Below, piece after piece: positions 1 through 64,000 of a DNA stretch of 64,000 bases (position 1 is its first letter; each line of letters opens with the position of its first letter). Source of the stretch: a virus; the IMG/VR virus record IMGVR_UViG_3300035661_000042, positions 1 through 64,000 of that record, one strand, 5' to 3'. The notes beneath the pieces were generated by a model that worked only from the letters and a program-made list of their open reading frames with translations, did no database searches and had not been told where the DNA came from. The translations under genes were made by a program, and so were the position numbers.

Positions 1-190
1 CATCGCTCCTAATCTGAATACGTTCAAGTGTATTTGAAGCAATCGATACTCGATTCGCAGCGGACAAATATAATCCATTAACAGGCAGCGTTGATGACGT
101 AGGAATAAAGGCAGCAGCAGTCACAGCTCCTGTCAAAGTCAGCGTACCAGATGTGTCAATTGCGGTGAATTTAATTTTTGGTTGTGCCAT
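1..190 (-). CDS. 5' part of a probable virion/fibre protein, runs off the window
   Basis: ATG at 190 just after the upstream stop at 197; reads MAQPKIKFTAIDTSGTLTLTGAVTAAAFIPTSS..., open to the window edge. Confidence 0.6.
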   Translation of the reverse strand, partial: MAQPKIKFTAIDTSGTLTLTGAVTAAAFIPTSSTLPVNGLYLSAANRVSIASNTLERIQIRSD

Positions 191-196
191 GATTGA

Positions 197-1069
197 TTAA
201 GAGAACGGATAGTTCTTGTTTTTTGTAGTACGGTCCAATGTGGACTGATAGTGAAGATCAACTTCAAACCCAAATGCGCCAGCAGTATATGTATCATTGA
301 CGTGACTTCCATCACGATAAGCTCTAACCAAAATCAACGAGTCTGGTTCAAGATTTGTTGACGGAATAGCATTACCAAGCGTTGTTTCAATAATTTGGTG
401 TTGTAATACCGTTCCTGACCCGGCCTGTTCAAGAAATGTTGTGGTAGTTGCAGGGAATACACCTTGGCTATATCCTTTTGCTACCGAATACTCAATCCCC
501 CACCGCACTACTCCTGTATTTGTAGTGGTAGGTGCCCAGTGCATGTGTATGTATATTACCGTTCCTGGCACATAATCGTGTGGGATATGAAATGTCACCC
601 AAATTTCATCTGATCCTGTTGCTCCAAACGTATATCCATATATCCCCCCAACAACGTTCGTCCATGATGGGGCATTGGCACCAGTTCCCAGTCGCGATCC
701 AATAAAATTACCACGCAGGTCTTGCCATCCATACTGGCCGTCAAAACTATTGACAACTGTATCAGTTCTTATAACGTTTGTCCCGTCACACACCAAATCC
801 GTACTCATTCCTTGCTGCAAGAAATATCCTGTGCCAGCCGCCGTCTTTACCCGAAGCGTAAATGCACCTGTCGTATTGTTGCTCATTGTGTACGCTTTTG
901 CAGCAGTAGGAACGATGACGTCAATGTTTCCCGTCAGTGCGCCTGTGAGTGCAATTACCCCGTTTTGGGCTTCCACTGCTGTTAGTGTTACGTTAGTAGC
1001 GCCTGCAACAGATTTTGACAAATATTGATCTACTGCAAGAGCTGACGATTTAATTGTTGGCTGCGACAT
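197..1069 (-). CDS. putative virion structural/fibre-associated protein (290 aa)
   Basis: T/G/A-rich N-terminal fibre module (LTGALTGNIDVIVPT..YTMSNNTTGAFTLRVKT..GTG) and a beta-rich C-terminal domain; structural gene context. Confidence 0.6.
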   Translation of the reverse strand: MSQPTIKSSALAVDQYLSKSVAGATNVTLTAVEAQNGVIALTGALTGNIDVIVPTAAKAYTMSNNTTGAFTLRVKTAAGTGYFLQQGMSTDLVCDGTNVIRTDTVVNSFDGQYGWQDLRGNFIGSRLGTGANAPSWTNVVGGIYGYTFGATGSDEIWVTFHIPHDYVPGTVIYIHMHWAPTTTNTGVVRWGIEYSVAKGYSQGVFPATTTTFLEQAGSGTVLQHQIIETTLGNAIPSTNLEPDSLILVRAYRDGSHVNDTYTAGAFGFEVDLHYQSTLDRTTKNKNYPFS

Positions 1070-1082
1070 TTATGCAATCACC

Positions 1083-2924
1083 TTACAACGGCAGCAGCAG
1101 GAATTCGAGAACAGAACCCACTGGTGGTGCTGTAAAAAATACGACGTTTGTGGAAGTAATTGATGATACTCCTGTTTCTTTGTATGCCAGGTCTGTTGTA
1201 ATGCTTGTGTTTACGGGAGCAGAACTGGTTGGCATTGATTGGAAATAAGTACCAACACCGTATGAGATCGTTACATTCGATCCGTTGCCTGACGTATTGG
1301 ATTGAATTATCAAATCCATAGTATCATAACGTTGATCGAGGTTGACTGTTGCTGGAATTGTAAGCGTCGTAAATGCGGACGTCAAGCTTGCAACCATTTG
1401 AAGATACGTATACGAAGCTCCAACAACAATTGTTACACTTGAATATAGCGTTCCATCAACAGTAATATTGAACGCATATACTCCGTTAGGGATTCCAATC
1501 ACGCTCTTTGGACTAATTGGCGTATCTGTGAATGTGATTCTACTCATACCACGTTCGCAACAATATTGCTTAACACCGTCCATTGATATTGATAGACGAT
1601 TCTCGCTAACTTGGTATCCCATAAAAGCTGAAAGATTGAATGACGTAGTTGTTCCGTCACCAATCACAATCTGTCGTTCAATACGTTGCGTTAGACCAAT
1701 CAACGTTTGATCTAATGATCGAATTGCATTAGATGTAGGAATAACCGGGTATCCACCCGTCGCCACTTCTGAAATTATCAGAACACTTCGGCTGTACAGA
1801 GGAGATGCCAGATCGTACGTGATAGCGCCAGTTGTGTGCCCGTGGTTAAACGGTGCCATTGTGCCGGTTACTGTAACGTCAGGTAATCCGAGAGTACGCT
1901 GTAATGTCAGAACACCTGTTGAACTGGTGAACACACCACCATAAACCACACCGTCGCTGACCGCGGAAGGTGGTAGTCCTGCGATTGCGGTTAAAATTGC
2001 GGTATCTACATACAACTTGGTTGTAGCATCATTGTTGAGAGACGGAGCACCCAATTGCTGGATGCGAACAAGACCGAGGTTAATTGAACTCGAACCGCCG
2101 CCAACAAACGTGATAGAACCAGTCGACGAGAACGCCAAGTTCCCTGTCATTGTATCGCCAGTTGTCACAATAAAATTGGGCAGTTGGCTGTTAATGGTAG
2201 CAATATCACCCGTTAACACTGTGTCCGCATTACCACGTGTTATTGCCTCTGCATTAACCAATCCAGTTACAACCGCGTCTCTTGCATCAACGTATGATTT
2301 GTTTGCAACGTGCAATGCAGATGAAGGAGTATCAGTAACAGATACTGCAACACCGGCATTATATACGACCGTACCACCTGTAAATGTTGTTGCTCCCGCA
2401 GTAAACGCAACACCACCAGTAAGAGTTCCGCCCGCCAGCTGCAAGTACCGACCATCGGCCGTATTGCGATTGAGAGCATCTGTTCCGGATACTGCATTTC
2501 CAAGACTTGTGATCAGCGCGCCGCCCAAGTCAACATTACCAAAAATGTTAGCAGCAAGAACTGGGGTCCAAGCTGTTCCGCTGTATACAAATAGACCAGC
2601 TACCGTAGGGTCTGACGGAAACGAAGGATCGGTATAGTTTGCATTCTTGTACCAAATTTGGCCTTGAACGGGTGTAAGAGGCCGACTTTTATACGCAAAA
2701 TGCTCCATCAAGTAGACCAGATCATTCTGAACCAATTCACCGTAGTCGGTGATGCCTCGACCTGCAAGAACCAGCGAAGAGTTAGACGATAGTGCTGTTA
2801 ATCCTGATACAGGATTAACGTATAGTCCAGCAGACCACGGACGAGTTGTACCATCAATCTGATCAGATTGAACGAGAAACGACCCATTCGCTGGATCGGA
2901 GCGCTTTATGACGTAGTTGGACAT
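1083..2924 (-). CDS. putative virion structural (baseplate/fibre) protein, 613 aa; N-terminus paralogous to 10747..12081
   Basis: L.L.GRG...YGE.V..DLV.L.E.FA....P....GQ.W motif shared with the 444-aa ORF; fibre repeats DALNRNTAD, HVANKSYVD, DATTKLYVD; own late promoter. Confidence 0.7.
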   Translation of the reverse strand: MSNYVIKRSDPANGSFLVQSDQIDGTTRPWSAGLYVNPVSGLTALSSNSSLVLAGRGITDYGELVQNDLVYLMEHFAYKSRPLTPVQGQIWYKNANYTDPSFPSDPTVAGLFVYSGTAWTPVLAANIFGNVDLGGALITSLGNAVSGTDALNRNTADGRYLQLAGGTLTGGVAFTAGATTFTGGTVVYNAGVAVSVTDTPSSALHVANKSYVDARDAVVTGLVNAEAITRGNADTVLTGDIATINSQLPNFIVTTGDTMTGNLAFSSTGSITFVGGGSSSINLGLVRIQQLGAPSLNNDATTKLYVDTAILTAIAGLPPSAVSDGVVYGGVFTSSTGVLTLQRTLGLPDVTVTGTMAPFNHGHTTGAITYDLASPLYSRSVLIISEVATGGYPVIPTSNAIRSLDQTLIGLTQRIERQIVIGDGTTTSFNLSAFMGYQVSENRLSISMDGVKQYCCERGMSRITFTDTPISPKSVIGIPNGVYAFNITVDGTLYSSVTIVVGASYTYLQMVASLTSAFTTLTIPATVNLDQRYDTMDLIIQSNTSGNGSNVTISYGVGTYFQSMPTSSAPVNTSITTDLAYKETGVSSITSTNVVFFTAPPVGSVLEFLLLPL

Positions 2925-2957
2925 TGTAGATCTGGCTCCGTGATGTGCATATGTGGG

Positions 2958-2965
2958 TATTTATG
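2958..2965 (-). promoter_or_regulatory. T4-late-like promoter (CATAAATA) at the apex of a long hairpin, 2926-2996
   Basis: ATAAATA about 35 nt upstream of ATG 2924; GTAGATCTGG/CCAGATCTAC inverted repeat at 2926-2935 and 2987-2996. Confidence 0.6.
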
Positions 2966-2998
2966 CCTCCACACTTCACATCCCAACCAGATCTACTC

Positions 2999-4279
2999 TT
3001 AAACCATACGAATGTCGCTATTGAACAACAACTTGAAAGCAGCAAGTTGAATTGCGCGGTAGTGAGTCTTCTCAACTGCACAGTTGGTATAGTGCACTGC
3101 TTGACCCAAATCCAGCGGGCACGAACTCTTGCACAGCCGACGAACTTCACACGTTCCACAGTGATAATCACGATTTAGGTTGACTTGTTGAATCTTGATA
3201 CCTTTGAGGTACATCAAGTTCCCACCGTTGTAAGATTCGTCAACGTTTTGGCACGTCCGCACGTTACCAAGCAAATCCATTGTCAGCAGCCTGCTGTCGT
3301 CAACTCCGCAGTTGGATTTAAGCAGTGGAACCTTTTGTTCTTGGAGAGTGCGAGCAAACGGCAACACACCCAACCCCGTTTGGAATAGATTGTTCGCTAA
3401 CATATCGCCCTGTGTTGTTTCACCAAGGCGTCGGAACTGCTCAATATGCGAGTCCAAATAGCGAGTCAGGATCTCCTTATACAACGGGATATGTTCACCG
3501 CTAATAACATGGTGAGTTGAGTTTTCTGCCATCTCTTTGTCATATACTCTGCCCAGCTCATAACTCAACTGCTTATGTTTGAGGTTGTTCTGTTGGAAGA
3601 AGTCAAGAAAGAAGTCGTTAATTTTGAACAAATCGTAGTTTGTGCGACTAATCACAGGGTTGAAGCTATACTGGATCTTTTGACCACCCTCTTCTTCGAT
3701 CCGCTGAAAGATCTCAACCTTCTTGTGGATGAACTCTTTACCACGAAGCGTTTCATGACCGGGGCCGTCGTGTGAGATGCCCATTGCAACATTGCCCTTC
3801 AATTGTTTGAAGAAGTCGATGTGCTTGTGCATCAACGGCGTTCCGTTTGTCGGGACATACCACGTGATTCCTTCGCGGTCAAACTCTTCCATCAAAGGAA
3901 CCATATCCTTCCAGTACAGCAAGGTTTCACCGCCCCACAGCTCAAACCGGAGTAGTTCTGATAGGTCGAGGTGACGCTTGATCTTCTGGATTAGCATTGG
4001 GGTTAGCCCGTTCTCTGGCCTTTCGTTTGGATTACCGATGTCTTTTTGCATGCAGTATCCACAGCTATAATTACATCCTTGGCCAAGAGAAATTTTGATT
4101 GTTTCGGGGTTCTTTACAACATGTGTTGCGCCAAAGCGATCTTTCAGCTGATTCCACTCTGCTGGTTCTACAAATGGTTTGCTCAACGGGGCACCTGCAT
4201 CTGTGTACAACCCATTATTAGCGTTGTCATACAAGAAGTGTTCGCCAGTGCGAAGGATTTCAAATTTAGTTACACTCAT
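2999..4279 (-). CDS. radical SAM/SPASM-domain protein (rSAM-D, 426 aa)
   Basis: CNYSCGYC (CxxxCxxC), LWGGET, TNG; C-terminal C..GNVRTC..CGTCEVRRLCKSSCP..C auxiliary Fe-S motif. Confidence 0.92.
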   Translation of the reverse strand: MSVTKFEILRTGEHFLYDNANNGLYTDAGAPLSKPFVEPAEWNQLKDRFGATHVVKNPETIKISLGQGCNYSCGYCMQKDIGNPNERPENGLTPMLIQKIKRHLDLSELLRFELWGGETLLYWKDMVPLMEEFDREGITWYVPTNGTPLMHKHIDFFKQLKGNVAMGISHDGPGHETLRGKEFIHKKVEIFQRIEEEGGQKIQYSFNPVISRTNYDLFKINDFFLDFFQQNNLKHKQLSYELGRVYDKEMAENSTHHVISGEHIPLYKEILTRYLDSHIEQFRRLGETTQGDMLANNLFQTGLGVLPFARTLQEQKVPLLKSNCGVDDSRLLTMDLLGNVRTCQNVDESYNGGNLMYLKGIKIQQVNLNRDYHCGTCEVRRLCKSSCPLDLGQAVHYTNCAVEKTHYRAIQLAAFKLLFNSDIRMV

Positions 4280-5460
4280 GATGTGCTTTCAACGATGGGA
4301 ATATGTAGTGGAGGGCGCAGCGGAACAGGAGAAAACATAAAGAGTGGTCTCACAGCACCAGACGTACAGTTAGGATCAAACAATCCATATTGCGTTTCAA
4401 TCCATCCCTGTTCTTGCAGTTTACGGTACAACCGCACCCACGGTTTGAGTATGATGCGAGGCACAAAGTTGTAGTGTTGGTCAACGACTAAGGTTGACGA
4501 CAAGTATGAAAAGTACTCATAGTGCGGATTGTTTGTCTTATTGGTAATTTCCCGTGCATATCGCGCATACAAATCCAACTTTGCTTGAAGGCTCTTTGCA
4601 ATGAAATGATCTATGTCGATAATCCCGTCACGCATGATATCGTAGTAAGGAACACTCGATGCAGCGGTGGCGTCACTCAACGTGAGAAGAAGCGAAGTGT
4701 ATTGTAGATACACAACTTCGCTGATTACTTGCATTGGTTCCGATCCCTGTGCGTAGTAATTTAGCTCTTGGTAATCAACAGAATCAAGATTCAGACGTAA
4801 GTTTTGACCTTGGGTAATGTCATCATGCACCCCAACATATATTCCAAGCGAGTGTGCAAACTCGACAAATCGCACGACGGGCTCTGATTGTTCGCCATTA
4901 GCAGTGCGAACAATCACTTTCAGCTTTGAGATAGGAGAGCGTGCGTGAAGAAGTTTCAACTTTTCTATTACGTCATCAACCATTCGACCTTGTTTCTTTC
5001 CAAGAAACACATCACTAAATGAGATCTCGTACACGGTTTTGAATTGGACGTCTTCCATCATGATTTTGTACTGCTGTACGAACGCATTATCTGTCATCTG
5101 CGTTGAAGCCATGCGATGAGCGTTTCGTTTGTAAAAATCAAACAAATGTGGATAGTTGTTCTTGATGTAGTACAGGTCATCAATCGTGCTAATTGTGTCA
5201 AAGCAGTCGAAAAATTCAAGAATGCGCTTCTCTGTCGCCTCGCCAATCACATGAGGAACATATGCGTCAAACTTGTCATCTGGCATCCAAGCATCACGCA
5301 AGTAACACATCTTGCAGCCGGCCTTACACATATACTTGACGAAAATTGAGAACACAAGTTCACGAGAGATGTTTTCCAATGCATCCCACTTCAAGAAGTA
5401 TTCCTTGAAGTTAGTGCTATTTTCAACGCCCGGTGTTACCTGCTTTTCTGCTTCAATCAT
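4276..5460 (-). CDS. divergent radical SAM-like protein (rSAM-C, 394 aa) without SPASM domain
   Basis: CKAGCKMC motif; likely start ATG 5460 overlapping the upstream TGA (ATGA); no GGEP and no C-terminal Cys cluster. Confidence 0.7.
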   Translation of the reverse strand: MIEAEKQVTPGVENSTNFKEYFLKWDALENISRELVFSIFVKYMCKAGCKMCYLRDAWMPDDKFDAYVPHVIGEATEKRILEFFDCFDTISTIDDLYYIKNNYPHLFDFYKRNAHRMASTQMTDNAFVQQYKIMMEDVQFKTVYEISFSDVFLGKKQGRMVDDVIEKLKLLHARSPISKLKVIVRTANGEQSEPVVRFVEFAHSLGIYVGVHDDITQGQNLRLNLDSVDYQELNYYAQGSEPMQVISEVVYLQYTSLLLTLSDATAASSVPYYDIMRDGIIDIDHFIAKSLQAKLDLYARYAREITNKTNNPHYEYFSYLSSTLVVDQHYNFVPRIILKPWVRLYRKLQEQGWIETQYGLFDPNCTSGAVRPLFMFSPVPLRPPLHIPIVESTS

Positions 5461-6536
5461 ATTCCTACCCAGTGGAAAAATGTTGGTTGTTGTTTGAGTT
5501 TTTGTGCGTGTTGTATTACTACCATCAACATCTGATAGAATTGAGCACATTTATCAGTTTCGGGGTCAGTTTCAAAGATTCCGTGCAGGTATTTCAATCC
5601 ACACAGATCCCTTGACGGACACACTTGACACTTTGGACGGAGCATCTGGTCTTCTTGCTCTTTTGTTTTGATTCGTTCAACAGATACAGGATCTCTCCAT
5701 CTGCCAACAGTAGTTTCTGTTCGTTTGTATTCAAGGAAATCAAACTCCGGATACAGGTATCCATCAGGTGACAGCACCAGTTGTTTGTGGTCGTTAAAGT
5801 AATGCTTGTCAAATCCGTTTCCGTGCCCGTCAATTACAACATCGATTCCCATCAGATATAGCATCTGAACAAACTTCAAAAAAGCATCAAAGAATTGTGG
5901 TAGATTGAGTTCATCGATAATAACACGAAACTTGTCCTTGCCACGAATGTGGCGCAGAGGAATCAATACAATTCGCCGCACATCGTTCTTGTGACAAATA
6001 TCAGTGATCGACTTTATTGCTGCGAGGCTGAATACTTTTGGATCCGTTACAGGCATTACGTACTGAAATTGCCTTCCACGTACTCCCGTTTCAGCCATCA
6101 TTTTCAGCGTTGGATTGATCTCAAACAGCGAGCGATTTAGGTCCTGATACATGAAGTCATAGCTGATGCTAATTTCCAACCGAGGACCCCACTTTTCAAA
6201 GAACCAACGGTGCTGCAAAATCTGACTTCCATTGGTTTGGATGTAGAATGGATAATCACCAGGCACAGATTGAACAATTGCATCCATCATTTTGTCCATA
6301 ATCTTCACATACGAGAATGGTTCACCACCGTGGAATGTGAACATTCCAGGAGGAGACGCAGCAATTCCTGACTTCTTGAAGAAGTCAATGATATACGGAA
6401 GATCGTCGAGCGTCATATGTTGCCCACCGATAGAATCTTTGATGTAATCTCGATCGCAATATGTGCAATTGAAGTTGCACACGTTTCCAAGATATATCGT
6501 AATCGTTCGGCACCCCGCAAGAGAGGTAGGAGACAT
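5457..6536 (-). CDS. radical SAM protein with partial SPASM domain (rSAM-B, 359 aa)
   Basis: CNFNCTYC, FHGGEP, QTNG; C-terminal CQVCPSRDLC..C; the GxxxPC position reads DGYLYPE. Confidence 0.9.
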   Translation of the reverse strand: MSPTSLAGCRTITIYLGNVCNFNCTYCDRDYIKDSIGGQHMTLDDLPYIIDFFKKSGIAASPPGMFTFHGGEPFSYVKIMDKMMDAIVQSVPGDYPFYIQTNGSQILQHRWFFEKWGPRLEISISYDFMYQDLNRSLFEINPTLKMMAETGVRGRQFQYVMPVTDPKVFSLAAIKSITDICHKNDVRRIVLIPLRHIRGKDKFRVIIDELNLPQFFDAFLKFVQMLYLMGIDVVIDGHGNGFDKHYFNDHKQLVLSPDGYLYPEFDFLEYKRTETTVGRWRDPVSVERIKTKEQEDQMLRPKCQVCPSRDLCGLKYLHGIFETDPETDKCAQFYQMLMVVIQHAQKLKQQPTFFHWVGI

Positions 6537-8254
6537 TACAGCTTGACTATTTTGTGCGGTTTCGATAAGCCATCACCCTTCTGGTTCAACAGAACCATAT
6601 GAACCAACGCAAGATAAAATGTGCGCTTGTTCACATCATTGATATCACCTTCTGAAACACTTGCTGTTACAGGCTTGCCCGCGGCAGTAAGGAGATATTC
6701 ATACAGGGCTTTGATATCAATAGGCCATGCAGTGATGGTAGGAACGTAATCATCAGCATCATCCAGTGCAGTGACCTTGTTTTCCATTAGACCAATAAAT
6801 TGACCAATGATTTGTTCATATGGTGGTAACTTATCAGCAAATTGATCGACTTCATCAATAGCCAAATGTACACGATTGATCTTGTTATACATCAAGTGTG
6901 TCAATGCCTTGGCAAACGTATACTGCTCACCCTTTGTTGCGACGGATTCAACCAGTTGTTGGAATTTTTGGTTGAACGTCTTACGCACAATGTCGTTTTG
7001 TAGTTCAAGGAATAGTCGAACAATGCTTTGACACATGGCATCAGGACGGAACAATCCACGACCCGTATCAGCTTGCCCTGCTGGACACTGATAACAGAAT
7101 CCCTTCAAGTCACAGGCTTGGCACTGTGGTTCCTTGATGAACATTTCGTTGTAAATGTCTTGGAAGCTTGCGTAGCGATCAACATATACCGCATCATGCA
7201 AGAGGTTTCCAAGGATTGTATGTGGGACAGACTCTTTGAGATTGGTGAAGAAGTGGCATCCAGAGAAATCGCCCGACGCATCGACAGCAATCATGTCAGA
7301 TCCAACCATGCAGTTGTTTCCACCCTTCGCGCCAACTCCCTCGGAAAACTGAACCTCAAAGTTTGGAAGTGTGTTGATTACTGTTAGCACACTTTGGTGC
7401 AAAGCTTCCCATCGTTCAGCATCCCACGTCAAGTGTCCGTCAACGGAACTGTTTGTAAGCGGGTGAATCACGATTGCACGGAGTCCCTTATCGTATAGCC
7501 GAGTGCAGAACTCTACAAGACGTGGAGCGTTCTCAATTGCGATTGTGCAACGCACGCTGACCATGTGATTATTTTTGTGGTATTCAGGAATCAACCCGAT
7601 CATGTCAATGATGCGGTCGATGCGGTCTTGCCCAATTTCACGGTGGTCGATTTCAGCAATGTCGGTGTCCAAACTAACGCTCATACACACGTGCTTGCTT
7701 TGAAAATATTCGTCAATGAACTGCGGCGTTAGCAGGATACCGTTGGTAATGATGCCAACAGCGGTTGTCGCAGAGTTCTTCTTTAATTCTGCGTCGTACG
7801 TACGGAGGAAATCAAGAATCAACTGCTTGTGAATCAACGGTTCACCACCAAAAAACTGAAACAGCTTACCAGTCTTTGGATTACAAGCGACGAGGAAATC
7901 ATACAGTTGCTTCAAGCTTTCAGGGGTAAATCGGCCGTAATCCTTATCGTGCTGTTCATAGCAATACGAACAGCTTAGGTTGCAAGCGTTGGTGACAATC
8001 AAGTTCATGTGTTGGAGGTCTTCAAACAACTCGTACACTGCTCCCGTCTTCATCACTCGTTCGGCTTGGTCAGGACGAATGGATTTATATGCAACTTCCT
8101 TTACGTCACCCCGCGGTGTAATAATCGTACGAACCGATGTGTCAAGTGTTCCATCAGCATTGACTTTGACAGAGGCTTGGTGTGAGTCAATTCGTTGCTG
8201 TTGAGCCTCCGTTAGCGCGCGCTTTGGATAGAATTTAACTTCTGTTGTTTTCAT
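6536..8254 (-). CDS. radical SAM/SPASM peptide-maturase-like protein (rSAM-A, 572 aa)
   Basis: TNACNLSCSYCYE, FFGGEPLI, ITNG; CMVG..GDFSGC..CQACDLKGFCYQCP..C; likely start MKTTEVK at 8254; TAATG junction with the next gene. Confidence 0.92.
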   Translation of the reverse strand: MKTTEVKFYPKRALTEAQQQRIDSHQASVKVNADGTLDTSVRTIITPRGDVKEVAYKSIRPDQAERVMKTGAVYELFEDLQHMNLIVTNACNLSCSYCYEQHDKDYGRFTPESLKQLYDFLVACNPKTGKLFQFFGGEPLIHKQLILDFLRTYDAELKKNSATTAVGIITNGILLTPQFIDEYFQSKHVCMSVSLDTDIAEIDHREIGQDRIDRIIDMIGLIPEYHKNNHMVSVRCTIAIENAPRLVEFCTRLYDKGLRAIVIHPLTNSSVDGHLTWDAERWEALHQSVLTVINTLPNFEVQFSEGVGAKGGNNCMVGSDMIAVDASGDFSGCHFFTNLKESVPHTILGNLLHDAVYVDRYASFQDIYNEMFIKEPQCQACDLKGFCYQCPAGQADTGRGLFRPDAMCQSIVRLFLELQNDIVRKTFNQKFQQLVESVATKGEQYTFAKALTHLMYNKINRVHLAIDEVDQFADKLPPYEQIIGQFIGLMENKVTALDDADDYVPTITAWPIDIKALYEYLLTAAGKPVTASVSEGDINDVNKRTFYLALVHMVLLNQKGDGLSKPHKIVKL

Positions 8255-9149
8255 TGTTGAGTACCACGTACTTGAATGTTGGGTGTTCGGTTGGGCGAGC
8301 TTGATCAAAAAGCAACCCACAGTGAAATTGTATTTCAAAGTATCCTATACCATGCGCAGGAGTAGCAACAACAAATGACCCATTTACTGTGGTGTATTGC
8401 AGATTAGTATCAACCGTCCACTGTGCATTCGCCAGTATATTAGCGGGATCTTCTCGTTTGAGAATTGAAATAGGGCTGGTGAGAAACGATAAGGTAAATG
8501 TTGGTTGTGTTGTGATAATTACGTTACCAATCACCCGGGCTGGATCTTCGATAGTTGGAATGAGAAAGTGTTGGCACAGGGGACCATCTTTTTCAGACAA
8601 CAAGAACCACATCGCTTGTGCAGGCACATCATAGAAATCAAATCCATCTGTTGCATGGACAAGATCAGAATTTAGAATCAAGCTGTATACGGGGAACCCT
8701 GCGAACCGAACTGCTCCAAAAAATGCCGTAATCATTGTACCAAACTTTGACTCAATTGGGAGATTAGTTTCAATATCGATTACAACTCCGTCTGCCGTTC
8801 GAGCGAAGTATTGGGCTTTTTCAATTGCTTCTGTGTCTTTGGTTATGTGGTGCGAAGCAAGTACACCAAAAATGACGTACTCATACTTATCAAGCGCCGT
8901 AGTTATGAGATCAAGATCAATTGGGCGAAAATATGATGGATGCTGTACGCGGAGAGACGGATCTGTTTGGTAGTGCGCAATAGCAAAAGCACTGGTTCCG
9001 TTTCGTGTGTTGTTGCGTACTAAACGCAACCCTGGTTCTACCCTGTGATAGAATCCAATTTGAGGTAACTCGTCGGGGTTTACAACAGTGGTGAAATCCC
9101 CAAAAAGAGACGGAGTTCTATCCCCTTCTCTGACCAGAATGTACTTCAT
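8235..9149 (-). CDS. hypothetical protein in the rSAM operon (304 aa)
   Basis: starts 3 nt after the peptide gene stop and overlaps the rSAM-A start; no recognisable motif. Confidence 0.75.
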   Translation of the reverse strand: MKYILVREGDRTPSLFGDFTTVVNPDELPQIGFYHRVEPGLRLVRNNTRNGTSAFAIAHYQTDPSLRVQHPSYFRPIDLDLITTALDKYEYVIFGVLASHHITKDTEAIEKAQYFARTADGVVIDIETNLPIESKFGTMITAFFGAVRFAGFPVYSLILNSDLVHATDGFDFYDVPAQAMWFLLSEKDGPLCQHFLIPTIEDPARVIGNVIITTQPTFTLSFLTSPISILKREDPANILANAQWTVDTNLQYTTVNGSFVVATPAHGIGYFEIQFHCGLLFDQARPTEHPTFKYVVLNNENNRS

Positions 9150-9152
9150 AGG

Positions 9153-9356
9153 TTACAGAATACCACGGGAGCAATTGCAGTTACAATTGCAATTGCAGGC
9201 GGTACTATAATCGTCATAGAAGATATGTGTGTGAGACACTAATTCATTCAAAATGCTAAGCATATTTTGAAATGTAGCAGCATTCACTTCATTACCTGCG
9301 GTAACAGTAGCAACTGTACCAGCAGCAGTTGTCTTTGTACTTGTGGATTCAGACAT
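9153..9356 (-). CDS. putative rSAM-modified precursor peptide with C-terminal (CN)4C core (67 aa)
   Basis: ends ELVSHTHIFYDDYSTACNCNCNCNCSRGIL; AAGGA SD upstream; fills the gap between neighbours exactly; upstream of four rSAM genes. Confidence 0.8.
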   Translation of the reverse strand: MSESTSTKTTAAGTVATVTAGNEVNAATFQNMLSILNELVSHTHIFYDDYSTACNCNCNCNCSRGIL

Positions 9357-9378
9357 TGTATTTCCTTTTTACTGTATG

Positions 9379-10737
9379 TTACAACACGGGAAGGGGTTGG
9401 ACAACAGGTAATTGAGGAATTACACTATCCCAGTCGAGCGTAGTATAGTCAAAGCCTGCTTGGTTGACACCGGCACCAACTACATATCCATTGACAATAA
9501 TTGGTGAACCGTTTGTGCGTGGAAGGTACAGTCGTGTGTTTGGATCAATAACTGATCCTGTACTTACTGTGTTAGTTTTCCATCCGTCTACGTGAGCCCA
9601 ATCAACAGCCTGATTGCCACCACGCATTGATTGATTATCTAACAGACCACCAATTTCCCCCGATGCTGCTTCTGCTTTCCACATTACTGGATTAGCTGAC
9701 CACCACCACTGTGATTGATTGGCATCACGTGTCCACATTGCGTGTTCTTCGGACCAGCTCAATGAATTGTCTTGGAATGTTTTCATACGGCGGCCGCCCA
9801 GGAACGGGCGGTCCATTGATATGACAGGTTCGGGATGACCCATTCCCATGATCATATCTCCCACATCAACGTCTTCAATCAATTTCCACGTTCCGTCTGC
9901 CATTAACACAAAACTACCGGCAGGAAAACAAGTGAGAACTGGTGGAACATATGTATATTCTGTACATTGAAGTGTGATTGAGGCAGTATCAAGTACTGCC
10001 AACGTCGAAGCGCTGCGAATTTGGACAGTTAATACTGATGTGATTGTGGTGTCTACTGCACCACTTGCAAGTGTCCACGAACGTGTAGTTCCAAGATTTA
10101 ACCACGTTCCAAGCGGAGATCCTGTCACAGATGATCCGCTTGATACTGTAACATACACATCGTAAGACGCTGCTGTCGTTAAGTCCACTGGCGCCATCGT
10201 ATTCCACTCAGCTCCTGTTGCTCCACCAGTATATGATAGTTGTCCATCATTAGCAAGGACGAGAGTAACAGAAGTTGGAGCAGAATCAGACCAACTATAC
10301 GTTTGAGCAGTTATGCTCGCCGTTTGACCCGTCACCCCAACACCGTCAGTAATCGTGTGTGAGTGAACCCGCATATTGTTGATCATGGCAATCAACACGT
10401 TAATGTCAGCAGCAGTAATTTGTGCATCAGTTGCAATTCCACCAGGCGTAGTAACAGCCCCGTATGCAGGCGTTGTTGCAAATGTTGTTTGTGATAGTAC
10501 TGTTCCACCTACCCCGTATGTTGTAACATTACCAAACGTATCAATTCCTTGAATATCTGTTGCACTGTGCGTATGACTGCGCCAGAGATTGTATACAGAG
10601 CTGTTGAGGCTGGCGAGATCAGACGCATATACAGACTTGCCCGCTGCCATCGCCACAATCAAGGCATTAACCACCGCTTGCATTGTTGCAATTGTGTATC
10701 CCAGAGGTGTAGAAGTTGTCGTTGAAACTTGTGGCAT
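9379..10737 (-). CDS. putative virion protein with C-terminal Hint (Hedgehog/intein-like) domain (452 aa)
   Basis: TCFPAGSFVLMADGTWKLIEDVDVGD (block A), SEEH (block B), LYLPRTNGSPIIVNGYVVG (blocks F/G without His-Asn); two HxH modules in the N-terminal part. Confidence 0.8.
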   Translation of the reverse strand: MPQVSTTTSTPLGYTIATMQAVVNALIVAMAAGKSVYASDLASLNSSVYNLWRSHTHSATDIQGIDTFGNVTTYGVGGTVLSQTTFATTPAYGAVTTPGGIATDAQITAADINVLIAMINNMRVHSHTITDGVGVTGQTASITAQTYSWSDSAPTSVTLVLANDGQLSYTGGATGAEWNTMAPVDLTTAASYDVYVTVSSGSSVTGSPLGTWLNLGTTRSWTLASGAVDTTITSVLTVQIRSASTLAVLDTASITLQCTEYTYVPPVLTCFPAGSFVLMADGTWKLIEDVDVGDMIMGMGHPEPVISMDRPFLGGRRMKTFQDNSLSWSEEHAMWTRDANQSQWWWSANPVMWKAEAASGEIGGLLDNQSMRGGNQAVDWAHVDGWKTNTVSTGSVIDPNTRLYLPRTNGSPIIVNGYVVGAGVNQAGFDYTTLDWDSVIPQLPVVQPLPVL

Positions 10738-10746
10738 GATCCGTCC

Positions 10747-12081
10747 TTATGCGTACACAGCTGGATATACTTGCTTCCAGTTGCCGCCAGGAGGGCCGCC
10801 TGATCCACCGGCATTTGCGATATAGATTTTTCCCGAATCAATTGCAATGTCACCAGCTTTGTATACGCCAGACGTCCAGATGATAGGAACACCTGCGCCA
10901 ACACCTGCGCCAGCAATTGCTGCTGTCATTTGCGAAACGTTTACTGCATCGTTGGCATTTGTTCCAGTAGCAAGATTAACGATCTTGCTACTGTTCATGC
11001 TCAACTGTCCGCCGTTAATGTTGGCAGCACCACTAACGGTTAGTGTGCTACCAATCGATGCGGTTGTTCCAACAACCAAAGCACCACTTGCTGTTAGCGT
11101 GCCTCCTGATGTAATTGCACCCGCCGTTGAGATGGAGTTCAACGACGCCAACCCTGACGAAGATAGTGTTGTGAACGTGGAGTTCACGCTGTGTATGACA
11201 GTTCCAGCGCTGAACGTCACAGAACCTATTAGTGTACCACCAGATAATGGGAGGAACACGCCGGCGCCGCCACCTGATACCAAACTGGTTACTTGTGCCA
11301 GCGTTGTTGCATCTTGTGCACCAACGGCATTTGCCATTCCAGTAATTCTAAACGAACCCATTTCCAGATTACCGCTGGCCGTTGAAAGAGCCGCTCCTGT
11401 TGGACCAAGAATTTCCTGCCACGCAGCACCAGTGTATACAAGCAGATTACCTGTCGCTGTATTGTACCACAACATACCAGTAAGTGGTAGACTTGGAGTT
11501 GTGCCAGAGACGATAGTTCCTGACGGCGTATCCCACGTCGCTGTTGCTGCATTATAGACGTGAACGTTAATCTGGGGTGTAACTGCTGGGGAGATTGGTA
11601 CTGCACCCCCGATGATATAGGAACGTGGCAACCATGCAGCTGGTTCATACTTGCCAAGCGAATAGTAACCAAATAGAGTAACACCGTTGCTGTAATACTC
11701 ACCTTCAATTGGAGATACTGATGCAGTTCCTGATACAATGCCTGTGCCGTTGAGAAGTTTCCATTTGTTTGGAGCAACTTCCTTGATATCGTAGTAGTAC
11801 CACCCTTGCAGTACGTTACCGATCAAGGTATTACGATAGTACAGCGTTTGCTCTACCCACGTTTGACCGGTGATTGCGTAGCTTGGTGATGAAGCACTTG
11901 CAAAGTTTTCTGTCAAACGGACCAAGTCTTCGTCGACAGCCTCGCCCCATTCAAGTGCTCCGCGACCATACAACCGAAGAGATGTGTTGGCAGACGAACC
12001 ACCTGGGCCGTTGAAGCCGCCGGCTGGAATGCTAAAACTACCTTTTAGCGGGTCGGAAAAGTCGATTGCATATGCTGACAT
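10747..12081 (-). CDS. putative virion structural/fibre protein (444 aa), paralog of 1083..2924
   Basis: shared N-terminal domain; GMLWYNT..LLVY.GAAW; DATTLAQV and DAVNVSQM fibre repeats. Confidence 0.7.
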   Translation of the reverse strand: MSAYAIDFSDPLKGSFSIPAGGFNGPGGSSANTSLRLYGRGALEWGEAVDEDLVRLTENFASASSPSYAITGQTWVEQTLYYRNTLIGNVLQGWYYYDIKEVAPNKWKLLNGTGIVSGTASVSPIEGEYYSNGVTLFGYYSLGKYEPAAWLPRSYIIGGAVPISPAVTPQINVHVYNAATATWDTPSGTIVSGTTPSLPLTGMLWYNTATGNLLVYTGAAWQEILGPTGAALSTASGNLEMGSFRITGMANAVGAQDATTLAQVTSLVSGGGAGVFLPLSGGTLIGSVTFSAGTVIHSVNSTFTTLSSSGLASLNSISTAGAITSGGTLTASGALVVGTTASIGSTLTVSGAANINGGQLSMNSSKIVNLATGTNANDAVNVSQMTAAIAGAGVGAGVPIIWTSGVYKAGDIAIDSGKIYIANAGGSGGPPGGNWKQVYPAVYA

Positions 12082-12116
12082 GGGATATTCCTCAAAATAA
12101 GGCGTGGTGTACGCTT

Positions 12117-12124
12117 TATTTATG
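12117..12124 (-). promoter_or_regulatory. T4-late-like promoter (CATAAATA) heading the structural + rSAM operon
   Basis: ATAAATA about 36 nt upstream of ATG 12081; overlaps the imperfect inverted repeat 12095-12121. Confidence 0.6.
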
Positions 12125-12144
12125 TCAACGTGCCTACTTGTGGT

Positions 12145-12897
12145 TTAGATCCCCATTTCACCAACCAACATTTTGATCTTTGCAACTTCGTCGGGGTGTT
12201 GCGCGAACTTGTCTGGCCAATAGCTCGGTCTGATTAGATTTTCGAGGATGATTTTTTGCTCTGCGTTTGTGCGATGAACAAATGCATCTTTGAACGTTTT
12301 GCTGAACAACAGCAGCCACGGAGATAACTTCCGTACGTGTAAAAGGTGAATAATCGCCTGTATTGGCATATGATTGAACACTTCGGGAATTGCAATTTCG
12401 TGCTTGTCGCTGTATGCCATCACTGTTTCAATCGACAAGGTTGCGCTCTCCATTCCCGATGTCTTACGGTCGAGGAATTCAAGGTAGATTGAGTACACGT
12501 CGTCATTCATCCACATTGTAGGTGAATAATCCTTTGTTACCATCAGCCAAATGAACTTCTCCACTCTTGGCAACTCTACGCGTTTGGAAAAGTTGACAAA
12601 GTTGATGAACGTACGGAAGTATTTTGACGATAAGAAAGCAGGGCCCGGTGGTGGCATGCGCTTCATTGCACGCATCCACAGTTGATAGTAGTGCCACGCA
12701 ACTTGGCCTGTGGGTGAGCGAAACTCCTCCTCACGTTTCATTTGCTTACACTGATGCGCGAGGTAACGCCCCTCCAACACAAACACTTTATGGCATGACT
12801 TACAAGTGAAGCGTGATTGAATAGATGAGCGTCGGTCCTGCATATGTTCTATGGTTGTTCTCAACACAGGTGGCTCTCTTAATTTGAAATAATCCAC
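12145..12897 (-). CDS. hypothetical protein with N-terminal zinc finger
   Basis: FTCKSCHKVF..EGRYLAHQC zinc-finger-like motif; start may be at 12843. Confidence 0.65.
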   Translation of the reverse strand: MDYFKLREPPVLRTTIEHMQDRRSSIQSRFTCKSCHKVFVLEGRYLAHQCKQMKREEEFRSPTGQVAWHYYQLWMRAMKRMPPPGPAFLSSKYFRTFINFVNFSKRVELPRVEKFIWLMVTKDYSPTMWMNDDVYSIYLEFLDRKTSGMESATLSIETVMAYSDKHEIAIPEVFNHMPIQAIIHLLHVRKLSPWLLLFSKTFKDAFVHRTNAEQKIILENLIRPSYWPDKFAQHPDEVAKIKMLVGEMGI

Positions 12898-13844
12898 GCA
12901 TTATCGTGTGAAACCTTTGTATCGTAAACAGAGAACTCTGCGTGAACATTGCCAACCGTCCACTTGGTCTTCAAGTTATCAACTGTGAATTCAAGCATTC
13001 CTGCGAAAATTTCATATGTTCCAGTCTTCTCACGCAGGGTAACCATGAGAACGACAGATCCATCTGCGTTCTTCTTGAACAGGTTTTGTGATGCGTGGAG
13101 ATTGATACCATTCATCTTGTATTCTGCAATCATTGCCCGCAGTGCTGGTAGATCTGGCTCTTTGAGAGTGACAGGGATGTGAGCTTCAAAGTAGCAATTT
13201 GTTGGCATTGGTTGGTTATCAACAGGAGCTGCCGGATGCCAGGGGACGGTTTCAATTTTGATACGAACAACGCTCAAATCACACTGTGCAAGTGATGCAG
13301 CGAGATTTTGAGCGTAGATATACGCTGTGCGGTTGGTTCCAAAGTGCTTTGACGACGTCATTGCGTCTGTCATTGCTGTTGTGCCGTTGGGGGTTTGGAG
13401 ATCGAGAATGATTGGTTTGCAATGTAGTTGCTTGCATATATCACGAAACATCTCAATATATGTGTGAGGGAAATCTTGCGTAACAGGGACGGGCAGCGCC
13501 ACTGTGATGTGAATCTCATACGGAAGTGGGTACTTGATCTCGTGTTCTTTGCTTTGCAACAGCGCCCACTTCTCTGCCTTTCGACTGAACATCTCATCGA
13601 CTTCATCGTCAGTAAAATCAAGGTCATACGCAACGGACAGAGCGCACAACACAGTATCAACAGCCTCTTCGAGAATCTGTTCGCGCTCGACAAATCGGTG
13701 AGTTGTCGCGTATGCGTTGTCAAAAGGCAGGGCAGCCTTCGCAAGCTCGCCAAATTCTTCACCAACTTTTAGTGTCTTTTGTGAGAGAGTTTTGCGGTCT
13801 TGCTTCGACAAGTACCGGACGTATTTGAGAAATTCAGGAGTCAT
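12879..13844 (-). CDS. MazG-like nucleotide pyrophosphohydrolase fused to an uncharacterised C-terminal domain
   Basis: LKVGEEFGELAKA...EEAVD all-alpha NTP-PPase motif; C-terminal YEIHITV..RIKIETVPW..YFEAHI domain. Confidence 0.7.
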   Translation of the reverse strand: MTPEFLKYVRYLSKQDRKTLSQKTLKVGEEFGELAKAALPFDNAYATTHRFVEREQILEEAVDTVLCALSVAYDLDFTDDEVDEMFSRKAEKWALLQSKEHEIKYPLPYEIHITVALPVPVTQDFPHTYIEMFRDICKQLHCKPIILDLQTPNGTTAMTDAMTSSKHFGTNRTAYIYAQNLAASLAQCDLSVVRIKIETVPWHPAAPVDNQPMPTNCYFEAHIPVTLKEPDLPALRAMIAEYKMNGINLHASQNLFKKNADGSVVLMVTLREKTGTYEIFAGMLEFTVDNLKTKWTVGNVHAEFSVYDTKVSHDNAWIISN

Positions 13845-14386
13845 CAGTATTCCAGTAATTGATCTACCAGTTTGGGTTTTTTACCTTTGACAGGCTTCTC
13901 AGGAGTATCCTCCTTTTCCTTGTCAACCTTCAACTCACGCCGGATCTTCGCAATCTCGTCTGGTTGCCAGCCGAGCTGTTCTGCCAAGCCAATAATATCA
14001 TCTCGCGACAGGATGTCAAGTACGTCAACAGCTTCTTTGGTACTGTACTTGAAGAATTGACGAATTACCTTGATCGTTGTTGGCTTTCCCGATTCACGCT
14101 TTGCTGGGAGTTTATTCCATACATATCGCTGCTTTCTACCGGAGTTACACACTGTTAGCAATTGCCAAAGCAACTGCTTGTGGGATGTTAGGGAAAACAT
14201 GTACGGATTGGCAAATTCGTTGATCAACACAATCTGACCAGGATCTTGTGTTCCAGACATCCAGCGCGTAACGAGGAACGGAAGAAAAGTCTTCCGTTCC
14301 TCATCAGTTAGCTTTTCGTAGAAATCTTCCTGCTTGGCATCAGCTGCACCAAGCACTCGGAAGATATCAAGTCTTTCTGTTGCCAT
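13844..14386 (-). CDS. gp62: clamp loader small subunit (T4 gp62-like)
   Basis: EERKTFLPFLVTRWMS..INEFAN..HKQLLW..IRQFFKYSTKEA pattern; close to the clamp-loader ATPase. Confidence 0.7.
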   Translation of the reverse strand: MATERLDIFRVLGAADAKQEDFYEKLTDEERKTFLPFLVTRWMSGTQDPGQIVLINEFANPYMFSLTSHKQLLWQLLTVCNSGRKQRYVWNKLPAKRESGKPTTIKVIRQFFKYSTKEAVDVLDILSRDDIIGLAEQLGWQPDEIAKIRRELKVDKEKEDTPEKPVKGKKPKLVDQLLEY

Positions 14387-14515
14387 TTTTGTTGGTTCAA
14401 AGAGTAAAAGGTATATAGTTGTTGCATTTCTTGTATCGTCGCATCGCTTTTTAGTCGGTTAGCACGCTCACCCTCATGAAGACTGCTGCAACATCGTTTT
14501 GTCGACATGTGTAAA

Positions 14516-14863
14516 TTACACCGTTTTTCTTGCTACTTGGTGAGCAGAAAATCTACGAGCACAAAACTTGCACTCCACAATCTCACCCTTATGGGCAAGC
14601 ATTTGGTATGGATGAACACAATCACGAACCATATCACGCCGCAGCGTAGAAATATCGTCAATGATTGGAGTCTTCGTTGCCATCAGGTCGAGGATCTGTT
14701 CTTCAATTGGACGTAGTTTTGCAATCAGCGAAACCATATTATCCATCTTGCGGTCCCACGATACCTTTTCACTGCGTGTTGCGTTGTCTGCGATAACTTC
14801 CAACACCCGACGTTCTTCTGTTTGTTGTGTTGTCTCGCCTTCTGGGCGCTTCCTGCGCGCCAT
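14516..14863 (-). CDS. hypothetical protein (coiled coil plus C/H zinc ribbon)
   Basis: CVHP...CKFC; coupled to the upstream gene. Confidence 0.6.
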   Translation of the reverse strand: MARRKRPEGETTQQTEERRVLEVIADNATRSEKVSWDRKMDNMVSLIAKLRPIEEQILDLMATKTPIIDDISTLRRDMVRDCVHPYQMLAHKGEIVECKFCARRFSAHQVARKTV

Positions 14864-15495
14864 TATCCCACCACCTTCATTGCGTGTTCGTAAGCAGTTG
14901 CAGCCAGTCTTTCAGCACGTTCGGCTCGGACCTCTTCGATGTACTTAACAGCACGACTATTTGGTGCGTATGCGCCTCCAAAATAGTAATCTTCTGTGAT
15001 AGCCTTTGGATCGTACGTTTCAGCAGCTTCGCCTGTTGCAAGATTGAAGGTGAAACTTGGCCCGGCCACAGGATTGACACCATCAATCGTAGAGTACCCA
15101 ATTGAACTGTTCTTTAGCATCATGTGCTCGGCAGTAAACGAAGCTTCACCGAGCGTAAGACGATCATCACGATCAGCTTCTGCGGCAGCCTGCAATTCCC
15201 GGTTCATTTCAGCAAGGGTAATTGCTGCTGATTTCCACATATCCATTGCTGACTCCAACTTCTGAACGCGCTGTTGTAGGTCAGCAAGTTGATCAACAGG
15301 ACTGTATGGAGTGCCAGTGAACGTAATTCCTTGGCCTGCTCCAACAATGTTGCCAACAAAATATGGTGACGAAGAGCCAACGGAACCTTCGAGATGTGAA
15401 AGTAAAGTAACGGCGCCATCAGGGTACGGTTCTGTTGGTAATGTAATTGAGTTGGCGTATTCGTATATACCGAACGTTGTCTTCTTATCAGTCAT
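14863..15495 (-). CDS. hypothetical protein (about 210 aa)
   Basis: likely start MTDKKTT at 15495 with AAGGAG SD; the longer ORF-track start overlaps gp44. Confidence 0.6.
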   Translation of the reverse strand: MTDKKTTFGIYEYANSITLPTEPYPDGAVTLLSHLEGSVGSSSPYFVGNIVGAGQGITFTGTPYSPVDQLADLQQRVQKLESAMDMWKSAAITLAEMNRELQAAAEADRDDRLTLGEASFTAEHMMLKNSSIGYSTIDGVNPVAGPSFTFNLATGEAAETYDPKAITEDYYFGGAYAPNSRAVKYIEEVRAERAERLAATAYEHAMKVVG

Positions 15496-15505
15496 GTTGT
15501 TCTCC

Positions 15506-16441
15506 TTATAGTTGACCGAGGCGTATAAACAATGCTGCTGCGTTGATCTCTGGATCTGCAACAATTGTGTTTTTATAGAGGTGTTCAGCAATTGCAAGAA
15601 TTGCTTCTTCCCACTTTTCGTTGTTACTAAATTTTGGAGCACGTGAAATGTTCTCATACAAGAACCGATACACGCTCTCCCATTCGTCTGATGTAACACT
15701 TGAACACACAAGCTTACGGGCTTCAACCCACTTGTTTGATTCTATCAGATCAATCAGTTTGAATTTATAATCGCCCGTTTCTCCGGATAACGTTGGAGCT
15801 TGCAGTTCTTTATCGACTGTATTTTGTTGTAGCAGATTTACCATCTTGCGTACATCAGGATATCCGTAAGCAAGGTACTTGTCAAGTAGATCAAGGTCGA
15901 ACTTAACACCCTCTGTTGCTAAAATTCGAATCAAGTATTCAGCAATGTCATTCGAATCCGCTGCGCGGAAGAAGAACTCTTGGCACCTTGATCGAATTGG
16001 CGCGATGATCTTATTAACGTGGTTGCACGTCAAAATAAACCGGACAAACTCGCTCGTCTCTTCCATGAACCTCTTCAATGCAGCCTGTGCTTGTGGCGTA
16101 AGCATGTCTGCTTCTTCAAGGTGGACAATCTTGAACCGCCCCATAGCCATCGACATGGCAAAGTTTTTAATCTGGTTACGAAACGTGTCAATTCCGCGCT
16201 CATCTGACGCATTGATTGTTAGTACGTCCGTGTCATCTAACTCCATCGATCGTATCAAAATCTGGGCCAATGTTGTCTTACCGCTACCTTGTACGCCTGA
16301 CAACAGTAGCTGTGGAATTGATTTGTCGTTAATCATACGCATTACAGCAGCCTTCTGCTGTGCGTCATGAAAGATGTAATCAGTTACAGACTGCGGCCTG
16401 TATTTTTCTACCCACAACAAGTGGTTGTTATTCTGTGCCAT
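15506..16441 (-). CDS. gp44: clamp loader AAA+ ATPase subunit (gp44/RFC-like)
   Basis: LWVEKYRP, GVQGSGKTT, INASDERGID, EEAD, SRC motifs. Confidence 0.95.
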   Translation of the reverse strand: MAQNNNHLLWVEKYRPQSVTDYIFHDAQQKAAVMRMINDKSIPQLLLSGVQGSGKTTLAQILIRSMELDDTDVLTINASDERGIDTFRNQIKNFAMSMAMGRFKIVHLEEADMLTPQAQAALKRFMEETSEFVRFILTCNHVNKIIAPIRSRCQEFFFRAADSNDIAEYLIRILATEGVKFDLDLLDKYLAYGYPDVRKMVNLLQQNTVDKELQAPTLSGETGDYKFKLIDLIESNKWVEARKLVCSSVTSDEWESVYRFLYENISRAPKFSNNEKWEEAILAIAEHLYKNTIVADPEINAAALFIRLGQL

Positions 16442-16448
16442 CAAAGGG

Positions 16449-16496
16449 TCTCCTTGGCTTATCTTATAATTATACAACAAGCCAAGGAGAAATCAA
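16449..16496 (-). promoter_or_regulatory. sigma70-like promoter (TTGATT-16-TATAAT) within a 12-bp inverted repeat covering the gp44 SD
   Basis: -35 at 16491-16496, -10 at 16469-16474; TCTCCTTGGCTT/AAGCCAAGGAGA at 16449-16460 and 16479-16490. Confidence 0.6.
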
Positions 16497-16499
16497 CGG

Positions 16500-17963
16500 T
16501 TACAAATACATCTCTACACCATTGCGGCGCAGGACTTCCTCAATTGCGTGCAATTCCCATATTTCATCTTTTGAAAGAGTATCGCCGTTATCTTGCTTCG
16601 CTTTGAGAAACTTGTGGTGATTGATTAGCTCACGAACCTTGTCTGGCGTTTCTGTGCCTGACCACTTTGGTGGATATGGACGGAATCGACGAGCCCCACC
16701 TTCGTAGTTAGGATCTACAATCGGGGCCAGTTCTGGAAGGATCTCCACTGGTTCTACCACTGGTTCTGGCTCTACAACTGGTTCTGGCTCTACCACTGGT
16801 TCTGGCTCTACAACTGGCTCTACCACTGGTTCTACCACTGGTTCTACCACTGGTTCTACCACTGGTTCTGGCTCTACCACTGGTTCTGGCTCTACCACTG
16901 GTTCTGGCTCTACCACTGGTTCTACCACTGGTTCTGGCTCTACCACTGGTTCTGGCTCTACCACTGGTTCTACCACTGGTTCTGGCTCTACCACTGGTTC
17001 TGGCTCTACAACTGGTTCTGGCTCTACAACTGGCTCTACCACTGGCTCTACAACTGGCTCTACAACTGGCTCTACAACTGGCTCTACAACTGGCTCTACC
17101 ACTGGTTCTGGCGGAGGAGCTGGTGCGGGAGGCATAGGCTCTGGCGGAGTAAATCCGTTGACGACAGGTGATGCCACATTGTCAAAATATGCGTTTTCTT
17201 CTGCCTCTTTGGCCGCCAGTTCTTCTCGGCGTAGCCGAAGCGCAATATTGACTGCAAGTGTAAGTGCAATTGCCATTGGATCAAAAGCAAAGATGATCAA
17301 GAAGATCAAGTACTTTGTTGCATTGTCAGTATCAAGTCCAAACGCCTTGGCGATATAGGTAATTGGACCAATGTGGGCTTCGGTCTTAATTGTTTCTTGT
17401 CTCAATGCAAGTAGTTGCGTGTCCAGTTCTGTTACTCGTTTAGTAACGGATTCTTGTTCAGCTTTGTACTGCTTAACGATAGACTCGCGTGATCGGGTTG
17501 TTTCGCGTAATGCACGAGTTGCGTTTGGATCAACATTGCCATCTTTTTTGTTGACAGAACCAACGGTAGGCCCCCCTGCGATTAGGTCGTCAATCTGTTT
17601 CTTACGAGCAAGACTTCGTACCTTCTCTTCATCAAGAAGTGAAATTTGTTCTTGCTTCTGTTTGAGAGGCAAAATATCCTGTTGATATCCAGACGACAAG
17701 TATCCAAAAATACCAAGCGAAGTCAGCATCGAGAGCACTGTAACGCCTGCAATTAAGTAGACTTTCAGTGCTAAATTGGTCTTAACCCAGTATCTGTACA
17801 GGTACGATACTGCCATCAACTTGCCAGCGCCAAGCGAGCCACCCATAATGATCACTGACCAAAATACGCCGCTGAATGTTGCAGCCAAGCCGATGACGCT
17901 GAAATATTCAGCGGACAAAGCAATCGCTGCTGTTGATAGAATCAACAAGAAGATGAAAAGCAT
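16500..17963 (-). CDS. membrane protein with coiled coil and long PEPVVE repeat tract (487 aa)
   Basis: three N-terminal hydrophobic helices, coiled coil, one further TM segment, about 120 aa of (E)PVVEP repeats. Confidence 0.8.
16746..17110 (-). repeat. coding tandem repeat of mixed 12- and 18-nt units encoding PVVE / PEPVVE
   Basis: ggttctaccact, ggctctacaact and ggttctggctctaccact units visible directly. Confidence 0.95.
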
Positions 17964-17974
17964 ACTATTCTCCG

Positions 17975-18544
17975 TTATGCATATGCCAAGATACTGTCAT
18001 CCTTGATGAAAGACATTGTTACCCCAGCATGCCTAAATGTATCTGTGAAATTGGTGTCGTTGTAATAGATAGTTGTACCAACTACCAGTTCTGGTGAAAC
18101 TTTTGGTCCCAAGTGCAACACAACACCCGTTGGTGTTTCGTCGGATCCACCAATCACAACGATAATGCCACTGGTTGATTTGAGATCAGCCTTTGGATTT
18201 TGTTTGAATAGCACAACATTGGTAAGCGGTTCAATCGGTGCGAATGGAGTGTCACGCACAGCAACAGCTTGGGATTCGTCAGACATCCATACACGAACGC
18301 CTTCAAACTTCAACCCCGACGTCCAGCGCAAGTTGGGGAGAAGTACTTGTTGACCGACCTTTATTGTGCAACTGGGGCCAACAGCAATAACTTTGACCCA
18401 CCGTGGTTCTTTAGCGCTGTCATCAAAGCTGGCTTTCAGCACAATCCCTGATGCGGTTGATTCTTTCTCAAACTCCCCCTTGGAATTAACGCGGTCGATA
18501 AATTCAAATGCGATTCCATTGCTCTTGACTGGTACGATGTTCAT
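17975..18544 (-). CDS. co-chaperonin GroES/Cpn10-like protein with two tandem domains
   Basis: [25 protein letters not shown] and [32 protein letters not shown]. Confidence 0.75.
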
Positions 18545-18570
18545 ATGGTTTTATGCTTTCTGTATGTTTG

Positions 18571-18789
18571 TTATTCTTGTGGTGGATCCGAAGGATCCTC
18601 AATTACGGGAGCAGTGAGATCAACAGTATCACGCTTCAACTTTTTGATCCGACGCTTGAACTTCTGATCAATAAAAGCTTCCCGTGCTTGTACGTTTGTT
18701 GGTTTTGGTGCAGACGCAATCTGCTGTTTGATTTTGAGCAAGTCAAAATCAACCAACTGTCCTTTTGCGCTCTTCACTGGCTTTGCCAT
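18571..18789 (-). CDS. hypothetical protein (72 aa)
   Basis: GGAG SD; fits between neighbours. Confidence 0.6.
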   Translation of the reverse strand: MAKPVKSAKGQLVDFDLLKIKQQIASAPKPTNVQAREAFIDQKFKRRIKKLKRDTVDLTAPVIEDPSDPPQE

Positions 18790-18798
18790 ATATGTCTC

Positions 18799-19353
18799 CT
18801 ATTCGTGCAAAAAATCATCGATATCCAAATCGTACTTAAACGAATCTACGTCGTGCACTCCGATGATGTACAACACGTATGACGATACGCTACTCCCTCT
18901 ACCAACACCCCAGACGGTATTGGTAGCGGTTAGTGTATTTATGATCCAAATTATAGTGCGAATCACGTCAAACAGTTGATATTTGTTGTATATGACAAGT
19001 TCCTCTGCCAATCTACGCTCTCGCAGCGCAATTTCCGCAGGTGGTTCCCCTTCAAATAAAACACTGTGTGCCTTAAAGAGGTACTCAATCACATCCAACT
19101 TTTTGAATGAATCAGGAATCGTCCAATCATATGTCAGAGGATTACAGGTGTCCTTAACTTCGATCTGCTGGGCAACCGACGCGTGTCGATTGAATTCTTC
19201 TACTAATGGAGAGGGCTGCGTTACAAACCGGATGTCATGAAACTTGACCATACGCAGCAGAGCTGCTGGATCAAACGAAGATACACCATCGTACCACAAC
19301 ACTCTATCGTTGAGGTGGGTGTTAAGCAAATGGGGTTTTGTAACTATTTCCAT
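18799..19353 (-). CDS. stand-alone fragment homologous to DNA polymerase III alpha (DnaE)
   Basis: RLAEEL..VWGVGRGSSVSSYVLYIIGVHDVDSFKYDL matches the C-family GRGS motif region. Confidence 0.8.
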   Translation of the reverse strand: MEIVTKPHLLNTHLNDRVLWYDGVSSFDPAALLRMVKFHDIRFVTQPSPLVEEFNRHASVAQQIEVKDTCNPLTYDWTIPDSFKKLDVIEYLFKAHSVLFEGEPPAEIALRERRLAEELVIYNKYQLFDVIRTIIWIINTLTATNTVWGVGRGSSVSSYVLYIIGVHDVDSFKYDLDIDDFLHE

Positions 19354-19696
19354 TGGATGTATCTACGTCAGGAGCTCGTACCGGCTGCGCTCCACCAGTG
19401 GCGAATGGACCAGCTAATCCTTGTGGAGAAGAAGCAAGGCCGCCACTTGACATTCGAAGTTGTCCTGGATCACCAGGCATTGGTAGGGGCATTGGCATAT
19501 TTTCGGCCGCTTGTCGGAAGTGCTGCTGTTGTTGTGGTTGTGGTGGAGCTGATTCTTGCAGCCGTTCAATCATTGAACGAATACGAGTCCATTGACGAAC
19601 GCTCGGCACCCACTCCTCAACGTCTGCTGCAAATTCAACAGCTTCGATGAATGTTTTCAGTTCTGTTACTGTAACTGGTTTTGTGATGTCTGCCAT
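19322..19696 (-). CDS. hypothetical protein (124 aa)
   Basis: AAGGA SD; helical N-terminal domain and Q/P-rich tail. Confidence 0.6.
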   Translation of the reverse strand: MADITKPVTVTELKTFIEAVEFAADVEEWVPSVRQWTRIRSMIERLQESAPPQPQQQQHFRQAAENMPMPLPMPGDPGQLRMSSGGLASSPQGLAGPFATGGAQPVRAPDVDTSNGNSYKTPFA

Positions 19697-19721
19697 GGTA
19701 TGTCCTTTGTTTATCCTTTGT

Positions 19722-20435
19722 TTATCCGATTAGGCCGTGCAAAGATCGTTCAATTATTTGAATATCAACATTCAGTACTTCTGACCACCCAGAAAATGGT
19801 AATCGTTCTGATTGTCGATAGGTTGCAAACGTGCTTAACATTTGCTGTTCTGCTGACCACGCTTTTAGCAAAGTTGTGTTGTGACTAATGATGATCTCGT
19901 GGTCAACTCCACCATATCGTAATCGAAGTGAGCGCTTTGTTATACCTACTTTGTTGTATGTTCTACTATTTACGTTCAATTTTACAAGGTAGATCAAAGC
20001 TGATTGGCTGGCAAGGTTTTGATCAGCATCAAACATCCATTGTTTATATTTTCCAGCTGAAAAATGACACTTTGGACATCCTTGACGAGCACTTACGTGC
20101 ATGTTAGGGGTTTGCAAGAATGGTCCGTGGGTTTTACACCCTATTAGTACCTTTTGTCGATTATGAACGTAGTTTACTTCGTTATATGTGTAGGTATTTC
20201 CGTGAACCACTTGTGCTCGTTGCACAAATTCTGGTTTGGTCAAAAACTGCGATTGTTTTCGACAGTTAATGCATCCCAACACTTGCAGGTGTGAGTATGA
20301 ACGTTGGGTAAATATTCCATGAGTCGGGCAAAGAATTTCAATTTTATCATGGACTCTATGTTCACCAACCGCATCATATTGATACTTGTTGCCATGAACT
20401 TTCAGAGCGCGAATCTTGAATGTATCGTTATCCAA
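19722..20435 (-). mobile_element. free-standing homing-endonuclease-like gene (two Cys/His repeats plus GIY-YIG-like C-terminal domain)
   Basis: two HG.KY.Y..V......K..I.C.THG.F.Q....H....GC..C repeats; LIYLVKL..YNKVGIT; probable TTG start at 20435. Confidence 0.7.
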
Positions 20436-20916
20436 TGAGATCACCAACAATGATATCTTTGAGGTATTTGTTGTACGTATCGGAGGGGGATACGCAGATC
20501 CACTCGTCAGGTCCAATAGGATGGCACAACATTTGATGTTTGTTCAATGATGGGCCAACATTTTTGTGTTCAATGTAGTAGTTGGTTACTGTAATGATTT
20601 CTGGCGAGACGGCAGATTTCTTTGGTCCATATGTCAGCGCAGTGAACTGTCTACCAGCTGTTTCAGCAAGTTCAACGACATCCAGCTGGGCTGTCTCTCG
20701 ATCGTAAACAAGCACATTCCAATTTGCTGGAAGGGTAAACTGGAAACCCTTAATCAACACCTGAATTGAAGGACAAACAACTTCCTCCAACATCAACAAA
20801 GGTGCAAGGGTAAAGTCGAGCATTGACAGGTCCAGTACCCACATATGTTCTGTCATAGTGGGTCCGTGAATACTGTCAAGAATGATTGGTTGGGATTCGC
20901 CGTCAAATATAAGCAT
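20428..20916 (-). CDS. hypothetical protein downstream of uvsW (162 aa)
   Basis: intact ORF with AAGG SD in the uvsW operon. Confidence 0.65.
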   Translation of the reverse strand: MLIFDGESQPIILDSIHGPTMTEHMWVLDLSMLDFTLAPLLMLEEVVCPSIQVLIKGFQFTLPANWNVLVYDRETAQLDVVELAETAGRQFTALTYGPKKSAVSPEIITVTNYYIEHKNVGPSLNKHQMLCHPIGPDEWICVSPSDTYNKYLKDIIVGDLIG

Positions 20917-20934
20917 GATATGAGTGTACCTTGG

Positions 20935-22467
20935 TTACTCGGGTAAGTCAAGCAATGTCATTTGCTTAACGTAATCGATTTTGTGTTTCTTAAAGGGGTA
21001 TTGAGCTTCTTCGTAGTAGTTGGTTCGATGTTTCAAGTGCTTCTTGCTATACTTCAAGTCGCCACATATATCAGTGACTACAACAGAATCCTTGTCTGCT
21101 GCCTTACGAAGTCCTCGACCAATTCCCTGAATAACTCGAATGAATGACTTACCAACATCAACAAATACAAGGTTAAATATTCGGTTGATGTTCAATCCCG
21201 TTCCTGCAATGTGTACCGTTGCTATAACGACTAAATCATCGCGTGTCTTGAAAAGATCATAAATTTTAGTGCGTTCTGATACCTTCTTGACGTCCTGACC
21301 ATTGACAAACATAGCACCGGGAATGTAGGAGGCGAGTTTGCGTCCAAGGGGAATGCTGTCTACCAAACACATCACATTTCCCTTCTTTGAATCTTGCTTT
21401 GCAAGCAAGAACTCTGCAATCCACTCAATGCGCAGTTCGTTTCTGTGCAAGTATGACTTTTCCGATGCGAAGTCGGGGAAATATCCGTCCTTGAACTGAA
21501 TGTATGTCGGTGGCTTGCTTCCCGGAACGTCTTCATTGCAGAATGTGGCATATTCTGTCCGGAGATCCTCTTCCAGTTGAATGACATCAATGTGGATAGT
21601 TGACAACACTCCCATCTCTATCAACGTATGGGCAGGCATAGTAAATCTAACAGGGCCAACAGCAACGTGAACAGCCATCCGTTCAGCTTCATCTTTCGGC
21701 AACGTACCTGTAAATCCAAACCGGTACGGAAGACGCGATGCGTGATCACAAATGATTTTTGTCAGCACATTTCCACGTAGTCCATGACATTCGTCAACGA
21801 TTACCATTTGAAACATTTCGACAATCTTTGGATTGTTTTTCAGTGCTTGCCACGTAGAGACAACGTGCTTGTGATCTAACGTTTTAACAGCTCCACTGTA
21901 TTCGCCCGTATCAAGCCCGCAATTGATATATTCTGCCTTGGTCTGACGGATCAATCCTTGGTCAGGTACAATTGTCAGCGACTTTACACCAAGGTTGTCG
22001 TATGATTTAACCAGTGCTGAACACATCAATGTTTTCCCAGCACCAGTGCCCGCAAGACAAATTCCACTGCCAGCCTCAATCAATGAATTGACCCCTTCTA
22101 CTTGGTCTGCACGAAGGATTGTTGGCTTCCCCGTGTCAAGGTGAAGTATGTGGGAAAACACTCCATTATCGATTAAGTCAGGTGCTTGGGCTTGTGTTGT
22201 ACGTAAATCCTCAATGACAACGTTATATCCAAACTTCACCAATCTGGGAAGGATATCTTCTAACAAGTAAACAAATGTTTTTCCCGTCTTGTGAAAATAC
22301 CGAATCTTTCCGTCCCACTGTCCAAGTTTGAACCGAGGGTTGAAGAAATAGTTCGCAGCAGGCACAGCATACTTGTTGTACAGTTGTGTCAGATGATCTT
22401 CGTGAAGACCAACTAAAACTGCGGATACTTCGTCGAGGAGACGAATTTTACAATCAGTCTTTGCCAT
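20935..22467 (-). CDS. uvsW: UvsW-like SF2 DNA helicase
   Basis: WDGKIR, GTGAGKT, IVDECH, GFTGTLP, GTGLNI, QGIGRGLR. Confidence 0.95.
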   Translation of the reverse strand: MAKTDCKIRLLDEVSAVLVGLHEDHLTQLYNKYAVPAANYFFNPRFKLGQWDGKIRYFHKTGKTFVYLLEDILPRLVKFGYNVVIEDLRTTQAQAPDLIDNGVFSHILHLDTGKPTILRADQVEGVNSLIEAGSGICLAGTGAGKTLMCSALVKSYDNLGVKSLTIVPDQGLIRQTKAEYINCGLDTGEYSGAVKTLDHKHVVSTWQALKNNPKIVEMFQMVIVDECHGLRGNVLTKIICDHASRLPYRFGFTGTLPKDEAERMAVHVAVGPVRFTMPAHTLIEMGVLSTIHIDVIQLEEDLRTEYATFCNEDVPGSKPPTYIQFKDGYFPDFASEKSYLHRNELRIEWIAEFLLAKQDSKKGNVMCLVDSIPLGRKLASYIPGAMFVNGQDVKKVSERTKIYDLFKTRDDLVVIATVHIAGTGLNINRIFNLVFVDVGKSFIRVIQGIGRGLRKAADKDSVVVTDICGDLKYSKKHLKHRTNYYEEAQYPFKKHKIDYVKQMTLLDLPE

Positions 22468-22925
22468 TATAGAGTTGCATTTTGGATTGTTGCGATTCGA
22501 GCAGCTGTTAGGTCACGCAGCGCAAATCCTCGCTTGTCAAATGCGCTAACAGCATCGTCAAACTTATCGTGTAGTTCTGCAATTTCAAGGTACAGTTCAT
22601 TGATTTTGAGATACTCGTCTTCTGAATCAATAAAACTGTTCATTACCCGCTCACCAAGAGTCCGAGAGTAATTTTCAACATAGCGACGAGCAAGTCGCCC
22701 CCGGGCAGCAGACACCTGGGCGTCAAGGTACTTCATAATTGTTTTTAGTTCAGCTCTGCGCTGTGCATAAAAAATTGGCCACGTGCTTTGTTCGTTCAAA
22801 GCCTTATCGAGCGCCTTACCTGATAACCGAAGGTTCTCTTCAATCCCCTCGAAAGCTTCTTCAAATTCGACAATTAGTGTGGGAAGATTGGAGAATTTAT
22901 CTCCGAGGTCAGCAAGTCGGCTCAT
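22467..22925 (-). CDS. uvsY: UvsY-like recombination mediator
   Basis: helical 152-aa protein coupled to uvsW; FIDSEDEY..RGFALRDL resembles the UvsY C-terminus. Confidence 0.7.
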   Translation of the reverse strand: MSRLADLGDKFSNLPTLIVEFEEAFEGIEENLRLSGKALDKALNEQSTWPIFYAQRRAELKTIMKYLDAQVSAARGRLARRYVENYSRTLGERVMNSFIDSEDEYLKINELYLEIAELHDKFDDAVSAFDKRGFALRDLTAARIATIQNATL

Positions 22926-23434
22926 TGTGATGTCCCTTTGGTCAGTTGCTGAAAATACAGCAACTGCGTCATTTGTTCTTTTGTTAGTTCTGCAATGTTA
23001 AAATACTGTGGAATCTGCTTTTGCTCGGCCGTGAGAGGCTCTTCTGTCTTATTCCCCATTGCAACACTCATTAACCAACCCTTGATCGTTTCTTTTTCTT
23101 GAAATACAACTGTCAAAGGAATGCCAAGTGTGATCGTTCGTTGAATTTGGACAGGGTTTTCTCCTTGCACAGACGGCATCACCAACGTAAGAAATTGTGA
23201 CATCTCTTTTGCTGGACTATACGTGATTTCAGCACGTATTACCAATATGGATTGAACGACATCCATATCTTCCCACACAATTGCGTCGGTTGGCACATTA
23301 ACCAACTCAAATATTGCTGAAAGGACAGAAGGCGTCAATGTTTCAGCAATCTCTCGATTGCAAGCATTTCTGGCCTTCTGTCTCTTATCGAATAACCCCA
23401 ACAAGTGTTCGATTTGTTCTAAGTCTTTGCCCAC
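22922..23434 (-). CDS. hypothetical protein (170 aa)
   Basis: overlaps both neighbours in operon fashion. Confidence 0.6.
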   Translation of the reverse strand: MGKDLEQIEHLLGLFDKRQKARNACNREIAETLTPSVLSAIFELVNVPTDAIVWEDMDVVQSILVIRAEITYSPAKEMSQFLTLVMPSVQGENPVQIQRTITLGIPLTVVFQEKETIKGWLMSVAMGNKTEEPLTAEQKQIPQYFNIAELTKEQMTQLLYFQQLTKGTSQ

Positions 23435-24483
23435 ATTGCGTCCTGAATGTCAAGCACAAGTTGTGCTGCAAATTTGATGTTCGGTTTCTTTGGAAGTGAT
23501 GTCTTTGCGTACAAATTGACACGTACGTCATTATCCATCATTTCAGCGTATTCCACTACTTGCTCGTACGTCCAAGCACCATTTCGGATCGACAACAGTT
23601 CCTCTGCATCGGGACGCTTGACAAGCAGTTGTCCGGTTTGCAGTGCTTCTGCACCCATTCGAAGCAGACGAACCAAATGCATTGCATGCTTGGTATCGTA
23701 CCCAAATTGTTCTTCCAACGAACTACGCTTTTCATTGCGGTTCTTTTTCCACGTCCAGTAGTTCTCCCACGTTTCCTTCGCTGCAACATAGACAGAACGG
23801 TTGAACTTGACGATGAACAACGGTGTTCCGAGGGCGTGACTATCGCCTTCGTAATCGTCATTTAGTGCACCCGTCTCTTTGTTGAACGGACTGTACTTGT
23901 CCGCAGGATATACACCGTACGTATCACCACTAAACGGAACGAGACGGTGACCCCGTTCGTAATCCCGGAGACTGACCTTGAACGTCTTTGGACCTGTAAA
24001 ATTGTGGACGAGAGAGACAAAATCCACTTGCTGTGGACGTTGTTCAGATTGGGGCTGATTGATCCACTTATTGTGCCCTTTGATCCGTTTCAGTTGAGCA
24101 AGTGCATATCCACTCGTTGTGAATGCGATCTTGCTTGACAAGAGTTGTGGAGCGGCAGCACGCAGGATTTCATACGCAGGCGTGGTGTGTACGATGTCTT
24201 GACGATCAACCCACAACGATTCAACAACGTTTGGATTGCAGTCAAGTGCAAGCTTCATGAAGTTGGCAAGTTCGTAGATTACCGTATCCTCTTCCGACGT
24301 GTCATTGACTTCATTCAGGGGATAGAACGGCGTGCGTACATTAACTGGGTCAGCGCAGAAAATACCACGAAAATCAACATCAGACATGGGCAAGTTGGTT
24401 CCATACGAGATTGAACCTGCATAGTGCTTGACGATCAGATTATCTGTCATCAGTTGTTGTGCTGTTTTGAGTGTGAATGTCAT
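23419..24483 (-). CDS. Pol-beta superfamily nucleotidyltransferase (RlaP/Nuc-transf-like)
   Basis: GSISYGTNLPMSDVDFRGIF, NPNVVESLW, YDTKHAMHLVRLL, LLSIRNG. Confidence 0.85.
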   Translation of the reverse strand: MTFTLKTAQQLMTDNLIVKHYAGSISYGTNLPMSDVDFRGIFCADPVNVRTPFYPLNEVNDTSEEDTVIYELANFMKLALDCNPNVVESLWVDRQDIVHTTPAYEILRAAAPQLLSSKIAFTTSGYALAQLKRIKGHNKWINQPQSEQRPQQVDFVSLVHNFTGPKTFKVSLRDYERGHRLVPFSGDTYGVYPADKYSPFNKETGALNDDYEGDSHALGTPLFIVKFNRSVYVAAKETWENYWTWKKNRNEKRSSLEEQFGYDTKHAMHLVRLLRMGAEALQTGQLLVKRPDAEELLSIRNGAWTYEQVVEYAEMMDNDVRVNLYAKTSLPKKPNIKFAAQLVLDIQDAMWAKT

Positions 24484-24502
24484 TATGATTCTCCCAACGG
24501 GG

Positions 24503-24549
24503 AACGAGAGTAGAATACATATTGTACTCCACTCTCGTTGATACATCAA
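24503..24549 (-). promoter_or_regulatory. sigma70-like promoter (TTGATG-17-TACAAT) inside a 16-bp hairpin
   Basis: -35 at 24544-24549, -10 at 24521-24526; arms 24503-24518 and 24524-24539 pair with two G:U. Confidence 0.6.
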
Positions 24550-24555
24550 CAGATA

Positions 24556-25680
24556 TTACTCTGCTGTTGCCTTCTTTTTCCGCCTTGCTTTTGCAGTTCC
24601 TTCTTCGCCGTGTTCTGATTCATCCACTTCGAGATCAGATTCAGCCGTTCCTGCCTTTGTAGACAAGAACATTTGAGCCTTTGCCTCGGCTTTGATGAGC
24701 AGAGCTTCTGCGAACGGTCCAATGTCTGATTCGAAGAACCATTGACCGTCTTCGAGATAGTACCGTCCAGACTTCTTCTCGATAATTCCCAACGTTGTGA
24801 GAACATCTGCAAGACCTGAATAAGGATCCATTCCTGCTTCGTATGGAACTTCAACAGTAACCACCTGGAACGGCTTGGTGAACCGGGTCTTGTACCCTTC
24901 GCACTTCATATTGATACCAGTGATTTCCTTGGTGGCCTGTCCCTTGACAGCTTCACGCAGCTTCAACTTCGACAGCATAACGATTTGTGAGCATGCGTAC
25001 TTGACAGCATCGCTAACAATCCACACACCTTCGCCGTTGAGAACGTCTTGGTTCTTGTACACTTGTGACGTACATACCATTGCAACGTTCAGTGTCTTGA
25101 TGTCTTGAACAAACCCACGGAGCATCGCTTTCAATTGCTTATTGCGTTGTCCTTGATCGCCCTTTTGCACACCCTTTTCGTAGTTCTCTTGTTCCGTTTC
25201 TGTCATCAGCATATCGAGGCTGTCGATCAGGATTAGGACCTGTTCAGAGTCAGCATCTTCACCGCAAGCAGCACGGTATCCTTTGAGGAACTTTGAAATC
25301 ACATTCGTAACCTGGGCAATCGTTGTTACTTCGGCGTACATGTACTTGCCGTTGTTGACATCAACACCAATTTTACCCATGAAATCGTCGTCAAGAGCGT
25401 TTTCACTATCAACAACGAGAACCGTTGCACCAGATGCTTGCGCAGCCTTGACAAGGTTCGCTGCCAAGAAACTCTTACCAGCTCCGGATGCTCCTGCCAG
25501 GTCAGTAATACGACCTTGTGGAATACCCTTGAAGAAGCTGCCAGAAATGATCTTGTTCAGCACGTAGTTACCGGTAGAATACCAATAACGCGGAGGGAGA
25601 GCAGATGTGCCAACTCCTTCCATTTTTTCCAAATCCTTCTCGAACGCCTTCAAGAAGTCTGGTGTTACAGACTTTGCCAT
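24556..25680 (-). CDS. uvsX: UvsX/RecA-like recombinase
   Basis: STGNYVLNKIISG, GRITDLAGASGAGKS, VDSENALD, IDSL, KTRF. Confidence 0.95.
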   Translation of the reverse strand: MAKSVTPDFLKAFEKDLEKMEGVGTSALPPRYWYSTGNYVLNKIISGSFFKGIPQGRITDLAGASGAGKSFLAANLVKAAQASGATVLVVDSENALDDDFMGKIGVDVNNGKYMYAEVTTIAQVTNVISKFLKGYRAACGEDADSEQVLILIDSLDMLMTETEQENYEKGVQKGDQGQRNKQLKAMLRGFVQDIKTLNVAMVCTSQVYKNQDVLNGEGVWIVSDAVKYACSQIVMLSKLKLREAVKGQATKEITGINMKCEGYKTRFTKPFQVVTVEVPYEAGMDPYSGLADVLTTLGIIEKKSGRYYLEDGQWFFESDIGPFAEALLIKAEAKAQMFLSTKAGTAESDLEVDESEHGEEGTAKARRKKKATAE

Positions 25681-25702
25681 ATGTTTACTCCGTTAAATGA
25701 AG

Positions 25703-25724
25703 GGAGGTAGCCGAAGCTACCTCC
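25703..25724 (-). terminator. 9-bp stem with cUUCGg tetraloop between gp32 and uvsX (weak terminator or stabiliser)
   Basis: GGAGGTAGC-TTCG-GCTACCTCC followed by only a weak U-tract. Confidence 0.6.
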
Positions 25725-25734
25725 AAAGCCAGAA

Positions 25735-26688
25735 TTACTTGGCTGCGCGGCGTGCACGGATTTGTGCAAGCATTGCGTCAACGTCACTCGAACCCTCTTC
25801 TGTGACTGCTGCCTTGACAGCTTTCACAGGCTTTGGATCCGGTTCAAACGGAGGATCATCGTCTTCATCTGCTGGTGCAGCGGCACGAGCTGGTGCAGGA
25901 CGAGCTGCGACACGTGGTGCCGGTTCGCTATCACCAGACGATTCCTTGCGGCCTTCGTCTTGGTAATCTTCACCGTTCAGGTCAGCGTTCAGCATTGCAC
26001 GAACCTTCTCAACGCCAGGGTTCTTTGGCAGCAGAGTTTTCAGTTCGATCATCCCTTCCTCAACCACAACGAGCTCATCTTCCGATAATGAACGTTGCTT
26101 CGAGTGGAACTTCGTTCCCATTGTGTACGTTGAGTACTCACCCTGTTCCGTCTTCTTGATGATGAAGTCGTAACCATCTGCAAAGTCATCAGGTGATGCG
26201 TCCAGTGGATCATCTTCCGAAGCAAACGCTTCCTTGATGATGTTGTACAGCTGGTAGCCGAGGGCAATGTGCCGAACTTCACCTTGGTGAGTCAACCCAG
26301 TATCCTTATCAGCTGGCAGCGGATCTTCCAGTACAAGTGCTTGCGCAATGTACTGCTTCTTACGCCAGTACTTCTTGCCGTTGATCTTGTCATTGACCTT
26401 GTAATAGTCCTGTGACACCTTGCAGATCGGGCAGTCTTCACCGTACATGCTCAGGCATGCAACAGTCTTTTTCTGTCCATTGATCAAAAGGTTGTGGGAC
26501 ACCTTCTCTACCAAGAAGCCGCGAGAATTGCTCTCGTCCTTATCCGGCAGGAAACGAATGACGGCACGTTGTCCGGCCTTCATGTTCCAAAACGGGTAGT
26601 ACTTGTTGGTGAATTGTTCGCGAGGGCCAGATTGCTGATCGCCGAATTGGGCGCGAATGGCTGCGAGTTTTTCTTTTGCTGTTGACAT
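25735..26688 (-). CDS. gp32: single-stranded DNA-binding protein (T4 gp32-like)
   Basis: AVIRFLP, C..MYGEDCPIC, GYDFIIKK, acidic C-terminal tail. Confidence 0.92.
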   Translation of the reverse strand: MSTAKEKLAAIRAQFGDQQSGPREQFTNKYYPFWNMKAGQRAVIRFLPDKDESNSRGFLVEKVSHNLLINGQKKTVACLSMYGEDCPICKVSQDYYKVNDKINGKKYWRKKQYIAQALVLEDPLPADKDTGLTHQGEVRHIALGYQLYNIIKEAFASEDDPLDASPDDFADGYDFIIKKTEQGEYSTYTMGTKFHSKQRSLSEDELVVVEEGMIELKTLLPKNPGVEKVRAMLNADLNGEDYQDEGRKESSGDSEPAPRVAARPAPARAAAPADEDDDPPFEPDPKPVKAVKAAVTEEGSSDVDAMLAQIRARRAAK

Positions 26689-26851
26689 AATTTTTCTCCT
26701 ATTTCTGTTCTAGTTGTTGTTTGACTTCTCTTCTGTGAATCGATATGTCTACGTTCACATCTGCATACTATCTGTTCACATCTAATAAAAGTCAAGAAGG
26801 TTTGGGACCTCCCAAATTAAGGGTGCTTCTCACCCTATCTTTCGATGCTTG

Positions 26852-26859
26852 TATTTATG
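26852..26859 (-). promoter_or_regulatory. T4-late-like promoter (CATAAATA) upstream of the gp32 leader
   Basis: same ATAAATA motif in an intergenic region. Confidence 0.45.
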
Positions 26860-26886
26860 ATTGTTGTTGTAAAAGTAACCAATACT

Positions 26887-28116
26887 TTAAGCAACACCCA
26901 CAACTGCCGTTGCGATCAAAATGTCGAGAGTAGCATCATAGTATGCACGGATAAAGTTTGTTGCATTAGGTGTTGTAACAAACGTGGGCGGTGTGCCGCT
27001 GCCCCATTTCCACTTTGTACCAAAGGTGACTGCTCGGCCACCGCCGCCGTCTTGCCGAATGCGGATTTTCAACTCTTGACCATCCACCAAATTGATTGGG
27101 TTAGCAAGTTGCCGCGTCGCGCCCGCAACGTCAAGCACAACCTGAAAATTGTTGCTTATTCGTCCGTTGATTGTTATCGGTGATGCGTCGGTTAGCGTAA
27201 ACGGCATGACCGTCTGTCGTGTCCCCACAGTATCAACTGTGTACCACTGATTACTAGGGAAGTTCATTATGGATACACAGCCGCCGACTGGCAATATAAC
27301 TTCGCCGTTTAACACACCATCAAGATATTGACCAACAGGTGGGATAATTCTAATAACGTATTGGTTGAGAATGTCTGCTCGCACAAATGTGTAATTGAAC
27401 ACAAACGACCGGGCAAACTCGTCTACAAAAGTATTTGCGCCAGCCGGTAAGGTATATGTAGGATCTGAATTAACTGCGGAACATACTGTGAGATAATGAC
27501 CAAGACCTACAGGATTTGGAAAACTTGAGCCGGTAAAACTAAATCCAACACCGCTATGAGTCGTAATTATTGATTCCGCAGTGTTTTCCCTTTCACGGTA
27601 CCAGTCAAACGATCCACCATCGAGTGCATTTTGTGCTCTTGTAGTAGGTGCCCATGGCGCGTCCTGTGGTAAGATTTCTCTCAAAATATATGCATATTTT
27701 TGCTGGCTTGCCCACACACGGTCACCAGCAGTCCAGAGGGTACCTACTGGCGAATCAGCACGACGAGTGACGGTTGCTGTATCTGCGCCGCCGTTTATCG
27801 ACGCAATCACCCAGATTCCTTCGTCTGCCACTACACCATAGACGTATGTCATTAGAATTGATTCACCAACAGAGACGTTTGCAGCCCCAAAGAAGGGGGC
27901 GCCAGCAACACTAATTGTTCCTGTGCTAGGGGAAATCTGATTACCACTTGGAGCGGAAGCCCAGCTAACAGGTTCTCGTTGCTTTGGGTATTGATTAGAC
28001 CAAGTTCCACTTTGGTAAGTTAGTACTTGATTGGTTGCGGGTGCGGCAAGCGTTACCCCGCCAATGTCAGCCAGGTCTACGTCAACTTGCGATCCAGATA
28101 CTTTTTGTTGTGCCAT
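26887..28116 (-). CDS. putative tail-fibre/virion protein (409 aa)
   Basis: LADIGGVTLAAPATNQVLTY repeat, TLPA..YTF..LDG fibre module, C-terminal RQDGGGGRAVTFGTKWKW domain. Confidence 0.65.
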   Translation of the reverse strand: MAQQKVSGSQVDVDLADIGGVTLAAPATNQVLTYQSGTWSNQYPKQREPVSWASAPSGNQISPSTGTISVAGAPFFGAANVSVGESILMTYVYGVVADEGIWVIASINGGADTATVTRRADSPVGTLWTAGDRVWASQQKYAYILREILPQDAPWAPTTRAQNALDGGSFDWYRERENTAESIITTHSGVGFSFTGSSFPNPVGLGHYLTVCSAVNSDPTYTLPAGANTFVDEFARSFVFNYTFVRADILNQYVIRIIPPVGQYLDGVLNGEVILPVGGCVSIMNFPSNQWYTVDTVGTRQTVMPFTLTDASPITINGRISNNFQVVLDVAGATRQLANPINLVDGQELKIRIRQDGGGGRAVTFGTKWKWGSGTPPTFVTTPNATNFIRAYYDATLDILIATAVVGVA

Positions 28117-28135
28117 GAATTACTCCGGTGTTGGA

Positions 28136-28143
28136 TATTTATA
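28136..28143 (-). promoter_or_regulatory. T4 late promoter consensus TATAAATA
   Basis: exact TATAAATA 20 nt upstream of ATG 28116. Confidence 0.6.
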
Positions 28144-28816
28144 TTACACCAAACTGAACACGGCTCAGATTTGTTGTTACTGCTGGTACGTTATCGGGGA
28201 TATCAATTGTTAGTTCGTTGATGACAGGCATACCACCAACTACAAGAGTATCCTGTAACACTGCGTTGACGTAGATCGCCATTGTTGTCTTATCAGCATT
28301 GAACTCAAATCGCAGCGTAACAGGAACGTTTGCCGTCACCGCACCAACGTCACCAGTAAATTGATCCGAAACATTACTACCGCCACTGAGATTGTTATCG
28401 CCGTACACATACAAGTTCCACTGACCAGCATTCACTGAAACCTCAAAATACCATCCAGTCCATAGAGTGTAGTTATTTTCACGGATATTGACCGTGATAC
28501 TTCCACCAAATACAAGAGTAGACGATTCAACATCCACTTCAAGAAACGAAGGAACAGTGGTTGGCATTGTCCATATTGACGGCACAATAGAGAGTTGTCC
28601 TGAAGTGCGGGTCGACGAAAGAAGTCCTCCAGACACCACGCCCTGCGTTAATGCTCGGCCGTCAGTATTATTGATAGGATGCAGCGCCCATGCGTGTAAA
28701 CTATCAGTGATGCGCCCGTCTAATGAACCAGAGCCAGTGAACGTGTCAAGAAACGACACTGGTACGGGAGCTATCCTAGGTGACCACAACGGGGCCATTA
28801 GTGCAATGTTGATCAC
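28139..28816 (-). CDS. putative virion protein, beta-sandwich-like (225 aa)
   Basis: FLDTFTGSG motif shared with the C-terminal domain of 54994..56787. Confidence 0.55.
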   Translation of the reverse strand: MINIALMAPLWSPRIAPVPVSFLDTFTGSGSLDGRITDSLHAWALHPINNTDGRALTQGVVSGGLLSSTRTSGQLSIVPSIWTMPTTVPSFLEVDVESSTLVFGGSITVNIRENNYTLWTGWYFEVSVNAGQWNLYVYGDNNLSGGSNVSDQFTGDVGAVTANVPVTLRFEFNADKTTMAIYVNAVLQDTLVVGGMPVINELTIDIPDNVPAVTTNLSRVQFGVI

Positions 28817-28817
28817 A

Positions 28818-29159
28818 TTATGCTGCCGTTAGATTACCTTCAACATCCCACCGGTCTGTACCAGTTTTCATCAACGTAATCTTACCGTTCAGCTTACGAA
28901 TTGATAGTGTTTCAGGTGTTCGGAATGTTACACCAGCTCCGTCGACCGTTACTGTGCCATCACCCGCTTGTCCAAGCACAACAGTAGTGCCAATGTCACA
29001 AGGTAGTACAGCATTCGTTGGAATAGTGTATGTTGTTGCCCCTGCATTAGCGATCAACACAACGTTACCGAAGTGTGTATCAAGCATTGCTTGTGAAGCA
29101 ACATACTCAAATACTGTTACTACCGGCAGTTGCGAAGGGTGGAGACGTGATTGTGACAT
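28818..29159 (-). CDS. small fibre-module protein (113 aa)
   Basis: TIPTNA..IGT..GTVTV..TPETLSI..W..EGNL matches an internal domain of 30443..32614. Confidence 0.6.
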   Translation of the reverse strand: MSQSRLHPSQLPVVTVFEYVASQAMLDTHFGNVVLIANAGATTYTIPTNAVLPCDIGTTVVLGQAGDGTVTVDGAGVTFRTPETLSIRKLNGKITLMKTGTDRWDVEGNLTAA

Positions 29160-29178
29160 ATTAGGGTCCTTAGATTAG

Positions 29179-30384
29179 TTAGGCGTAAGCAAATACTGCA
29201 ATATCGTCGTTGAGAGCCAACCCAGAAGCAAATGTGATCTGACTTGCACCTGTTACTGTAAATGCCTTTGACGAACCCTCTTGTTGCAGAACACCATTGC
29301 GGTATACTTGGATATACGCAGTAGTAGCTGTTTTTGCAGTAGTAAGCAACGGCGAGGTGTTAACTACTGTTTGAGCTGCGGTCGCAACAAGCTGGATGTG
29401 GTGTGGAACACCAACCGACGGAGCAGGAGCAGCAACTGTGGTAATAGCTGAACGAAGCAGAATGGTGTTGATATCAACAACCGTAGCCACTACTACTGGG
29501 TTTGGTGGTGGAGTTGGTGTTAGGTCACCAGTCAAGCTGACATACAGAGGTGCATTTACACCTGCAACTGTCCAATTCCACAAAGGATTAGTGATCAAGC
29601 CTTCCATCGCAACATTGACTACTTCACCAATAACAACCCCAATGTCAATCATACCATATGCACCATTCGTTGTTGTAACGTTTGTTGCAAGGGTGATCTT
29701 GTTGAAATCAACGAAGTGAACAATGCTGTATGCAGGAATGTTGGCAGTCGCAACAGCTTCAATGTTGATTGCGGCAATCTTTAATTGGCCGGCCGAAGCA
29801 GCACCAGTAACAACAACATCTTCTGTTGTGAAGAAGTATCCACCAAGGCGCTTGATTGCGTCTCCGTTGATGTCGTACAAGATTGGACCAACCATCGTAG
29901 GAATTGCAGTCAGTGTGCTGATCTGCGATCCTTCGTATGCTGGGTTGGCGACGCCAACGCTTTGCAGAACGGATCCGTTATCCAGCTTTGCAGCAAATAC
30001 ACGAATCTTTTTCAACCAACGACCAGTGCCAGTAAACACCTTCATTACATTGTTTGTCGTGTCAAACCAATGTTGGTCAACTGCTGGTGCAGAAGGTGCA
30101 ACAGGAGAATCAACAGGGGCGATCAACGTATGACCAAACGTGCGTAGTCCTGTCAACGGGTCAAGATCCCAGTACAACCAATAATCTTGTACCCCTGATG
30201 CAAATGGGCCAGTCCAAGCACTTACGACAGAAACACGCTCTGTATGCAAGTAATCCGTTGGTCCATCCGCCAGAGCCACCGAAACGTACGCAGGAGCTGC
30301 GACATTAAGATTGACCGTAGCACCATTTAGTTGAAGAAACCCAGGAGGCGCGATTACGATGCCTTGGCGAAAATTGATACGCAT
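29179..30384 (-). CDS. virion structural protein, paralog 1 (401 aa)
   Basis: MRINFRQGI..WLYWD..TG.RTFG..QHWFDT N-terminal region shared by three tandem genes. Confidence 0.7.
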   Translation of the reverse strand: MRINFRQGIVIAPPGFLQLNGATVNLNVAAPAYVSVALADGPTDYLHTERVSVVSAWTGPFASGVQDYWLYWDLDPLTGLRTFGHTLIAPVDSPVAPSAPAVDQHWFDTTNNVMKVFTGTGRWLKKIRVFAAKLDNGSVLQSVGVANPAYEGSQISTLTAIPTMVGPILYDINGDAIKRLGGYFFTTEDVVVTGAASAGQLKIAAINIEAVATANIPAYSIVHFVDFNKITLATNVTTTNGAYGMIDIGVVIGEVVNVAMEGLITNPLWNWTVAGVNAPLYVSLTGDLTPTPPPNPVVVATVVDINTILLRSAITTVAAPAPSVGVPHHIQLVATAAQTVVNTSPLLTTAKTATTAYIQVYRNGVLQQEGSSKAFTVTGASQITFASGLALNDDIAVFAYA

Positions 30385-30411
30385 GATGTTGTTCCTTAGT
30401 AGAGGGTACAG

Positions 30412-30419
30412 TATTTATA
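30412..30419 (-). promoter_or_regulatory. T4 late promoter consensus TATAAATA
   Basis: exact TATAAATA 28 nt upstream of ATG 30384. Confidence 0.65.
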
Positions 30420-30442
30420 TTTGATACGGTTGTTTTGTGGTA

Positions 30443-32614
30443 TTACACGCCTGGCCACGAAAGATTCAACACACCCGTTGTTACGGTTTGTACAGAGCCT
30501 GTGTAGTCAGATGTAATAGTAACGAGGAATGAACCAGCCTTCGCTGCTCCGGTATCAGCGTATCCCCACCGCAAAGAGCCAAATGCATATGTGGTATATT
30601 GCGCACCCAATGTGCCAACCGCTCCACCTTGTGCGCCGGCATATGTCATTACATCGCCACTCAATTGTGTTACTGTGATCAGCAACGTATCACCACCTGG
30701 GATTACTGTACAAGGGTTTGACAAATAACTTGACAAAGTAACGTTGTTGATATCAGTAACCACACCAATACTGTTAATCAGAACAGCATTGACGCCTGTC
30801 ATATCAACACCGTTCATGAAATTTTGTTTGAAAATCAAAACATTTGGTATAGTACATCCTGTCGTAAATGACCCAAGAATCGGTCCGCCTGATGACTCTG
30901 AAAATTCAATCAACATCGTAAACGCTGCAAGACTTGAATGTGACCGTGTAACGTACCACGATGGTTCTTCCGGGGCAGTTGGTCCAAACTGGGTCCATAC
31001 GCCCTCCGCAGTTCCCACTCTACCGTACGGAATTGGAGTGGTAACAAGCGTAACTCCACCAGTTAGAACGGTTGCGCGAGCCCATTGAAATGTTGGTAAA
31101 GCTGTACACCACACTTGTAATACTGAAAATTGGTAGTTATTGAAGACTGATGTAAATGCGTCTTCTAATGTTCCTGTGGTGCTTGCAAGGATGTTGGTAG
31201 TAATTTGCGAGAGATATACGCCGTATGTTAATGTTTCTGGCCCTGCTGGCTGTACAGTCAGGCTTGGATACAAAACATTGAACGTACATTGTGCATTGAT
31301 TGGAAGCACAGTAAATTGTGTTTGTGCACGCAACTGGCCGTCAATTTCCCACGTATTTGCAGCAACCTTAATGGCAATTACACGCCCGTATTTGCGTTCA
31401 ATCGTCAAGCTTTGTGGGCTACGTACCACTACTCCACTCGAACCACGCACAGTGACTGTACCAAAATCAGAAGAGGACAGAATCACTTCTGCACCAATTG
31501 GAATTGCAACAGCGGCATCAGTTGGTAGATATACATATCCGTCTGTTCCAAAAGGAACACTAACCCGAACCATGGTTGAAATTCCGTCTGCTAATACCAA
31601 GACGTAGTTGTTGGATACTTCTTTGATTGTCAAGTTTTGTGGAGCGGCAGGGCCTGCGGTTCCACCATTGACCACAACAATCGAAGCTCGCAATAGAATT
31701 GTGTTAGTATCAACCACTGTTGCAACAACTGTTGCTTGTGGGGGCTGAACTGTCGTCAGTTCACCCGTCATACTAACGTACAGAGGCGCATTTACGCCTG
31801 CTGACACCCAGTTCCACAACGGATTTGTTACCAATCCTTCAACAGAAACGTTGACAACAGCTCCTGCCGACGCAGCCCCTTCAATTAACCCATAAGCACC
31901 AGAAGTTGTCAGGTTGGTAGCAAGGTCAATTTGATTAAAATCTGTGAAATGAACAATGCTGTAAGCAGGAATGTTTGCCACGGCAACTGCTTGAATGGCG
32001 ATTGCTCCAATTTTTAGTTGAGCTGCTGATGCAACCCCTGTAACAACAACATCTTCTGTTGTGAAGAAGAATCCATTTCGCTTAACTGCATCACCGTTGA
32101 CGTCAAATACCAATGCTCCAACACTTGTTGGAACGGCTTCAAGTGTACTGACTTGTGAACCTGTAAACGCTGGATTATCAGCACCAACACTTTGTAGAAT
32201 GGATCCGTTGTCCAGCTTTGCAGCAAACACACGAATTTTGTTGACCCAGCGACCAGTACCAGTAAACACTTTCATTCTGTTGGTAGACGTATCAAACCAA
32301 TGCTGGTCAACTGCTGGTGTAGGTGGGGCAGTGGAAGATGCGACAGGTGCAAGCAGGGTATGTCCAAACGTGCGTTGTCCTGTTAGGGTATTGATGTCCC
32401 AGAACAACCAATAAGATTGTGGGCCAGCGGCAAACGGACCAGTCCAAGCGCTTGTAATTGGCAACCGTTCAGTGTGAAGGTAATCTGTTATCCCGTCAGC
32501 AAAAGCAACATTGACTTGATCAAGTGGAGCAAGAGCGAGGTTAACAGTTGTTCCGTTCAGTTGTAGAAAGCTGGGTGGTGCTGTGACAATACCTTGTCTA
32601 AATTGGATGCGCAT
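30443..32614 (-). CDS. virion structural protein, paralog 2 (723 aa)
   Basis: same roughly 315-aa N-terminal region with different C-terminal domains. Confidence 0.7.
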   Translation of the reverse strand: MRIQFRQGIVTAPPSFLQLNGTTVNLALAPLDQVNVAFADGITDYLHTERLPITSAWTGPFAAGPQSYWLFWDINTLTGQRTFGHTLLAPVASSTAPPTPAVDQHWFDTSTNRMKVFTGTGRWVNKIRVFAAKLDNGSILQSVGADNPAFTGSQVSTLEAVPTSVGALVFDVNGDAVKRNGFFFTTEDVVVTGVASAAQLKIGAIAIQAVAVANIPAYSIVHFTDFNQIDLATNLTTSGAYGLIEGAASAGAVVNVSVEGLVTNPLWNWVSAGVNAPLYVSMTGELTTVQPPQATVVATVVDTNTILLRASIVVVNGGTAGPAAPQNLTIKEVSNNYVLVLADGISTMVRVSVPFGTDGYVYLPTDAAVAIPIGAEVILSSSDFGTVTVRGSSGVVVRSPQSLTIERKYGRVIAIKVAANTWEIDGQLRAQTQFTVLPINAQCTFNVLYPSLTVQPAGPETLTYGVYLSQITTNILASTTGTLEDAFTSVFNNYQFSVLQVWCTALPTFQWARATVLTGGVTLVTTPIPYGRVGTAEGVWTQFGPTAPEEPSWYVTRSHSSLAAFTMLIEFSESSGGPILGSFTTGCTIPNVLIFKQNFMNGVDMTGVNAVLINSIGVVTDINNVTLSSYLSNPCTVIPGGDTLLITVTQLSGDVMTYAGAQGGAVGTLGAQYTTYAFGSLRWGYADTGAAKAGSFLVTITSDYTGSVQTVTTGVLNLSWPGV

Positions 32615-34590
32615 TATATTGTTCCTACTATTGTAATAATCAAACCGACTGCGCCTGTGCCAGCACTGGTTATGTTGACAGTGATTCGATCACCATACGC
32701 AAACGTTGTAATATTTGCTGCTAATCCTTGCGTTGAACCAGACGTAATCGTTGTTGTGTGTATCACACTGCCGTTTTTCGATATTGTTGCCACAACGCTG
32801 CCAGAAGAACTTGCTGTCAACAAATCACCACGAATTGTAGTTGATGTAAAGTCACGAGGTGCAACTGCAATCGCTGCGTTAGTCTTAATTGCAACTGCGT
32901 TTGTTGTATCAGAGCACGCCAACGTCAAGTCGTACGGAATTGTGACAATAGCTGGCGGCGGACCACCAACCAAGTATCCAACGTGTACCACATCAGAATA
33001 TCCCGGAGGTGGATTGTTGGTAACATCGGTTACAATAAACGTGTGGTTGAAATAATCAAAAAACACGGTAATGTCGTGCGTATGTGCAAGGATACTGCCG
33101 TTAGATGAAGATGTAATTACCACACTTGGTTGTGATATATCTGCAACGTTGTTTGCTGGATTGGTCGTTTGTATCAACATTTCTGCCTGGGCCATTGTCA
33201 TCAATGCCCAGTGATAGTGAGTGGGATTTGCAGTTGGTGGTACACCAACTTGAAACAAGAATCCTCCACCCTGAATTGTACCTGGCAGCCAATTTGCTCC
33301 ATTATATACCAGCGCGTCGTTGAGAACTGCACCTGCTGTATTGACATCTGTTAGGCTATCTAACGTATACGCTTTTGTGTCAACGTACTGTTTTGTAGCA
33401 GCCCCGAGATTAGTAACGGGGTTTGCACTCAACACCAACGGACCAGTCATCGTATCACCGGCCTTCAATACCTTATTGTTCAGTCGTGGATCGTTGTCGC
33501 CGACAACGATTGGTGCATCTACATCAGCAGCGTTGACAGACAAGCGCGAAATACCGTACGTTGATGCAGTAGCCAATTGTACGCCACCCGCAAGGCCAGG
33601 CTCACCACGATCACCCTTACCACCAAGCCCTTGGTCAAACAAAATGCTGGTAGGAGTAACAACACGTGCAACGGGAACTTGGCTGTTTGGATACACAAAT
33701 GCGTTGGCAACGTGTGGATCAACATTTGTCAATACGCCGGCTTCTGAAATCCACAACTTTGCGCCGACTGTTTGCCAATTCCAGCTTGGATTTGTTACGT
33801 GGCCTTGTACGCAAATTGTGCCAACTTCTTGGCCGTCGAGGTCTTCCATTGCCATTGCAATTGTCGTATTACCCGTATCATTGTAGCCTGCCAAACTGAT
33901 AAGTCCGAATGCACTGAACTTGACAACTTGGAACTTCGCTATCGGCTCATACGCGGTGGCAGTAAGTATGTTTGCTTCAAGTCTGATTACGTTGACAGGC
34001 GAACCATTGACAAAGAACGTATCTTCTGATGTGAAGAATTTTCCATCAGAGCGTCGCACAGGAAGTCCTGTATCTCCAACGATGATTCGACCAGCTGATT
34101 TGTTCGGTGTTGTTAATCCAGCTTGTGTTCCGGCAAATGGACGACCAGCATATCCAGTTCCAAGGGGAGTAAACGTTGAATTGTTTGCTTGTGCAGCAAA
34201 TACACGCAATGCTTCTCGAAAAATTCCAGACGTGTACACATACATTTTTCGTTCAAACGTGTTGAACCAATGTTGGTTTTCCACAGGGGAGGATGGAGGT
34301 GCAGTGGAATAAACAGGCGCCAATGTTGTGAATCCAAATGTGCGGACGCCTGTTTGTAGGTTGATATCCCAGTACAACCAGCAATCAGTGCTTGATGGAA
34401 GCGGACCCCAGGCGTTTGTTACGTTGGAAGACTCTGACAGTAGGTAGTTTTCAGATCCGTATGCAAGTGTAATGTCTGTGCGCCCATTGGCTGTTGTCAG
34501 GGAGACAAATCCACCCGAATACGACAGGAACGATTGCAGTCCGCTGTCAATCGGATATGTGATTACGCCCTGTTGGAAGTCTAAATTCAT
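32614..34590 (-). CDS. virion structural protein, paralog 3 (658 aa)
   Basis: same N-terminal region; GDRGEPG collagen-like stretch, KAGDTMTG/AATKQYVD fibre repeat, HTH motif. Confidence 0.7.
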   Translation of the reverse strand: MNLDFQQGVITYPIDSGLQSFLSYSGGFVSLTTANGRTDITLAYGSENYLLSESSNVTNAWGPLPSSTDCWLYWDINLQTGVRTFGFTTLAPVYSTAPPSSPVENQHWFNTFERKMYVYTSGIFREALRVFAAQANNSTFTPLGTGYAGRPFAGTQAGLTTPNKSAGRIIVGDTGLPVRRSDGKFFTSEDTFFVNGSPVNVIRLEANILTATAYEPIAKFQVVKFSAFGLISLAGYNDTGNTTIAMAMEDLDGQEVGTICVQGHVTNPSWNWQTVGAKLWISEAGVLTNVDPHVANAFVYPNSQVPVARVVTPTSILFDQGLGGKGDRGEPGLAGGVQLATASTYGISRLSVNAADVDAPIVVGDNDPRLNNKVLKAGDTMTGPLVLSANPVTNLGAATKQYVDTKAYTLDSLTDVNTAGAVLNDALVYNGANWLPGTIQGGGFLFQVGVPPTANPTHYHWALMTMAQAEMLIQTTNPANNVADISQPSVVITSSSNGSILAHTHDITVFFDYFNHTFIVTDVTNNPPPGYSDVVHVGYLVGGPPPAIVTIPYDLTLACSDTTNAVAIKTNAAIAVAPRDFTSTTIRGDLLTASSSGSVVATISKNGSVIHTTTITSGSTQGLAANITTFAYGDRITVNITSAGTGAVGLIITIVGTI

Positions 34591-34623
34591 ACGGGATACC
34601 TCGAAAGTTGTCCCGTATTTATC
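34589..34623 (-). promoter_or_regulatory. late promoter (GATAAATA) overlapping a hairpin that covers the start codon of 32614..34590
   Basis: ATAAATA at 34616-34622; ATACGGGA/TCCCGTAT inverted repeat at 34589-34596 and 34611-34618. Confidence 0.55.
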
Positions 34624-34650
34624 AGTTGCCTACATCACCAGCGATAGCTA

Positions 34651-37600
34651 TCAGATTCTCGATACTATCACAGACTGGAACGTATTTGTCGTTGTAGTAG
34701 CAGCAGTTACGTGTGATAGTCCAAGAATCAGTGCACCAGTGGTGTTGATTGTTGTTGCACCACCAGCGTTCACAACATTACCAGTTGCAGCAGATGTAAT
34801 ACCGGTTGCGCCGTTATTCATCAGGTTACCGTAACAATATACTGATCCTGATGCACCAATTGCACGAACAACGAAGAACAATGTCACAACAAACGGAACT
34901 GTTGTACCAGACGTCGCCGCCGTTGCTGTCAGTGTTGTCAGTGCAGTATCTGCGGTTGTACCAGCAGCACCGAGCCTTGGTGTAAATGTTGTTACGTTGG
35001 CAACCGTCGAAGTACAAGTGCCGTATGCAGTGATACGGAATGTATCACCAACTGCCAATGTATTGGCAGCAATGCTGAATGTTGTTGGTGCAATATATGT
35101 TGCCGTTGTGTTCAACGCAGCTGACGCAGCTGTTGTTGCTTTTGTAGGCAGGGTAAAGCTTGCCGTAACAGCGCCAGTAGCAGCAGACATTGTAATTTGG
35201 TTTGCTGTACCAGCAATAGAAGTAACAACTGACGCCCAAACAGGAGCTGTTGTTGCTCCTTGGGAGGTTAGGGCTTGTCCAGAGGTACCAGCACTACTAT
35301 TAAGTTGCAGTGATCCGTTTGTTGGAATTATGAGGTTAATGACACCCGGGGTGCCTGATCCAGTTCTGGCGCCAGCAGTTAATGTAACACTACCGCCAGC
35401 ACTATTACCCGCACCCGACGCAGAAGTTCCTGTTATTGCAACACTACCGCCAGGGCCACCAATAATGTACGAATCTCCACCCTTAACAGTTACAGTTCCT
35501 GGTAGAGGAGACCCTGTATCAATATTTGGAGCACCACCTGCAATGTTGACCGCACCGCCAGCTCCGCCTGAAGTGCCACCCGTGCCACCAGAGATTGTAA
35601 TTGTGCCGCCAGCTTGCGTTCCGCCGCCGCCCGATCCAGCAGTGGCGGATATACTTCCACCTGTTGTTGTACCACTACCAGAGCCAGCCGTCAGGGAAAC
35701 ACCTCCTGCAAAACTGCCTGATGCGTTAGCACCCGTCAACGATATGCTGCCAGCAGTACCGTTTGTTGGAACTCCACCGTTAATCGCAATATTACCGCCG
35801 CTACCTGATGTACTACCGCCTGGGCCACCAGTAATTGTCAAAGCATTACCGGATGCAGTTGCATTTGCAGCATCGCCAGGAATAACATTGAGGGCTGTTC
35901 CAGTTGTTGTTGTAATGCTGTTTGTTGCTGTTCCTGCAATGATGCTACCTGTTGCTTGTACGGAGCCAGGTGCAATCAACGTAGACGGCAGAGAAACAAC
36001 AACTGCACCTGTTGTTGGAGTGGAAGTTACTTGGTTTGCTGTGCCAGTGACGGAAGACACAGCGCCACCACCACCAACAACAGTATTCGATACAATATAC
36101 CATTGTGTTGCACTGATTGCTGTTACTTCCAACGTACCGTTGGCGATTATGGTGACAGCAACGTTAGCACCGAGTGCATCAATTTGAGCTCCTGATGCCG
36201 GATAAGCCAACAGTGCATTTGCACCGCGATTCGTAACCCGGACAGTTCTACCAGCCAACCCAGCAGGCAATACGACACCTGTACCCGATGCAGTTGTTGT
36301 TACAACTGCATAATCGGTAGTTAGTACTGTGCCGGTGCCTTGTGTCGTACCAGCAGCAGTAATGCTGTTCGTTGCAGACGACTGCAACGATGTAGTGATT
36401 TGTAATGAGCCAGGGGCTACCAACGTTGACGAAAGACCAACAGTAACTGCACCAGTTGCGGCGGAAACTGTTGTTTGATTTGCTGTTGCAACATTCGACG
36501 TAACACCGGTGTTATTGATAGTTAATGTGCCGGCGCCAGCTGTGATGGAGATGCCAGTAGAGACACCTAGCGTAGCTACTGTATAGGTTGTACCATTACC
36601 AACCAATAGCTGGCCGTTGGTTGGGGTTGTTGTTACACCGGTACCGCCGTTACCAACACCAACCGTACCCGAAAGAGCGATGGATGGAGCACCAGCTACG
36701 CCGTCAGCATTAGTAACAGTGATATTTGTGCCTGAGCCAAGTGTGCGCGTAGTCCACGTATCTGCTGCTGTGCGAACAGCTATACCAGTTGTAGCCAACC
36801 CTTCAACTGCTGCCAAGTCGTTTGCAAGCGCAATCGTTGATGTTGCAGCAGGTGTTTGTGCTACACCACTGTTTGTAACTGTAATGCCTGCGCCTGGTTG
36901 TGTCACTGTAACAGATGTGACAGTTCCTGAACCACCAGCAGAAGTATTTGATACAGTATACCACTGTGTTGCACTGATTGCGTTTATTTGTAACGTACCG
37001 TTGACAATCACAGAAATTGCAACGTTTGAACCAAGTGCATCAATTTGAGCACCAGATGCTGGGTATACTAACAGTGCATTTGCACCGCGATTCGTAACCC
37101 GGACAGTTCTACCAGCCAACCCAGCAGGCAATACGACACCTGTACCCGATGCAGTTGTTGTTACAACTGCATAATCGGTAGTTAGTACTGTGCCGGTGCC
37201 TTGTGTCGTACCAGCAGCAGTAATGCTGTTCGTTGCAGACGTCTGCAACGATGTGGTGATTTGTAATGAGCCTGGTGCAATTAACACTGATGCAAGGCCG
37301 ATTGTGACAGCACCGGTTGCACCGGATACTGTCGTCTGGTTTGCTGTTGCGACGTTTGATGTCACACTAACTGCTGGTGATTGCCACGTCGGCGCTGTTG
37401 TAGCACCTGTTGAGGTTAACAGTTGTCCCGACGTACCAGTTGCTGCACCACCGGTTCCAATTGACCACGCTCCGTTTGCAAGAATTCGAAGACGTTCTGT
37501 CAATGACGTCGCGCCCGTGCTTAATACAACATATCCACCACTACCTGATGTTGTCAATCCACCGTTGATAGAGACATTACCACCAGAAGTACCGCCTGTA

Positions 37601-39690
37601 ACCGAACTACCAGCAGTGATAGTTACGTTACCACCACTACCTGATGTTGAACCGTTAGTTGAATTACCACCCAGCAATGAAAGATTTGCGCCAGCAATGC
37701 TATTGCCAGCGCTATTTCCTCCACGAATTGTAACGCCCCCGCCTCTGTATATTGAATCAGCGTGAATAGTTACAACACCCGCATTGCCAGTAGATGACGT
37801 ATCCCCTGACCGTAATGTTAGAGATCCTCCGATATTTGCGCCACCGGCTGTACCACCTGCAATAGTCGTGTTTCCTGCATCACCACCAGAAGTACCGCCA
37901 GCTGTCAGGGTAATATCATTTCCTGTGCCGCTTGATGAAAATCCTGCACTGATTGTCATCGGTGCTGAACTCAATGTTCCAGTTATTCCTGTAAACGTGA
38001 CAGCAGAATTTGCAGTGACCCCGAGTGTAGTTGCATTAGGCAGTGACGAGGATGCAGGTGGGGTTGTCCACGTACCGTTTCCACACCAGAATGTTGTACC
38101 TGATGCAGATGTTCCGCTATTCAGGTTAGTAACTGGTAGATTACCCGACACGTGTGTTGTTAAGTCAACTTTACCCCAGGCAGATACGGTCGTGACACCA
38201 CCAGAAATCAACACGTTACCAGTAGCAACCGACGACAACTTGCCCAATACGTTTGATGCAGTACCTTGTAGTAAGTCACCAACAGCATATGTTGTGATAT
38301 TGGTGCCACCGTTACCAATTTGGAGAGTACCAGTTACATCAGACGTAGAAATGTCAACGTTTGTCCACGTAGTTGTGCCGTTTCCCGCTGCATTGTGGAG
38401 GAATGAGTTTGTTCCACCATTATTCAATGGGAGAGTTAAGTTCCAGTTGGCGCTCGAAGCGCCTGATTGAATTCTTGTGTAATTAACAGTTGATGCGTTT
38501 CTGAATGTAATTTGACCGAGTGCTGTTGAACTTTGACCAAGCTCCAACGAATCCGTTGCAAGAATCGTCAGCTTACCATTCATTGTATCACCGTTGACAG
38601 ACACGCTGTCATATGCAGAAATACGAAGAATCGTTGCTGTTTCAATAACAATAAAGTAAAGGTTACCAGCAATGATACCACCAATAGGAACTGTTGTAAT
38701 TCCCATTGATATTATGATAGCGCCTTGACCAGAAATGTTCATCGTCGGGCTTGTTGCGCTTGAATTGCTGGCAGCCTTAAACACAAACTGTTGTCCAATT
38801 GCTGATGCATACGATGCAATTGCAGGCGACGGAGTAATTGTCAGTGCATTAGCTGTACCACCTGCCGTGCCGCACCATATTAACGGTGAAACACTACCAC
38901 CCGCCGCTGCCCACGTTGGTGTTGCACCTGCACCAGCTGATGACAAAACTTGTCCAGCCGTACCAACACTGCCATTGAGTGTGATTGGTGATGATGCACC
39001 TGACAAAGATAAACCGGCGGCTGCGATTAGTTGACCAGTTCCTGTATTGACAGTTAGGTTTGCACTACCAGCAAGACTTCCACTGCTGTTGAACTGAACT
39101 TGTGTTGTTGAGCCACCAGCCGCCGGCACTGAATTACCATTGAACAAAATAGTAATTGCAATGTTTTTATTGTTACCAAACGTGCCTGAGCCGTCAACGA
39201 ACGTAACGTTGAATGTAAACCATCCTGTATTATCAACTTTTGAAGCTACTGTCCAGCGCTGGAATATAGATGCATCATCCAAATCCTGAATGTACAGCGT
39301 TGATGGAAAGTTTAAGTTATTGAAGTACGTAGTTGCATCGAAGCCACCGCTTGTTAGTGAATCAATATAGATTGCAGTGCTACTTGATAATGTAGCATTA
39401 TTCCATTTCAAATTTCCGGAGCCAGGATCAGTTGCAGCTTGGTTATTAGTTACGCTTTTGTATTTGCCGAGTTGGCTAATACCAGAAGGAAACTGGCTCG
39501 CCCAGACGTTGGAGCTGTTGTATACTTCTAATGAACTTGTGTCAGTATTCCAGCGAATGGATGCAAGGACGGGAGAGCCTGGCCGTTGTGCCGTTGTGCC
39601 AACTGGAAATACAATTGACCCCGTTCCACCAAATGTTACAAATGCTTGGTCGTCAGGGGATATTGTGTCTGTACTGTGGTCAAATTCCAT
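34651..39690 (-). CDS. long Gly/Thr-rich tail-fibre-like protein (1679 aa)
   Basis: PVGTTAQRP..IRWNT N-terminus; glycine-rich (GG.V.I.GG) repeats; duplicated internal modules. Confidence 0.75.
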   Translation of the reverse strand: MEFDHSTDTISPDDQAFVTFGGTGSIVFPVGTTAQRPGSPVLASIRWNTDTSSLEVYNSSNVWASQFPSGISQLGKYKSVTNNQAATDPGSGNLKWNNATLSSSTAIYIDSLTSGGFDATTYFNNLNFPSTLYIQDLDDASIFQRWTVASKVDNTGWFTFNVTFVDGSGTFGNNKNIAITILFNGNSVPAAGGSTTQVQFNSSGSLAGSANLTVNTGTGQLIAAAGLSLSGASSPITLNGSVGTAGQVLSSAGAGATPTWAAAGGSVSPLIWCGTAGGTANALTITPSPAIASYASAIGQQFVFKAASNSSATSPTMNISGQGAIIISMGITTVPIGGIIAGNLYFIVIETATILRISAYDSVSVNGDTMNGKLTILATDSLELGQSSTALGQITFRNASTVNYTRIQSGASSANWNLTLPLNNGGTNSFLHNAAGNGTTTWTNVDISTSDVTGTLQIGNGGTNITTYAVGDLLQGTASNVLGKLSSVATGNVLISGGVTTVSAWGKVDLTTHVSGNLPVTNLNSGTSASGTTFWCGNGTWTTPPASSSLPNATTLGVTANSAVTFTGITGTLSSAPMTISAGFSSSGTGNDITLTAGGTSGGDAGNTTIAGGTAGGANIGGSLTLRSGDTSSTGNAGVVTIHADSIYRGGGVTIRGGNSAGNSIAGANLSLLGGNSTNGSTSGSGGNVTITAGSSVTGGTSGGNVSINGGLTTSGSGGYVVLSTGATSLTERLRILANGAWSIGTGGAATGTSGQLLTSTGATTAPTWQSPAVSVTSNVATANQTTVSGATGAVTIGLASVLIAPGSLQITTSLQTSATNSITAAGTTQGTGTVLTTDYAVVTTTASGTGVVLPAGLAGRTVRVTNRGANALLVYPASGAQIDALGSNVAISVIVNGTLQINAISATQWYTVSNTSAGGSGTVTSVTVTQPGAGITVTNSGVAQTPAATSTIALANDLAAVEGLATTGIAVRTAADTWTTRTLGSGTNITVTNADGVAGAPSIALSGTVGVGNGGTGVTTTPTNGQLLVGNGTTYTVATLGVSTGISITAGAGTLTINNTGVTSNVATANQTTVSAATGAVTVGLSSTLVAPGSLQITTSLQSSATNSITAAGTTQGTGTVLTTDYAVVTTTASGTGVVLPAGLAGRTVRVTNRGANALLAYPASGAQIDALGANVAVTIIANGTLEVTAISATQWYIVSNTVVGGGGAVSSVTGTANQVTSTPTTGAVVVSLPSTLIAPGSVQATGSIIAGTATNSITTTTGTALNVIPGDAANATASGNALTITGGPGGSTSGSGGNIAINGGVPTNGTAGSISLTGANASGSFAGGVSLTAGSGSGTTTGGSISATAGSGGGGTQAGGTITISGGTGGTSGGAGGAVNIAGGAPNIDTGSPLPGTVTVKGGDSYIIGGPGGSVAITGTSASGAGNSAGGSVTLTAGARTGSGTPGVINLIIPTNGSLQLNSSAGTSGQALTSQGATTAPVWASVVTSIAGTANQITMSAATGAVTASFTLPTKATTAASAALNTTATYIAPTTFSIAANTLAVGDTFRITAYGTCTSTVANVTTFTPRLGAAGTTADTALTTLTATAATSGTTVPFVVTLFFVVRAIGASGSVYCYGNLMNNGATGITSAATGNVVNAGGATTINTTGALILGLSHVTAATTTTNTFQSVIVSRI
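36209..37241. repeat. 172-bp direct repeat, identical by eye (36209-36380 and 37070-37241), within the long fibre gene
   Basis: both copies read aacagtgcatttgcaccgcgattcg...gttcgttgcagacg; 861-nt in-frame spacing; flanks similar but diverged. Confidence 0.9.
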
Positions 39691-39702
39691 TATCAGTACT
39701 CA

Positions 39703-42111
39703 TTAGTTCGTGACTTGTGCAGTATCAATTGTTGCAATCCAGCGAATCGTCTTTGCAGCTTCACCAGTTACACGAATTCGCAATGAGCCGTTTGTTGTAT
39801 CAGCGTCAACCACAACGTCCCATGCCGCGTTAGTTTCACCAAGAATTGACTTGACTACTGCGCCGACCAATGTTGTAGAACCAGCTGTTGTATCCTTACG
39901 AATTACACCGTCAAACCTGTAACCAGCGCCACCACCAACCGCATCCGTGCGGCGGGCTGCAACCAACATAGAGAACGTCCACAACGAGTTGTTAGGTATT
40001 ACAACTCGTGTTGCAGAACCATCAAGGAATAGTTCTGTTTGTGTAGCGTTGACCGTAGAATTACGAGCAACAAGCATTAGACGTTGCGCGTCGCCGAGCG
40101 TACCAAATTGACCGTTTGCAAATGCCTTTGCACCGTACAATGATGCAGAAGCACCTGTGCTAACAGCAAATCCGTCAGTCACAGTTGCGGAAGACCCAGA
40201 TCCAAGTGCCACTGTGTTAGTACCTGATGCAACAGGTGCTGTTGGTGTTGATGGGCTTTCGTTGTACAGCTTCAACGCTGTTGCCTGCAAGTCAGCCAGT
40301 ACAAGTTGGCGGAACGTTGGTGCGCCAGTTGAGCCGTTTGGAGCGATGAATACAGTATTTGTCGTCTGCGTAGCCAATGTACCCGTCAGTGTACCGGTGG
40401 TTGTTACTGGTGAACCAGAAACAGTGATAAACGATGGCAGAGACAGGGCGACGGACGTTACCCCAGTATTGGCAATAGAGATTGTGCCGGCACCTGGCGT
40501 TACAGAAATACCTGTACCAGCACTAATTGATGCACGTACTGGTACAGCGCCTGTTGAACCAATCAAAATTTGACCGTCTGTCGCAGCTGCTGTTGAAGAT
40601 ACAAGACCAGCAGCTCCTGAATAGATGAACGAATTTGGAGTCAAGTTATCGACTGTCAACGACGTTGTAACACGAAGTGTACCAGGAGCAATCAACGTCG
40701 AAGACAAACCAATCGTAACAGCGCCAGTTGCGGCAGAAACCGTCGTCTGGTTTGCCGTTGCAACATTTGATGTGACACCAGTGTTGTTGACCTGCAACGT
40801 GCCGGAGCCAGCCGTAATAGAAATACCAGTTCCTGTGCCAAGCGTTGCAACTGTGTAGTTTGTACCGTTACCAACGAGCAATTGACCGTTTGTTGGTGTT
40901 GTTGTTACACCAGTACCGCCAAGCGATACAGCAATAGGAGAGGTGATAGAGAATGTTGTACCAGTCAGTGTCAATCCTGTGCCTGCGCTGTATGTACCAG
41001 CACCAGAGAATTGAACAAAGTTGATTGCTGTTGAGTTGAGTGTACCACCTTGGTCAGATGTACATACCCATCCTGTATCTGCAAACGTTGAACCGCTGGT
41101 TTCCACAAATACGAACGCGTTTGGTACTTCTGTCCACGAATCCATATCTACTGCACGAGTAGGTGCACCTGATGCGTTGACCGTGTAGATACCGTTTTCA
41201 GATGCTGTACCTTGATTCTTGATAAGGATACGATCACCAGTTACCAACGTAATGCCGTCAATCACAGAACCGTTGGCAAATGATGATGCAAGCGTACCGG
41301 ACGCGATTGTCATTGCGCGAACGGATCCCTTTGGATCAAGACCTTGTGCAAGGCTGTCAACGTATGCTTTGGAAGCAGCAGAACCAGCAGTGGTTGGTGT
41401 TGCTGGAAGACCAAGAACTTCACCACCGCCAGAGAACGTCAAGTTCGCAGCGGATGTCATTGAGTCACCAGATACGTTCACATATGTAGAATCAACCAGT
41501 GCTGTAATGTCACCAGCAACAACTGCTGTGTTGTTAATTACACGACCTTTGGTATCGAGTTGAATCTTGACAAACGACGTACCAGTGGCACCCTGTGTAA
41601 CCGTTACAAGGTCGATAGTCGGTGCGCCGGCAACACCGTCGCCGTTCGTGACAGCAATATTTGAACCTGTACCTGTAATCGTGCGGCCAGTATATGTACC
41701 AACAGCTGTGCGGGCAACCATTCCTGTTGTTGCAAGGTTTGATACACCAACCAGTTCAGCGCCAAGCGTTAGTGCAAATGTACCGGTGTTTGTGATCGTC
41801 TGCGTTGTTCCAGCAGATACCAACAATCCAGGGCTGACGGTTGTTACAGTGACTGATGATACAGCGGCACCACCAGTTGCCAGCGTATTCCATCCAGATC
41901 CGTTGTTGTATTCAACAAGGCTTGATGTTGTGTTGAAACGAATTTGACCAGCAGCGTTTGCAGGACGAGCAGCATCTGCACCAAGTGGCAAATACAACGA
42001 ACCCGTACCAGTAATTACCAGCGATTGTGTTCCGCCACCGAGAGGAGGTGCAACAGAAGTATCGATTGTTAATAGGCTATCAATAAAGCCGGTGTCGTGG
42101 TTGAAATTCAT
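39703..42111 (-). CDS. tail-fibre-like protein (802 aa)
   Basis: RPANAAGQIRFNTT, AASKAYVD..GLDPKGSVR, GDRILIKNQ..ENGIY modules; one module shared with the 1679-aa protein. Confidence 0.75.
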   Translation of the reverse strand: MNFNHDTGFIDSLLTIDTSVAPPLGGGTQSLVITGTGSLYLPLGADAARPANAAGQIRFNTTSSLVEYNNGSGWNTLATGGAAVSSVTVTTVSPGLLVSAGTTQTITNTGTFALTLGAELVGVSNLATTGMVARTAVGTYTGRTITGTGSNIAVTNGDGVAGAPTIDLVTVTQGATGTSFVKIQLDTKGRVINNTAVVAGDITALVDSTYVNVSGDSMTSAANLTFSGGGEVLGLPATPTTAGSAASKAYVDSLAQGLDPKGSVRAMTIASGTLASSFANGSVIDGITLVTGDRILIKNQGTASENGIYTVNASGAPTRAVDMDSWTEVPNAFVFVETSGSTFADTGWVCTSDQGGTLNSTAINFVQFSGAGTYSAGTGLTLTGTTFSITSPIAVSLGGTGVTTTPTNGQLLVGNGTNYTVATLGTGTGISITAGSGTLQVNNTGVTSNVATANQTTVSAATGAVTIGLSSTLIAPGTLRVTTSLTVDNLTPNSFIYSGAAGLVSSTAAATDGQILIGSTGAVPVRASISAGTGISVTPGAGTISIANTGVTSVALSLPSFITVSGSPVTTTGTLTGTLATQTTNTVFIAPNGSTGAPTFRQLVLADLQATALKLYNESPSTPTAPVASGTNTVALGSGSSATVTDGFAVSTGASASLYGAKAFANGQFGTLGDAQRLMLVARNSTVNATQTELFLDGSATRVVIPNNSLWTFSMLVAARRTDAVGGGAGYRFDGVIRKDTTAGSTTLVGAVVKSILGETNAAWDVVVDADTTNGSLRIRVTGEAAKTIRWIATIDTAQVTN

Positions 42112-42122
42112 TATTGTGCCTT

Positions 42123-42770
42123 TTAATTGGTTACTTCAAGCGTATCTATCAAGACCGCCCATCTGATTGTTTTTCCAGCTTGTCCGGTGACTTTGATGGT
42201 TAAACTACCGTTTGTTGTATCTGCGGTTGTATTTATATCCCAGGCCGTATTACTTTCAGCAAGAACGGTTTTAACTGGTGTACCTTGAAATGCAACTGAT
42301 GATGCACCAGCACCACGGTAAATTACACCTTCGACTTTGTATCCAGCGTGCCCGTCACTAACATCCGTACGGTGGCCTGTAATTGTTGCTGTGAACGTCC
42401 ACGTGCTATCATCTGGAATTACCAACCGCTCACCACCAGCTGTCCCGTTCAAATACACTTCTGTGTCTGTGCCGTTAACGGTTACAGTTCGAAGAAGGTA
42501 TTTTCCTACTTGAATGTCACCAGTTGACCCAAATCGGCCATTAGCAAATACCAAAGCGCCTCTGTGACGGGCAAGAGACTGATTACCAAGTGCAATGCTG
42601 TTTGTAGCGCCTGTTTCTGTGGTGGCGCCAGGACCAATAGCTACGGAATTATCACCCTGGGCCGCTGGCGGCGTGGGTGTAACTGGTTTTTCTTTGTATA
42701 GTTCGAGCGTAGTGCCACTGCCACCACTACCGGGTGTCGTTGCACCAGAGTTGGCTACGATTACACTCAT
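42123..42770 (-). CDS. virion protein paralogous to the C-terminal domain of 39703..42111 (215 aa)
   Basis: L.LY.E.P.TPT.P.A.G.N.VA.G..FANG.FG..GD.Q..DTTNGSL.I.VTG...KTIRW....DT..VTN in both. Confidence 0.75.
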   Translation of the reverse strand: MSVIVANSGATTPGSGGSGTTLELYKEKPVTPTPPAAQGDNSVAIGPGATTETGATNSIALGNQSLARHRGALVFANGRFGSTGDIQVGKYLLRTVTVNGTDTEVYLNGTAGGERLVIPDDSTWTFTATITGHRTDVSDGHAGYKVEGVIYRGAGASSVAFQGTPVKTVLAESNTAWDINTTADTTNGSLTIKVTGQAGKTIRWAVLIDTLEVTN

Positions 42771-42793
42771 CTATTGATCCTTCCGTATTGGGA

Positions 42794-42846
42794 TATTTAT
42801 GTACTTTGTATTTGACGGTGTTGTGGGTTTTGGGTTAGCATAAATA
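42794..42846. promoter_or_regulatory. back-to-back divergent late promoters (CATAAATA on each strand)
   Basis: TATTTAT at 42794-42800 (minus) and ATAAATA at 42840-42846 (plus), each 21-23 nt from a start codon. Confidence 0.65.
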
Positions 42847-42867
42847 TCCGAAACACAGTGGACCCCT

Positions 42868-43455
42868 ATGGCTATCAAGATTCTTACAGTTCATTTCACA
42901 AATAACGGCAGTCCTGTTACTGGATTGTCTCCAACCGTTGACATTTACGAACTCGATCCGGTTACACCTTCAACGAATACGTTAGTTGTTAGTGCTGGTG
43001 CAACAGTTGAGATTGGTAGTGGTTGGTACAGGTATCAATTCACCACATACGACACAGCAAAAAGCTACGTATTCACGTTTGACGGTGGAGCAGGACTTTC
43101 TGCTTATGAGCGGTACAAAGTAGGCGGAAATGAGACGTATTCAGAAGAAGTTGCTAACGGTGTTTGGGATGAAACTGCAAATACACACGTTCAATCAGGG
43201 TCAACAGGGTTGATTTTGCAACAAACAAAGGCAGATACAGCAAGCATTGTTGTTTCAGAGGTGACAATCGTCACGCTACTGAACCTGTTATTGAAGTATC
43301 AACGCAACAGGACAAAGATCGATTTGGTCAATAGCCAATTGATTATCTATGACAATGATTGCACGACACCGTTAACGACTTTCAACTTGCTTGACTTCAA
43401 CGGTATGCCAAATGTGCAAGAAGTATGCGAAAAAATCCCGCTTACCTGCCCATAA
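42868..43455 (+). CDS. putative virion protein (195 aa)
   Basis: C-terminal VWDE..H..SG.TG..KADTA..LKY..NRTKID..YDND..TP domain shared with 52125..53045. Confidence 0.65.
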   Translation: MAIKILTVHFTNNGSPVTGLSPTVDIYELDPVTPSTNTLVVSAGATVEIGSGWYRYQFTTYDTAKSYVFTFDGGAGLSAYERYKVGGNETYSEEVANGVWDETANTHVQSGSTGLILQQTKADTASIVVSEVTIVTLLNLLLKYQRNRTKIDLVNSQLIIYDNDCTTPLTTFNLLDFNGMPNVQEVCEKIPLTCP

Positions 43456-43490
43456 ATATACAACTAATGTCACGGTAGCAAGGACCCTAA

Positions 43491-46400
43491 ATGGCAGCAA
43501 TTACAGTAATTTCCAGCGGAAACATGGATCAATCACAGAATCCTATTTTCATGGCTACTGGAAATACGACAACAGGAAATCAATCATCACCAGACGCTGT
43601 ATCATGGACAGCGAGAACTTTGCCAAGTGCGATTGCATGGACTGGATTGGCGTACGGCTTGGGATTGGGTGTAGCTATTGGAACTGGCGTTGCTGGATGT
43701 GCTACATCACCTGATGGAACTACTTGGACGGCAAGAACAATGCCAAGCGCAGCTGTCTGGTACGGAGTTGCATTTTCAGGAACCAGATTTGTTGCTGTTG
43801 CTAACGGTAGCACAAGTGCTGCGTATTCAGATGACGGATTCAACTGGACAGCATCAACAATGTCGTTGTCAGCGGCTTGGAAATCGATTGCATACGGTAA
43901 TGGAACGTTTGTTGCGCTTGATAACGTTTCAGGATCCAACTCATTACGCACTTGCACATCTACGAATGGTACTACTTGGGCAAACCAAACTGCGACTATT
44001 ACGTCTACCGGTACTTGGACCAGCATTACTTTTGGTAACGGCAAGTTTGTTGCAGTGTGTTCTGGTGGTACTGTTGCAGCAGAATCAACTGATGGTGTGA
44101 GTTGGACAGCAAGAACGTTACCAAGTTCTAAAAACTGGAATAGCGTATGCTACGGACCAGCGGGATTTGTTGCGATTCCTTCTGATGCTGCAAACACAGC
44201 CGCTGCGTTCTCTGCCGATGGAACAACGTGGGTTGCTACGGTACTTCCAGCATCTACAACGTGGGTTGCTGCTGCGTACGGCTACGGTCGATACGGTGCT
44301 GTATCTTTGAGTACAACCAATGCTGCATCCTCGTTTGATGGAAAGATTTGGACAGCCCGCACGCAAGTGTCTAATGCATATGTTGCTTGTCAATTCTTTC
44401 CGTTCACGTGGAATAGTGCTGATACACTAACGATTAACAACGGTGCAACGGTAACTGTTAATACCGACCAACCGAAGTTCTGGAACACGATTGCGATTAC
44501 CAACGGAAGACTTGCAATTGCTAATGCGGGGACAACCCTTGGAAGCGCAATTACATTCAGTATGGGACGTGTAACTGGTGCAACAGCAAACACGATTACT
44601 CCGGGCTCTGGTCTTGGCTCTATTACAATCAATGGCGACTGGATTAGCCTTGCGACTGGTAGCGGAGCTGCAAATCAAAGCGTAACAACGCCGTACACAG
44701 ACTACATTGCTGCTCTATGGATAGAAACTGTGTCAGGTAGTGGTGTATATGAAATGTGGCTGAATGCGACAGGAGCTTATGGCAGCACAACTCCTGTGTT
44801 TAACAACGGATTGAGTGCGGTCAGTACAGGCAACCGAGGAAAGTTCTTCAAGCAAACATCAAATGGAACATCTGGGTTTGATGGTCCTCTTACATTAACA
44901 ACTGCGTCTGGTGTTGCAGCAACGAGAATCATTACAGTAACCAGTACAACAAATCTGATACCTGGTGCATCAGTAACAGGTACTGGTCTTACAGCTAACT
45001 CTGTTGTTCAAAGAATCATTTCAGCAACACAGTTTGAAGTAAATTTAATCACATCTGGCGCTGTTTCTGGCTCATTAACGGCATATAACCCATATAGAAG
45101 CCAACTAACCAATCAAGTAATATTTGGTGATGGTACAAACGGAAACTTGGTTCCAACGGGTGCAAATATCAGAATTCCTAACATTCTGATTACTGATTTG
45201 ACAGCTGGTAACATTCAAACAGCATCTGGTATATTGAGCACCAGCATTGTTATGACGAACGGTGGTACGATTCAAGCAAACATTTGCTTGTTTGATGAAT
45301 CATACAACAACTTTTCCCAGGCAAATAGCGTATCACTGACGAACGTTGGATTTAGTTTGCCGTTTCTGATTTCAGAATGCTATCAGTTTACTGCAACAAA
45401 CCTTGCTTTTGCGTTGACACCAGTGCGCCGGTTTTATCCTGGTACATTTTGGACGCCAAGGGACAACAGAACAGGATATGCGTTAGCGTGGTCGTATATT
45501 TCAAACGCAAATATCCAAACATTCAAAATGGCCAACAATTGTGGGTCGGGATACATTGCTGCCGCTGCATCCGCTACTGCACCTGGTGCTCATATTTCTT
45601 TGTCATATACATCTGCTGCAACGTTCAATAACTGTGATTTGTTCTCGTTTAACGGAGCAAAGGCATCTGGATCAGTTGGCATTTCAGCAACTCTGGGCGT
45701 AATCAATTGCAACTTCACAAATTTTGGTTTGTATGGTTGCCAACCACTAAACTTACAAACATCATCTGGTAACAAAATGACGAATATCAGGCACAGTTCT
45801 GATATGTTCAATGGTGTAACTACGCTGACAACTACACAGTTTAGATTGTACAACGATCCAAGTACTGGTGCAGCACTTGTCGACAATACCACGTACTTTT
45901 TGAAAGTACGTTCGTTTAGAACGTGGAATGATCGGTCGCAATATTTTGAAGGTTCATTGGTGTCATTTGCCACCCAAAACGGCAATAAGTTGCTAAATGT
46001 TCCGAGGGTATCAGCAATCTCAACTGCGGCTAATACTGTTAGACTGGACTGGGAACAGAAAAGCCCAGCAGCCGTTGTTGCAATATATGAGGTATACCGC
46101 GGAACGTCGGCTGGATTTGCAAAATCCGGCGCTGCTCGTCTGACAAATATCGTTGCCGCTGCTACGATTACATACGTAGATGCAACCGCAACTACTGGTA
46201 CGACATACTACTATGCTCTTCGTAAGCATTCCCTCCAATATGCGACAATTGTTGCAAGCGGTGGTGCGTCAGGAGCATTTACGATTACCAGTGCGTCAAA
46301 TATGCGAACGGCTCTTGGAACAACTGGCAACGTTGCAACAGGTAAGACTGGTAGCACAAAGATATTGTTTGCGCCGGGTTACGTAGCAACAACTACGCTT

Positions 46401-48857
46401 GCTGTTGGTATGTACGTTGGTAATGCAAATATTCCTGCGGATACGACGATTGTTAGCATCGATGATGTCAATGAAATCACTATTTCAGCTGCTTGTACAG
46501 CAGATATTGATCGTGGTTCACTAACAATCGGTGCTGGTATTGGTATGGCAGTGTATGGAACTGGTGTTGCTGTTGGTGCTGTTATCACAAACGTTGCCGC
46601 TGGTGGCTTAACGATTACTGTTGATACAGCAAACACAGGTACAGTATCAGGCACACTGACATTTACAAACTTTGAGCAATCAAATGAAATTCAAGTAGTA
46701 TCGCAGGGTGCAAATAAAACTGCTACCAACTTGCTCCTGCAATCGAATACACTTGCTACAACGTGGGTAGCGACAACAATTACGCCATTGGCTGCGGCTG
46801 CAACCGGCGTTCACGATACGAACCTTGGTACAGCTGCAACACTATCTGCTTCAAAGTTGACACTGACCAGTACAACAGGAAACGTAACACAATCACCAGC
46901 AACAGCGATTGCAAGTAACTATACGTTTGGTGTTTGGTTGCGTACAGACTTGACCGCCGTACAAATTGCAGGTATCAGCGGTACAATTGGACTTGGTTCA
47001 AATACAACAGCATTTACTGTGACGGACACGTGGCAATATTTCTCTGTTTCGTTTACTGCTATTGCCACCACTACTGCCGCTACTATTACTGTTAACGGCG
47101 CATCGGGTAACTTCATTTATGTCAGCGGTGCATTTGTATCGATTGCAGCAAGTGCAACGACGTTGGCAGGAATGCCAATTGCAACATTAACAACAGCTGT
47201 TGCATTGAATCCGGCAGCACAGGAAATAACATTTGCATATGCATATTCGAGAAGTGCAAGTCAGTTTACAGGCAACCAAGGTGTTGATATTACACTCGCT
47301 GCTGCGCCAGCAGGCACTTTGTGGAGTGAACTCTACTTGGGTACAACATCAGGATTTACTCCATCGTTTACCAACAGAATTGGTACGACCCTTCCGTGCT
47401 CTGCATCGCTATTCAATTACAACGCTGGTGCGTCTGATAATGTAGTTGATACATTAGTAATCGAAGGGAACGGAGGAATATCAGGTGGTTTGGCTGCGGT
47501 TGTATTAGCAAACGCTTCTTCGCGCAACAAGTTCCTCAATTTCACAATCAATGCACCAACGTGGAATGCTGGTCAAATAGCAAACTTTGCTACGTTGTGT
47601 AACGACAATGTGTTCCATAATTGGAACCTTACGGGAATTAGGTCAAACTCTAACGTTGATTTGTTTACAACAGCTAACAACTGTTCTGGTCAATTTGTTC
47701 AGAACGTCGTAATCAACAGAGCACCAGATTTGCTTTCAAATATGCAGGCATTGAGTACAGAGTTTCGCAACGTAACAAGTGGTTCAAATGCTCCTCTAAC
47801 CACTACGACAACATATGTCCTCGGTGGTACAGACGGCGTTGCTGTGTCAGGTCTTGCACAATATGACTATATGTTCTTGGAACTAAACTTTTCCAGTAAC
47901 GAGGGAGCACTATTCCTGCGATTTAACGCCAGTGCAAAGGCTGTCAAACCATACACTATCACTGGCACTGCGAACTTTGACAACAACGGTAGACTGTATT
48001 TCAACGCAGTCAACGACAGTATTGAGATTGTATGGCCACACAAAATATACGGTGTATCTGGATTTCAAAACCGAAGAATCAAAGCGATTGGGGTTGATTT
48101 GGGATTAAGTGCGGATATATTAGAGTCATTGTACAAAGAGTACGCAATTGATACGGGATCTGGATACGGTGCATATAAGGAAATGACTCCTGCAAATATG
48201 TCGGCTGAAACGGTTTCAGCCAGTACTGGATTCTATTTCAAAGTACGGTTGACAGCTTTGTATGCCTTTAAGTATCCATCATTCACCAATGCGTACGTTG
48301 TTGGTGAAGTGATTAAAGGAGCAACATCACTTGCAACAGCCACAGTTGTACAAGATTACCGAGCAACAGCAACAACTGGTACAGTAATTTTGAGCGGAAT
48401 TACAAACGGTCCGTTTGCTCCTGGTGAAACCCTCGTAAGAAACTCTGATTCACAAGCTCGGAGTCCATCGACAGCTGTGGCGTCGGGCGCTGACTTACGA
48501 TTTAACTACCCATTCTTGGGATCATACATCGCCGGGTTGCAAATTCCTACAACAGTTAACGCATCTGTGCTATATCCGCCATATGAAGTTGCTGTAAACA
48601 TTGTACTCCAAAACGTTGTTGTTGGATCTCGCTACCGGATTGAAGTTGTATCCACAGGAGTGCTGCTGTTTGAAGGTACTGCTGCTGCATCAACCGTGAC
48701 AATTCCATATACGTGGACAGCCAACCTTGCGATCAAAATTCGTGTTCGCAAAGCAAGCACTGCTCCAAAGTATCAACCGTTTGAGACGCTGGGAACAATT
48801 ACAGAACAAGGTGTCATTGTATTTGTGTCACAAGTTCGCGACTTGGTCGTGCAATAA
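43491..48857 (+). CDS. very large multidomain virion/adhesin-like protein (1788 aa)
   Basis: six or more S.DG..WT.RT.PS...W..V.YG...FVA propeller-type repeats, Asn-rich beta-helix-like stretches, FN3-like segment (YEVYRGT..TYYYAL); ATAAATA at 43452-43458. Confidence 0.75.
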   Translation: MAAITVISSGNMDQSQNPIFMATGNTTTGNQSSPDAVSWTARTLPSAIAWTGLAYGLGLGVAIGTGVAGCATSPDGTTWTARTMPSAAVWYGVAFSGTRFVAVANGSTSAAYSDDGFNWTASTMSLSAAWKSIAYGNGTFVALDNVSGSNSLRTCTSTNGTTWANQTATITSTGTWTSITFGNGKFVAVCSGGTVAAESTDGVSWTARTLPSSKNWNSVCYGPAGFVAIPSDAANTAAAFSADGTTWVATVLPASTTWVAAAYGYGRYGAVSLSTTNAASSFDGKIWTARTQVSNAYVACQFFPFTWNSADTLTINNGATVTVNTDQPKFWNTIAITNGRLAIANAGTTLGSAITFSMGRVTGATANTITPGSGLGSITINGDWISLATGSGAANQSVTTPYTDYIAALWIETVSGSGVYEMWLNATGAYGSTTPVFNNGLSAVSTGNRGKFFKQTSNGTSGFDGPLTLTTASGVAATRIITVTSTTNLIPGASVTGTGLTANSVVQRIISATQFEVNLITSGAVSGSLTAYNPYRSQLTNQVIFGDGTNGNLVPTGANIRIPNILITDLTAGNIQTASGILSTSIVMTNGGTIQANICLFDESYNNFSQANSVSLTNVGFSLPFLISECYQFTATNLAFALTPVRRFYPGTFWTPRDNRTGYALAWSYISNANIQTFKMANNCGSGYIAAAASATAPGAHISLSYTSAATFNNCDLFSFNGAKASGSVGISATLGVINCNFTNFGLYGCQPLNLQTSSGNKMTNIRHSSDMFNGVTTLTTTQFRLYNDPSTGAALVDNTTYFLKVRSFRTWNDRSQYFEGSLVSFATQNGNKLLNVPRVSAISTAANTVRLDWEQKSPAAVVAIYEVYRGTSAGFAKSGAARLTNIVAAATITYVDATATTGTTYYYALRKHSLQYATIVASGGASGAFTITSASNMRTALGTTGNVATGKTGSTKILFAPGYVATTTLAVGMYVGNANIPADTTIVSIDDVNEITISAACTADIDRGSLTIGAGIGMAVYGTGVAVGAVITNVAAGGLTITVDTANTGTVSGTLTFTNFEQSNEIQVVSQGANKTATNLLLQSNTLATTWVATTITPLAAAATGVHDTNLGTAATLSASKLTLTSTTGNVTQSPATAIASNYTFGVWLRTDLTAVQIAGISGTIGLGSNTTAFTVTDTWQYFSVSFTAIATTTAATITVNGASGNFIYVSGAFVSIAASATTLAGMPIATLTTAVALNPAAQEITFAYAYSRSASQFTGNQGVDITLAAAPAGTLWSELYLGTTSGFTPSFTNRIGTTLPCSASLFNYNAGASDNVVDTLVIEGNGGISGGLAAVVLANASSRNKFLNFTINAPTWNAGQIANFATLCNDNVFHNWNLTGIRSNSNVDLFTTANNCSGQFVQNVVINRAPDLLSNMQALSTEFRNVTSGSNAPLTTTTTYVLGGTDGVAVSGLAQYDYMFLELNFSSNEGALFLRFNASAKAVKPYTITGTANFDNNGRLYFNAVNDSIEIVWPHKIYGVSGFQNRRIKAIGVDLGLSADILESLYKEYAIDTGSGYGAYKEMTPANMSAETVSASTGFYFKVRLTALYAFKYPSFTNAYVVGEVIKGATSLATATVVQDYRATATTGTVILSGITNGPFAPGETLVRNSDSQARSPSTAVASGADLRFNYPFLGSYIAGLQIPTTVNASVLYPPYEVAVNIVLQNVVVGSRYRIEVVSTGVLLFEGTAAASTVTIPYTWTANLAIKIRVRKASTAPKYQPFETLGTITEQGVIVFVSQVRDLVVQ

Positions 48858-48905
48858 TCACACACTACATAAATACCCCAACATACACCTTCGAGGACAA
48901 ATAAC

Positions 48906-51668
48906 ATGAGTGACGTAATTCTTTCCGGTGACTTCACAGTCTACTACACAGCAGATAACGCAAGAAAGCAAATCAAGTGGACGGGATCAGCTGCTGGAAC
49001 GAGGTCGTCCAACGAACTGTATTCAGCAATCCAAGACTTGTTTGACGAATTGACACAGTTGGATGACGGTATTCCAATGTCAGCACAAACACCAACAGAA
49101 TATACAATTGGTGCAATTGACGCTTCTGACACTGTGCCTTGGTTTATTGACGACGAAACAATCCAACATATCTACGGTGGTGCTATCAAGACTTCTCTGT
49201 GGACACGGATCACAGGTACACAGGCTGGTCTTGTCAAGGTTTCTGTCAGCGCAAACGCTGCGATTGTATATGCCGACATTGGTAATTCGATTTCAGCAAC
49301 TGCTGGTTCAACCTCGACTGGTGTTCTTGTTGATATGCGTGGATCTGGTGCAACTACTGTGCTGTATATTCGTCCAACGGATGCAACGGTAACACACGAC
49401 TGGACAGGTACAACGAACATCACATGTAACGCTCACGCAACAGGTGCAATGACTTGCACCGTCGCAACTGGTGAAGCACTGTGGGCAAACATTTACTCAC
49501 TGGGATCACTAACTGTTGATACTGGTAAGAACCCAACAGCCGACTTGTATGTGTACAAGAGTGGCACAAAGGTGCAACGACTGAATGCCGGTGCCGCAGC
49601 ATACCAATGGTGGCCAACGGGTCACATTGACATTCTGATGAAGGTGAAAGAGGCTGGTGCTACTCCATTCACTGCTACTACCTCTGCGTCCATCAACGTT
49701 ACTGGTATGTCAATTAACGCAGGTCTTCTTCGTGTTGGACAACCAATTTTTGGTTCTTCAATCCCAGCAGGTACGACGATTGCGTCAATTGTGTCAATCA
49801 ACGCAATCACGCTATCACAGGCAGCGACTGGTGCTTCTACAAACATCTATGTTAATACAATTGACGGTGGCTACGTAACTGTATTTGCACGTGAATACGA
49901 CAATACATATGACTACTTCACAGTGGATTTGAATTCTGGTGGTCGTAACCCAATCCCTCTGGCAACTGGTGACGACTTGAACAACCACACTGGTCTGCGT
50001 ATGTTCGTAGGATCGGCAGGATCAGGAACGTTCTCTGTTGGTGAAATCATCTACACGGGCGCTTCGCTGGCAGCAGCAACAGCGCGTGGTGTTATTACGG
50101 CTGTATCAGGAACAACTCCTACACAAACTGTACGATACTACTTGATTGGTGACTTGACCGAACTAACGGCAACTGTTACAGGCGCCGTATCTACTGCTAC
50201 TGCTACTGCTTTCAGCACTGCACCTATAACTTCAAACGCAACGTTCAACCCAGCAAACTTGACAGGAATGTCAGTATCGTTTGGCGCCTTTACGGACGAC
50301 ATTAACAACGGTAACGGCTCAAAATTGTACGGTATCCGGATTGATCCGGGTGTCAACCTGTATCCATTGGCCAATATGTATGAATGGACGAAGTTCATCA
50401 CACGCCGGGGATCACTCGATACAACCAATAACAACGGTATCAACGGCGAACGGTATATTGGTGCGGAAACGATTCTCACGTACACATCAGCTGGATTTGG
50501 TACATATGCAGCAGGCACAGTAGTATTCCAAGCAGCAACAGGTGCATTTGGTACAGTTGTTGCTCACGACAACGCTAATGCCGTTGCACAAGCTGGTGGC
50601 TTCACCAAGTTTGTTCTGTTGAGAAACGTACGTGGTTCCTTCAACGCATCGTCAATTACTGACGGAACCAATGCATTGGTTCCAACAGGTGTTAACACAT
50701 TTACACCTATCAAGCCAAATCCATATGGTACATTCGCTGGTGGCAAGTTCTTTGCTGCGCCTGGTGTTATGTTCCTACGTGCAAATTTGGCTGCTGGTGA
50801 CATTCAAGCTTATCAGTTGACGGCTCTTGATGCAACAACACAGGTTCCACCAAACATCATTGCAGTGTCGATCACTGGTCTCACTGCTGGTGATGCTGCT
50901 GGTGTATTTGCTACTCGGGCGGTTGTTGGTGTTGTGGATAAGGCATCGTACACAATGCCTTCTGTTGCAGCGTCCGGTGGTACAACAATTGTTGTCACTT
51001 CGGGTACTCGTACAGCTATTGCAACGGATGAACCACAAGTAGGATTCCTGCGTATTGTTAAAACGATTTCTGCTGGTGTCACACAAGAACATCGTTACAG
51101 GTATGCATCGTGGACGGGCACAACGTTCACGTTGTCACCAGTTACAACTGGTCAAGGTGCTGCTCTAACAGCAACTGCCGCTCAATATTGGAACAGCAAG
51201 ACAAACGCAGCCGACACGGGTGGTAATTTGCTTCGTGTAACACTTGGTACTGCAATCTCAACAGCGCAAGTATCTGTTGGTGATATGGTGTTCACAGCCG
51301 CATCTGGCACACCAACCACGACATTGTCAAATGGTTCAATTGTTAAGATTGAAGACACAACTCACATCTGGGTTCGTGTATTTGGTACAGTTACACTTGG
51401 TAACTGGTCTGGTGTGGGCAATGTGATCTCATTCAATACATTGGCAACAACGTATGCAAATACTGACAAGGTGTATGTCCCAATTATTGACTCGTACATT
51501 GCTGCTGGTACATCAATCAGCAATTCACTGATTTACACGTCAGACATCAACGTACTTGTTCGCGTACGGCAGGCTCGAAATATTCTACCTTTTGAACAAA
51601 GTACATCTGTTGGATCAACCGGTCTTACAGTATCAGCGATTAGGTCAACAGACACAATCATCACGTAA
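48906..51668 (+). CDS. large virion structural protein (920 aa)
   Basis: T/G/A-rich; C-terminal VRVR..PFE motif shared with the 1788-aa protein; ATAAATA at 48869-48875. Confidence 0.7.
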   Translation: MSDVILSGDFTVYYTADNARKQIKWTGSAAGTRSSNELYSAIQDLFDELTQLDDGIPMSAQTPTEYTIGAIDASDTVPWFIDDETIQHIYGGAIKTSLWTRITGTQAGLVKVSVSANAAIVYADIGNSISATAGSTSTGVLVDMRGSGATTVLYIRPTDATVTHDWTGTTNITCNAHATGAMTCTVATGEALWANIYSLGSLTVDTGKNPTADLYVYKSGTKVQRLNAGAAAYQWWPTGHIDILMKVKEAGATPFTATTSASINVTGMSINAGLLRVGQPIFGSSIPAGTTIASIVSINAITLSQAATGASTNIYVNTIDGGYVTVFAREYDNTYDYFTVDLNSGGRNPIPLATGDDLNNHTGLRMFVGSAGSGTFSVGEIIYTGASLAAATARGVITAVSGTTPTQTVRYYLIGDLTELTATVTGAVSTATATAFSTAPITSNATFNPANLTGMSVSFGAFTDDINNGNGSKLYGIRIDPGVNLYPLANMYEWTKFITRRGSLDTTNNNGINGERYIGAETILTYTSAGFGTYAAGTVVFQAATGAFGTVVAHDNANAVAQAGGFTKFVLLRNVRGSFNASSITDGTNALVPTGVNTFTPIKPNPYGTFAGGKFFAAPGVMFLRANLAAGDIQAYQLTALDATTQVPPNIIAVSITGLTAGDAAGVFATRAVVGVVDKASYTMPSVAASGGTTIVVTSGTRTAIATDEPQVGFLRIVKTISAGVTQEHRYRYASWTGTTFTLSPVTTGQGAALTATAAQYWNSKTNAADTGGNLLRVTLGTAISTAQVSVGDMVFTAASGTPTTTLSNGSIVKIEDTTHIWVRVFGTVTLGNWSGVGNVISFNTLATTYANTDKVYVPIIDSYIAAGTSISNSLIYTSDINVLVRVRQARNILPFEQSTSVGSTGLTVSAIRSTDTIIT

Positions 51669-51686
51669 GTTTCAAAGTGACCAAAG

Positions 51687-51712
51687 AAAAAAGGGACTTC
51701 GGTCCCTTTTTT
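51687..51712 (+). terminator. rho-independent terminator with UUCG loop, potentially bidirectional
   Basis: AAAAAAGGGAC-TTCG-GTCCCTTTTTT. Confidence 0.9.
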
Positions 51713-51756
51713 GTTACCCCGTACGTTGAAGATAAATACCCAACAAAGGAAAAAAC

Positions 51757-52116
51757 ATGGCGACTGAATCAGAAATCTTGGGTGATATCCAGCAAATATA
51801 CAGGAAGGTAGATCAATGCTACCGGTCGAAAGAAGATTTGGCAGCGCATATCGCAAAAGAGCAGGCTGGTATTGTTGAGTTGGAGCTGCTGATGAAGGCT
51901 GATGGCGAGCGTGTTGATTCAGGTAAGCGACCACGATATGATTCTGCTTCAATGCTGGCGAATATCGAGCGATTAGTGGACAATATTCACTTGTTTCAAG
52001 CAACAATCAAGCGCGAAGACGAAAACATTGCAACATTTCATAAGGTCGTCAAGGTGTTGCAAGAAGATATGGCTCGTCCAACAGAGCTAATTATTGACGC
52101 ATCGCCTGCACGATAA
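51757..52116 (+). CDS. hypothetical coiled-coil protein (119 aa)
   Basis: AAGGA SD; ATAAATA at 51732-51738. Confidence 0.65.
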   Translation: MATESEILGDIQQIYRKVDQCYRSKEDLAAHIAKEQAGIVELELLMKADGERVDSGKRPRYDSASMLANIERLVDNIHLFQATIKREDENIATFHKVVKVLQEDMARPTELIIDASPAR

Positions 52117-52124
52117 GGTAGAGA

Positions 52125-53045
52125 ATGGCTCTAATATCCACCATCACGATTGACTTTGACGCTTCCCCGCGAATCGTGCTAATCCCGCCGCCGCTGGTGT
52201 CAGTGACAGTTCAAGATTTGGTTGATACAATTCGCTATCTTGAAGCGGAAAACATCATATATCCAAAGATTGTAGATACAGCTGGTAAAACGTTCTTGTA
52301 TAACGACGGATTCGCTGACTTCTACACAGGTATCGTTGTAACCCTGCAAAATGCGCAGATTGCTTTTGGAGCACGCCCAGGTCCTGCATATGTTCAGTGT
52401 CAAATCGCGGCTGGCGACATTGTTGCTGTTGATGCAAATTCATTGCCTATTAGTCCTGTGTATCCAACAGCATTCACACAGCTTGTGATTTCTCAATCAA
52501 CATCCCCATCTATCGTTGTTACGTCCGGAGGCGTAGGAACACCGGCTGATGTGGCAAATGCTGTGTGGGATGCATCAATGTCAGCACACTTGGGTGCTGG
52601 GACGACAGGTGAAAAACTGAATTCAGCTGGTTCAGGCGGTGGGTCCAGCGACTGGACATCACCAGAACGTGAACAAATTCGCTTCCGGTTGGGATTAGAC
52701 GGAACACAGGCAACACCTGCAACAACGACAGGAACATTACCAAACGTTGCTTCAAAGGTATGGGAAGAGGTTGCCTTATCTCATATGACATCAGGTACAA
52801 CCGGTGAAAAACTGAACCTCACAAAAGCTGATACGGCAGCAATTGCAGTGTCTGTTGTTAGCATTGAAACGATGGTCAACACGATCTTGAAGTACGATAA
52901 GAACCGTACAAAAATTGACACAACCGCAAAGACATTGATTGTGTACGATAACGACGGTGTCACACCAATCCAAGTATTTAACTTGAAAGATGCCAGCGGA
53001 AACCCAAGTGTTGTAGAAAGCTACGAACGCATCCCAACACTGTGA
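52125..53045 (+). CDS. putative virion protein (306 aa)
   Basis: two VA..VW...H...GTTGEKLN repeats; C-terminus paralogous to 42868..43455. Confidence 0.65.
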   Translation: MALISTITIDFDASPRIVLIPPPLVSVTVQDLVDTIRYLEAENIIYPKIVDTAGKTFLYNDGFADFYTGIVVTLQNAQIAFGARPGPAYVQCQIAAGDIVAVDANSLPISPVYPTAFTQLVISQSTSPSIVVTSGGVGTPADVANAVWDASMSAHLGAGTTGEKLNSAGSGGGSSDWTSPEREQIRFRLGLDGTQATPATTTGTLPNVASKVWEEVALSHMTSGTTGEKLNLTKADTAAIAVSVVSIETMVNTILKYDKNRTKIDTTAKTLIVYDNDGVTPIQVFNLKDASGNPSVVESYERIPTL

Positions 53046-53053
53046 GATAACAT

Positions 53054-53587
53054 ATGTCCATACGCTCAATTATTACCAAGGGATTGGGCGGGCTTGCACG
53101 GTGGTTGGTCAAAGCTCGGTTTGACCTGGCTGATAATGACGGCACTCCACCCGTCATCCCTCCACAAATTCCTGGTAATGGTATATTCACCACAGCTTAC
53201 AGTCCACTAATCACGGGTGGATTGGGGACGTCTGCGTGTTGTGGATTGTTACTTGGTGGTATGGGAGCGTGGCAGTGCTTTGTTGGCATTACTCCACCTC
53301 CAACCGGTGGTGCAGGTGGAGGTGGTGGAAGCTATGCAATTCATCCAGGAATCTATGTTCCTTGGCCCAAAGCACAACTACGCAAGAAGAATACCCGAGC
53401 GATTGTAGTTACAGTGCGAATCAAGGAAAAGAAATGGACAAAGAGCTATCTGATTCCTGAAAAACGTGCAAAGATTGCAGTTCAAGCGATACATTTCATC
53501 AACAAAACAACCGCCGCATTGTCTGTTGGCGTATCAAGTGTCCACCGTGCAGCTCGCAAAGTTACGGCTGTGTTCAACAAAGAATAA
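53054..53587 (+). CDS. hypothetical protein (177 aa)
   Basis: IIT.GLG motif twice, Gly linker, basic C-terminus. Confidence 0.6.
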   Translation: MSIRSIITKGLGGLARWLVKARFDLADNDGTPPVIPPQIPGNGIFTTAYSPLITGGLGTSACCGLLLGGMGAWQCFVGITPPPTGGAGGGGGSYAIHPGIYVPWPKAQLRKKNTRAIVVTVRIKEKKWTKSYLIPEKRAKIAVQAIHFINKTTAALSVGVSSVHRAARKVTAVFNKE

Positions 53588-53611
53588 ATACCTGCTCACG
53601 AGGAAAAATCA

Positions 53612-54448
53612 ATGAGCGAACCAACAATCAAAATCAACCCAGCAAAAGCATGCGAAATCGAGTTCGAAGTATCCGTGCAAGGCTCGGAGGTATCGGAGCC
53701 ACCCATTGTGCGCTTCGTTATGAGCGGATGCGACGAGTACTTATGCACGTTTGAATGTGTAAAAGTCGAAGGGGTTAAGTGGTCTGTAAAGATTCCTCCT
53801 CTGTCACACTTCACAAAGACGACCGTTCCGTTTCACGTTGAAGTCATTGTTGATGGTTACTACTTTGAACCAGCCGAAGGCACAGTTCAATTGATCACAA
53901 ATCCGTCTGTTAAATTCCAACCAGTAGTAAGCGCAAAGCCAACTGTGACAACGTCATTTACTGTAAAGCAGGATGATGAAAAGCCAGCAAAACCTGAAAA
54001 GAAGGTATCAGAGGCGGCAAGTGCTGCAACAATTACTGGACAGTATGCACCAACTAATGGACTATTGAAGCCAGAAGAAGAACCAACACAAAGCAGCGTC
54101 AAGATTGGGAACGCAACGAAGGATGACGAACACATTGATCATACTCGTTTATCAGACATCAGCTCATCGGTTCTTCCTGGGGAAACAACTGATCCTGAAC
54201 CACAGCGTGGAAATAACGAGCCAAGCGGCGAAGAAGGTGATGACGAAGAGTTTGATCCAAAGCGCGTTGCAGAAGGCATCGTCAGCCGCACGATTGGTGG
54301 ATCCGCTCAAAAACCAACAACACAAGGCACCTTGTTCAAGCGTGGCAAAGACGGTAAGGCAGTGATTGAAGGTATCGATTCGCCTGCTGCAAAGGCTGAA
54401 AAAGCATCAAAAGCAGCCAAGGTGAAAGAAATCCTATCAGGTCAGTAA
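53612..54448 (+). CDS. hypothetical protein (278 aa)
   Basis: beta-rich N-terminus, charged low-complexity C-terminus; GAGGA SD; ATAAATA at 53584-53590. Confidence 0.65.
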   Translation: MSEPTIKINPAKACEIEFEVSVQGSEVSEPPIVRFVMSGCDEYLCTFECVKVEGVKWSVKIPPLSHFTKTTVPFHVEVIVDGYYFEPAEGTVQLITNPSVKFQPVVSAKPTVTTSFTVKQDDEKPAKPEKKVSEAASAATITGQYAPTNGLLKPEEEPTQSSVKIGNATKDDEHIDHTRLSDISSSVLPGETTDPEPQRGNNEPSGEEGDDEEFDPKRVAEGIVSRTIGGSAQKPTTQGTLFKRGKDGKAVIEGIDSPAAKAEKASKAAKVKEILSGQ

Positions 54449-54997
54449 TTACTGAACAAGTCCGTACCGGCGAAGCATTTCAACCAGCTTCAAAAGGTGC
54501 TTACACATTCCAGGAACTTGGTCTGGATTGACTGGTGGACGATTTGTCTTGCGTTGATACAATGGCGGCGGTTTCCCGACAAGTGATTTATCCTGTGCAT
54601 TGTAGTTTGCAAAGCGGTAGTGGAAGTCCAAACAGTTACAACGCACCTTGACTGTATGTCCGGTAAGTGCAAGCGGCTGGACGTGATAATCCTCTCCATC
54701 ACTCGCTTGGAACGTTGCATTAGATTCGGTATCTTCCGGTTCGAACTGAACCTTCATAAACTGCAACGCTTGTTGGTACTGATGGCCGTTACTGGCTGAC
54801 AAAGACTTGACGTGCAACATCTTCATACCAATGTACGGCATATACTGCACATTAGACACAACAACTTCACCGGTTGCATGCTGGCGCTTGCGGGTGTTAG
54901 GGAACGCTTGAACAATGTTTTGTTCCAAATCAGGAACGGAAGAAGCCTCTTCCAATTGTTGAAGGATACGTTCCCCACGAAGTAAAAAGAAGGTCAT
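54449..54997 (-). CDS. SWIM-type zinc-finger protein
   Basis: VRCNCLDF...GMCKHL (CxC-xn-CxH). Confidence 0.7.
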   Translation of the reverse strand: MTFFLLRGERILQQLEEASSVPDLEQNIVQAFPNTRKRQHATGEVVVSNVQYMPYIGMKMLHVKSLSASNGHQYQQALQFMKVQFEPEDTESNATFQASDGEDYHVQPLALTGHTVKVRCNCLDFHYRFANYNAQDKSLVGKPPPLYQRKTNRPPVNPDQVPGMCKHLLKLVEMLRRYGLVQ

Positions 54998-56787
54998 GAT
55001 AGAGTTGGCCTTGCTGTGATTAAGTCAAACTGCGTTGTAGGTCCATTAGTTACGCCCTCTGCACGAACATTGATTGTACGTCCCGAGTTATTCGTGCTGG
55101 TTGCGTTACCAAAGTACTTAATCCCGTCGATCGACACCTGAACGCCTGCGGGTCCAGACCGAATGCGCAATGTGCGAGCAACGGAAGATACAGCAGCAGG
55201 AATCGCAACAGTAGTTACGCTTGCACCAGTGTATGGCTTAACTTCTATGCGGCTGTTTATTGCATTAGTTGTATTTACCACCCGAACAGTCGTTCCTGTG
55301 CGCAGTGAATCATCGTACAAGTTTCCTGTCAATACGGGTGATGTTGTTACAACAAATGCGCCATCATTTGCTGTTTGGAGATTGAACACAACAATAATTT
55401 CAACGCCCGCACCAGGAATAACACCCGACGAGTGATATGACCATGAATCATATCCATCAAATACCACCGTACCCCCAGAGAGGGTTGTTGGATAAAAGTT
55501 GGAATCGCCAGATAGGGCAGGAACACCTGCCCCTGTGTATCCAACCCACACTGCCCCAATTTCGCCTGTATGAGAACCTGAGAATGGGTAGGCAAGATAT
55601 CCAGATCCTGTAAATGTGTCTTGAAGAATTAACGGTGCACTCACATTAACTGGGGTGTATGTAAGTTCCGCAGGAGGACACGGAACAGCCCAACCAGGAT
55701 GAGTAAACATACATGGCATACGGGCGCCGATTGGGTTGTTGACATCAGGAACGCCAGCACCAAGACCGTTATCGTAATCAACATACCACGCCCATTTTGT
55801 ACGCCACGCGTCAAAGAAATCAATATTCTCAGCAGTAGCTGAAGCATGGTATAAAGACCCAGAGCCACCGCCTGACCATCCAACATCAATTTCATTGATC
55901 GTACCGGCCAGCAAACCTGCAACGGCAGGTGTGTAACTACCGCCCGCTGTTTCTACAAATCCGGTGACACTTGTAGCTGTCCCGGTGAACGTTTCCGTCG
56001 CCACAACCACTCGGTTAAATACAATCTCCACAATGATTTCAGCAGAGTTTAGAGGATTGATGCCAAACAGAGCACCCGCAAGTGTATCAGCAGCTGTGGC
56101 GGTTGCCACATCAGTCGTTACGTCAAATATTCCAAAGTTGAACCGACGAACTGATACACCTCCGGAAATATATGGGACTACATTTGGTTGATCATTCCAT
56201 AGCGTGTAGTTGCTATACGCTATCAATGGATTTGCACGGGTTGGATTGTTATCAAACCACTGTTCATATAAGATCGGTAGATTATTGTTAATTGCTTGAA
56301 TGTACGGAGATTTAGACCACGCTGCCGTAGCAGCCATGCCTGGGAACGTAGACAGGCCTGGCGGCATCAGAATCGTTCCAGCACCATTTCCACCTTTGCC
56401 TGCATACCAAGCACCAACCACAGGATTTGTCAGTTGATAGAGGGCAACATAGTTAGTTGTTACAAGATTAGAGCCTGGGGAGTATATCCCGTAGTCGAGA
56501 GAAAACCCCGTATATGGCCCTGACACACCCAAGTCGGTAAATACGCCGAGGTTCGTGGCTGGTAATACTGGCGGATTAGTCCACACACTTGGATCACCAC
56601 CCAAATTGACATTCATGCTTACACCATCAAGCGTGTCGTCATCGAAAAATGTGGGGACGCCTGGTACAGGGGTGAATGGAAGAAATACACCCGTTGTCCA
56701 CGGGAACGGTGACAGGTAATATGGTGGACACGGACCAGCAACAGTCCGTATGGCCCAATACGGACCGAATGTAGCTTGTGATAGCAT
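54994..56787 (-). CDS. putative virion structural protein (about 597 aa)
   Basis: P/G/T-rich beta protein; late promoter motif at 56811-56817; likely start MLSQATFG at 56787. Confidence 0.6.
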   Translation of the reverse strand: MLSQATFGPYWAIRTVAGPCPPYYLSPFPWTTGVFLPFTPVPGVPTFFDDDTLDGVSMNVNLGGDPSVWTNPPVLPATNLGVFTDLGVSGPYTGFSLDYGIYSPGSNLVTTNYVALYQLTNPVVGAWYAGKGGNGAGTILMPPGLSTFPGMAATAAWSKSPYIQAINNNLPILYEQWFDNNPTRANPLIAYSNYTLWNDQPNVVPYISGGVSVRRFNFGIFDVTTDVATATAADTLAGALFGINPLNSAEIIVEIVFNRVVVATETFTGTATSVTGFVETAGGSYTPAVAGLLAGTINEIDVGWSGGGSGSLYHASATAENIDFFDAWRTKWAWYVDYDNGLGAGVPDVNNPIGARMPCMFTHPGWAVPCPPAELTYTPVNVSAPLILQDTFTGSGYLAYPFSGSHTGEIGAVWVGYTGAGVPALSGDSNFYPTTLSGGTVVFDGYDSWSYHSSGVIPGAGVEIIVVFNLQTANDGAFVVTTSPVLTGNLYDDSLRTGTTVRVVNTTNAINSRIEVKPYTGASVTTVAIPAAVSSVARTLRIRSGPAGVQVSIDGIKYFGNATSTNNSGRTINVRAEGVTNGPTTQFDLITARPTLS

Positions 56788-56836
56788 ATGTGACCTTTGT
56801 ATCAATCACATATTTATGCAGCTACACATAAGTCCT

Positions 56837-57340
56837 TTACTTGACAAGGTTATGGTCAGACACGATGATCTCGTGGAACTCACCAAGCATCGGAGCTTGC
56901 AGCGCATTGTAGTGCTGACGAACAGCCGATTCAGGCACGACCTTATCACCGCGAGTAGTGCGGCGCTTCAACAGTACATCCAGGCTGATTGGCATCAGCA
57001 CAGCAACCGTCTTGTAGCCGTTCTTACGAGCACCTTCCAAGTACATCTTACGGCGGCGAGCCGACAGATTCGTATTGTCGATATACATCGTACGACGTTC
57101 CTTGACCTGGGAATGAAACCGGGCATTCGCCTTTGCTTCAAATCCCTTATCGGCAACAGAGCCTTCGTACGCCTTGTGGTAGTCATCAGTATCGTACCAT
57201 TCGTGACGCAGCGCGTCCAGAGAGAACACGTTGATATCAGGAATGGTTTCGCGCAACTTTGCCAAGTACGTGCTTTTGCCACATCCGCTTGGACCCACGG
57301 GCATATACATAACAGGAACTGACATGTGGTCATTACTCAT
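56837..57340 (-). CDS. P-loop polynucleotide-kinase-like protein (AAA_33 type)
   Basis: VGPSGCGKST, SLDALR, IDNTNL...RR, R..R lid; likely start at 57340. Confidence 0.85.
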   Translation of the reverse strand: MSNDHMSVPVMYMPVGPSGCGKSTYLAKLRETIPDINVFSLDALRHEWYDTDDYHKAYEGSVADKGFEAKANARFHSQVKERRTMYIDNTNLSARRRKMYLEGARKNGYKTVAVLMPISLDVLLKRRTTRGDKVVPESAVRQHYNALQAPMLGEFHEIIVSDHNLVK

Positions 57341-57824
57341 TTCGCTTTTCCTTCCACCATAGGTAGATTTGTTCAAACTCGTCAAAAGTAGCGTCCGTTT
57401 TGATATTATTTGCTCGAAAGGAGATGTAATGGACATTGCCCTTCACGTATCCTCTTGAACTATCAAGTCGGTCCAGGCTTCCTTGATGAAGTTCCGATAT
57501 TGTCCCAGTTTCTTGACCCAGAGACAACGGAACATTCAAAATCGGACATATCCCTGTCCAAATATCTTGAAGGTAGACTAGGTCAAGGTCAAACTCCCAC
57601 CCATTTTCCTTGGCTCGTTGACGTGCCTTTTGCAGAGAAAACTTTAGCGAACCGGACCGTCGACTGGCAACAGTTCTCGCCTTTTCACGTTGCTTGTATT
57701 CATCAGTGTGACGAAGGGCTCTATGCGTTGATAGGAATCGTTCTCGGTTATTCTCACGCCATTGTTTGGCGGCAGCGTTTAGACGTTCTTTGTGTTTCTC
57801 ACGATAGCGTTGACTTGGTGTCAT
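57333..57824 (-). mobile_element. free-standing HNH-type homing endonuclease
   Basis: basic helical N-terminus; CPILNVPL..SLDRLDSSRGYVKGNVHYISFRANNIK. Confidence 0.8.
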
Positions 57825-57827
57825 AAT

Positions 57828-57862
57828 GTATTCCTCCGATAGACGTATTTATCGGGAAGTAC
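57828..57862 (-). promoter_or_regulatory. late promoter plus SD-sequestering hairpin controlling the HNH gene
   Basis: minus strand GTACTTCCCGATAAATACGTCTATCGGAGGAATAC; ATAAATA in the 5' arm/loop, GGAGG in the 3' arm. Confidence 0.7.
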
Positions 57863-57869
57863 ATCCACC

Positions 57870-58511
57870 TTACCTTTCGCCATTATCTGGCATGCGTACC
57901 GTAGCTGCTAACTCCATAAATTTAGATACCCAATCATCAGCCATTTTGACTTTCGCAGGCTGGTCATCAGAAAACCGGCCGTATTGATCAGCAAGCAAGT
58001 GACGAACAAACACTTCTGCACCACAGTAGTGGTTCGCAGTCAGTGCAAGATTGCGACGCTTTTCCTTGTCTTCAACAGACCAAGGCATGTGATGTTCAAT
58101 GATGAACGACACAGTTACGATGTCTTGTGCGGAGAACAGCGGAAAACGAGCAGCAGCATACGTCTCAAACAGCCGTGCAGACAACAGTTCATGACCGTGG
58201 TAAGCACGGTAATCGCCACGGGCTTCGCTGTGCTTCTTGATTTCAGCTGCCGGCTTGCCCGTATCGTGAAACAGTGCTGCCATTGCGCCGAGGTAGTCAA
58301 GGCGCGACCACGGTTCAGAGTAGTGTTCGCAGTTTGCATCAACCATGCGAACATACTGGTCAACAACCATCATCGTATGAACGAATACGTTCTCTTCGCG
58401 ATGCCAAGGACTATCCTCAACGGTGCGCTTCATCCGCTCGAACATAGGAAATTGTGCCAAGGCATCGCGCTGGCCGAGGAAAGTTGAGCGGTAATCGATC
58501 TGGTGTTCCAT
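57870..58511 (-). CDS. HD-domain phosphohydrolase
   Basis: SPWHREENVFVHT..ALFHDTGK..GHELLSA..HHM..LAD; likely start at 58511. Confidence 0.85.
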   Translation of the reverse strand: MEHQIDYRSTFLGQRDALAQFPMFERMKRTVEDSPWHREENVFVHTMMVVDQYVRMVDANCEHYSEPWSRLDYLGAMAALFHDTGKPAAEIKKHSEARGDYRAYHGHELLSARLFETYAAARFPLFSAQDIVTVSFIIEHHMPWSVEDKEKRRNLALTANHYCGAEVFVRHLLADQYGRFSDDQPAKVKMADDWVSKFMELAATVRMPDNGER

Positions 58512-58536
58512 ACATGTATCCCTAAAAGTTACCCTC

Positions 58537-58565
58537 ATAGTAACCGAAACACATTAAAAAGTCAA
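58537..58565 (-). promoter_or_regulatory. sigma70-like promoter TTGACT-17-TACTAT for the HD/kinase genes
   Basis: -35 at 58560-58565 (overlaps the terminase stop), -10 at 58537-58542. Confidence 0.65.
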
Positions 58566-60124
58566 CCCATTACAATACCGTATCCGTTGTCCCTGTCGTC
58601 GTACTCACTTGGTGCCTCGGTAATGTATGCGTGTGAGTACAGTTTGTCGTACGCGTCTTGGTCAAATGTTGAAATCTCTTCAAGCAGACGGACAACGATC
58701 AATGAAGCCATGATCAAGTCGTCTGTACTACCAGTCTTTGCAGCATAAGAACCCTTTGAACGAACAAAGTGCTTCATCTCTGCAATCAGTGCTTTTGACC
58801 TGATCTTGATGCTGTCACGCTCAACCATTTCCTTGAATGTCATACATGCTTTGATCTTTGACTTGCCAGTCGTCGTCATTCCCTTGCGCTTCTGACCTGT
58901 TTCAGAGACAAATTCTGCTGTTTCAGGTGGATTTTCATCTGCTTCATACAGCGCCATGATTCCTTCGCCGACCCCGTTGTTTTCAACGGAGAAGTACACC
59001 GTTCCCTTTGCTTTCTCAAAGATGCGCAGTAGCTTTTTGAGCATGTGGTAGCCAGTAACGGATGACATTGTGTTGGAGCGGAACTCTGCAATCTGCTCCA
59101 ATGCAGGGAAGTCGTACACAACTATTGTCGTAAAGTCGCTCCCTGACCCCGTAGCAACGTCCATTCCAATCAGGTACACAGTATTCGCAACAGGTTCTTT
59201 GTAGAATACAATCTCTCCTGATACGCCGATCGGTTTGATCCGGTCTACAATGCCTGTTAGGTTTGCCAGGACAACGGTGTCTACCAGCAACGGATCGCTT
59301 GATAGGAATTGACATTCATATTCCTGCTTCCAGCGAATTTCACCAATCTTTGCAGTTTCAGCATCCTTAAACTTTTGATCACGGCCTGGTGGCTCATTCC
59401 ACATGATTTCAATGGGAGCAAAGTTGTTGACACCAATCTTTGGATTTTCTGTCGAAGGAATGTTCGCACCACGCCACAACTGCGCAAATCTGTTCGTATC
59501 GCCGTTTGGCGTAGAACAGATGATACATCGTCCACCGGTTGCAAGTGTAGGTGAAACAGAACCCCAAAACTCTTCCGCAACGCTGTCTCGTACGAATGCA
59601 AATTCGTCCAGGAACAGCAGTGAAATTGCAAGACCACGACCAGTATTAACAGACGTTGCTTGCGAGATGATACGGCTTCCGTTATCAAACCCTACACTGT
59701 GCTTGTTCCATCCGTCTTCCATCAGGCCTGGCTTTAACCAGTGTGGAAGACGCTCGTAGATGAACCGGACGCGGTGGATCATTTCCATTGCGTTGTCGTT
59801 CTTGTTTGACGCAATCACCACCGTTTGTTCAAACTTAAACATTGCAAACCAAAGCAGGAACGCACCTGCAATCCACGACTTACCAATCTGCCGTGGTGCT
59901 AATGCAATCGAGAGTCGGTTGTCAGCAAACGTGCGGACAATATTTCGCTGGTACGGACGCAAAGAGAACGGAATTGAGCCTTCCGTTGCTGTTTGAATCT
60001 GGCAGTACTTGTCAATGAAGTACTCTGGATCTTCCATGCATTTGGAAAGCTCCATAACCTGCTCAGCAGTATATTCATACTGCTCGTTCGCACGTTTAAG
60101 AAATGGGTTTTTGGATTTGGCCAT
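58562..60124 (-). CDS. terL: terminase large subunit (T4 gp17-like)
   Basis: [47 protein letters not shown]. Confidence 0.97.
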
Positions 60125-60153
60125 GCAGGTATTTACCCGCATAAAAGGTAGGG

Positions 60154-60588
60154 TTACCTTTTGGTCTTATCGAGGAGTGCCCGGAGGATCTCGTTCCGGT
60201 CAGCAACAATCAGGTTATTGTTGGTTGTATGTGTAGCAGTTCCAGGAATTGGAGTTAGCTTATCTTTGTGCATTTTTAGCACAGACTTTTCACGAACAGC
60301 ACCAAGAGCTACGTTCAACATTGTTGCTGTCACTTCACCCATTCGTGCTTTGAACTTACCTTCAACGCGTTCGAGTTCATCGCTGATAACGCTGACTTGT
60401 CCCATTGCAACAGTATAAATCTCTTCCAATTTGACTTCAATCTCGTCATCTTTCGCATCGTACGTAGGCATTGACACAACTTCTGCTGGGAGTACTTCTT
60501 TGTACTCAACCATTGTTGTACCCGACTCAATGTCAAAGATATCTTCCAGAGGATGATCGACGAGCTTTTGTTGTGTGGTAATGTTCAT
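60154..60588 (-). CDS. probable terminase small subunit (gp16-like)
   Basis: directly upstream of terL; helical with a [19 protein letters not shown]-terminus like T4-type small terminases. Confidence 0.65.
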
Positions 60589-61022
60589 TTGAAAATCGTC
60601 TTCTCTGTGATGATTCGAAACGATATATTTCGAGCCTTACAAAACGACTGGGCCGCTTGCCACTTTGCAACATTAACAGCAAACATCAGTTGTTCATACA
60701 GAGCATGTTTGTGGTTTTTGCGCGGTGCTTGTGTTTGAGCTGCTGGCTTAACCTCAATGATTTCCTGTATGATTACGCCATCTTTGTTGATGTATTCTAC
60801 CCAGTAATCCGGATAGTATTTATGCACACGATTGTCAGTGGGTTTCAAGTATGGAATTGCTATTTCTTCGCTTGACCAGCGAAGGACTCGTTCGTTTCCA
60901 TCAAAAAACTTGTGTGTTGCAAGTTCATACGACGACATAAACCGAATCTTATCCACATCACCAACATACTTGTGTGGATTGATTGGAGTATATTTTCCTT
61001 GGGAAAACCTACTGCCAGCCAT
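60585..61022 (-). CDS. gp4: head completion nuclease (T4 gp4-like, TnsA-type fold)
   Basis: GKYTPINPHKYVGD, SSYE, WSSEEIAIPY, YYPDY, IEVKP, N.AKW.AA. Confidence 0.9.
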   Translation of the reverse strand: MAGSRFSQGKYTPINPHKYVGDVDKIRFMSSYELATHKFFDGNERVLRWSSEEIAIPYLKPTDNRVHKYYPDYWVEYINKDGVIIQEIIEVKPAAQTQAPRKNHKHALYEQLMFAVNVAKWQAAQSFCKARNISFRIITEKTIFK

Positions 61023-61024
61023 GA

Positions 61025-62467
61025 TTAACCACTACCACCAAACGGAAGGCTCGTAATCGCTTTACTGAATTTCGTTCCAAGATCAGCAACAGATGCAACA
61101 GCGGATTTACCCAAGCTGGCAACTTGATTAGATGCATTTTTAAGAGGTCCAAGCAAGTCTGCTGCTGATCCACTTGAACCAATGTTAGTAACTGCGTCAA
61201 TTGGACTATTACCCTTCGTTGCATTCCCGTTGTAGCGAAGAGGATACACTCCACCACGTTGTGTTTGTTTGAGGTTATACTTATTGGCAGATGCAAGGGA
61301 TACATCTGGATCAAGGAATACGCTGTCATAGTTGAACGTGAGAGATAATTCTGACCCTTCGTTGCCAACAGACATGTCCAATTCATCCAAATTTAGCGCA
61401 GAGATTCGTGGGTTGAAAAAACGCCAAACATTCATCCGATTGCCGTTGTCGAATAGGTGATAGATACGAATTTCACTGAATACTTGCTTACGATCATTAA
61501 CCAACGTTCCTGATGAGGCTGCATACTTACTTGCTGCAATTTGGTTAATGATTTGATTAGCGCTTAATGTATTGTCAACGAAATCCATACCTCCCTGTTC
61601 CAGCATATCTGACTGGGCTCCTGACGCTTCAATTCCAGTGATTGGTGACATTGCTCGCATGTATGAGTGATAGAACCGTGTACCAACATTCATTGTATCA
61701 TCGTGAAATGACATGTTCATTTCATCAAACTCTGTCTTTGTAACCACCTTGGTGCGGAAGTTGTAATAGTTCACATCTTCGTGGTGAAACTTGATATTTG
61801 GACGTGACGATCGCTTGACAGTAAATGCCATATCAAGTGGACCAAAGTCTTGATCGCCAAGTGGGCCGTATCCTGCATCGGGAATAAATTGGACAACAAA
61901 CAAGAACTTGAATTTAGGAGCACGTGCAATCAGGTCAACTGCGTATGGAGAAGCCTCGCAATGTTCACCAAGTGCTGTTTGTGCATCACCTGCGCCGGGG
62001 GTAAAAATATTGCGCCCTAACCGCTCTAAATTTTGAAAGTCTTGTAGTGCAGAAGGAATATCAGTGGTCTTGAAATTTCCCGCCTTAACTTTGGAGTATA
62101 CTTGTTTTGCCTGTCCATATGCTTGATTTGCAATCGCTGGATTCAAAGGACGCAACATATTAACCACTGTTGGTGCAATTCCTGTTTGTTGCAGGACCCA
62201 GTTTGCACCTGTGTCAATTGATGTTCCGATAGATGTTGGAAGGGCGCCGGTTCCAACACGAATTGAGTTTGAAATGCTGTTAAGATTACGCAGTCCCTTG
62301 CCTATATTCCCGCCGCCAATGCTATTCAACACTTGCAGGTCACCAATCTTCCCTATGGAGTTGAAGAAGTCGCGACGGTCAGCAGTCGAACCTGCAATTC
62401 CTGCTCCACTCTTTTGTAGATAAGCAGGTTCGCATTGTTTGACAGTATAGGTACGTGGATCAGCCAT
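61025..62467 (-). CDS. tail-tube-fold protein (baseplate tube initiator/gp54-like) with N-terminal extension
   Basis: PKFKFLF.V.F..VK...RP..NYYN..MSFHDD..LDMS..LTFNYD; late promoter motif at 62492-62498. Confidence 0.65.
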   Translation of the reverse strand: MADPRTYTVKQCEPAYLQKSGAGIAGSTADRRDFFNSIGKIGDLQVLNSIGGGNIGKGLRNLNSISNSIRVGTGALPTSIGTSIDTGANWVLQQTGIAPTVVNMLRPLNPAIANQAYGQAKQVYSKVKAGNFKTTDIPSALQDFQNLERLGRNIFTPGAGDAQTALGEHCEASPYAVDLIARAPKFKFLFVVQFIPDAGYGPLGDQDFGPLDMAFTVKRSSRPNIKFHHEDVNYYNFRTKVVTKTEFDEMNMSFHDDTMNVGTRFYHSYMRAMSPITGIEASGAQSDMLEQGGMDFVDNTLSANQIINQIAASKYAASSGTLVNDRKQVFSEIRIYHLFDNGNRMNVWRFFNPRISALNLDELDMSVGNEGSELSLTFNYDSVFLDPDVSLASANKYNLKQTQRGGVYPLRYNGNATKGNSPIDAVTNIGSSGSAADLLGPLKNASNQVASLGKSAVASVADLGTKFSKAITSLPFGGSG

Positions 62468-62512
62468 GTTAATTCCTCTGGGTAACGTACTTATTTATGC
62501 ACAGCAAACACT

Positions 62513-62543
62513 AAAAGAAAAGCACGCCGAAGCGTGCTTTTCT
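62513..62543 (-). terminator. rho-independent terminator after the tail tube gene
   Basis: AGAAAAGCACGC-TTCG-GCGTGCTTTTCTTTT. Confidence 0.9.
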
Positions 62544-62559
62544 ACAATCGTGATCAGGC

Positions 62560-63150
62560 TTAACCGATCTTACCAGCACCACCAGAAGCGATGCCTTGAC
62601 CTTGCGCATATCCACCAATATTCTGGCGTGCGTGATCATAGCTGATTGACATAACAATTGTTACTGGGTCAGCTGTTGAGTAGTCAAGTTCTGTCCAGTC
62701 AACGTTTTCAAACCAGCAGCCTTCCATTGTCCAGCGCTCGGTAACTTGATCGTTGCCGTCAAGCATTTCGAGATATGTAACAAACTTGTAGATTGAACCT
62801 TCACCAGCTGCTGCAAGCCATTGGCCTTCTGCACCAATCAACCACTGTTGCTTTTGCAGTTGTGCTTGAATTACTTGTGAAGCTGAACCTGTGACGTCGT
62901 CCTGAACTGTGAGAGCCATTGGATCCCACGAGTGCTTTCCTGCAACATACGACACAGAGTTGTAACGGTGAAGTTCAACTTTTGCGAATGTCAACTTTGG
63001 ACGATTGATGTTAATCGCTTGCATTGATACAGGTTGGCTGTCAGTGCCGCCGCCCATATTAGCAAACGTTACACGCCAGCGGTTTTTTTGCTTTGGATGT
63101 AGGATACCTGAACCTACGCCTGGGATGCCGATATCGTTGATTGTGCTCAC
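62560..63150 (-). CDS. gp19: tail tube protein (gp19-like)
   Basis: PKQKNRWRV, AGKHSWDPMALTVQDD, W.MEGCW..V...ELDYS..ISYD; follows the sheath gene. Confidence 0.9.
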   Translation of the reverse strand: MSTINDIGIPGVGSGILHPKQKNRWRVTFANMGGGTDSQPVSMQAININRPKLTFAKVELHRYNSVSYVAGKHSWDPMALTVQDDVTGSASQVIQAQLQKQQWLIGAEGQWLAAAGEGSIYKFVTYLEMLDGNDQVTERWTMEGCWFENVDWTELDYSTADPVTIVMSISYDHARQNIGGYAQGQGIASGGAGKIG

Positions 63151-63177
63151 ACTTATCTCCTTGTATGGCTATTTAGA

Positions 63178-64000
63178 TTAGATTTGTGCGCCGGTCGCAA
63201 CAATGCGGATTGGGATGTACAAGAATTCAGCTGCACGAACAGGCTTCAAAGCGATGTCGATGTACAGTTCATTCCGGTCAATCCGATCAGGCGTGTTATT
63301 GGACTCATCGCAGACCGTAGCAAAGTCATACAGACCGCGCTTGACAATCAAATCTCCGAGGAAGCCATCAACTGTTGCTTTCAGGTTATCACGTGTTAGT
63401 TGGTCGTTCGGTTCAAAGATGAACGACATTGTGTTCTTACGTAGTTGACGACGGATGTAACCAATCAAACGCTCTACGTTGATACGGTCACGTGCCGAAG
63501 CATCAGGCGCAGAAGTCTTTTGACCCCACACAATAATGCCGCGTCCTGGGAAGAACACGATTGGGTTGATATTTGTGAAGTACTTGTACAAGTTATCACG
63601 TTGACCTTGGTTAAGAGCAACTTCATTAAACGTTGTTGCTGTGCCAAGTGTACCTGTCACATAACCAATGTTTGAAGCACCAGATACCAAGCCACGACGT
63701 GTACCAGCTGGGGCGAACCACAGCTCGGATACTTCATCGCTGTATGCCATTGTGCGCAGAGCGATACCAGATGCGGCAACAAATACGTCTGTTCCGTCGA
63801 GGTTTGAAGCAAACCCGTGTGGGTAGTAGTATGCCAAGCCTGGTGAAGTACGGCGTGATACAGTAGCTGCCCAAAGTGCAACGTCTTCTGGTGTCTTGTC
63901 GAATGGAACATCACCAATTACGAATGCTTCGTCTTGAATGTCTACACGCAAGTTGATCATTTCGTCAACGAGCTCTGGGAAACCAGGGCACAGAATCAAG
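63178..64000 (-). CDS. gp18: contractile tail sheath protein (gp18-like), C-terminal part
   Basis: WFAPAGTRRG, INPI, WGQKT, RINVERL, FEPND, CDESNNTP, KPVRAAEF. Confidence 0.97.
   Translation of the reverse strand, partial: LILCPGFPELVDEMINLRVDIQDEAFVIGDVPFDKTPEDVALWAATVSRRTSPGLAYYYPHGFASNLDGTDVFVAASGIALRTMAYSDEVSELWFAPAGTRRGLVSGASNIGYVTGTLGTATTFNEVALNQGQRDNLYKYFTNINPIVFFPGRGIIVWGQKTSAPDASARDRINVERLIGYIRRQLRKNTMSFIFEPNDQLTRDNLKATVDGFLGDLIVKRGLYDFATVCDESNNTPDRIDRNELYIDIALKPVRAAEFLYIPIRIVATGAQI

Follow-up and report, generated by a model that had tools for sequence, protein, structure and literature searches.

The window, a 64,000-nucleotide stretch of DNA from a large uncultured phage (positions 1 to 64,000 of IMG/VR record IMGVR_UViG_3300035661_000042), carries on its minus strand between 2999 and 9356 a compact cassette, which the ORF list confirmed as originally predicted: a 67-aa ORF with a Cys-rich tail, a 304-aa orphan (called ORPH for simplicity) and four CX3CX2C proteins (rSAM_A to rSAM_D; Table 1). 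The coordinates also bore out the tight junctions claimed for it. The peptide and ORPH genes are separated by 3 nt, ORPH overlaps rSAM_A by 20 nt, rSAM_A overlaps rSAM_B by 1 nt, and both the rSAM_B/rSAM_C and the rSAM_C/rSAM_D junctions are ATGA. The ORPH/rSAM_A and rSAM_B/rSAM_C junctions are given for the likely starts of rSAM_A (ATG 8254, ORF residue 29; the longest ORF begins with TTG at 8338) and rSAM_C (ATG 5460, residue 31 of its ORF). Fibre-like genes flank the module on both sides in the window and surround most related modules. The 444-aa protein upstream matched Pfam YadA_stalk (29.0 bits, cut-off 28.4), Phage_T7_tail (25.3 bits, cut-off 25.2) and PHROG tail-fibre families (e.g. 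phrog_2710, E 7.3e-8); it falls in one cluster with the 613-aa protein downstream, whose PHROG match is a 'virion structural protein' (E 5.8e-8). The cassette had been assigned to a late virion operon: fibre-like genes do flank it, but late timing found no support in the promoter scan or in any other test run here, and replication genes immediately precede the block on the same strand.

Table 1. Genes of the module and its surroundings, in window coordinates.
Feature	Coordinates	Strand	Basis
Fibre-like protein, 444 aa, upstream of module	10747..12081	-	Pfam YadA_stalk, Phage_T7_tail; PHROG tail-fibre families
HxH protein, 452 aa, with C-terminal Hint domain	9379..10737	-	homologue alignment, Pfam
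Cys-tailed peptide, 67 aa	9153..9356	-	ORF, 65 clusters, hhalign to neighbour
ORPH, 304-aa orphan	8235..9149	-	without family; predicted structure
rSAM_A, radical SAM, full SPASM-type Cys set	6536..8254 (ORF 600 aa, 6536-8338)	-	Pfam Radical_SAM
rSAM_B, radical SAM, 359 aa	5457..6536	-	Pfam Radical_SAM
rSAM_C, divergent radical SAM	4276..5460 (ORF 424 aa, 4276-5550)	-	predicted fold, invariant Cys
rSAM_D, radical SAM/SPASM, 426 aa	2999..4279	-	Pfam Radical_SAM
Fibre-like protein, 613 aa, downstream of module	1083..2924	-	phrog_14394
Tail-fibre-like protein, 290 aa	197..1069	-	phrog_12796 'tail fiber protein', E 2.8e-18

The peptide consists of a variable N-terminus, a helix-HxH module (about residues 12-48), an F-Y-D-D-Y stretch and the Cys tail, which in the window contains five Cys alternating with four Asn followed by S-R-G-I-L. 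Mixed codons in this repeat had been taken as a sign of selection at the protein level; both the Cys codons (TGC, TGC, TGT, TGC, TGC) and the Asn codons (AAT, AAT, AAC, AAT) are indeed mixed, but barely so, with one TGT and one AAC. The cassette stands beyond chance because the peptide sequence is conserved. Its family comprises 65 protein clusters at E <= 9.8e-13, the window's own being one of them, and in an alignment of 44 of these the invariant residues are mostly at positions 36-65 (L36, L39, H42, H44, D48, D49, Y50, T52, C54, N55, C56, N57, C58 and G65). The (Cys-Asn)4 unit did not hold up as a conserved feature, since Asn is variable between the Cys. In the 27 distinct tails the pattern is C-[NDEQ]-C-[NQ]-C..., which runs over 3-6 Cys before an invariant R-G; N, D, E or Q fills the first inter-Cys position, N or Q the second, and N, Q, A or D the later ones, Ala being possible at the third and fourth.

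Related loci were retrieved through rSAM_C alone, yielding 48 viral loci, of which 40 extend upstream of rSAM_A; in the other eight the contig end falls inside the cassette. The peptide, the HxH protein and rSAM A-B-C-D were present in identical order in all 40 upstream-complete loci, and ORPH in 37. The predicted co-occurrence of peptide and enzymes was thus found throughout this set, and clusters of the four enzymes lacking the peptide, named beforehand as evidence to the contrary, numbered 0 of 40. These counts support the view that peptide and enzymes form one functional unit. As judged from sequence searches, the range of the module is phage-only; one scan of cellular genomes (single representatives of 185,579 species) gave one locus, on a 25.6-kb MAG contig. 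The related neighbourhoods share no recurrent gene for a transporter, a protease or immunity, as the original prediction had said for the window, and its conclusion that the product is not a secreted bacteriocin is probably right. Tailoring-type genes (DUF3050, class III aminotransferase, ferritin-like protein) recur within subclades, the aminotransferase lying inside the module in six loci of a single subclade (L005-L010). A literature search found no description of this gene set, in line with the earlier statement that no characterised substrate or chemistry was known for the arrangement; the set is conserved and, by this search, undescribed.

The CX3CX2C motif is invariant in each of the four enzymes (20-25 distinct homologues each). 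rSAM_A, rSAM_B and rSAM_D scored above the Pfam Radical_SAM cut-off (53.9, 34.7 and 37.6 bits, respectively). In rSAM_A, C119/123/126, C264, C343, C361, C406, C409, C415, C418 and C436 are kept in 25 of 25 homologues; its best families are PapB, QhpD, the CXXX-repeat maturase, the nif11 maturase and the SCIFF maturase, and its closest solved sequence is 5wgg (E 1.7e-10). The PapB match (E 4.5e-36) reached 124.7 bits against a cut-off of 340, and assignment to the PapB family was rejected. rSAM_B retains C20/24/27, C303, C306, C312 and C330 (20/20), the last four of which would be enough for one auxiliary cluster. In rSAM_D, C69/73/76, C324, C343, C374, C377, C383 and C387 are kept (21/21), with 39.2 bits for TIGR03942 (anaerobic sulfatase maturase) and 35.8 bits for QhpD. 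rSAM_C has no Pfam match; it matched phrog_36229 (E 6.5e-52) and retains C75/79/82 (424-aa ORF numbering, 22/22) without auxiliary Cys. Compared with solved chains, its model (pLDDT 89.0, pTM 0.88) had radical SAM enzymes in all of the top 11 places: MoaA came at Z 12.1 (rmsd 4.6, 247 aligned), followed by SuiB (11.5), ChlB (10.8), SkfB (10.3) and anSME (9.9), and NifB (7.0) and HydG (6.1) matched as well. Every NCBIfam match of the four enzymes is far under its curated cut-off, so that family membership gives no reading of the chemistry. Pfam detected no PqqD/RRE domain in any of the four.

ORPH gave no Pfam, NCBIfam or PHROG family and shows no invariant columns across 23 homologues. Its model (pLDDT 82.7, pTM 0.80) has weak beta-sandwich matches over residues 190-304 (best Z 6.2, rmsd 3.1, 81 aligned), and ORPH is probably a non-enzyme with an Ig-like C-terminal domain. 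The best viral match (E 1.9e-17) is an uncharacterised 295-aa protein of phage RP12, a length shared by RP12 ORF075, which occupies the orphan's place.

The HxH protein preceding the peptide contains two helix-HxH modules (residues 1-135), a beta-rich middle and a C-terminal Hint part with Cys1 near residue 270. All 22 homologues keep H55, H57, D61, H125, H127 and D131; the Hint part reached 29.5 bits for Pfam Hom_end_hint, under the cut-off of 32.1, and has 646 relatives at E <= 0.001. Aligned to module 2 of this protein, the peptide gave an hhalign probability of 90.8% (E 1.2e-6), and H-x-H-x3-D is invariant in all three modules, the peptide's one and the neighbour's two. We infer from these alignments that the front half of the peptide is a third, paralogous copy of the neighbour's module. 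Against solved chains the HxH modules had no sequence match (best E 1.8). The peptide is predicted to dock on the HxH protein: the modelled complex gave an ipSAE of 0.64, against 0.00 for the best of three controls, with at least 80% of contacts agreeing between runs and a partner pLDDT of at least 65. Of 80 solved complexes 58 attain this mark, as do 2 of 110 mismatched pairs, though these rates apply only roughly to a model built on own alignments. The predicted interface spans peptide residues 2-50 and leaves the Cys tail outside. In a 230-aa metagenome protein (P0069), three HxH modules and a Cys tail form a single chain. Given the paralogy, the predicted docking and this fusion, the front half was rejected as an ordinary throw-away leader.

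These features bear on the reading of the cassette as a true RiPP pathway, in which the front half would serve as a leader recognised by the enzymes, the tail would be cross-linked, a host protease would take off the leader, and the peptide so freed would act on the host or competitors during infection. We regard it as unlikely. The layout of a short ORF followed by rSAM/SPASM enzymes is that of a RiPP cluster, the best enzyme families (PapB, SCIFF, CcpM, CefB) come from such clusters, the closest solved sequences (5wgg; 8vpo) are RiPP maturases, and the subclade-recurrent tailoring-type genes would fit. Yet the lack of recurrent protease, transporter and immunity genes speaks against it, and so does the pattern of conservation, which is opposite to that of most RiPPs, the core and adjacent module being near-invariant and the N-terminus variable. 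The supposed leader is, moreover, related to the neighbour protein and fused to such modules in P0069, and the missing PqqD/RRE domains add weak evidence in the same direction.

A further point against a free peptide comes from other phages, where a Cys repeat together with a D-type enzyme occurs at the end of fibre proteins of 300-500 aa. Achromobacter phage JWF gp028 lies in a tail-fibre operon, is annotated as similar to T4 gp36, and ends in a Cys-Asn/Asp repeat directly followed by a homologue of the window's Hint domain, with a D-type rSAM encoded two genes further downstream. On the D profile, JWF gp030 scored 178 bits and RSP15 ORF045 156 bits, with about 50 on B and about 30 on A. The same arrangement, a Cys repeat before the fibre protein's C-terminal Hint, was seen in L037, L039, L040, L042 and L045, and Pfam Collagen repeats are present in two of these six proteins. 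Across 19 Hint loci, scored for C-x-C-x-C within 45 residues before Cys1, a D-type rSAM was present in 6/6 with the repeat and 0/13 without it (Fisher p 3.7e-5, related loci counted); merging near-duplicates by judgement on the pre-Hint stretches (L039/L040, L043/L044, L047/L048, L038/L049) gave 5/5 and 0/10. For L038, one of the negatives, the sequence past the Hint gene ends after only about 1.9 kb on the downstream side. Of the four enzyme types, rSAM_D alone travels with these fibre-fused repeats. Hint domains as a family self-cleave, and the domains seen here would be expected to do likewise. The position of the repeat directly before the Hint suggests that it becomes the mature C-terminus after such cleavage, which would match the free tail of the window's peptide. 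That a Cys repeat ends tail-fibre proteins before a Hint domain in unrelated phages is a new observation. It also weighs against a target other than the peptide (a nucleotide, cofactor or different virion protein), with the peptide merely adjoining the enzymes, which is highly improbable: weak N-terminal similarity to the viperin, MoaA and QueE families and the MoaA-like annotation that the authors of the RP12 genome gave one of its enzymes (PMC5468394) would fit such a target, but these matches span only the common radical SAM core at scores far under the cut-offs, and neither the fixed gene order of the 40 cassettes nor the linkage of D-type enzyme and repeat would be expected.

We estimate a probability of roughly one half that the cassette serves to mature a small structural subunit, in a system specific to phages, and not to make a free antibiotic. 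The radical SAM enzymes would most likely modify the Cys-rich tail of a small protein predicted to dock on a fibre-type partner, and the product would then look like a chemically finished virus part rather than a secreted antibiotic. The peptide and the HxH protein would dock as a three-module bundle bringing together six His and three Asp, resembling the axial metal sites of trimeric phage fibres. The Cys tail with its R-G would stay outside the interface as the radical SAM substrate; the D-type enzyme would be the core enzyme for the Cys repeat, and rSAM_A, rSAM_B and rSAM_C may supply further, non-redundant steps. The nearest enzyme families and the kinds of residue beside the Cys make thioethers that join Cys sulfur to a beta or gamma carbon in a neighbouring Asn, Asp, Glu or Gln the likeliest chemistry, and such links would covalently lock the tail in a reducing cytoplasm. 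As Ala can stand at the third and fourth inter-Cys positions, not every Cys would have a carbonyl-bearing neighbour as acceptor. Cys occur on only one of the three pseudo-trimer modules, so that an inter-chain staple like the collagen Cys knot does not fit the window's version. The number of enzymes, four for 3-6 Cys, is unaccounted for by this best reading.

The same tail could carry another chemistry, with the D-type enzyme oxidising Cys to formylglycine, the reaction of the anaerobic sulfatase maturase, or to another reactive group, or else making alpha-carbon links as in sactionines, and the other enzymes acting on that group; the aminotransferase of one subclade could, for example, convert an aldehyde to an amine. 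The TIGR03942 score of rSAM_D, as high as that of any thioether family, the anSME match of the rSAM_C model, the aminotransferase inside the module and the Ala that alpha-carbon links would tolerate all fit this. It is nevertheless quite unlikely, as the strict N/D/E/Q at the first two inter-Cys positions would have no role, the aminotransferase is limited to one subclade, and all scores are far under curated cut-offs. Less probable still is a metal site, in which the Cys ladder and the HxH motifs would hold a metal or an iron-sulfur-type cluster and the enzymes would build or insert the cofactor with no cross-linking. C-x-C runs, which are typical of metallothioneins, and HxH motifs are classic metal ligands, and metal cofactors are built by several members of the radical SAM family, of which NifB and HydG are among the rSAM_C fold matches. 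HxH pairs bind seven iron ions in the T4 gp37 tip, as described in PMC11705849. Against this, the best sequence families are peptide and not cofactor maturases, metal binding would not need strict N/D/E/Q between the Cys, and the module otherwise holds nothing resembling a cofactor pathway.

Under the preferred structural-subunit reading, the finished complex would belong to the fibre or host-recognition apparatus. Mass spectrometry is reported to have identified 32 virion proteins in phage RP31. Against this reading, the RP12 record lists ORF074 (HxH homologue) and ORF075 (ORPH homologue) as 'hypothetical protein' and the two preceding genes as 'virion structural protein', so the cassette proteins may have escaped detection in virions.

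Among known systems, the ranthipeptides and SCIFFs (PapB-freyrasin, CteB-CteA, NxxcB-NxxcA) likewise have rSAM/SPASM enzymes adjoining a short Cys-rich ORF; PapB is the top NCBIfam match of rSAM_A, and 5wgg, its closest solved sequence, bears a title on thioether bond formation in sactipeptides. As far as PMC8326336 sets them out, their acceptors are the beta/gamma carbons of Asn, Asp and Thr, a residue kind similar to that between the Cys here, and the known beta/gamma thioethers include Cys-Asn in NxxcA, Cys-Asp in freyrasin, and the Cys-Asp and Cys-Glu bonds that QhpD installs in a small protein retained as a complex subunit. In contrast to these systems, the score of rSAM_A lies far under the family cut-off (124.7 vs 340), four enzymes of four conserved types replace one, Cys and putative acceptors occur in turn rather than 2-4 residues apart, the module is phage-only, and the 'leader' is a docking module common to the neighbour protein. 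For QhpD/QhpC, TIGR03906 is the second-best family of rSAM_A, but at 74.4 bits against a cut-off of 453, and a fibre-type HxH protein takes the partner's place, with no dehydrogenase, haem subunit or quinone cofactor context. The CXXX-repeat system (TIGR04115 maturase, third-best rSAM_A match) also combines a Cys-repeat target with an rSAM/SPASM maturase, but the match stops at 69.8 bits where 350 is the cut-off, the Cys are spaced C-x-C and not C-x-x-x, and peptide family, enzyme count and HxH partner all differ. Phage-fibre C-termini with self-cleaving, Hedgehog-type Hint domains share the Cys repeat in JWF and the five loci named above, whereas the window's Hint sits on the HxH protein and is not preceded by a Cys repeat. 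The tip of the T4 gp37 fibre, finally, shares H-x-H pairs with the three modules here, in each of which the motif is invariant and which are predicted to pack together; unlike the gp37 homotrimer, these would come from two chains (2 + 1), and their metal site is a putative one.

The cassette (window 2999-9356, minus strand) encodes a 67-aa peptide ending in a Cys tail, a 304-aa orphan protein (ORPH) and four enzymes, rSAM_A to rSAM_D. Of its IMG/VR virus record (81,132 bases) the window covers the initial 64 kb; as the CheckV completeness of this record is only 24%, it is regarded as a piece of a large phage. The tight gene junctions described in the original prediction were recovered from the ORF coordinates, with one gap of 3 nt and otherwise overlaps of 20, 1, 4 and 4 nt, as was the mixed codon usage of the tail (Cys: TGC four times, TGT once; Asn: AAT three times, AAC once). 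In profile searches ORPH, the peptide and rSAM_C had no Pfam or NCBIfam family, and rSAM_A, rSAM_B and rSAM_D matched Pfam Radical_SAM (PF04055) with 53.9, 34.7 and 37.6 bits, respectively (cut-off 29.5). That the cassette contains four radical SAM enzymes could be confirmed because rSAM_C combines radical SAM fold matches with an invariant CX3CX2C motif.

Genes of the cassette and its fibre-like neighbours in transcription order on the minus strand, from the ORF listing of the window.
Feature	Position in window	Strand	Source
444-aa fibre-like protein	10747-12081	minus	ORF listing
452-aa protein (HxH + beta-rich part + Hint)	9379-10737	minus	ORF listing
67-aa peptide ORF	9153-9356	minus	ORF listing
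ORPH, 304-aa orphan	8235-9149	minus	ORF listing
rSAM_A	6536-8254	minus	ORF listing
rSAM_B	5457-6536	minus	ORF listing
rSAM_C	4276-5460	minus	ORF listing
rSAM_D	2999-4279	minus	ORF listing
613-aa and 290-aa fibre-like proteins	after rSAM_D in transcription order	minus	ORF listing

The CX3CX2C motif, which binds the SAM-cleaving 4Fe-4S cluster, was invariant among the distinct homologues of each enzyme (A, 25/25; B, 20/20; C, 22/22; D, 21/21). For the model of rSAM_C (pLDDT 89.0, pTM 0.88) the best 11 of 48,161 solved chains were all radical SAM enzymes, and matches were obtained to MoaA (Z 12.1, rmsd 4.6, 247 residues aligned), SuiB (Z 11.5) and SkfB (Z 10.3). Beyond the Cys triad, eight further Cys are conserved in rSAM_A (a full SPASM-type set), six in rSAM_D, four in rSAM_B and none in rSAM_C; the NCBIfam SPASM domain TIGR04085 reached 19.3 bits on rSAM_D, which is under its cut-off of 27. 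The pairs A/B, A/D and B/D share 22-29% identity over the core, and rSAM_C gave no significant match when paired with A, B or D (E 0.15-0.26). Judged by sequence, rSAM_A to rSAM_D are four separate orthologous groups and, given their low mutual identity, would not be redundant. The best NCBIfam families of rSAM_A were PapB, QhpD, the CXXX-repeat maturase, the nif11 maturase and the SCIFF maturase; rSAM_B and rSAM_D matched the same kind of families more weakly, every hit of the enzymes being far below its cut-off. The closest solved sequences were 5wgg, which we take to be CteB, and 8vpo, whose entry titles refer to thioether bond formation in sactipeptides and to TigE, respectively. Pfam detected no PqqD/RRE domain in the four enzymes, a search that a divergent RRE may escape. 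No recurrent protease was found in the cassette loci; a host protease may serve instead.

Blastn and tblastn searches against cultured phages identified relatives of the cassette in the Ralstonia jumbo phages RP12 and RP31 only. RP12 is syntenic and has a 65-aa ORF of the same design as the peptide between ORF074 and ORF075; in this gap its record NC_041911 carries no annotation for the small ORF (14431-14628 of the RP12 locus L001, minus strand). The accessible part of the RP12 paper lists the enzymes under generic names only (PMC5468394). In a collection of 5.8 billion proteins the peptide formed 65 protein clusters, on contigs of up to 361 kb, and in an alignment of 44 of these clusters the N-terminus was variable and all 14 invariant residues fell within positions 36-65. 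With the peptide alignment as query, viral contigs yielded 27 loci and a one-genome-per-species set a single locus, on a 25.6-kb contig of a MAG. For a test independent of the peptide, loci were collected via an rSAM_C alignment alone, which gave 48 viral loci; the earlier search of viral contigs with rSAM_C as single query had given none. Forty of the 48 extend more than 700 nt upstream of rSAM_A and the other eight end inside the cassette at a contig edge. The original prediction had coupled the enzymes to the peptide, and enzyme clusters without a peptide were sought among these loci: none was found, since all 40 complete loci contain it. All 40 likewise encode A, B, C and D in that order together with an HxH protein, i.e. 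a member of the family of the upstream 452-aa protein, which is built from two helix-His-x-His modules; ORPH is present in 37. Among these 40 loci, 34 distinct peptide sequences occur; the cassette is a conserved unit. Two variations of the layout were observed. L061, L062, L066 and L069 have the HxH gene located between rSAM_C and rSAM_D, with only three Cys in the peptide tail. In L053 (identical to L021) two genes occupy the interval between rSAM_C and rSAM_D (8399-10400), an additional rSAM_A-like one (424 aa) and one for a protein of 242 aa without known family.

The Cys-Asn repeat described in the original prediction is not itself the conserved feature. Across 27 distinct tails, the first Cys is followed by N, D, E or Q and the second by N or Q, and later positions between Cys are N, Q, A or D. 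What these tails share are three to six Cys, placed at every second residue and not at every fourth, and behind them an invariant R-G that is separated from the last Cys by a single variable residue. In P0067, a 206-aa metagenome homologue of the peptide, the Cys tail is interrupted by some 135 inserted residues whose start is Hint- or intein-like, and behind them the peptide profile resumes on the last residues (i-E 0.34). This insertion matched no Pfam family and not the Hint profile; with BLAST it gave a single weak match, to a protein with a Hint fusion (E 0.002).

The front half of the peptide is, by profile comparison, a paralogue of its neighbour's HxH module: residues 12-48 align to module 2 (hhalign probability 90.8%, E 1.2e-6), and H-x-H-x3-D is invariant in all three modules, two in the HxH protein and one in the peptide. 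The HxH family has a median length of 129 aa with a helix and H-x-H-x3-D occurring twice per protein, and all 22 sequences compared share H55, H57, D61, H125, H127 and D131; the window copy carries an additional beta-rich part and a probable Hint domain. When longer proteins were searched, a natural fusion with three HxH modules and a Cys tail on one chain was identified (P0069, 230 aa), as was a second protein (P0068) in which an HxH module and a Cys repeat are extended by a Pro-rich linker plus a domain of 170 aa. Complex prediction for the peptide and the HxH protein scored 0.64, compared with 0.00 for the best of three controls. Among solved complexes 58/80 attained this mark, compared with 2/110 mismatched pairs, counts that are approximate since our own alignments were used. 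At least 80% of contacts agreed between docking runs and the partner pLDDT was at least 65; in the predicted interface, residues 2-50 of the peptide lie inside and the Cys tail outside. The prediction thus supports, without showing it, binding of the peptide to the HxH protein. No solved relative of the HxH profile was found by sequence (best E 1.8); at the fibre tip of T4 gp37, as described in the accessible part of the source, HxH pairs bind iron along the axis (PMC11705849). In L029 (7122-8282) the two HxH modules lie apart, on either side of a glycine-rich domain of 230 aa (Pfam Gly_rich_2, E 6.3e-13). We also considered ligation of the HxH protein to the peptide by the window's Hint domain and rejected it, because the peptide has no N-terminal Cys and this Hint domain occurs only in close relatives of the window.

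A second setting of the Cys repeat was encountered when tblastn with rSAM_D identified distant homologues in Achromobacter phage JWF, in phage 2-1 and in Ralstonia phage RSP15. Their profile scores (D 178 and 156 bits, B about 50, A about 30) make them D-type, i.e. radical SAM enzymes that match the rSAM_D profile best. In JWF the enzyme gp030 lies within the tail-fibre operon. Two genes upstream lies gp028, whose annotation notes similarity to the fibre connector gp36 of T4; at its end a Cys repeat, with Asn or Asp between the Cys, runs directly into a Hint domain, a type of C-terminal domain known for self-cleavage. This domain is 45% identical to the Hint domain of the window's 452-aa protein, which forms the C-terminal 184 aa (9379-9933, minus strand). 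The Hint family comprises 646 proteins at E <= 0.001 and, among the matches listed, is nearly always situated at the extreme C-terminus of proteins of many lengths. Hom_end_hint scores were 29.5 bits for the window protein (cut-off 32.1), 47.5 for JWF gp028, 40.2 for L039 and 40.0 for L045. E63 and H64 were invariant in 14 relatives, and Cys1, the first Hint residue, stood at the aligned start with few exceptions among the rows listed. A C-x-C-x-C or longer repeat immediately precedes Cys1 in 23 of the 133 listed matches with an aligned N-end, and H-x-H is found shortly before the repeat in several of these proteins (e.g. P0186, P0208 and P0217).

The association of repeat and enzyme was assessed in 19 loci, namely 17 viral loci collected via the Hint domain, JWF and the Providencia phage PSTNGR1. 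All six loci with C-x-C-x-C no more than 45 residues before Cys1 (JWF, L037, L039, L040, L042 and L045) have a D-type enzyme 0-2 kb downstream (144-178 bits), compared with 0/13 loci without the repeat within the collected flanks, whose downstream part behind the Hint gene is only some 1.9 kb long in L038 (Fisher's exact p 3.7e-5, related loci being counted separately). Collapsing likely near-duplicates (L039/L040, L043/L044, L047/L048 and L038/L049, judged by eye from the stretches preceding the Hint domain and not by computed identity) gave 5/5 versus 0/10; L037 and L042 lie at separate positions of a single contig. In none of the Hint loci was an A-, B- or C-type enzyme the best match. On account of this association we consider the Cys repeat with its D-type enzyme a feature of fibre proteins, and two tandem proteins of L037 have Pfam Collagen repeats ahead of the Cys repeat. 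The window cassette looks like an elaborated version of this arrangement with a detached subunit, for which Cys repeat, Hint domain and D-type enzyme would provide a simple one-enzyme model. Several single cases were recorded besides. The 109-kb IMG/VR contig with L037 and L042 combines repeat, Hint domain and D-type enzyme twice in one phage genome. The side tail fibre ORF048 of RSP15 (L032 3386-4258) has a short C-Q-C end with a D-type enzyme two genes downstream, a more weakly supported instance of the association. In T7-like PSTNGR1 the Hint domain terminates a 317-aa protein whose gene follows that of a 631-aa hypothetical protein, and no radical SAM enzyme is annotated within the collected region.

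ORPH had no invariant residue in 23 homologues. Its model (pLDDT 82.7) has an Ig-like C-terminal domain; Foldseek against the PDB gave one match at E <= 0.001 with a TM of about 0.2, and residues 190-304 gave generic beta-sandwich matches only (VIA-align, Z <= 6.2), a comparison that bears mainly on the C-terminal domain. The best viral match was a 295-aa uncharacterised RP12 protein of the same length as ORF075. A helper protein common to the one-enzyme and four-enzyme systems is not supported, because the ORPH profile matched neither RSP15 ORF047 nor JWF gp029 (hhalign probability about 0.1%); the ORPH HMM likewise had no match in the Hint loci.

Fibre-like genes flank the cassette in the window, L003, L015 and L021. 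Upstream of the cassette, many other loci encode a DUF4815 protein (about 1,800 aa), a protein of 80 aa and a fibre-like protein of 365 aa. Some subclades carry further genes of tailoring type: a DUF3050 haem-oxygenase-like protein follows rSAM_D in about 10 loci, and from position and length we guess that it is the gene called MgoB-like by the authors of RP12; a class III aminotransferase is encoded on the opposite strand between the HxH gene and ORPH in L005-L010; and a ferritin-like protein lies inside or beside the cassette in L011-L013 and L026. The late virion operon of the original prediction is not established, since genes for replication (clamp loader, helicase, MazG-like and GroES-like; 12145-21954) precede the fibre block on the same strand and the promoter scan was uninformative (29 promoter-like sites versus 25.5 expected, 5 terminator-like sites versus 13.3 expected). 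On the minus strand of the window a short DNA-polymerase piece (18799-19353) is found near an HNH endonuclease gene (19722-20516) and may be part of a split polymerase. Among public runs, no RNA run containing the window was listed, and six DNA runs contain all or part of it.

We propose that the peptide would dock on the HxH protein through the predicted interface, that its Cys tail would be the substrate of the radical SAM enzymes, with the D-type enzyme as the probable core enzyme for the Cys repeat, and that the product would belong to the fibre apparatus. The most speculative step is the chemistry: Cys may form thioethers to the beta or gamma carbon of adjacent N, D, E or Q, a proposal we prefer because the nearest enzyme families and the known acceptor types fit. 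These acceptors are, according to the accessible part of the source, Cys-Asn in NxxcA, Cys-Asp in freyrasin and Cys-Asp/Glu for QhpD (PMC8326336). The tail may alternatively undergo oxidation of Cys to formylglycine, may be linked at alpha carbons, or may constitute a metal site. A more far-reaching reading is that radical SAM enzymes of several unrelated phage lineages covalently cross-link a Cys-x-Cys repeat located terminally on fibre proteins or on a small subunit docking to them. Among these lineages would be the jumbo phages with four enzymes and also siphophage-type genomes in which, as in JWF, a single D-type enzyme accompanies a fibre protein with Cys repeat and Hint domain. The cross-linked repeat would serve as a cytoplasm-compatible substitute for a disulfide knot, and enzymatic RiPP-type stapling would then be a general maturation step of the viral host-recognition apparatus. 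To this reading as a whole we tentatively assign a probability of about 0.4.

The known radical SAM peptide maturases belong to bacterial natural-product pathways or act on one enzyme subunit, QhpC, and their iron-sulfur clusters are usually oxygen-sensitive. If phages finish a virion part with such maturases, this would represent a new class of virion maturation chemistry and would give a reason for the clusters of several radical SAM genes within the fibre regions of large phages, and RiPP enzymology would gain four new enzyme types whose substrate motif is defined and very short. Whether radical chemistry is needed for fibre assembly, stability or binding can be tested in the cultured phages RP12, RP31 and JWF. 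No description of the cassette was found in the literature on phage-encoded RiPPs, on radical SAM enzymes of jumbo phages, RP12/RP31 or JWF, or on thioethers in tail fibres.

Compared with characterized maturases, the enzymes fall outside the families they resemble. On the PapB family profile (NF047865) rSAM_A scored 124.7 bits against a cut-off of 340, with 33.1 for rSAM_B and 29.8 for rSAM_D. For QhpD (TIGR03906) the score of rSAM_A was 74.4 bits against 453 and no dehydrogenase genes lie nearby, and for the CXXX-repeat maturase (TIGR04115) it was 69.8 bits against 350, the Cys spacing of the target differing too. With ranthipeptides, the residue types at the first two positions between Cys (N/D/E/Q) appear to fit, a likeness in residue types only. 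The type of enzyme and its pairing with a Cys-rich target are of a known kind; the novelty lies in an architecture of four enzymes, a C-x-C target, a docking module and a fibre context.

Follow-up and report, generated by a model that had tools for sequence, protein, structure and literature searches.

A helix-HxHxxxD module shared by a radical-SAM-associated Cys-rich peptide and its neighbouring protein in a phage fibre locus: a probable docking domain

In the QhpC/QhpD system a radical-SAM enzyme cross-links a small subunit that then stays in a protein complex. Nif11-like and nitrile-hydratase-like leaders, which are derived from protein domains, are by comparison removed by cleavage. The PapB/freyrasin and SCIFF maturation systems place a small Cys-rich peptide beside a radical SAM/SPASM enzyme, an arrangement that recurs at the viral locus described here. 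Phage fibres and spikes are a further point of reference: three HxH motifs form octahedral Fe sites in these proteins (PMC6116203). The initial annotation of this locus took as its premise that HxH motifs of trimeric phage fibres bind metal on the threefold axis, and PMC6116203 bears this out, with Fe or Zn as the bound metal in fibres as well as in spikes. Our preferred reading of the locus, to which we assign a probability of about 0.55, is that the peptide and its neighbour share a docking module in a 2 + 1 arrangement that leaves a Cys tail free for radical-SAM enzymes.

The window analyzed here is a stretch of 64,000 nucleotides (positions 1 to 64,000) of the 81,132-bp IMG/VR virus record IMGVR_UViG_3300035661_000042, and all features given below lie on its minus strand. 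The gene for a 67-aa peptide (9153..9356), comprising one module and an alternating-Cys tail, has AGGA 8–9 nt ahead of its ATG, and its stop lies 3 nt ahead of the following gene. The helix-HxHxxxD module occupies residues 17–48 (9213..9308), with H42, H44, and D48 invariant in the peptide-family alignment of 46 rows (A1). The tail, residues 49–67 (9156..9212), reads DY-S-T-A, then CxCxCxCxC, then S-R-G-I-L, and is the presumed radical-SAM substrate. The family has 65 cluster representatives (E <= 0.01). Its mean top-residue share is 0.95 for residues 42–53, 0.88 for residues 54–67, and 0.42 for residues 1–20, the module being far better conserved than the N-terminal 20 residues. A conserved C-S/T-R-G-x-L closes the family tail, and across relatives the x of C-x-C-x-C-x-C is N, E, D, Q or A. 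The description of the tail as a CN tract in the initial annotation does not extend to the family, since Asn is not conserved and relatives have C-E/D/Q/A-C.

The cassette also encodes the following proteins. A 304-aa protein of no known family (8235..9149) has a confidently predicted fold (pLDDT 83, pTM 0.83); only N24 and Y155 are invariant over 15 rows, with no conserved catalytic-type residues, and its search of the protein atlas returned no usable feature match and structure rows of TM < 0.45 with a poor model. The first enzyme, a radical SAM/SPASM-type protein of 600 aa (6536..8338), has PapB ranthipeptide maturases as its nearest named family, although its match to NF047865 (E 4.5e-36, 124.7 bits) does not reach the cut-off of 340. 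It also matches the CXXX-repeat, SCIFF, and CcpM families of NCBIfam, all far under curated cut-offs, the QhpD family TIGR03906 (E 6.8e-21, 74 bits against a cut-off of 453), and, weakly, the rSAM_nif11 family (E 5.5e-19, 68 bits against a cut-off of 519). A second radical SAM enzyme (5457..6536), a 424-aa protein with a CxxxCxxC motif that matches phrog_36229 and no Pfam or NCBIfam family (4276..5550), and a fourth radical SAM enzyme (2999..4279) complete the set. No PqqD-type or RRE Pfam domain is found in the four enzymes, three of which were searched at E <= 0.1 and the other at E <= 0.01, a search that remote RREs could escape. Likewise, no peptidase, transporter or exporter, or PqqD-type family is found in the cassette with Pfam, PHROG, and NCBIfam, and a host protease could conceivably do the processing. 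Promoter-like sites number 23 against 16.8 expected, and terminator-like sites 3 against 8.2 expected, counts that are uninformative.

Upstream of the peptide gene lies the gene for a 452-aa partner protein (9379..10737), in which two modules are followed by a beta-rich middle domain and, at the C-terminus, by a Hint domain. Module 1 spans residues 30–61 (10555..10650) and module 2 residues 100–131 (10345..10440); H55, H57, and D61 of the former and H125, H127, and D131 of the latter are invariant in the alignment of the two-module family (A3). The beta-rich domain, residues 140–262 (9952..10320), is modelled with pLDDT mostly 72–94. A resemblance of this domain to a module-bearing relative discussed below (P0142), seen by eye, was rejected on a BLASTP E of 0.42. 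The Hint, or bacterial-intein-like, domain (residues 270–452, 9382..9930) begins at invariant Cys270; the C-terminus matches Pfam Hom_end_hint under its curated cut-off (E 9.3e-7), and Foldseek matches residues 270–452 best to a BIL2 domain, inteins, and hedgehog proteins (E 5e-6 to 1e-3). All significant Foldseek matches of the 452-aa model fall on this domain. The N-terminus, with the modules, folds poorly when the partner is modelled alone (pLDDT 33–55, residues 1–137), and the fold comparison is uninformative for the module. The Hint domain is restricted to a close lineage of 12 homologues, and most loci have a short partner of ~130 aa without it. When the 452-aa protein is run by tblastn against the phage collection, the 5 records recovered, from Achromobacter, Providencia, and Vibrio phages, are all Hint-domain relatives. 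A search of longer proteins with the two-module profile, in which 8,000 candidates were scored, finds only the 5 Hint-bearing relatives and speaks only weakly for absence elsewhere.

The initial annotation had noticed by eye that a segment of the peptide resembles two repeats of the partner, and all three segments are present, at peptide residues ~20–48 and at residues ~32–61 and ~104–131 of the 452-aa ORF. Among the window's six-frame ORFs of at least 60 aa (378 ORFs, 50,434 residues) HxHxxxD occurs at three sites, which are precisely these modules; the chance expectation is ~0.3 per 24,729 residues of long ORFs. The 125-position profile of phrog_31780, a family of unknown function, matches the partner over residues 3–132 (E 7e-11) and the peptide over residues 9–54 (E 0.0045). 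The profile-profile alignment proposed with the initial annotation gives significant similarity: hhalign of A1 against the 452-aa family alignment (A2, 12 rows) yields a probability of 71% and an E of 3.7e-5, and against A3, which has 15 rows and no peptide rows, 94.3% and 9.6e-8, with peptide residues 8–48 placed on partner residues 91–131, so that module 2 is the best match of the peptide. Both A3 modules and the peptide family keep the motif's H, H, and D without exception and at identical spacing. When the A3 profile is run on the whole 81,132-bp record, it finds only the N-terminus of the 452-aa protein (E 8.9e-43) and the peptide (E 7.7e-7). By these sequence comparisons, peptide residues ~17–48 are a third copy of the helix-HxHxxxD module that the partner holds twice. 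Searches of the PDB give neither A3 nor A1 a match with an E below 0.46, and the first row for A3 is a His-tag artefact.

The two genes also occur together. In each of the 27 IMG/VR viral loci searched with the A3 HMM a two-module ORF is located upstream of the peptide gene (the copy in L017 is split over two frames), and a two-module gene accompanies the peptide in 3 of 3 JGI metagenome loci and in phages RP12 and RP31. Across the 3,707 ORFs searched, matches also run between the two families: 23 of the 27 loci have a peptide ORF that the A3 HMM recognizes, and 19 have a two-module ORF recognized by the A1 HMM. Natural fusions are found among 74 profile matches, where 12 proteins have two HxH motifs and the tail and one (P0095) has three HxH motifs and the tail; P0140 has three HxH motifs in one chain without a tail. 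Two-module and one-module genes are thus strictly paired, and single chains with three modules exist; taken together, these findings suggest that three modules make up a unit, a rule that may not hold everywhere, given the 12 relatives of 74 with two modules on the precursor. By sequence, the module also carries cargo other than the Cys tail: P0142 has it with a 150-aa extension and no Cys tail, P0145 bears it without a Cys tail, P0085 has an internal Cys tract followed by a 180-aa domain, and in L027 the Pfam domain Gly_rich_2 (E 6.3e-13) lies between the two modules of the partner. Searches for further loci of the fused kind returned no locus for P0095 in viral contigs and no match for P0109 in the phage collection; the A4 profile returned 3 loci in metagenome contigs, all of the ordinary 2 + 1 type, and 4 in viral contigs, all found previously.

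Structure prediction of the peptide with the partner, run on the heterodimer, supports docking. A complex model built from A3, A1, and Fe scores 0.68 (runs 0.67, 0.69, and 0.68) against 0.02 for the best of three controls. In the benchmark, 58 of 80 solved complexes attain this mark, as do 2 of 110 mismatched pairs; custom alignments and a riding metal, both used here, fall outside its calibration. At least 70% of contacts are common to the runs, with a partner pLDDT of at least 66, and they set peptide residues 2–48 against partner residues 3–36, 44–59, and 108–129. Peptide H44, the only peptide His in the listed His-His contacts, is contacted by partner H57 and H127, and tail residues 49–67 are absent from the confidently placed interface residues. 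The confidence of the model, which represents one model family, is modest (pLDDT 67–69 for the partner and 60–64 for the other chains). In this prediction the peptide docks on the partner and the HxH motifs converge. The evidence as a whole favors a 1:1 pseudo-threefold docking unit, possibly with a His6 metal site, over a homotrimeric fibre.

The surroundings of the cassette and its presence in cultured phages bear on where its product might be used. The gene directly upstream of the partner encodes a 444-aa fibre-like protein (10747..12081) with matches to Pfam YadA_stalk and Phage_T7_tail and to PHROG tail-fibre families; downstream of the cassette lie genes for a 613-aa protein whose N-terminal region is common to fibre-like proteins (1083..2924) and a 290-aa tail-fibre-like protein (197..1069; phrog_12796, E 2.8e-18). 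Fibre-like genes therefore flank the cassette on both sides, as they also do in L001, L013, L019, and L027, and this gene order suggests a fibre-associated part. Megablast of the cassette DNA against the phage collection gives no match, and tblastn of the peptide gives only weak matches (E 0.1, 3 records), to RP12 and RP31; the 600-aa enzyme finds the same three records. In these two Ralstonia phages the whole cassette is present and the peptide gene, encoding 65 aa in RP12, is unannotated, so that gene callers miss the peptide family in at least two deposited genomes. The two-module protein of RP12, ORF074, is annotated as hypothetical, whereas ORF072 and ORF073 are annotated as virion structural proteins. 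LC-MS/MS of RP31 virions has been published, and because the peptide gene is unannotated, the published search (PMC5468394) would have been unable to detect the peptide. No description of this cassette was found among the titles and abstract openings of the papers surveyed on radical SAM and RiPP genes in phages. Window DNA is matched in microbial-mat and sediment sequencing runs, two of which are possibly its own source, and no RNA run is among the matches.

The arrangement that we propose from these data is as follows. The two modules of the partner and the module of the peptide would pack into one pseudo-threefold bundle as a 1:1 heterodimer, in which the three HxH pairs would meet, plausibly around Fe or Zn as in the His6 sites of fibres and spikes. 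Outside the bundle the C-terminal alternating-Cys tail would stay accessible to the four radical-SAM enzymes. The family nearest to these enzymes forms thioether cross-links on Cys, and the tail may be cross-linked in like manner. Docking would then be the primary role of the 'leader': it would attach a modified Cys tail to the partner, which in this lineage also carries the beta-domain and a putatively self-cleaving Hint domain. Since the front half of the peptide appears to be a true third copy of the module, it probably docks the two products and is not merely a throw-away leader. The initial annotation had called this part an assembly module rather than a cleavable leader; homology, co-occurrence, fusions, and predicted docking speak for assembly, whereas by analogy a leader homologous to a protein domain is still compatible with cleavage. 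A farther-reaching version is offered as tentative: RiPP-like chemistry would build a part of the particle of large phages, in which a peptide clamped to a fibre-locus protein by a pseudo-threefold His6-metal hub of 2 + 1 homologous modules bears a rigid or metal-binding tip stapled by four enzymes, the Hint domain of this lineage performs self-cleavage or ligation, and the 'leader' is a permanent structural domain.

Other readings of the same data have to be weighed. The most conventional treats the N-terminal segment as a leader that would guide the radical-SAM enzymes and then be cleaved off, the partner being a leader-binding chaperone or decoy that replaces the RRE or PqqD domain, and the small cross-linked Cys product being aimed at the host or at competitors. 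The position of a small peptide next to four radical-SAM-type genes, the relationship of the first enzyme to peptide maturases (PapB, CXXX-repeat, SCIFF, and QhpD-type), and the conserved end of the tail all agree with such a precursor. With no RRE detected in the enzymes it would need a separate binder, which the predicted docking also suits; enzymes without a recognisable leader-binding domain fit a partner that presents the substrate as a chaperone equally well. Nevertheless, the cassette has neither peptidase nor exporter, and the 304-aa protein does not supply conserved residues of a catalytic type. The presumed binder is homologous to the leader itself and is fused to a beta-domain and Hint domain here and to a Gly-rich domain elsewhere, the module occurs on proteins without a Cys tail (P0142, P0140, and P0145), the Cys tract of P0085 is internal with a 180-aa domain after it, and the cassette lies among fibre genes. 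On balance we regard a removable leader of this kind as doubtful, though a serious competitor of the docking module.

Assembly as a homotrimer, the model suggested by the T4 gp37 tip in the initial annotation, has less in its favor. Each chain would trimerize on a true threefold axis, as that tip and the R-pyocin fibre do, with one metal bound per HxH level by three copies of one chain, and the peptide would form a trimer of its own or cap a fibre trimer. The solved HxH sites of fibres and spikes do use three identical chains (PMC6116203), and fibre-like genes flank the cassette. Against this stand the strict pairing of two-module with one-module genes, the single chains with three modules, the heterodimer model that passes its controls, and the lack of sequence likeness to solved fibre proteins; the modules are split 2 + 1 over two genes at every locus searched, as a heterodimer would have them, and a homotrimer is unlikely. 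Least probable by far is a likeness due to chance or composition, without common origin or function, which might be entertained because BLASTP of the peptide against the partner is marginal (E 0.06) and the module short (~32 residues). The PHROG match, hhalign, motif count, loci, and profile search of the record itself all agree against it, and the three motif residues are invariant and identically spaced across the three module families.

If the module does dock the peptide, as in the preferred 2 + 1 reading, the usual leader–core logic of radical-SAM peptides would be inapplicable here. The 'leader' would instead persist as an assembly domain, and the product would enter a protein complex of the phage as a modified subunit, which would widen the known uses of this radical-SAM class and provide a new heteromeric route to a His-metal hub. 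The cultured Ralstonia phages RP12 and RP31 would offer a testable system.

Set against the PapB and SCIFF systems, the cassette differs in having four paralogous enzymes instead of one, in a tail of CxCxCxC type that is neither SCIFF-like nor composed of the Cys-X3-Asp core repeats of PapB ranthipeptides, and in having no RRE, peptidase or exporter found; its 'leader' copies a module of the neighbouring protein, and its setting is a phage fibre locus. Nif11 and nitrile-hydratase leaders likewise are precursor N-termini with a homologous domain in a larger protein, but they are not copies of the product of an adjacent gene and are not thought to assemble with it. Residues 270–452 of the partner match the fold of BIL2 (Tetrahymena BUBL), intein, and hedgehog Hint domains (TM on target 0.6–0.74), and unlike BIL2 and hedgehog Hint domains they are joined here to a two-module protein of a phage. 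Points in common with the His6 sites of T4 gp37 and gp12, the R1/R2 pyocin fibre, P2 gpV, and the phi92 spike are an HxH that is invariant in each of the three modules and the fibre-like genes of the locus; the model also predicts contacts among His residues of all three modules. Those sites are built by three identical chains in beta-structure around a true threefold axis, whereas the modules here combine a helix with HxHxxxD, are distributed 2 + 1 over two different chains, match no solved chain by sequence, and would bind metal only putatively. The quinohemoprotein partner genes of the QhpC/QhpD system are absent here; the idea shared with it is that the modified small chain is a subunit and not a free peptide, and we propose that the peptide of this phage locus is retained in the same way.

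The peptide gene lies in a single tight row of ORFs on the minus strand of the window, with fibre-like genes at both ends. A 444-aa fibre-like protein (10747-12081), matching Pfam YadA_stalk and Phage_T7_tail as well as PHROG tail-fibre families, is followed by the 452-aa two-module partner protein (9379-10737), the 67-aa peptide (9153-9356), a 304-aa protein (8235-9149) without a known family in Pfam, PHROG, or NCBIfam, and four radical-SAM-type proteins (6536-8338, 5457-6536, 4276-5550, and 2999-4279); a 613-aa fibre-like protein (1083-2924) stands at the downstream end, with a 290-aa fibre-like protein after it as the last of the row. AGGA precedes the ATG of the peptide gene by 8-9 nt, and 3 nt separate the stop codon of this gene from the next start. 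Given the fibre-like genes on both flanks, a fibre-associated role is plausible for the cassette, which comprises the two-module gene, the peptide gene, the 304-aa gene, and the four enzyme genes. The 444-aa and 613-aa flanking proteins have an N-terminal region in common, and similar pairs surround the cassette at compared loci L001, L013, and L019; the cassette looks as if it had been inserted among paralogous fibre genes. The fibre gene is immediately preceded (12879-13844) by genes for a MazG-like pyrophosphatase (phrog_1247, E 3.3e-34) and for a conserved protein of 250 aa (phrog_11058), in an order also seen in L001 and L013. The parent IMG/VR record of 81,132 bp has a CheckV completeness of 24%, indicating that the window covers part of a very large phage genome, and its DNA is present in microbial-mat and sediment metagenome runs.

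The three segments that the initial annotation had aligned by eye, one in the peptide and two in the partner, are found as written in ORFs of the window. The motif HxHxxxD occurs at three sites in six-frame ORFs of at least 60 aa (378 ORFs, 50,434 residues), all of them in these modules, against a chance expectation of ∼0.3 per 24,729 residues. Pairwise BLASTP of the peptide against the 452-aa protein gives a weak match (E 0.06), which taken singly would leave room for chance; both proteins nevertheless match phrog_31780 (452-aa protein, E 7e-11; peptide, E 0.0045). Peptide relatives comprise 65 cluster representatives at E ≤ 0.01, and residues L36, L39, H42, H44, D48, D49, Y50, T52, C54-C58, and G65 are invariant in the 46 of these that make up alignment A1. 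The 452-aa protein has 12 relatives, in whose alignment (A2) both repeats are kept, and across 15 two-module proteins (A3, an alignment containing no peptide rows) exactly H55, H57, D61, G69, H125, H127, and D131 are invariant. Profile-profile alignment by hhalign bears out the likeness as significant, with a probability of 71% (E 3.7e-5) for A1 against A2 and 94.3% (E 9.6e-8, 41 columns) for A1 against A3. The A3 profile finds only two matches in the window's own record, the N-terminus of the 452-aa protein (E 8.9e-43) and the peptide (E 7.7e-7). On these sequence comparisons (motif count, phrog_31780 matches, invariant residues, hhalign, and own-record match) the likeness is one of homology, and a chance resemblance is very improbable.

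A pattern scan of IMG/VR returned at least 598 stretches, leading to at least 27 confirmed cassette loci. Among the matches listed for 27 IMG/VR loci, tblastn with the window proteins as queries finds the 600-aa enzyme in all 27, the 359-aa enzyme in 24 (the remaining three stop at or just past the first enzyme), the 424-aa and 426-aa proteins in 21 (the other six stop earlier), and the 304-aa protein in 14; the last is located before the peptide in some loci and after it in others. When all 3,707 six-frame ORFs of the collected loci were searched locally with HMMs, 27/27 of the listed IMG/VR loci had an ORF with two modules on the upstream side of the peptide, and such an ORF is also present in all three JGI loci (two of them truncated where the contig stops) and in both Ralstonia phages, RP12 and RP31. 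The A3 HMM matches the peptide ORF in 23 of the 27 (E 1.6e-6 to 9.2e-3), and the A1 HMM matches the two-module ORF in 19. In most loci the partner is a stand-alone protein of ∼125-135 aa, and the form in L001 has 295 aa. Two overlapping frames (5176-5382 and 5331-5492) share the two-module gene of L017 (5176-5492), which may reflect decay of the copy, a frameshift, or an error in sequencing; in L018, which is nearly identical, a single ORF of 116 aa carries both modules. In L027 a 358-aa ORF on the opposite strand (8600-9676) separates the peptide from the homologue of the 304-aa protein; by eye it resembles a homing-endonuclease-type protein of the GIY-YIG kind.

The cassette is complete in RP12 and RP31, two jumbo phages in culture that are related to phiKZ. 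In RP12, ORF074 is the two-module protein, ORF075 agrees in position with the 304-aa protein, which it matches weakly in tblastn (E 0.006, residues 74-142), and ORF076-079 are the cassette enzymes; the two genes that precede ORF074 bear the annotation 'virion structural protein'. The gene for a 65-aa peptide, absent from the annotation, lies between ORF074 and ORF075 in RP12 (L028, 6787-6984, corresponding to about 82888-83085 of NC_041911.1) and between ORF070 and ORF071 in RP31 (L029, about 4787-4984, AP017925.1). Being cultured, these phages are the obvious test system for the cassette.

The complex of partner (A3, window residues 1-140) and peptide (A1), with Fe(II) riding along, was modelled with a score of 0.68 (runs 0.67, 0.69, and 0.68), compared with 0.02 for the best of three controls. 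In the tool's calibration this score was attained by 58 of the 80 complexes with solved structures and by 2 of the 110 mismatched pairs, a yardstick that holds only roughly here because custom alignments and a small molecule were used. The runs have at least 70% of contacts in common, with partner pLDDT of at least 66. Peptide residues 2-48 contact partner residues 3-36, 44-59, and 108-129, and peptide His44 is in contact with both His57 and His127 of the partner; the Cys tail (residues 49-67) is absent from the confidently placed contacts, which means that its placement is uncertain and is not evidence that it is free. The model supports binding of the peptide to the partner without proving it. 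AlphaFold2 models the partner alone with confidence in its beta-domain (140-262) and Hint domain (270-452) and with pLDDT of 33-55 over residues 1-137; the low values fit a region that may require a partner, though they do not prove it.

The reading preferred here as the simplest one, to which we assign a probability of roughly 0.55, is that the module is a docking subunit, an assembly element joining peptide to partner. The partner's two modules and the peptide's one would form a single three-module unit, inside which the three HxH pairs would meet, and the peptide tail would be the tethered substrate, and later the tethered product, of the four enzymes. The serious rival, which we consider distinctly less probable, is a classic RiPP system with a cleavable leader and the partner as its presenting chaperone. 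The 600-aa enzyme has PapB ranthipeptide maturases as its best named family (E 4.5e-36), followed by QhpD-type, CXXX-repeat, Nif11-type, and SCIFF maturases; every score is far under the curated cut-off, which points to a radical SAM/SPASM enzyme that modifies peptides and falls in no named family. Family searches of the cassette found no PqqD-type leader-binding domain, peptidase, or exporter. The initial annotation had taken the N-terminal part of the peptide for an assembly module; as an assembly module it is favoured by homology to the partner modules and by the modelled docking, while a homotrimeric fibre-type assembly now appears unlikely.

An A1 profile search of 1.84 billion representatives gave 74 matches at E ≤ 0.001, sorted by a simple count of HxH motifs and CxCxC tails. 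One HxH is found in 48 matches with the tail and 11 without it (several of them fragments), two in 12 with and one without (P0145), and three in one with (P0095) and one without (P0140). P0142 joins the module to a 150-aa extension and has no Cys tail, and P0085 continues past its Cys tract with a Pro-rich linker and then a domain of 180 aa. The two-module partner of L027 (7119-8282, 387 aa) carries Pfam Gly_rich_2 (E 6.3e-13) between modules 1 and 2; P0140 (390 aa) is similar to it, with a fused third module. In 12 loci the tail has E, D, Q, or A in place of Asn. The CxCxC run is missing from P0115, the tail of P0119 is interrupted by a Pro-rich insert, and Cys spacing is irregular in P0093 and P0124; the alternating Cys and the final C-S/T/G-R-G-x-x are conserved. 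P0109 (122 aa), from a 246-kb contig of a Salmonella enterica assembly, is a two-module precursor with a long CNCNCNCNCNC tail; it had no match in the phage collection searched, and its source may be an unrecognised jumbo phage within that assembly.

The model of the 304-aa protein is confident (pLDDT 83, pTM 0.83), and N24 and Y155 are the sole invariant residues in 15 rows of its family, an argument against a classical hydrolase. The C-terminal domain of the partner (residues 270-452, window 9382-9930, minus strand), which begins at invariant Cys270, is a bona fide Hint/BIL fold, with its best fold matches (E 5e-6 to 1e-3) to BIL2 of Tetrahymena BUBL, to Prp8 inteins, and to the C-terminal domain of hedgehog. 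This domain would be predicted to self-cleave, and might leave a reactive thioester on residue 269. The long Hint-bearing partner is confined to the window's close lineage (12 close homologues).

A literature search found no published description of the cassette, which is no proof that none exists. New with this window are a two-module partner fused to beta- and Hint domains, the count of the motif over the whole window, the profile match in the window's own record, and the 27/27 co-occurrence (loci among the matches listed). As in ranthipeptide and QhpC-type systems, a Cys-rich chain is found next to SPASM-type enzymes; the cassette differs from those systems in its family scores, and their core motif, RRE, and peptidase were not found in it. 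Phage fibres and spikes of known structure bind Fe or Zn octahedrally through three HxH motifs of three identical chains (PMC6116203). PDB profile comparison detects no sequence relation of the A1 or A3 profiles to any solved chain, and the likeness to these His6 sites is limited to the HxH motif and its modelled convergence. The proposed unit would share their arithmetic of three HxH, but these would be contributed by two different chains.
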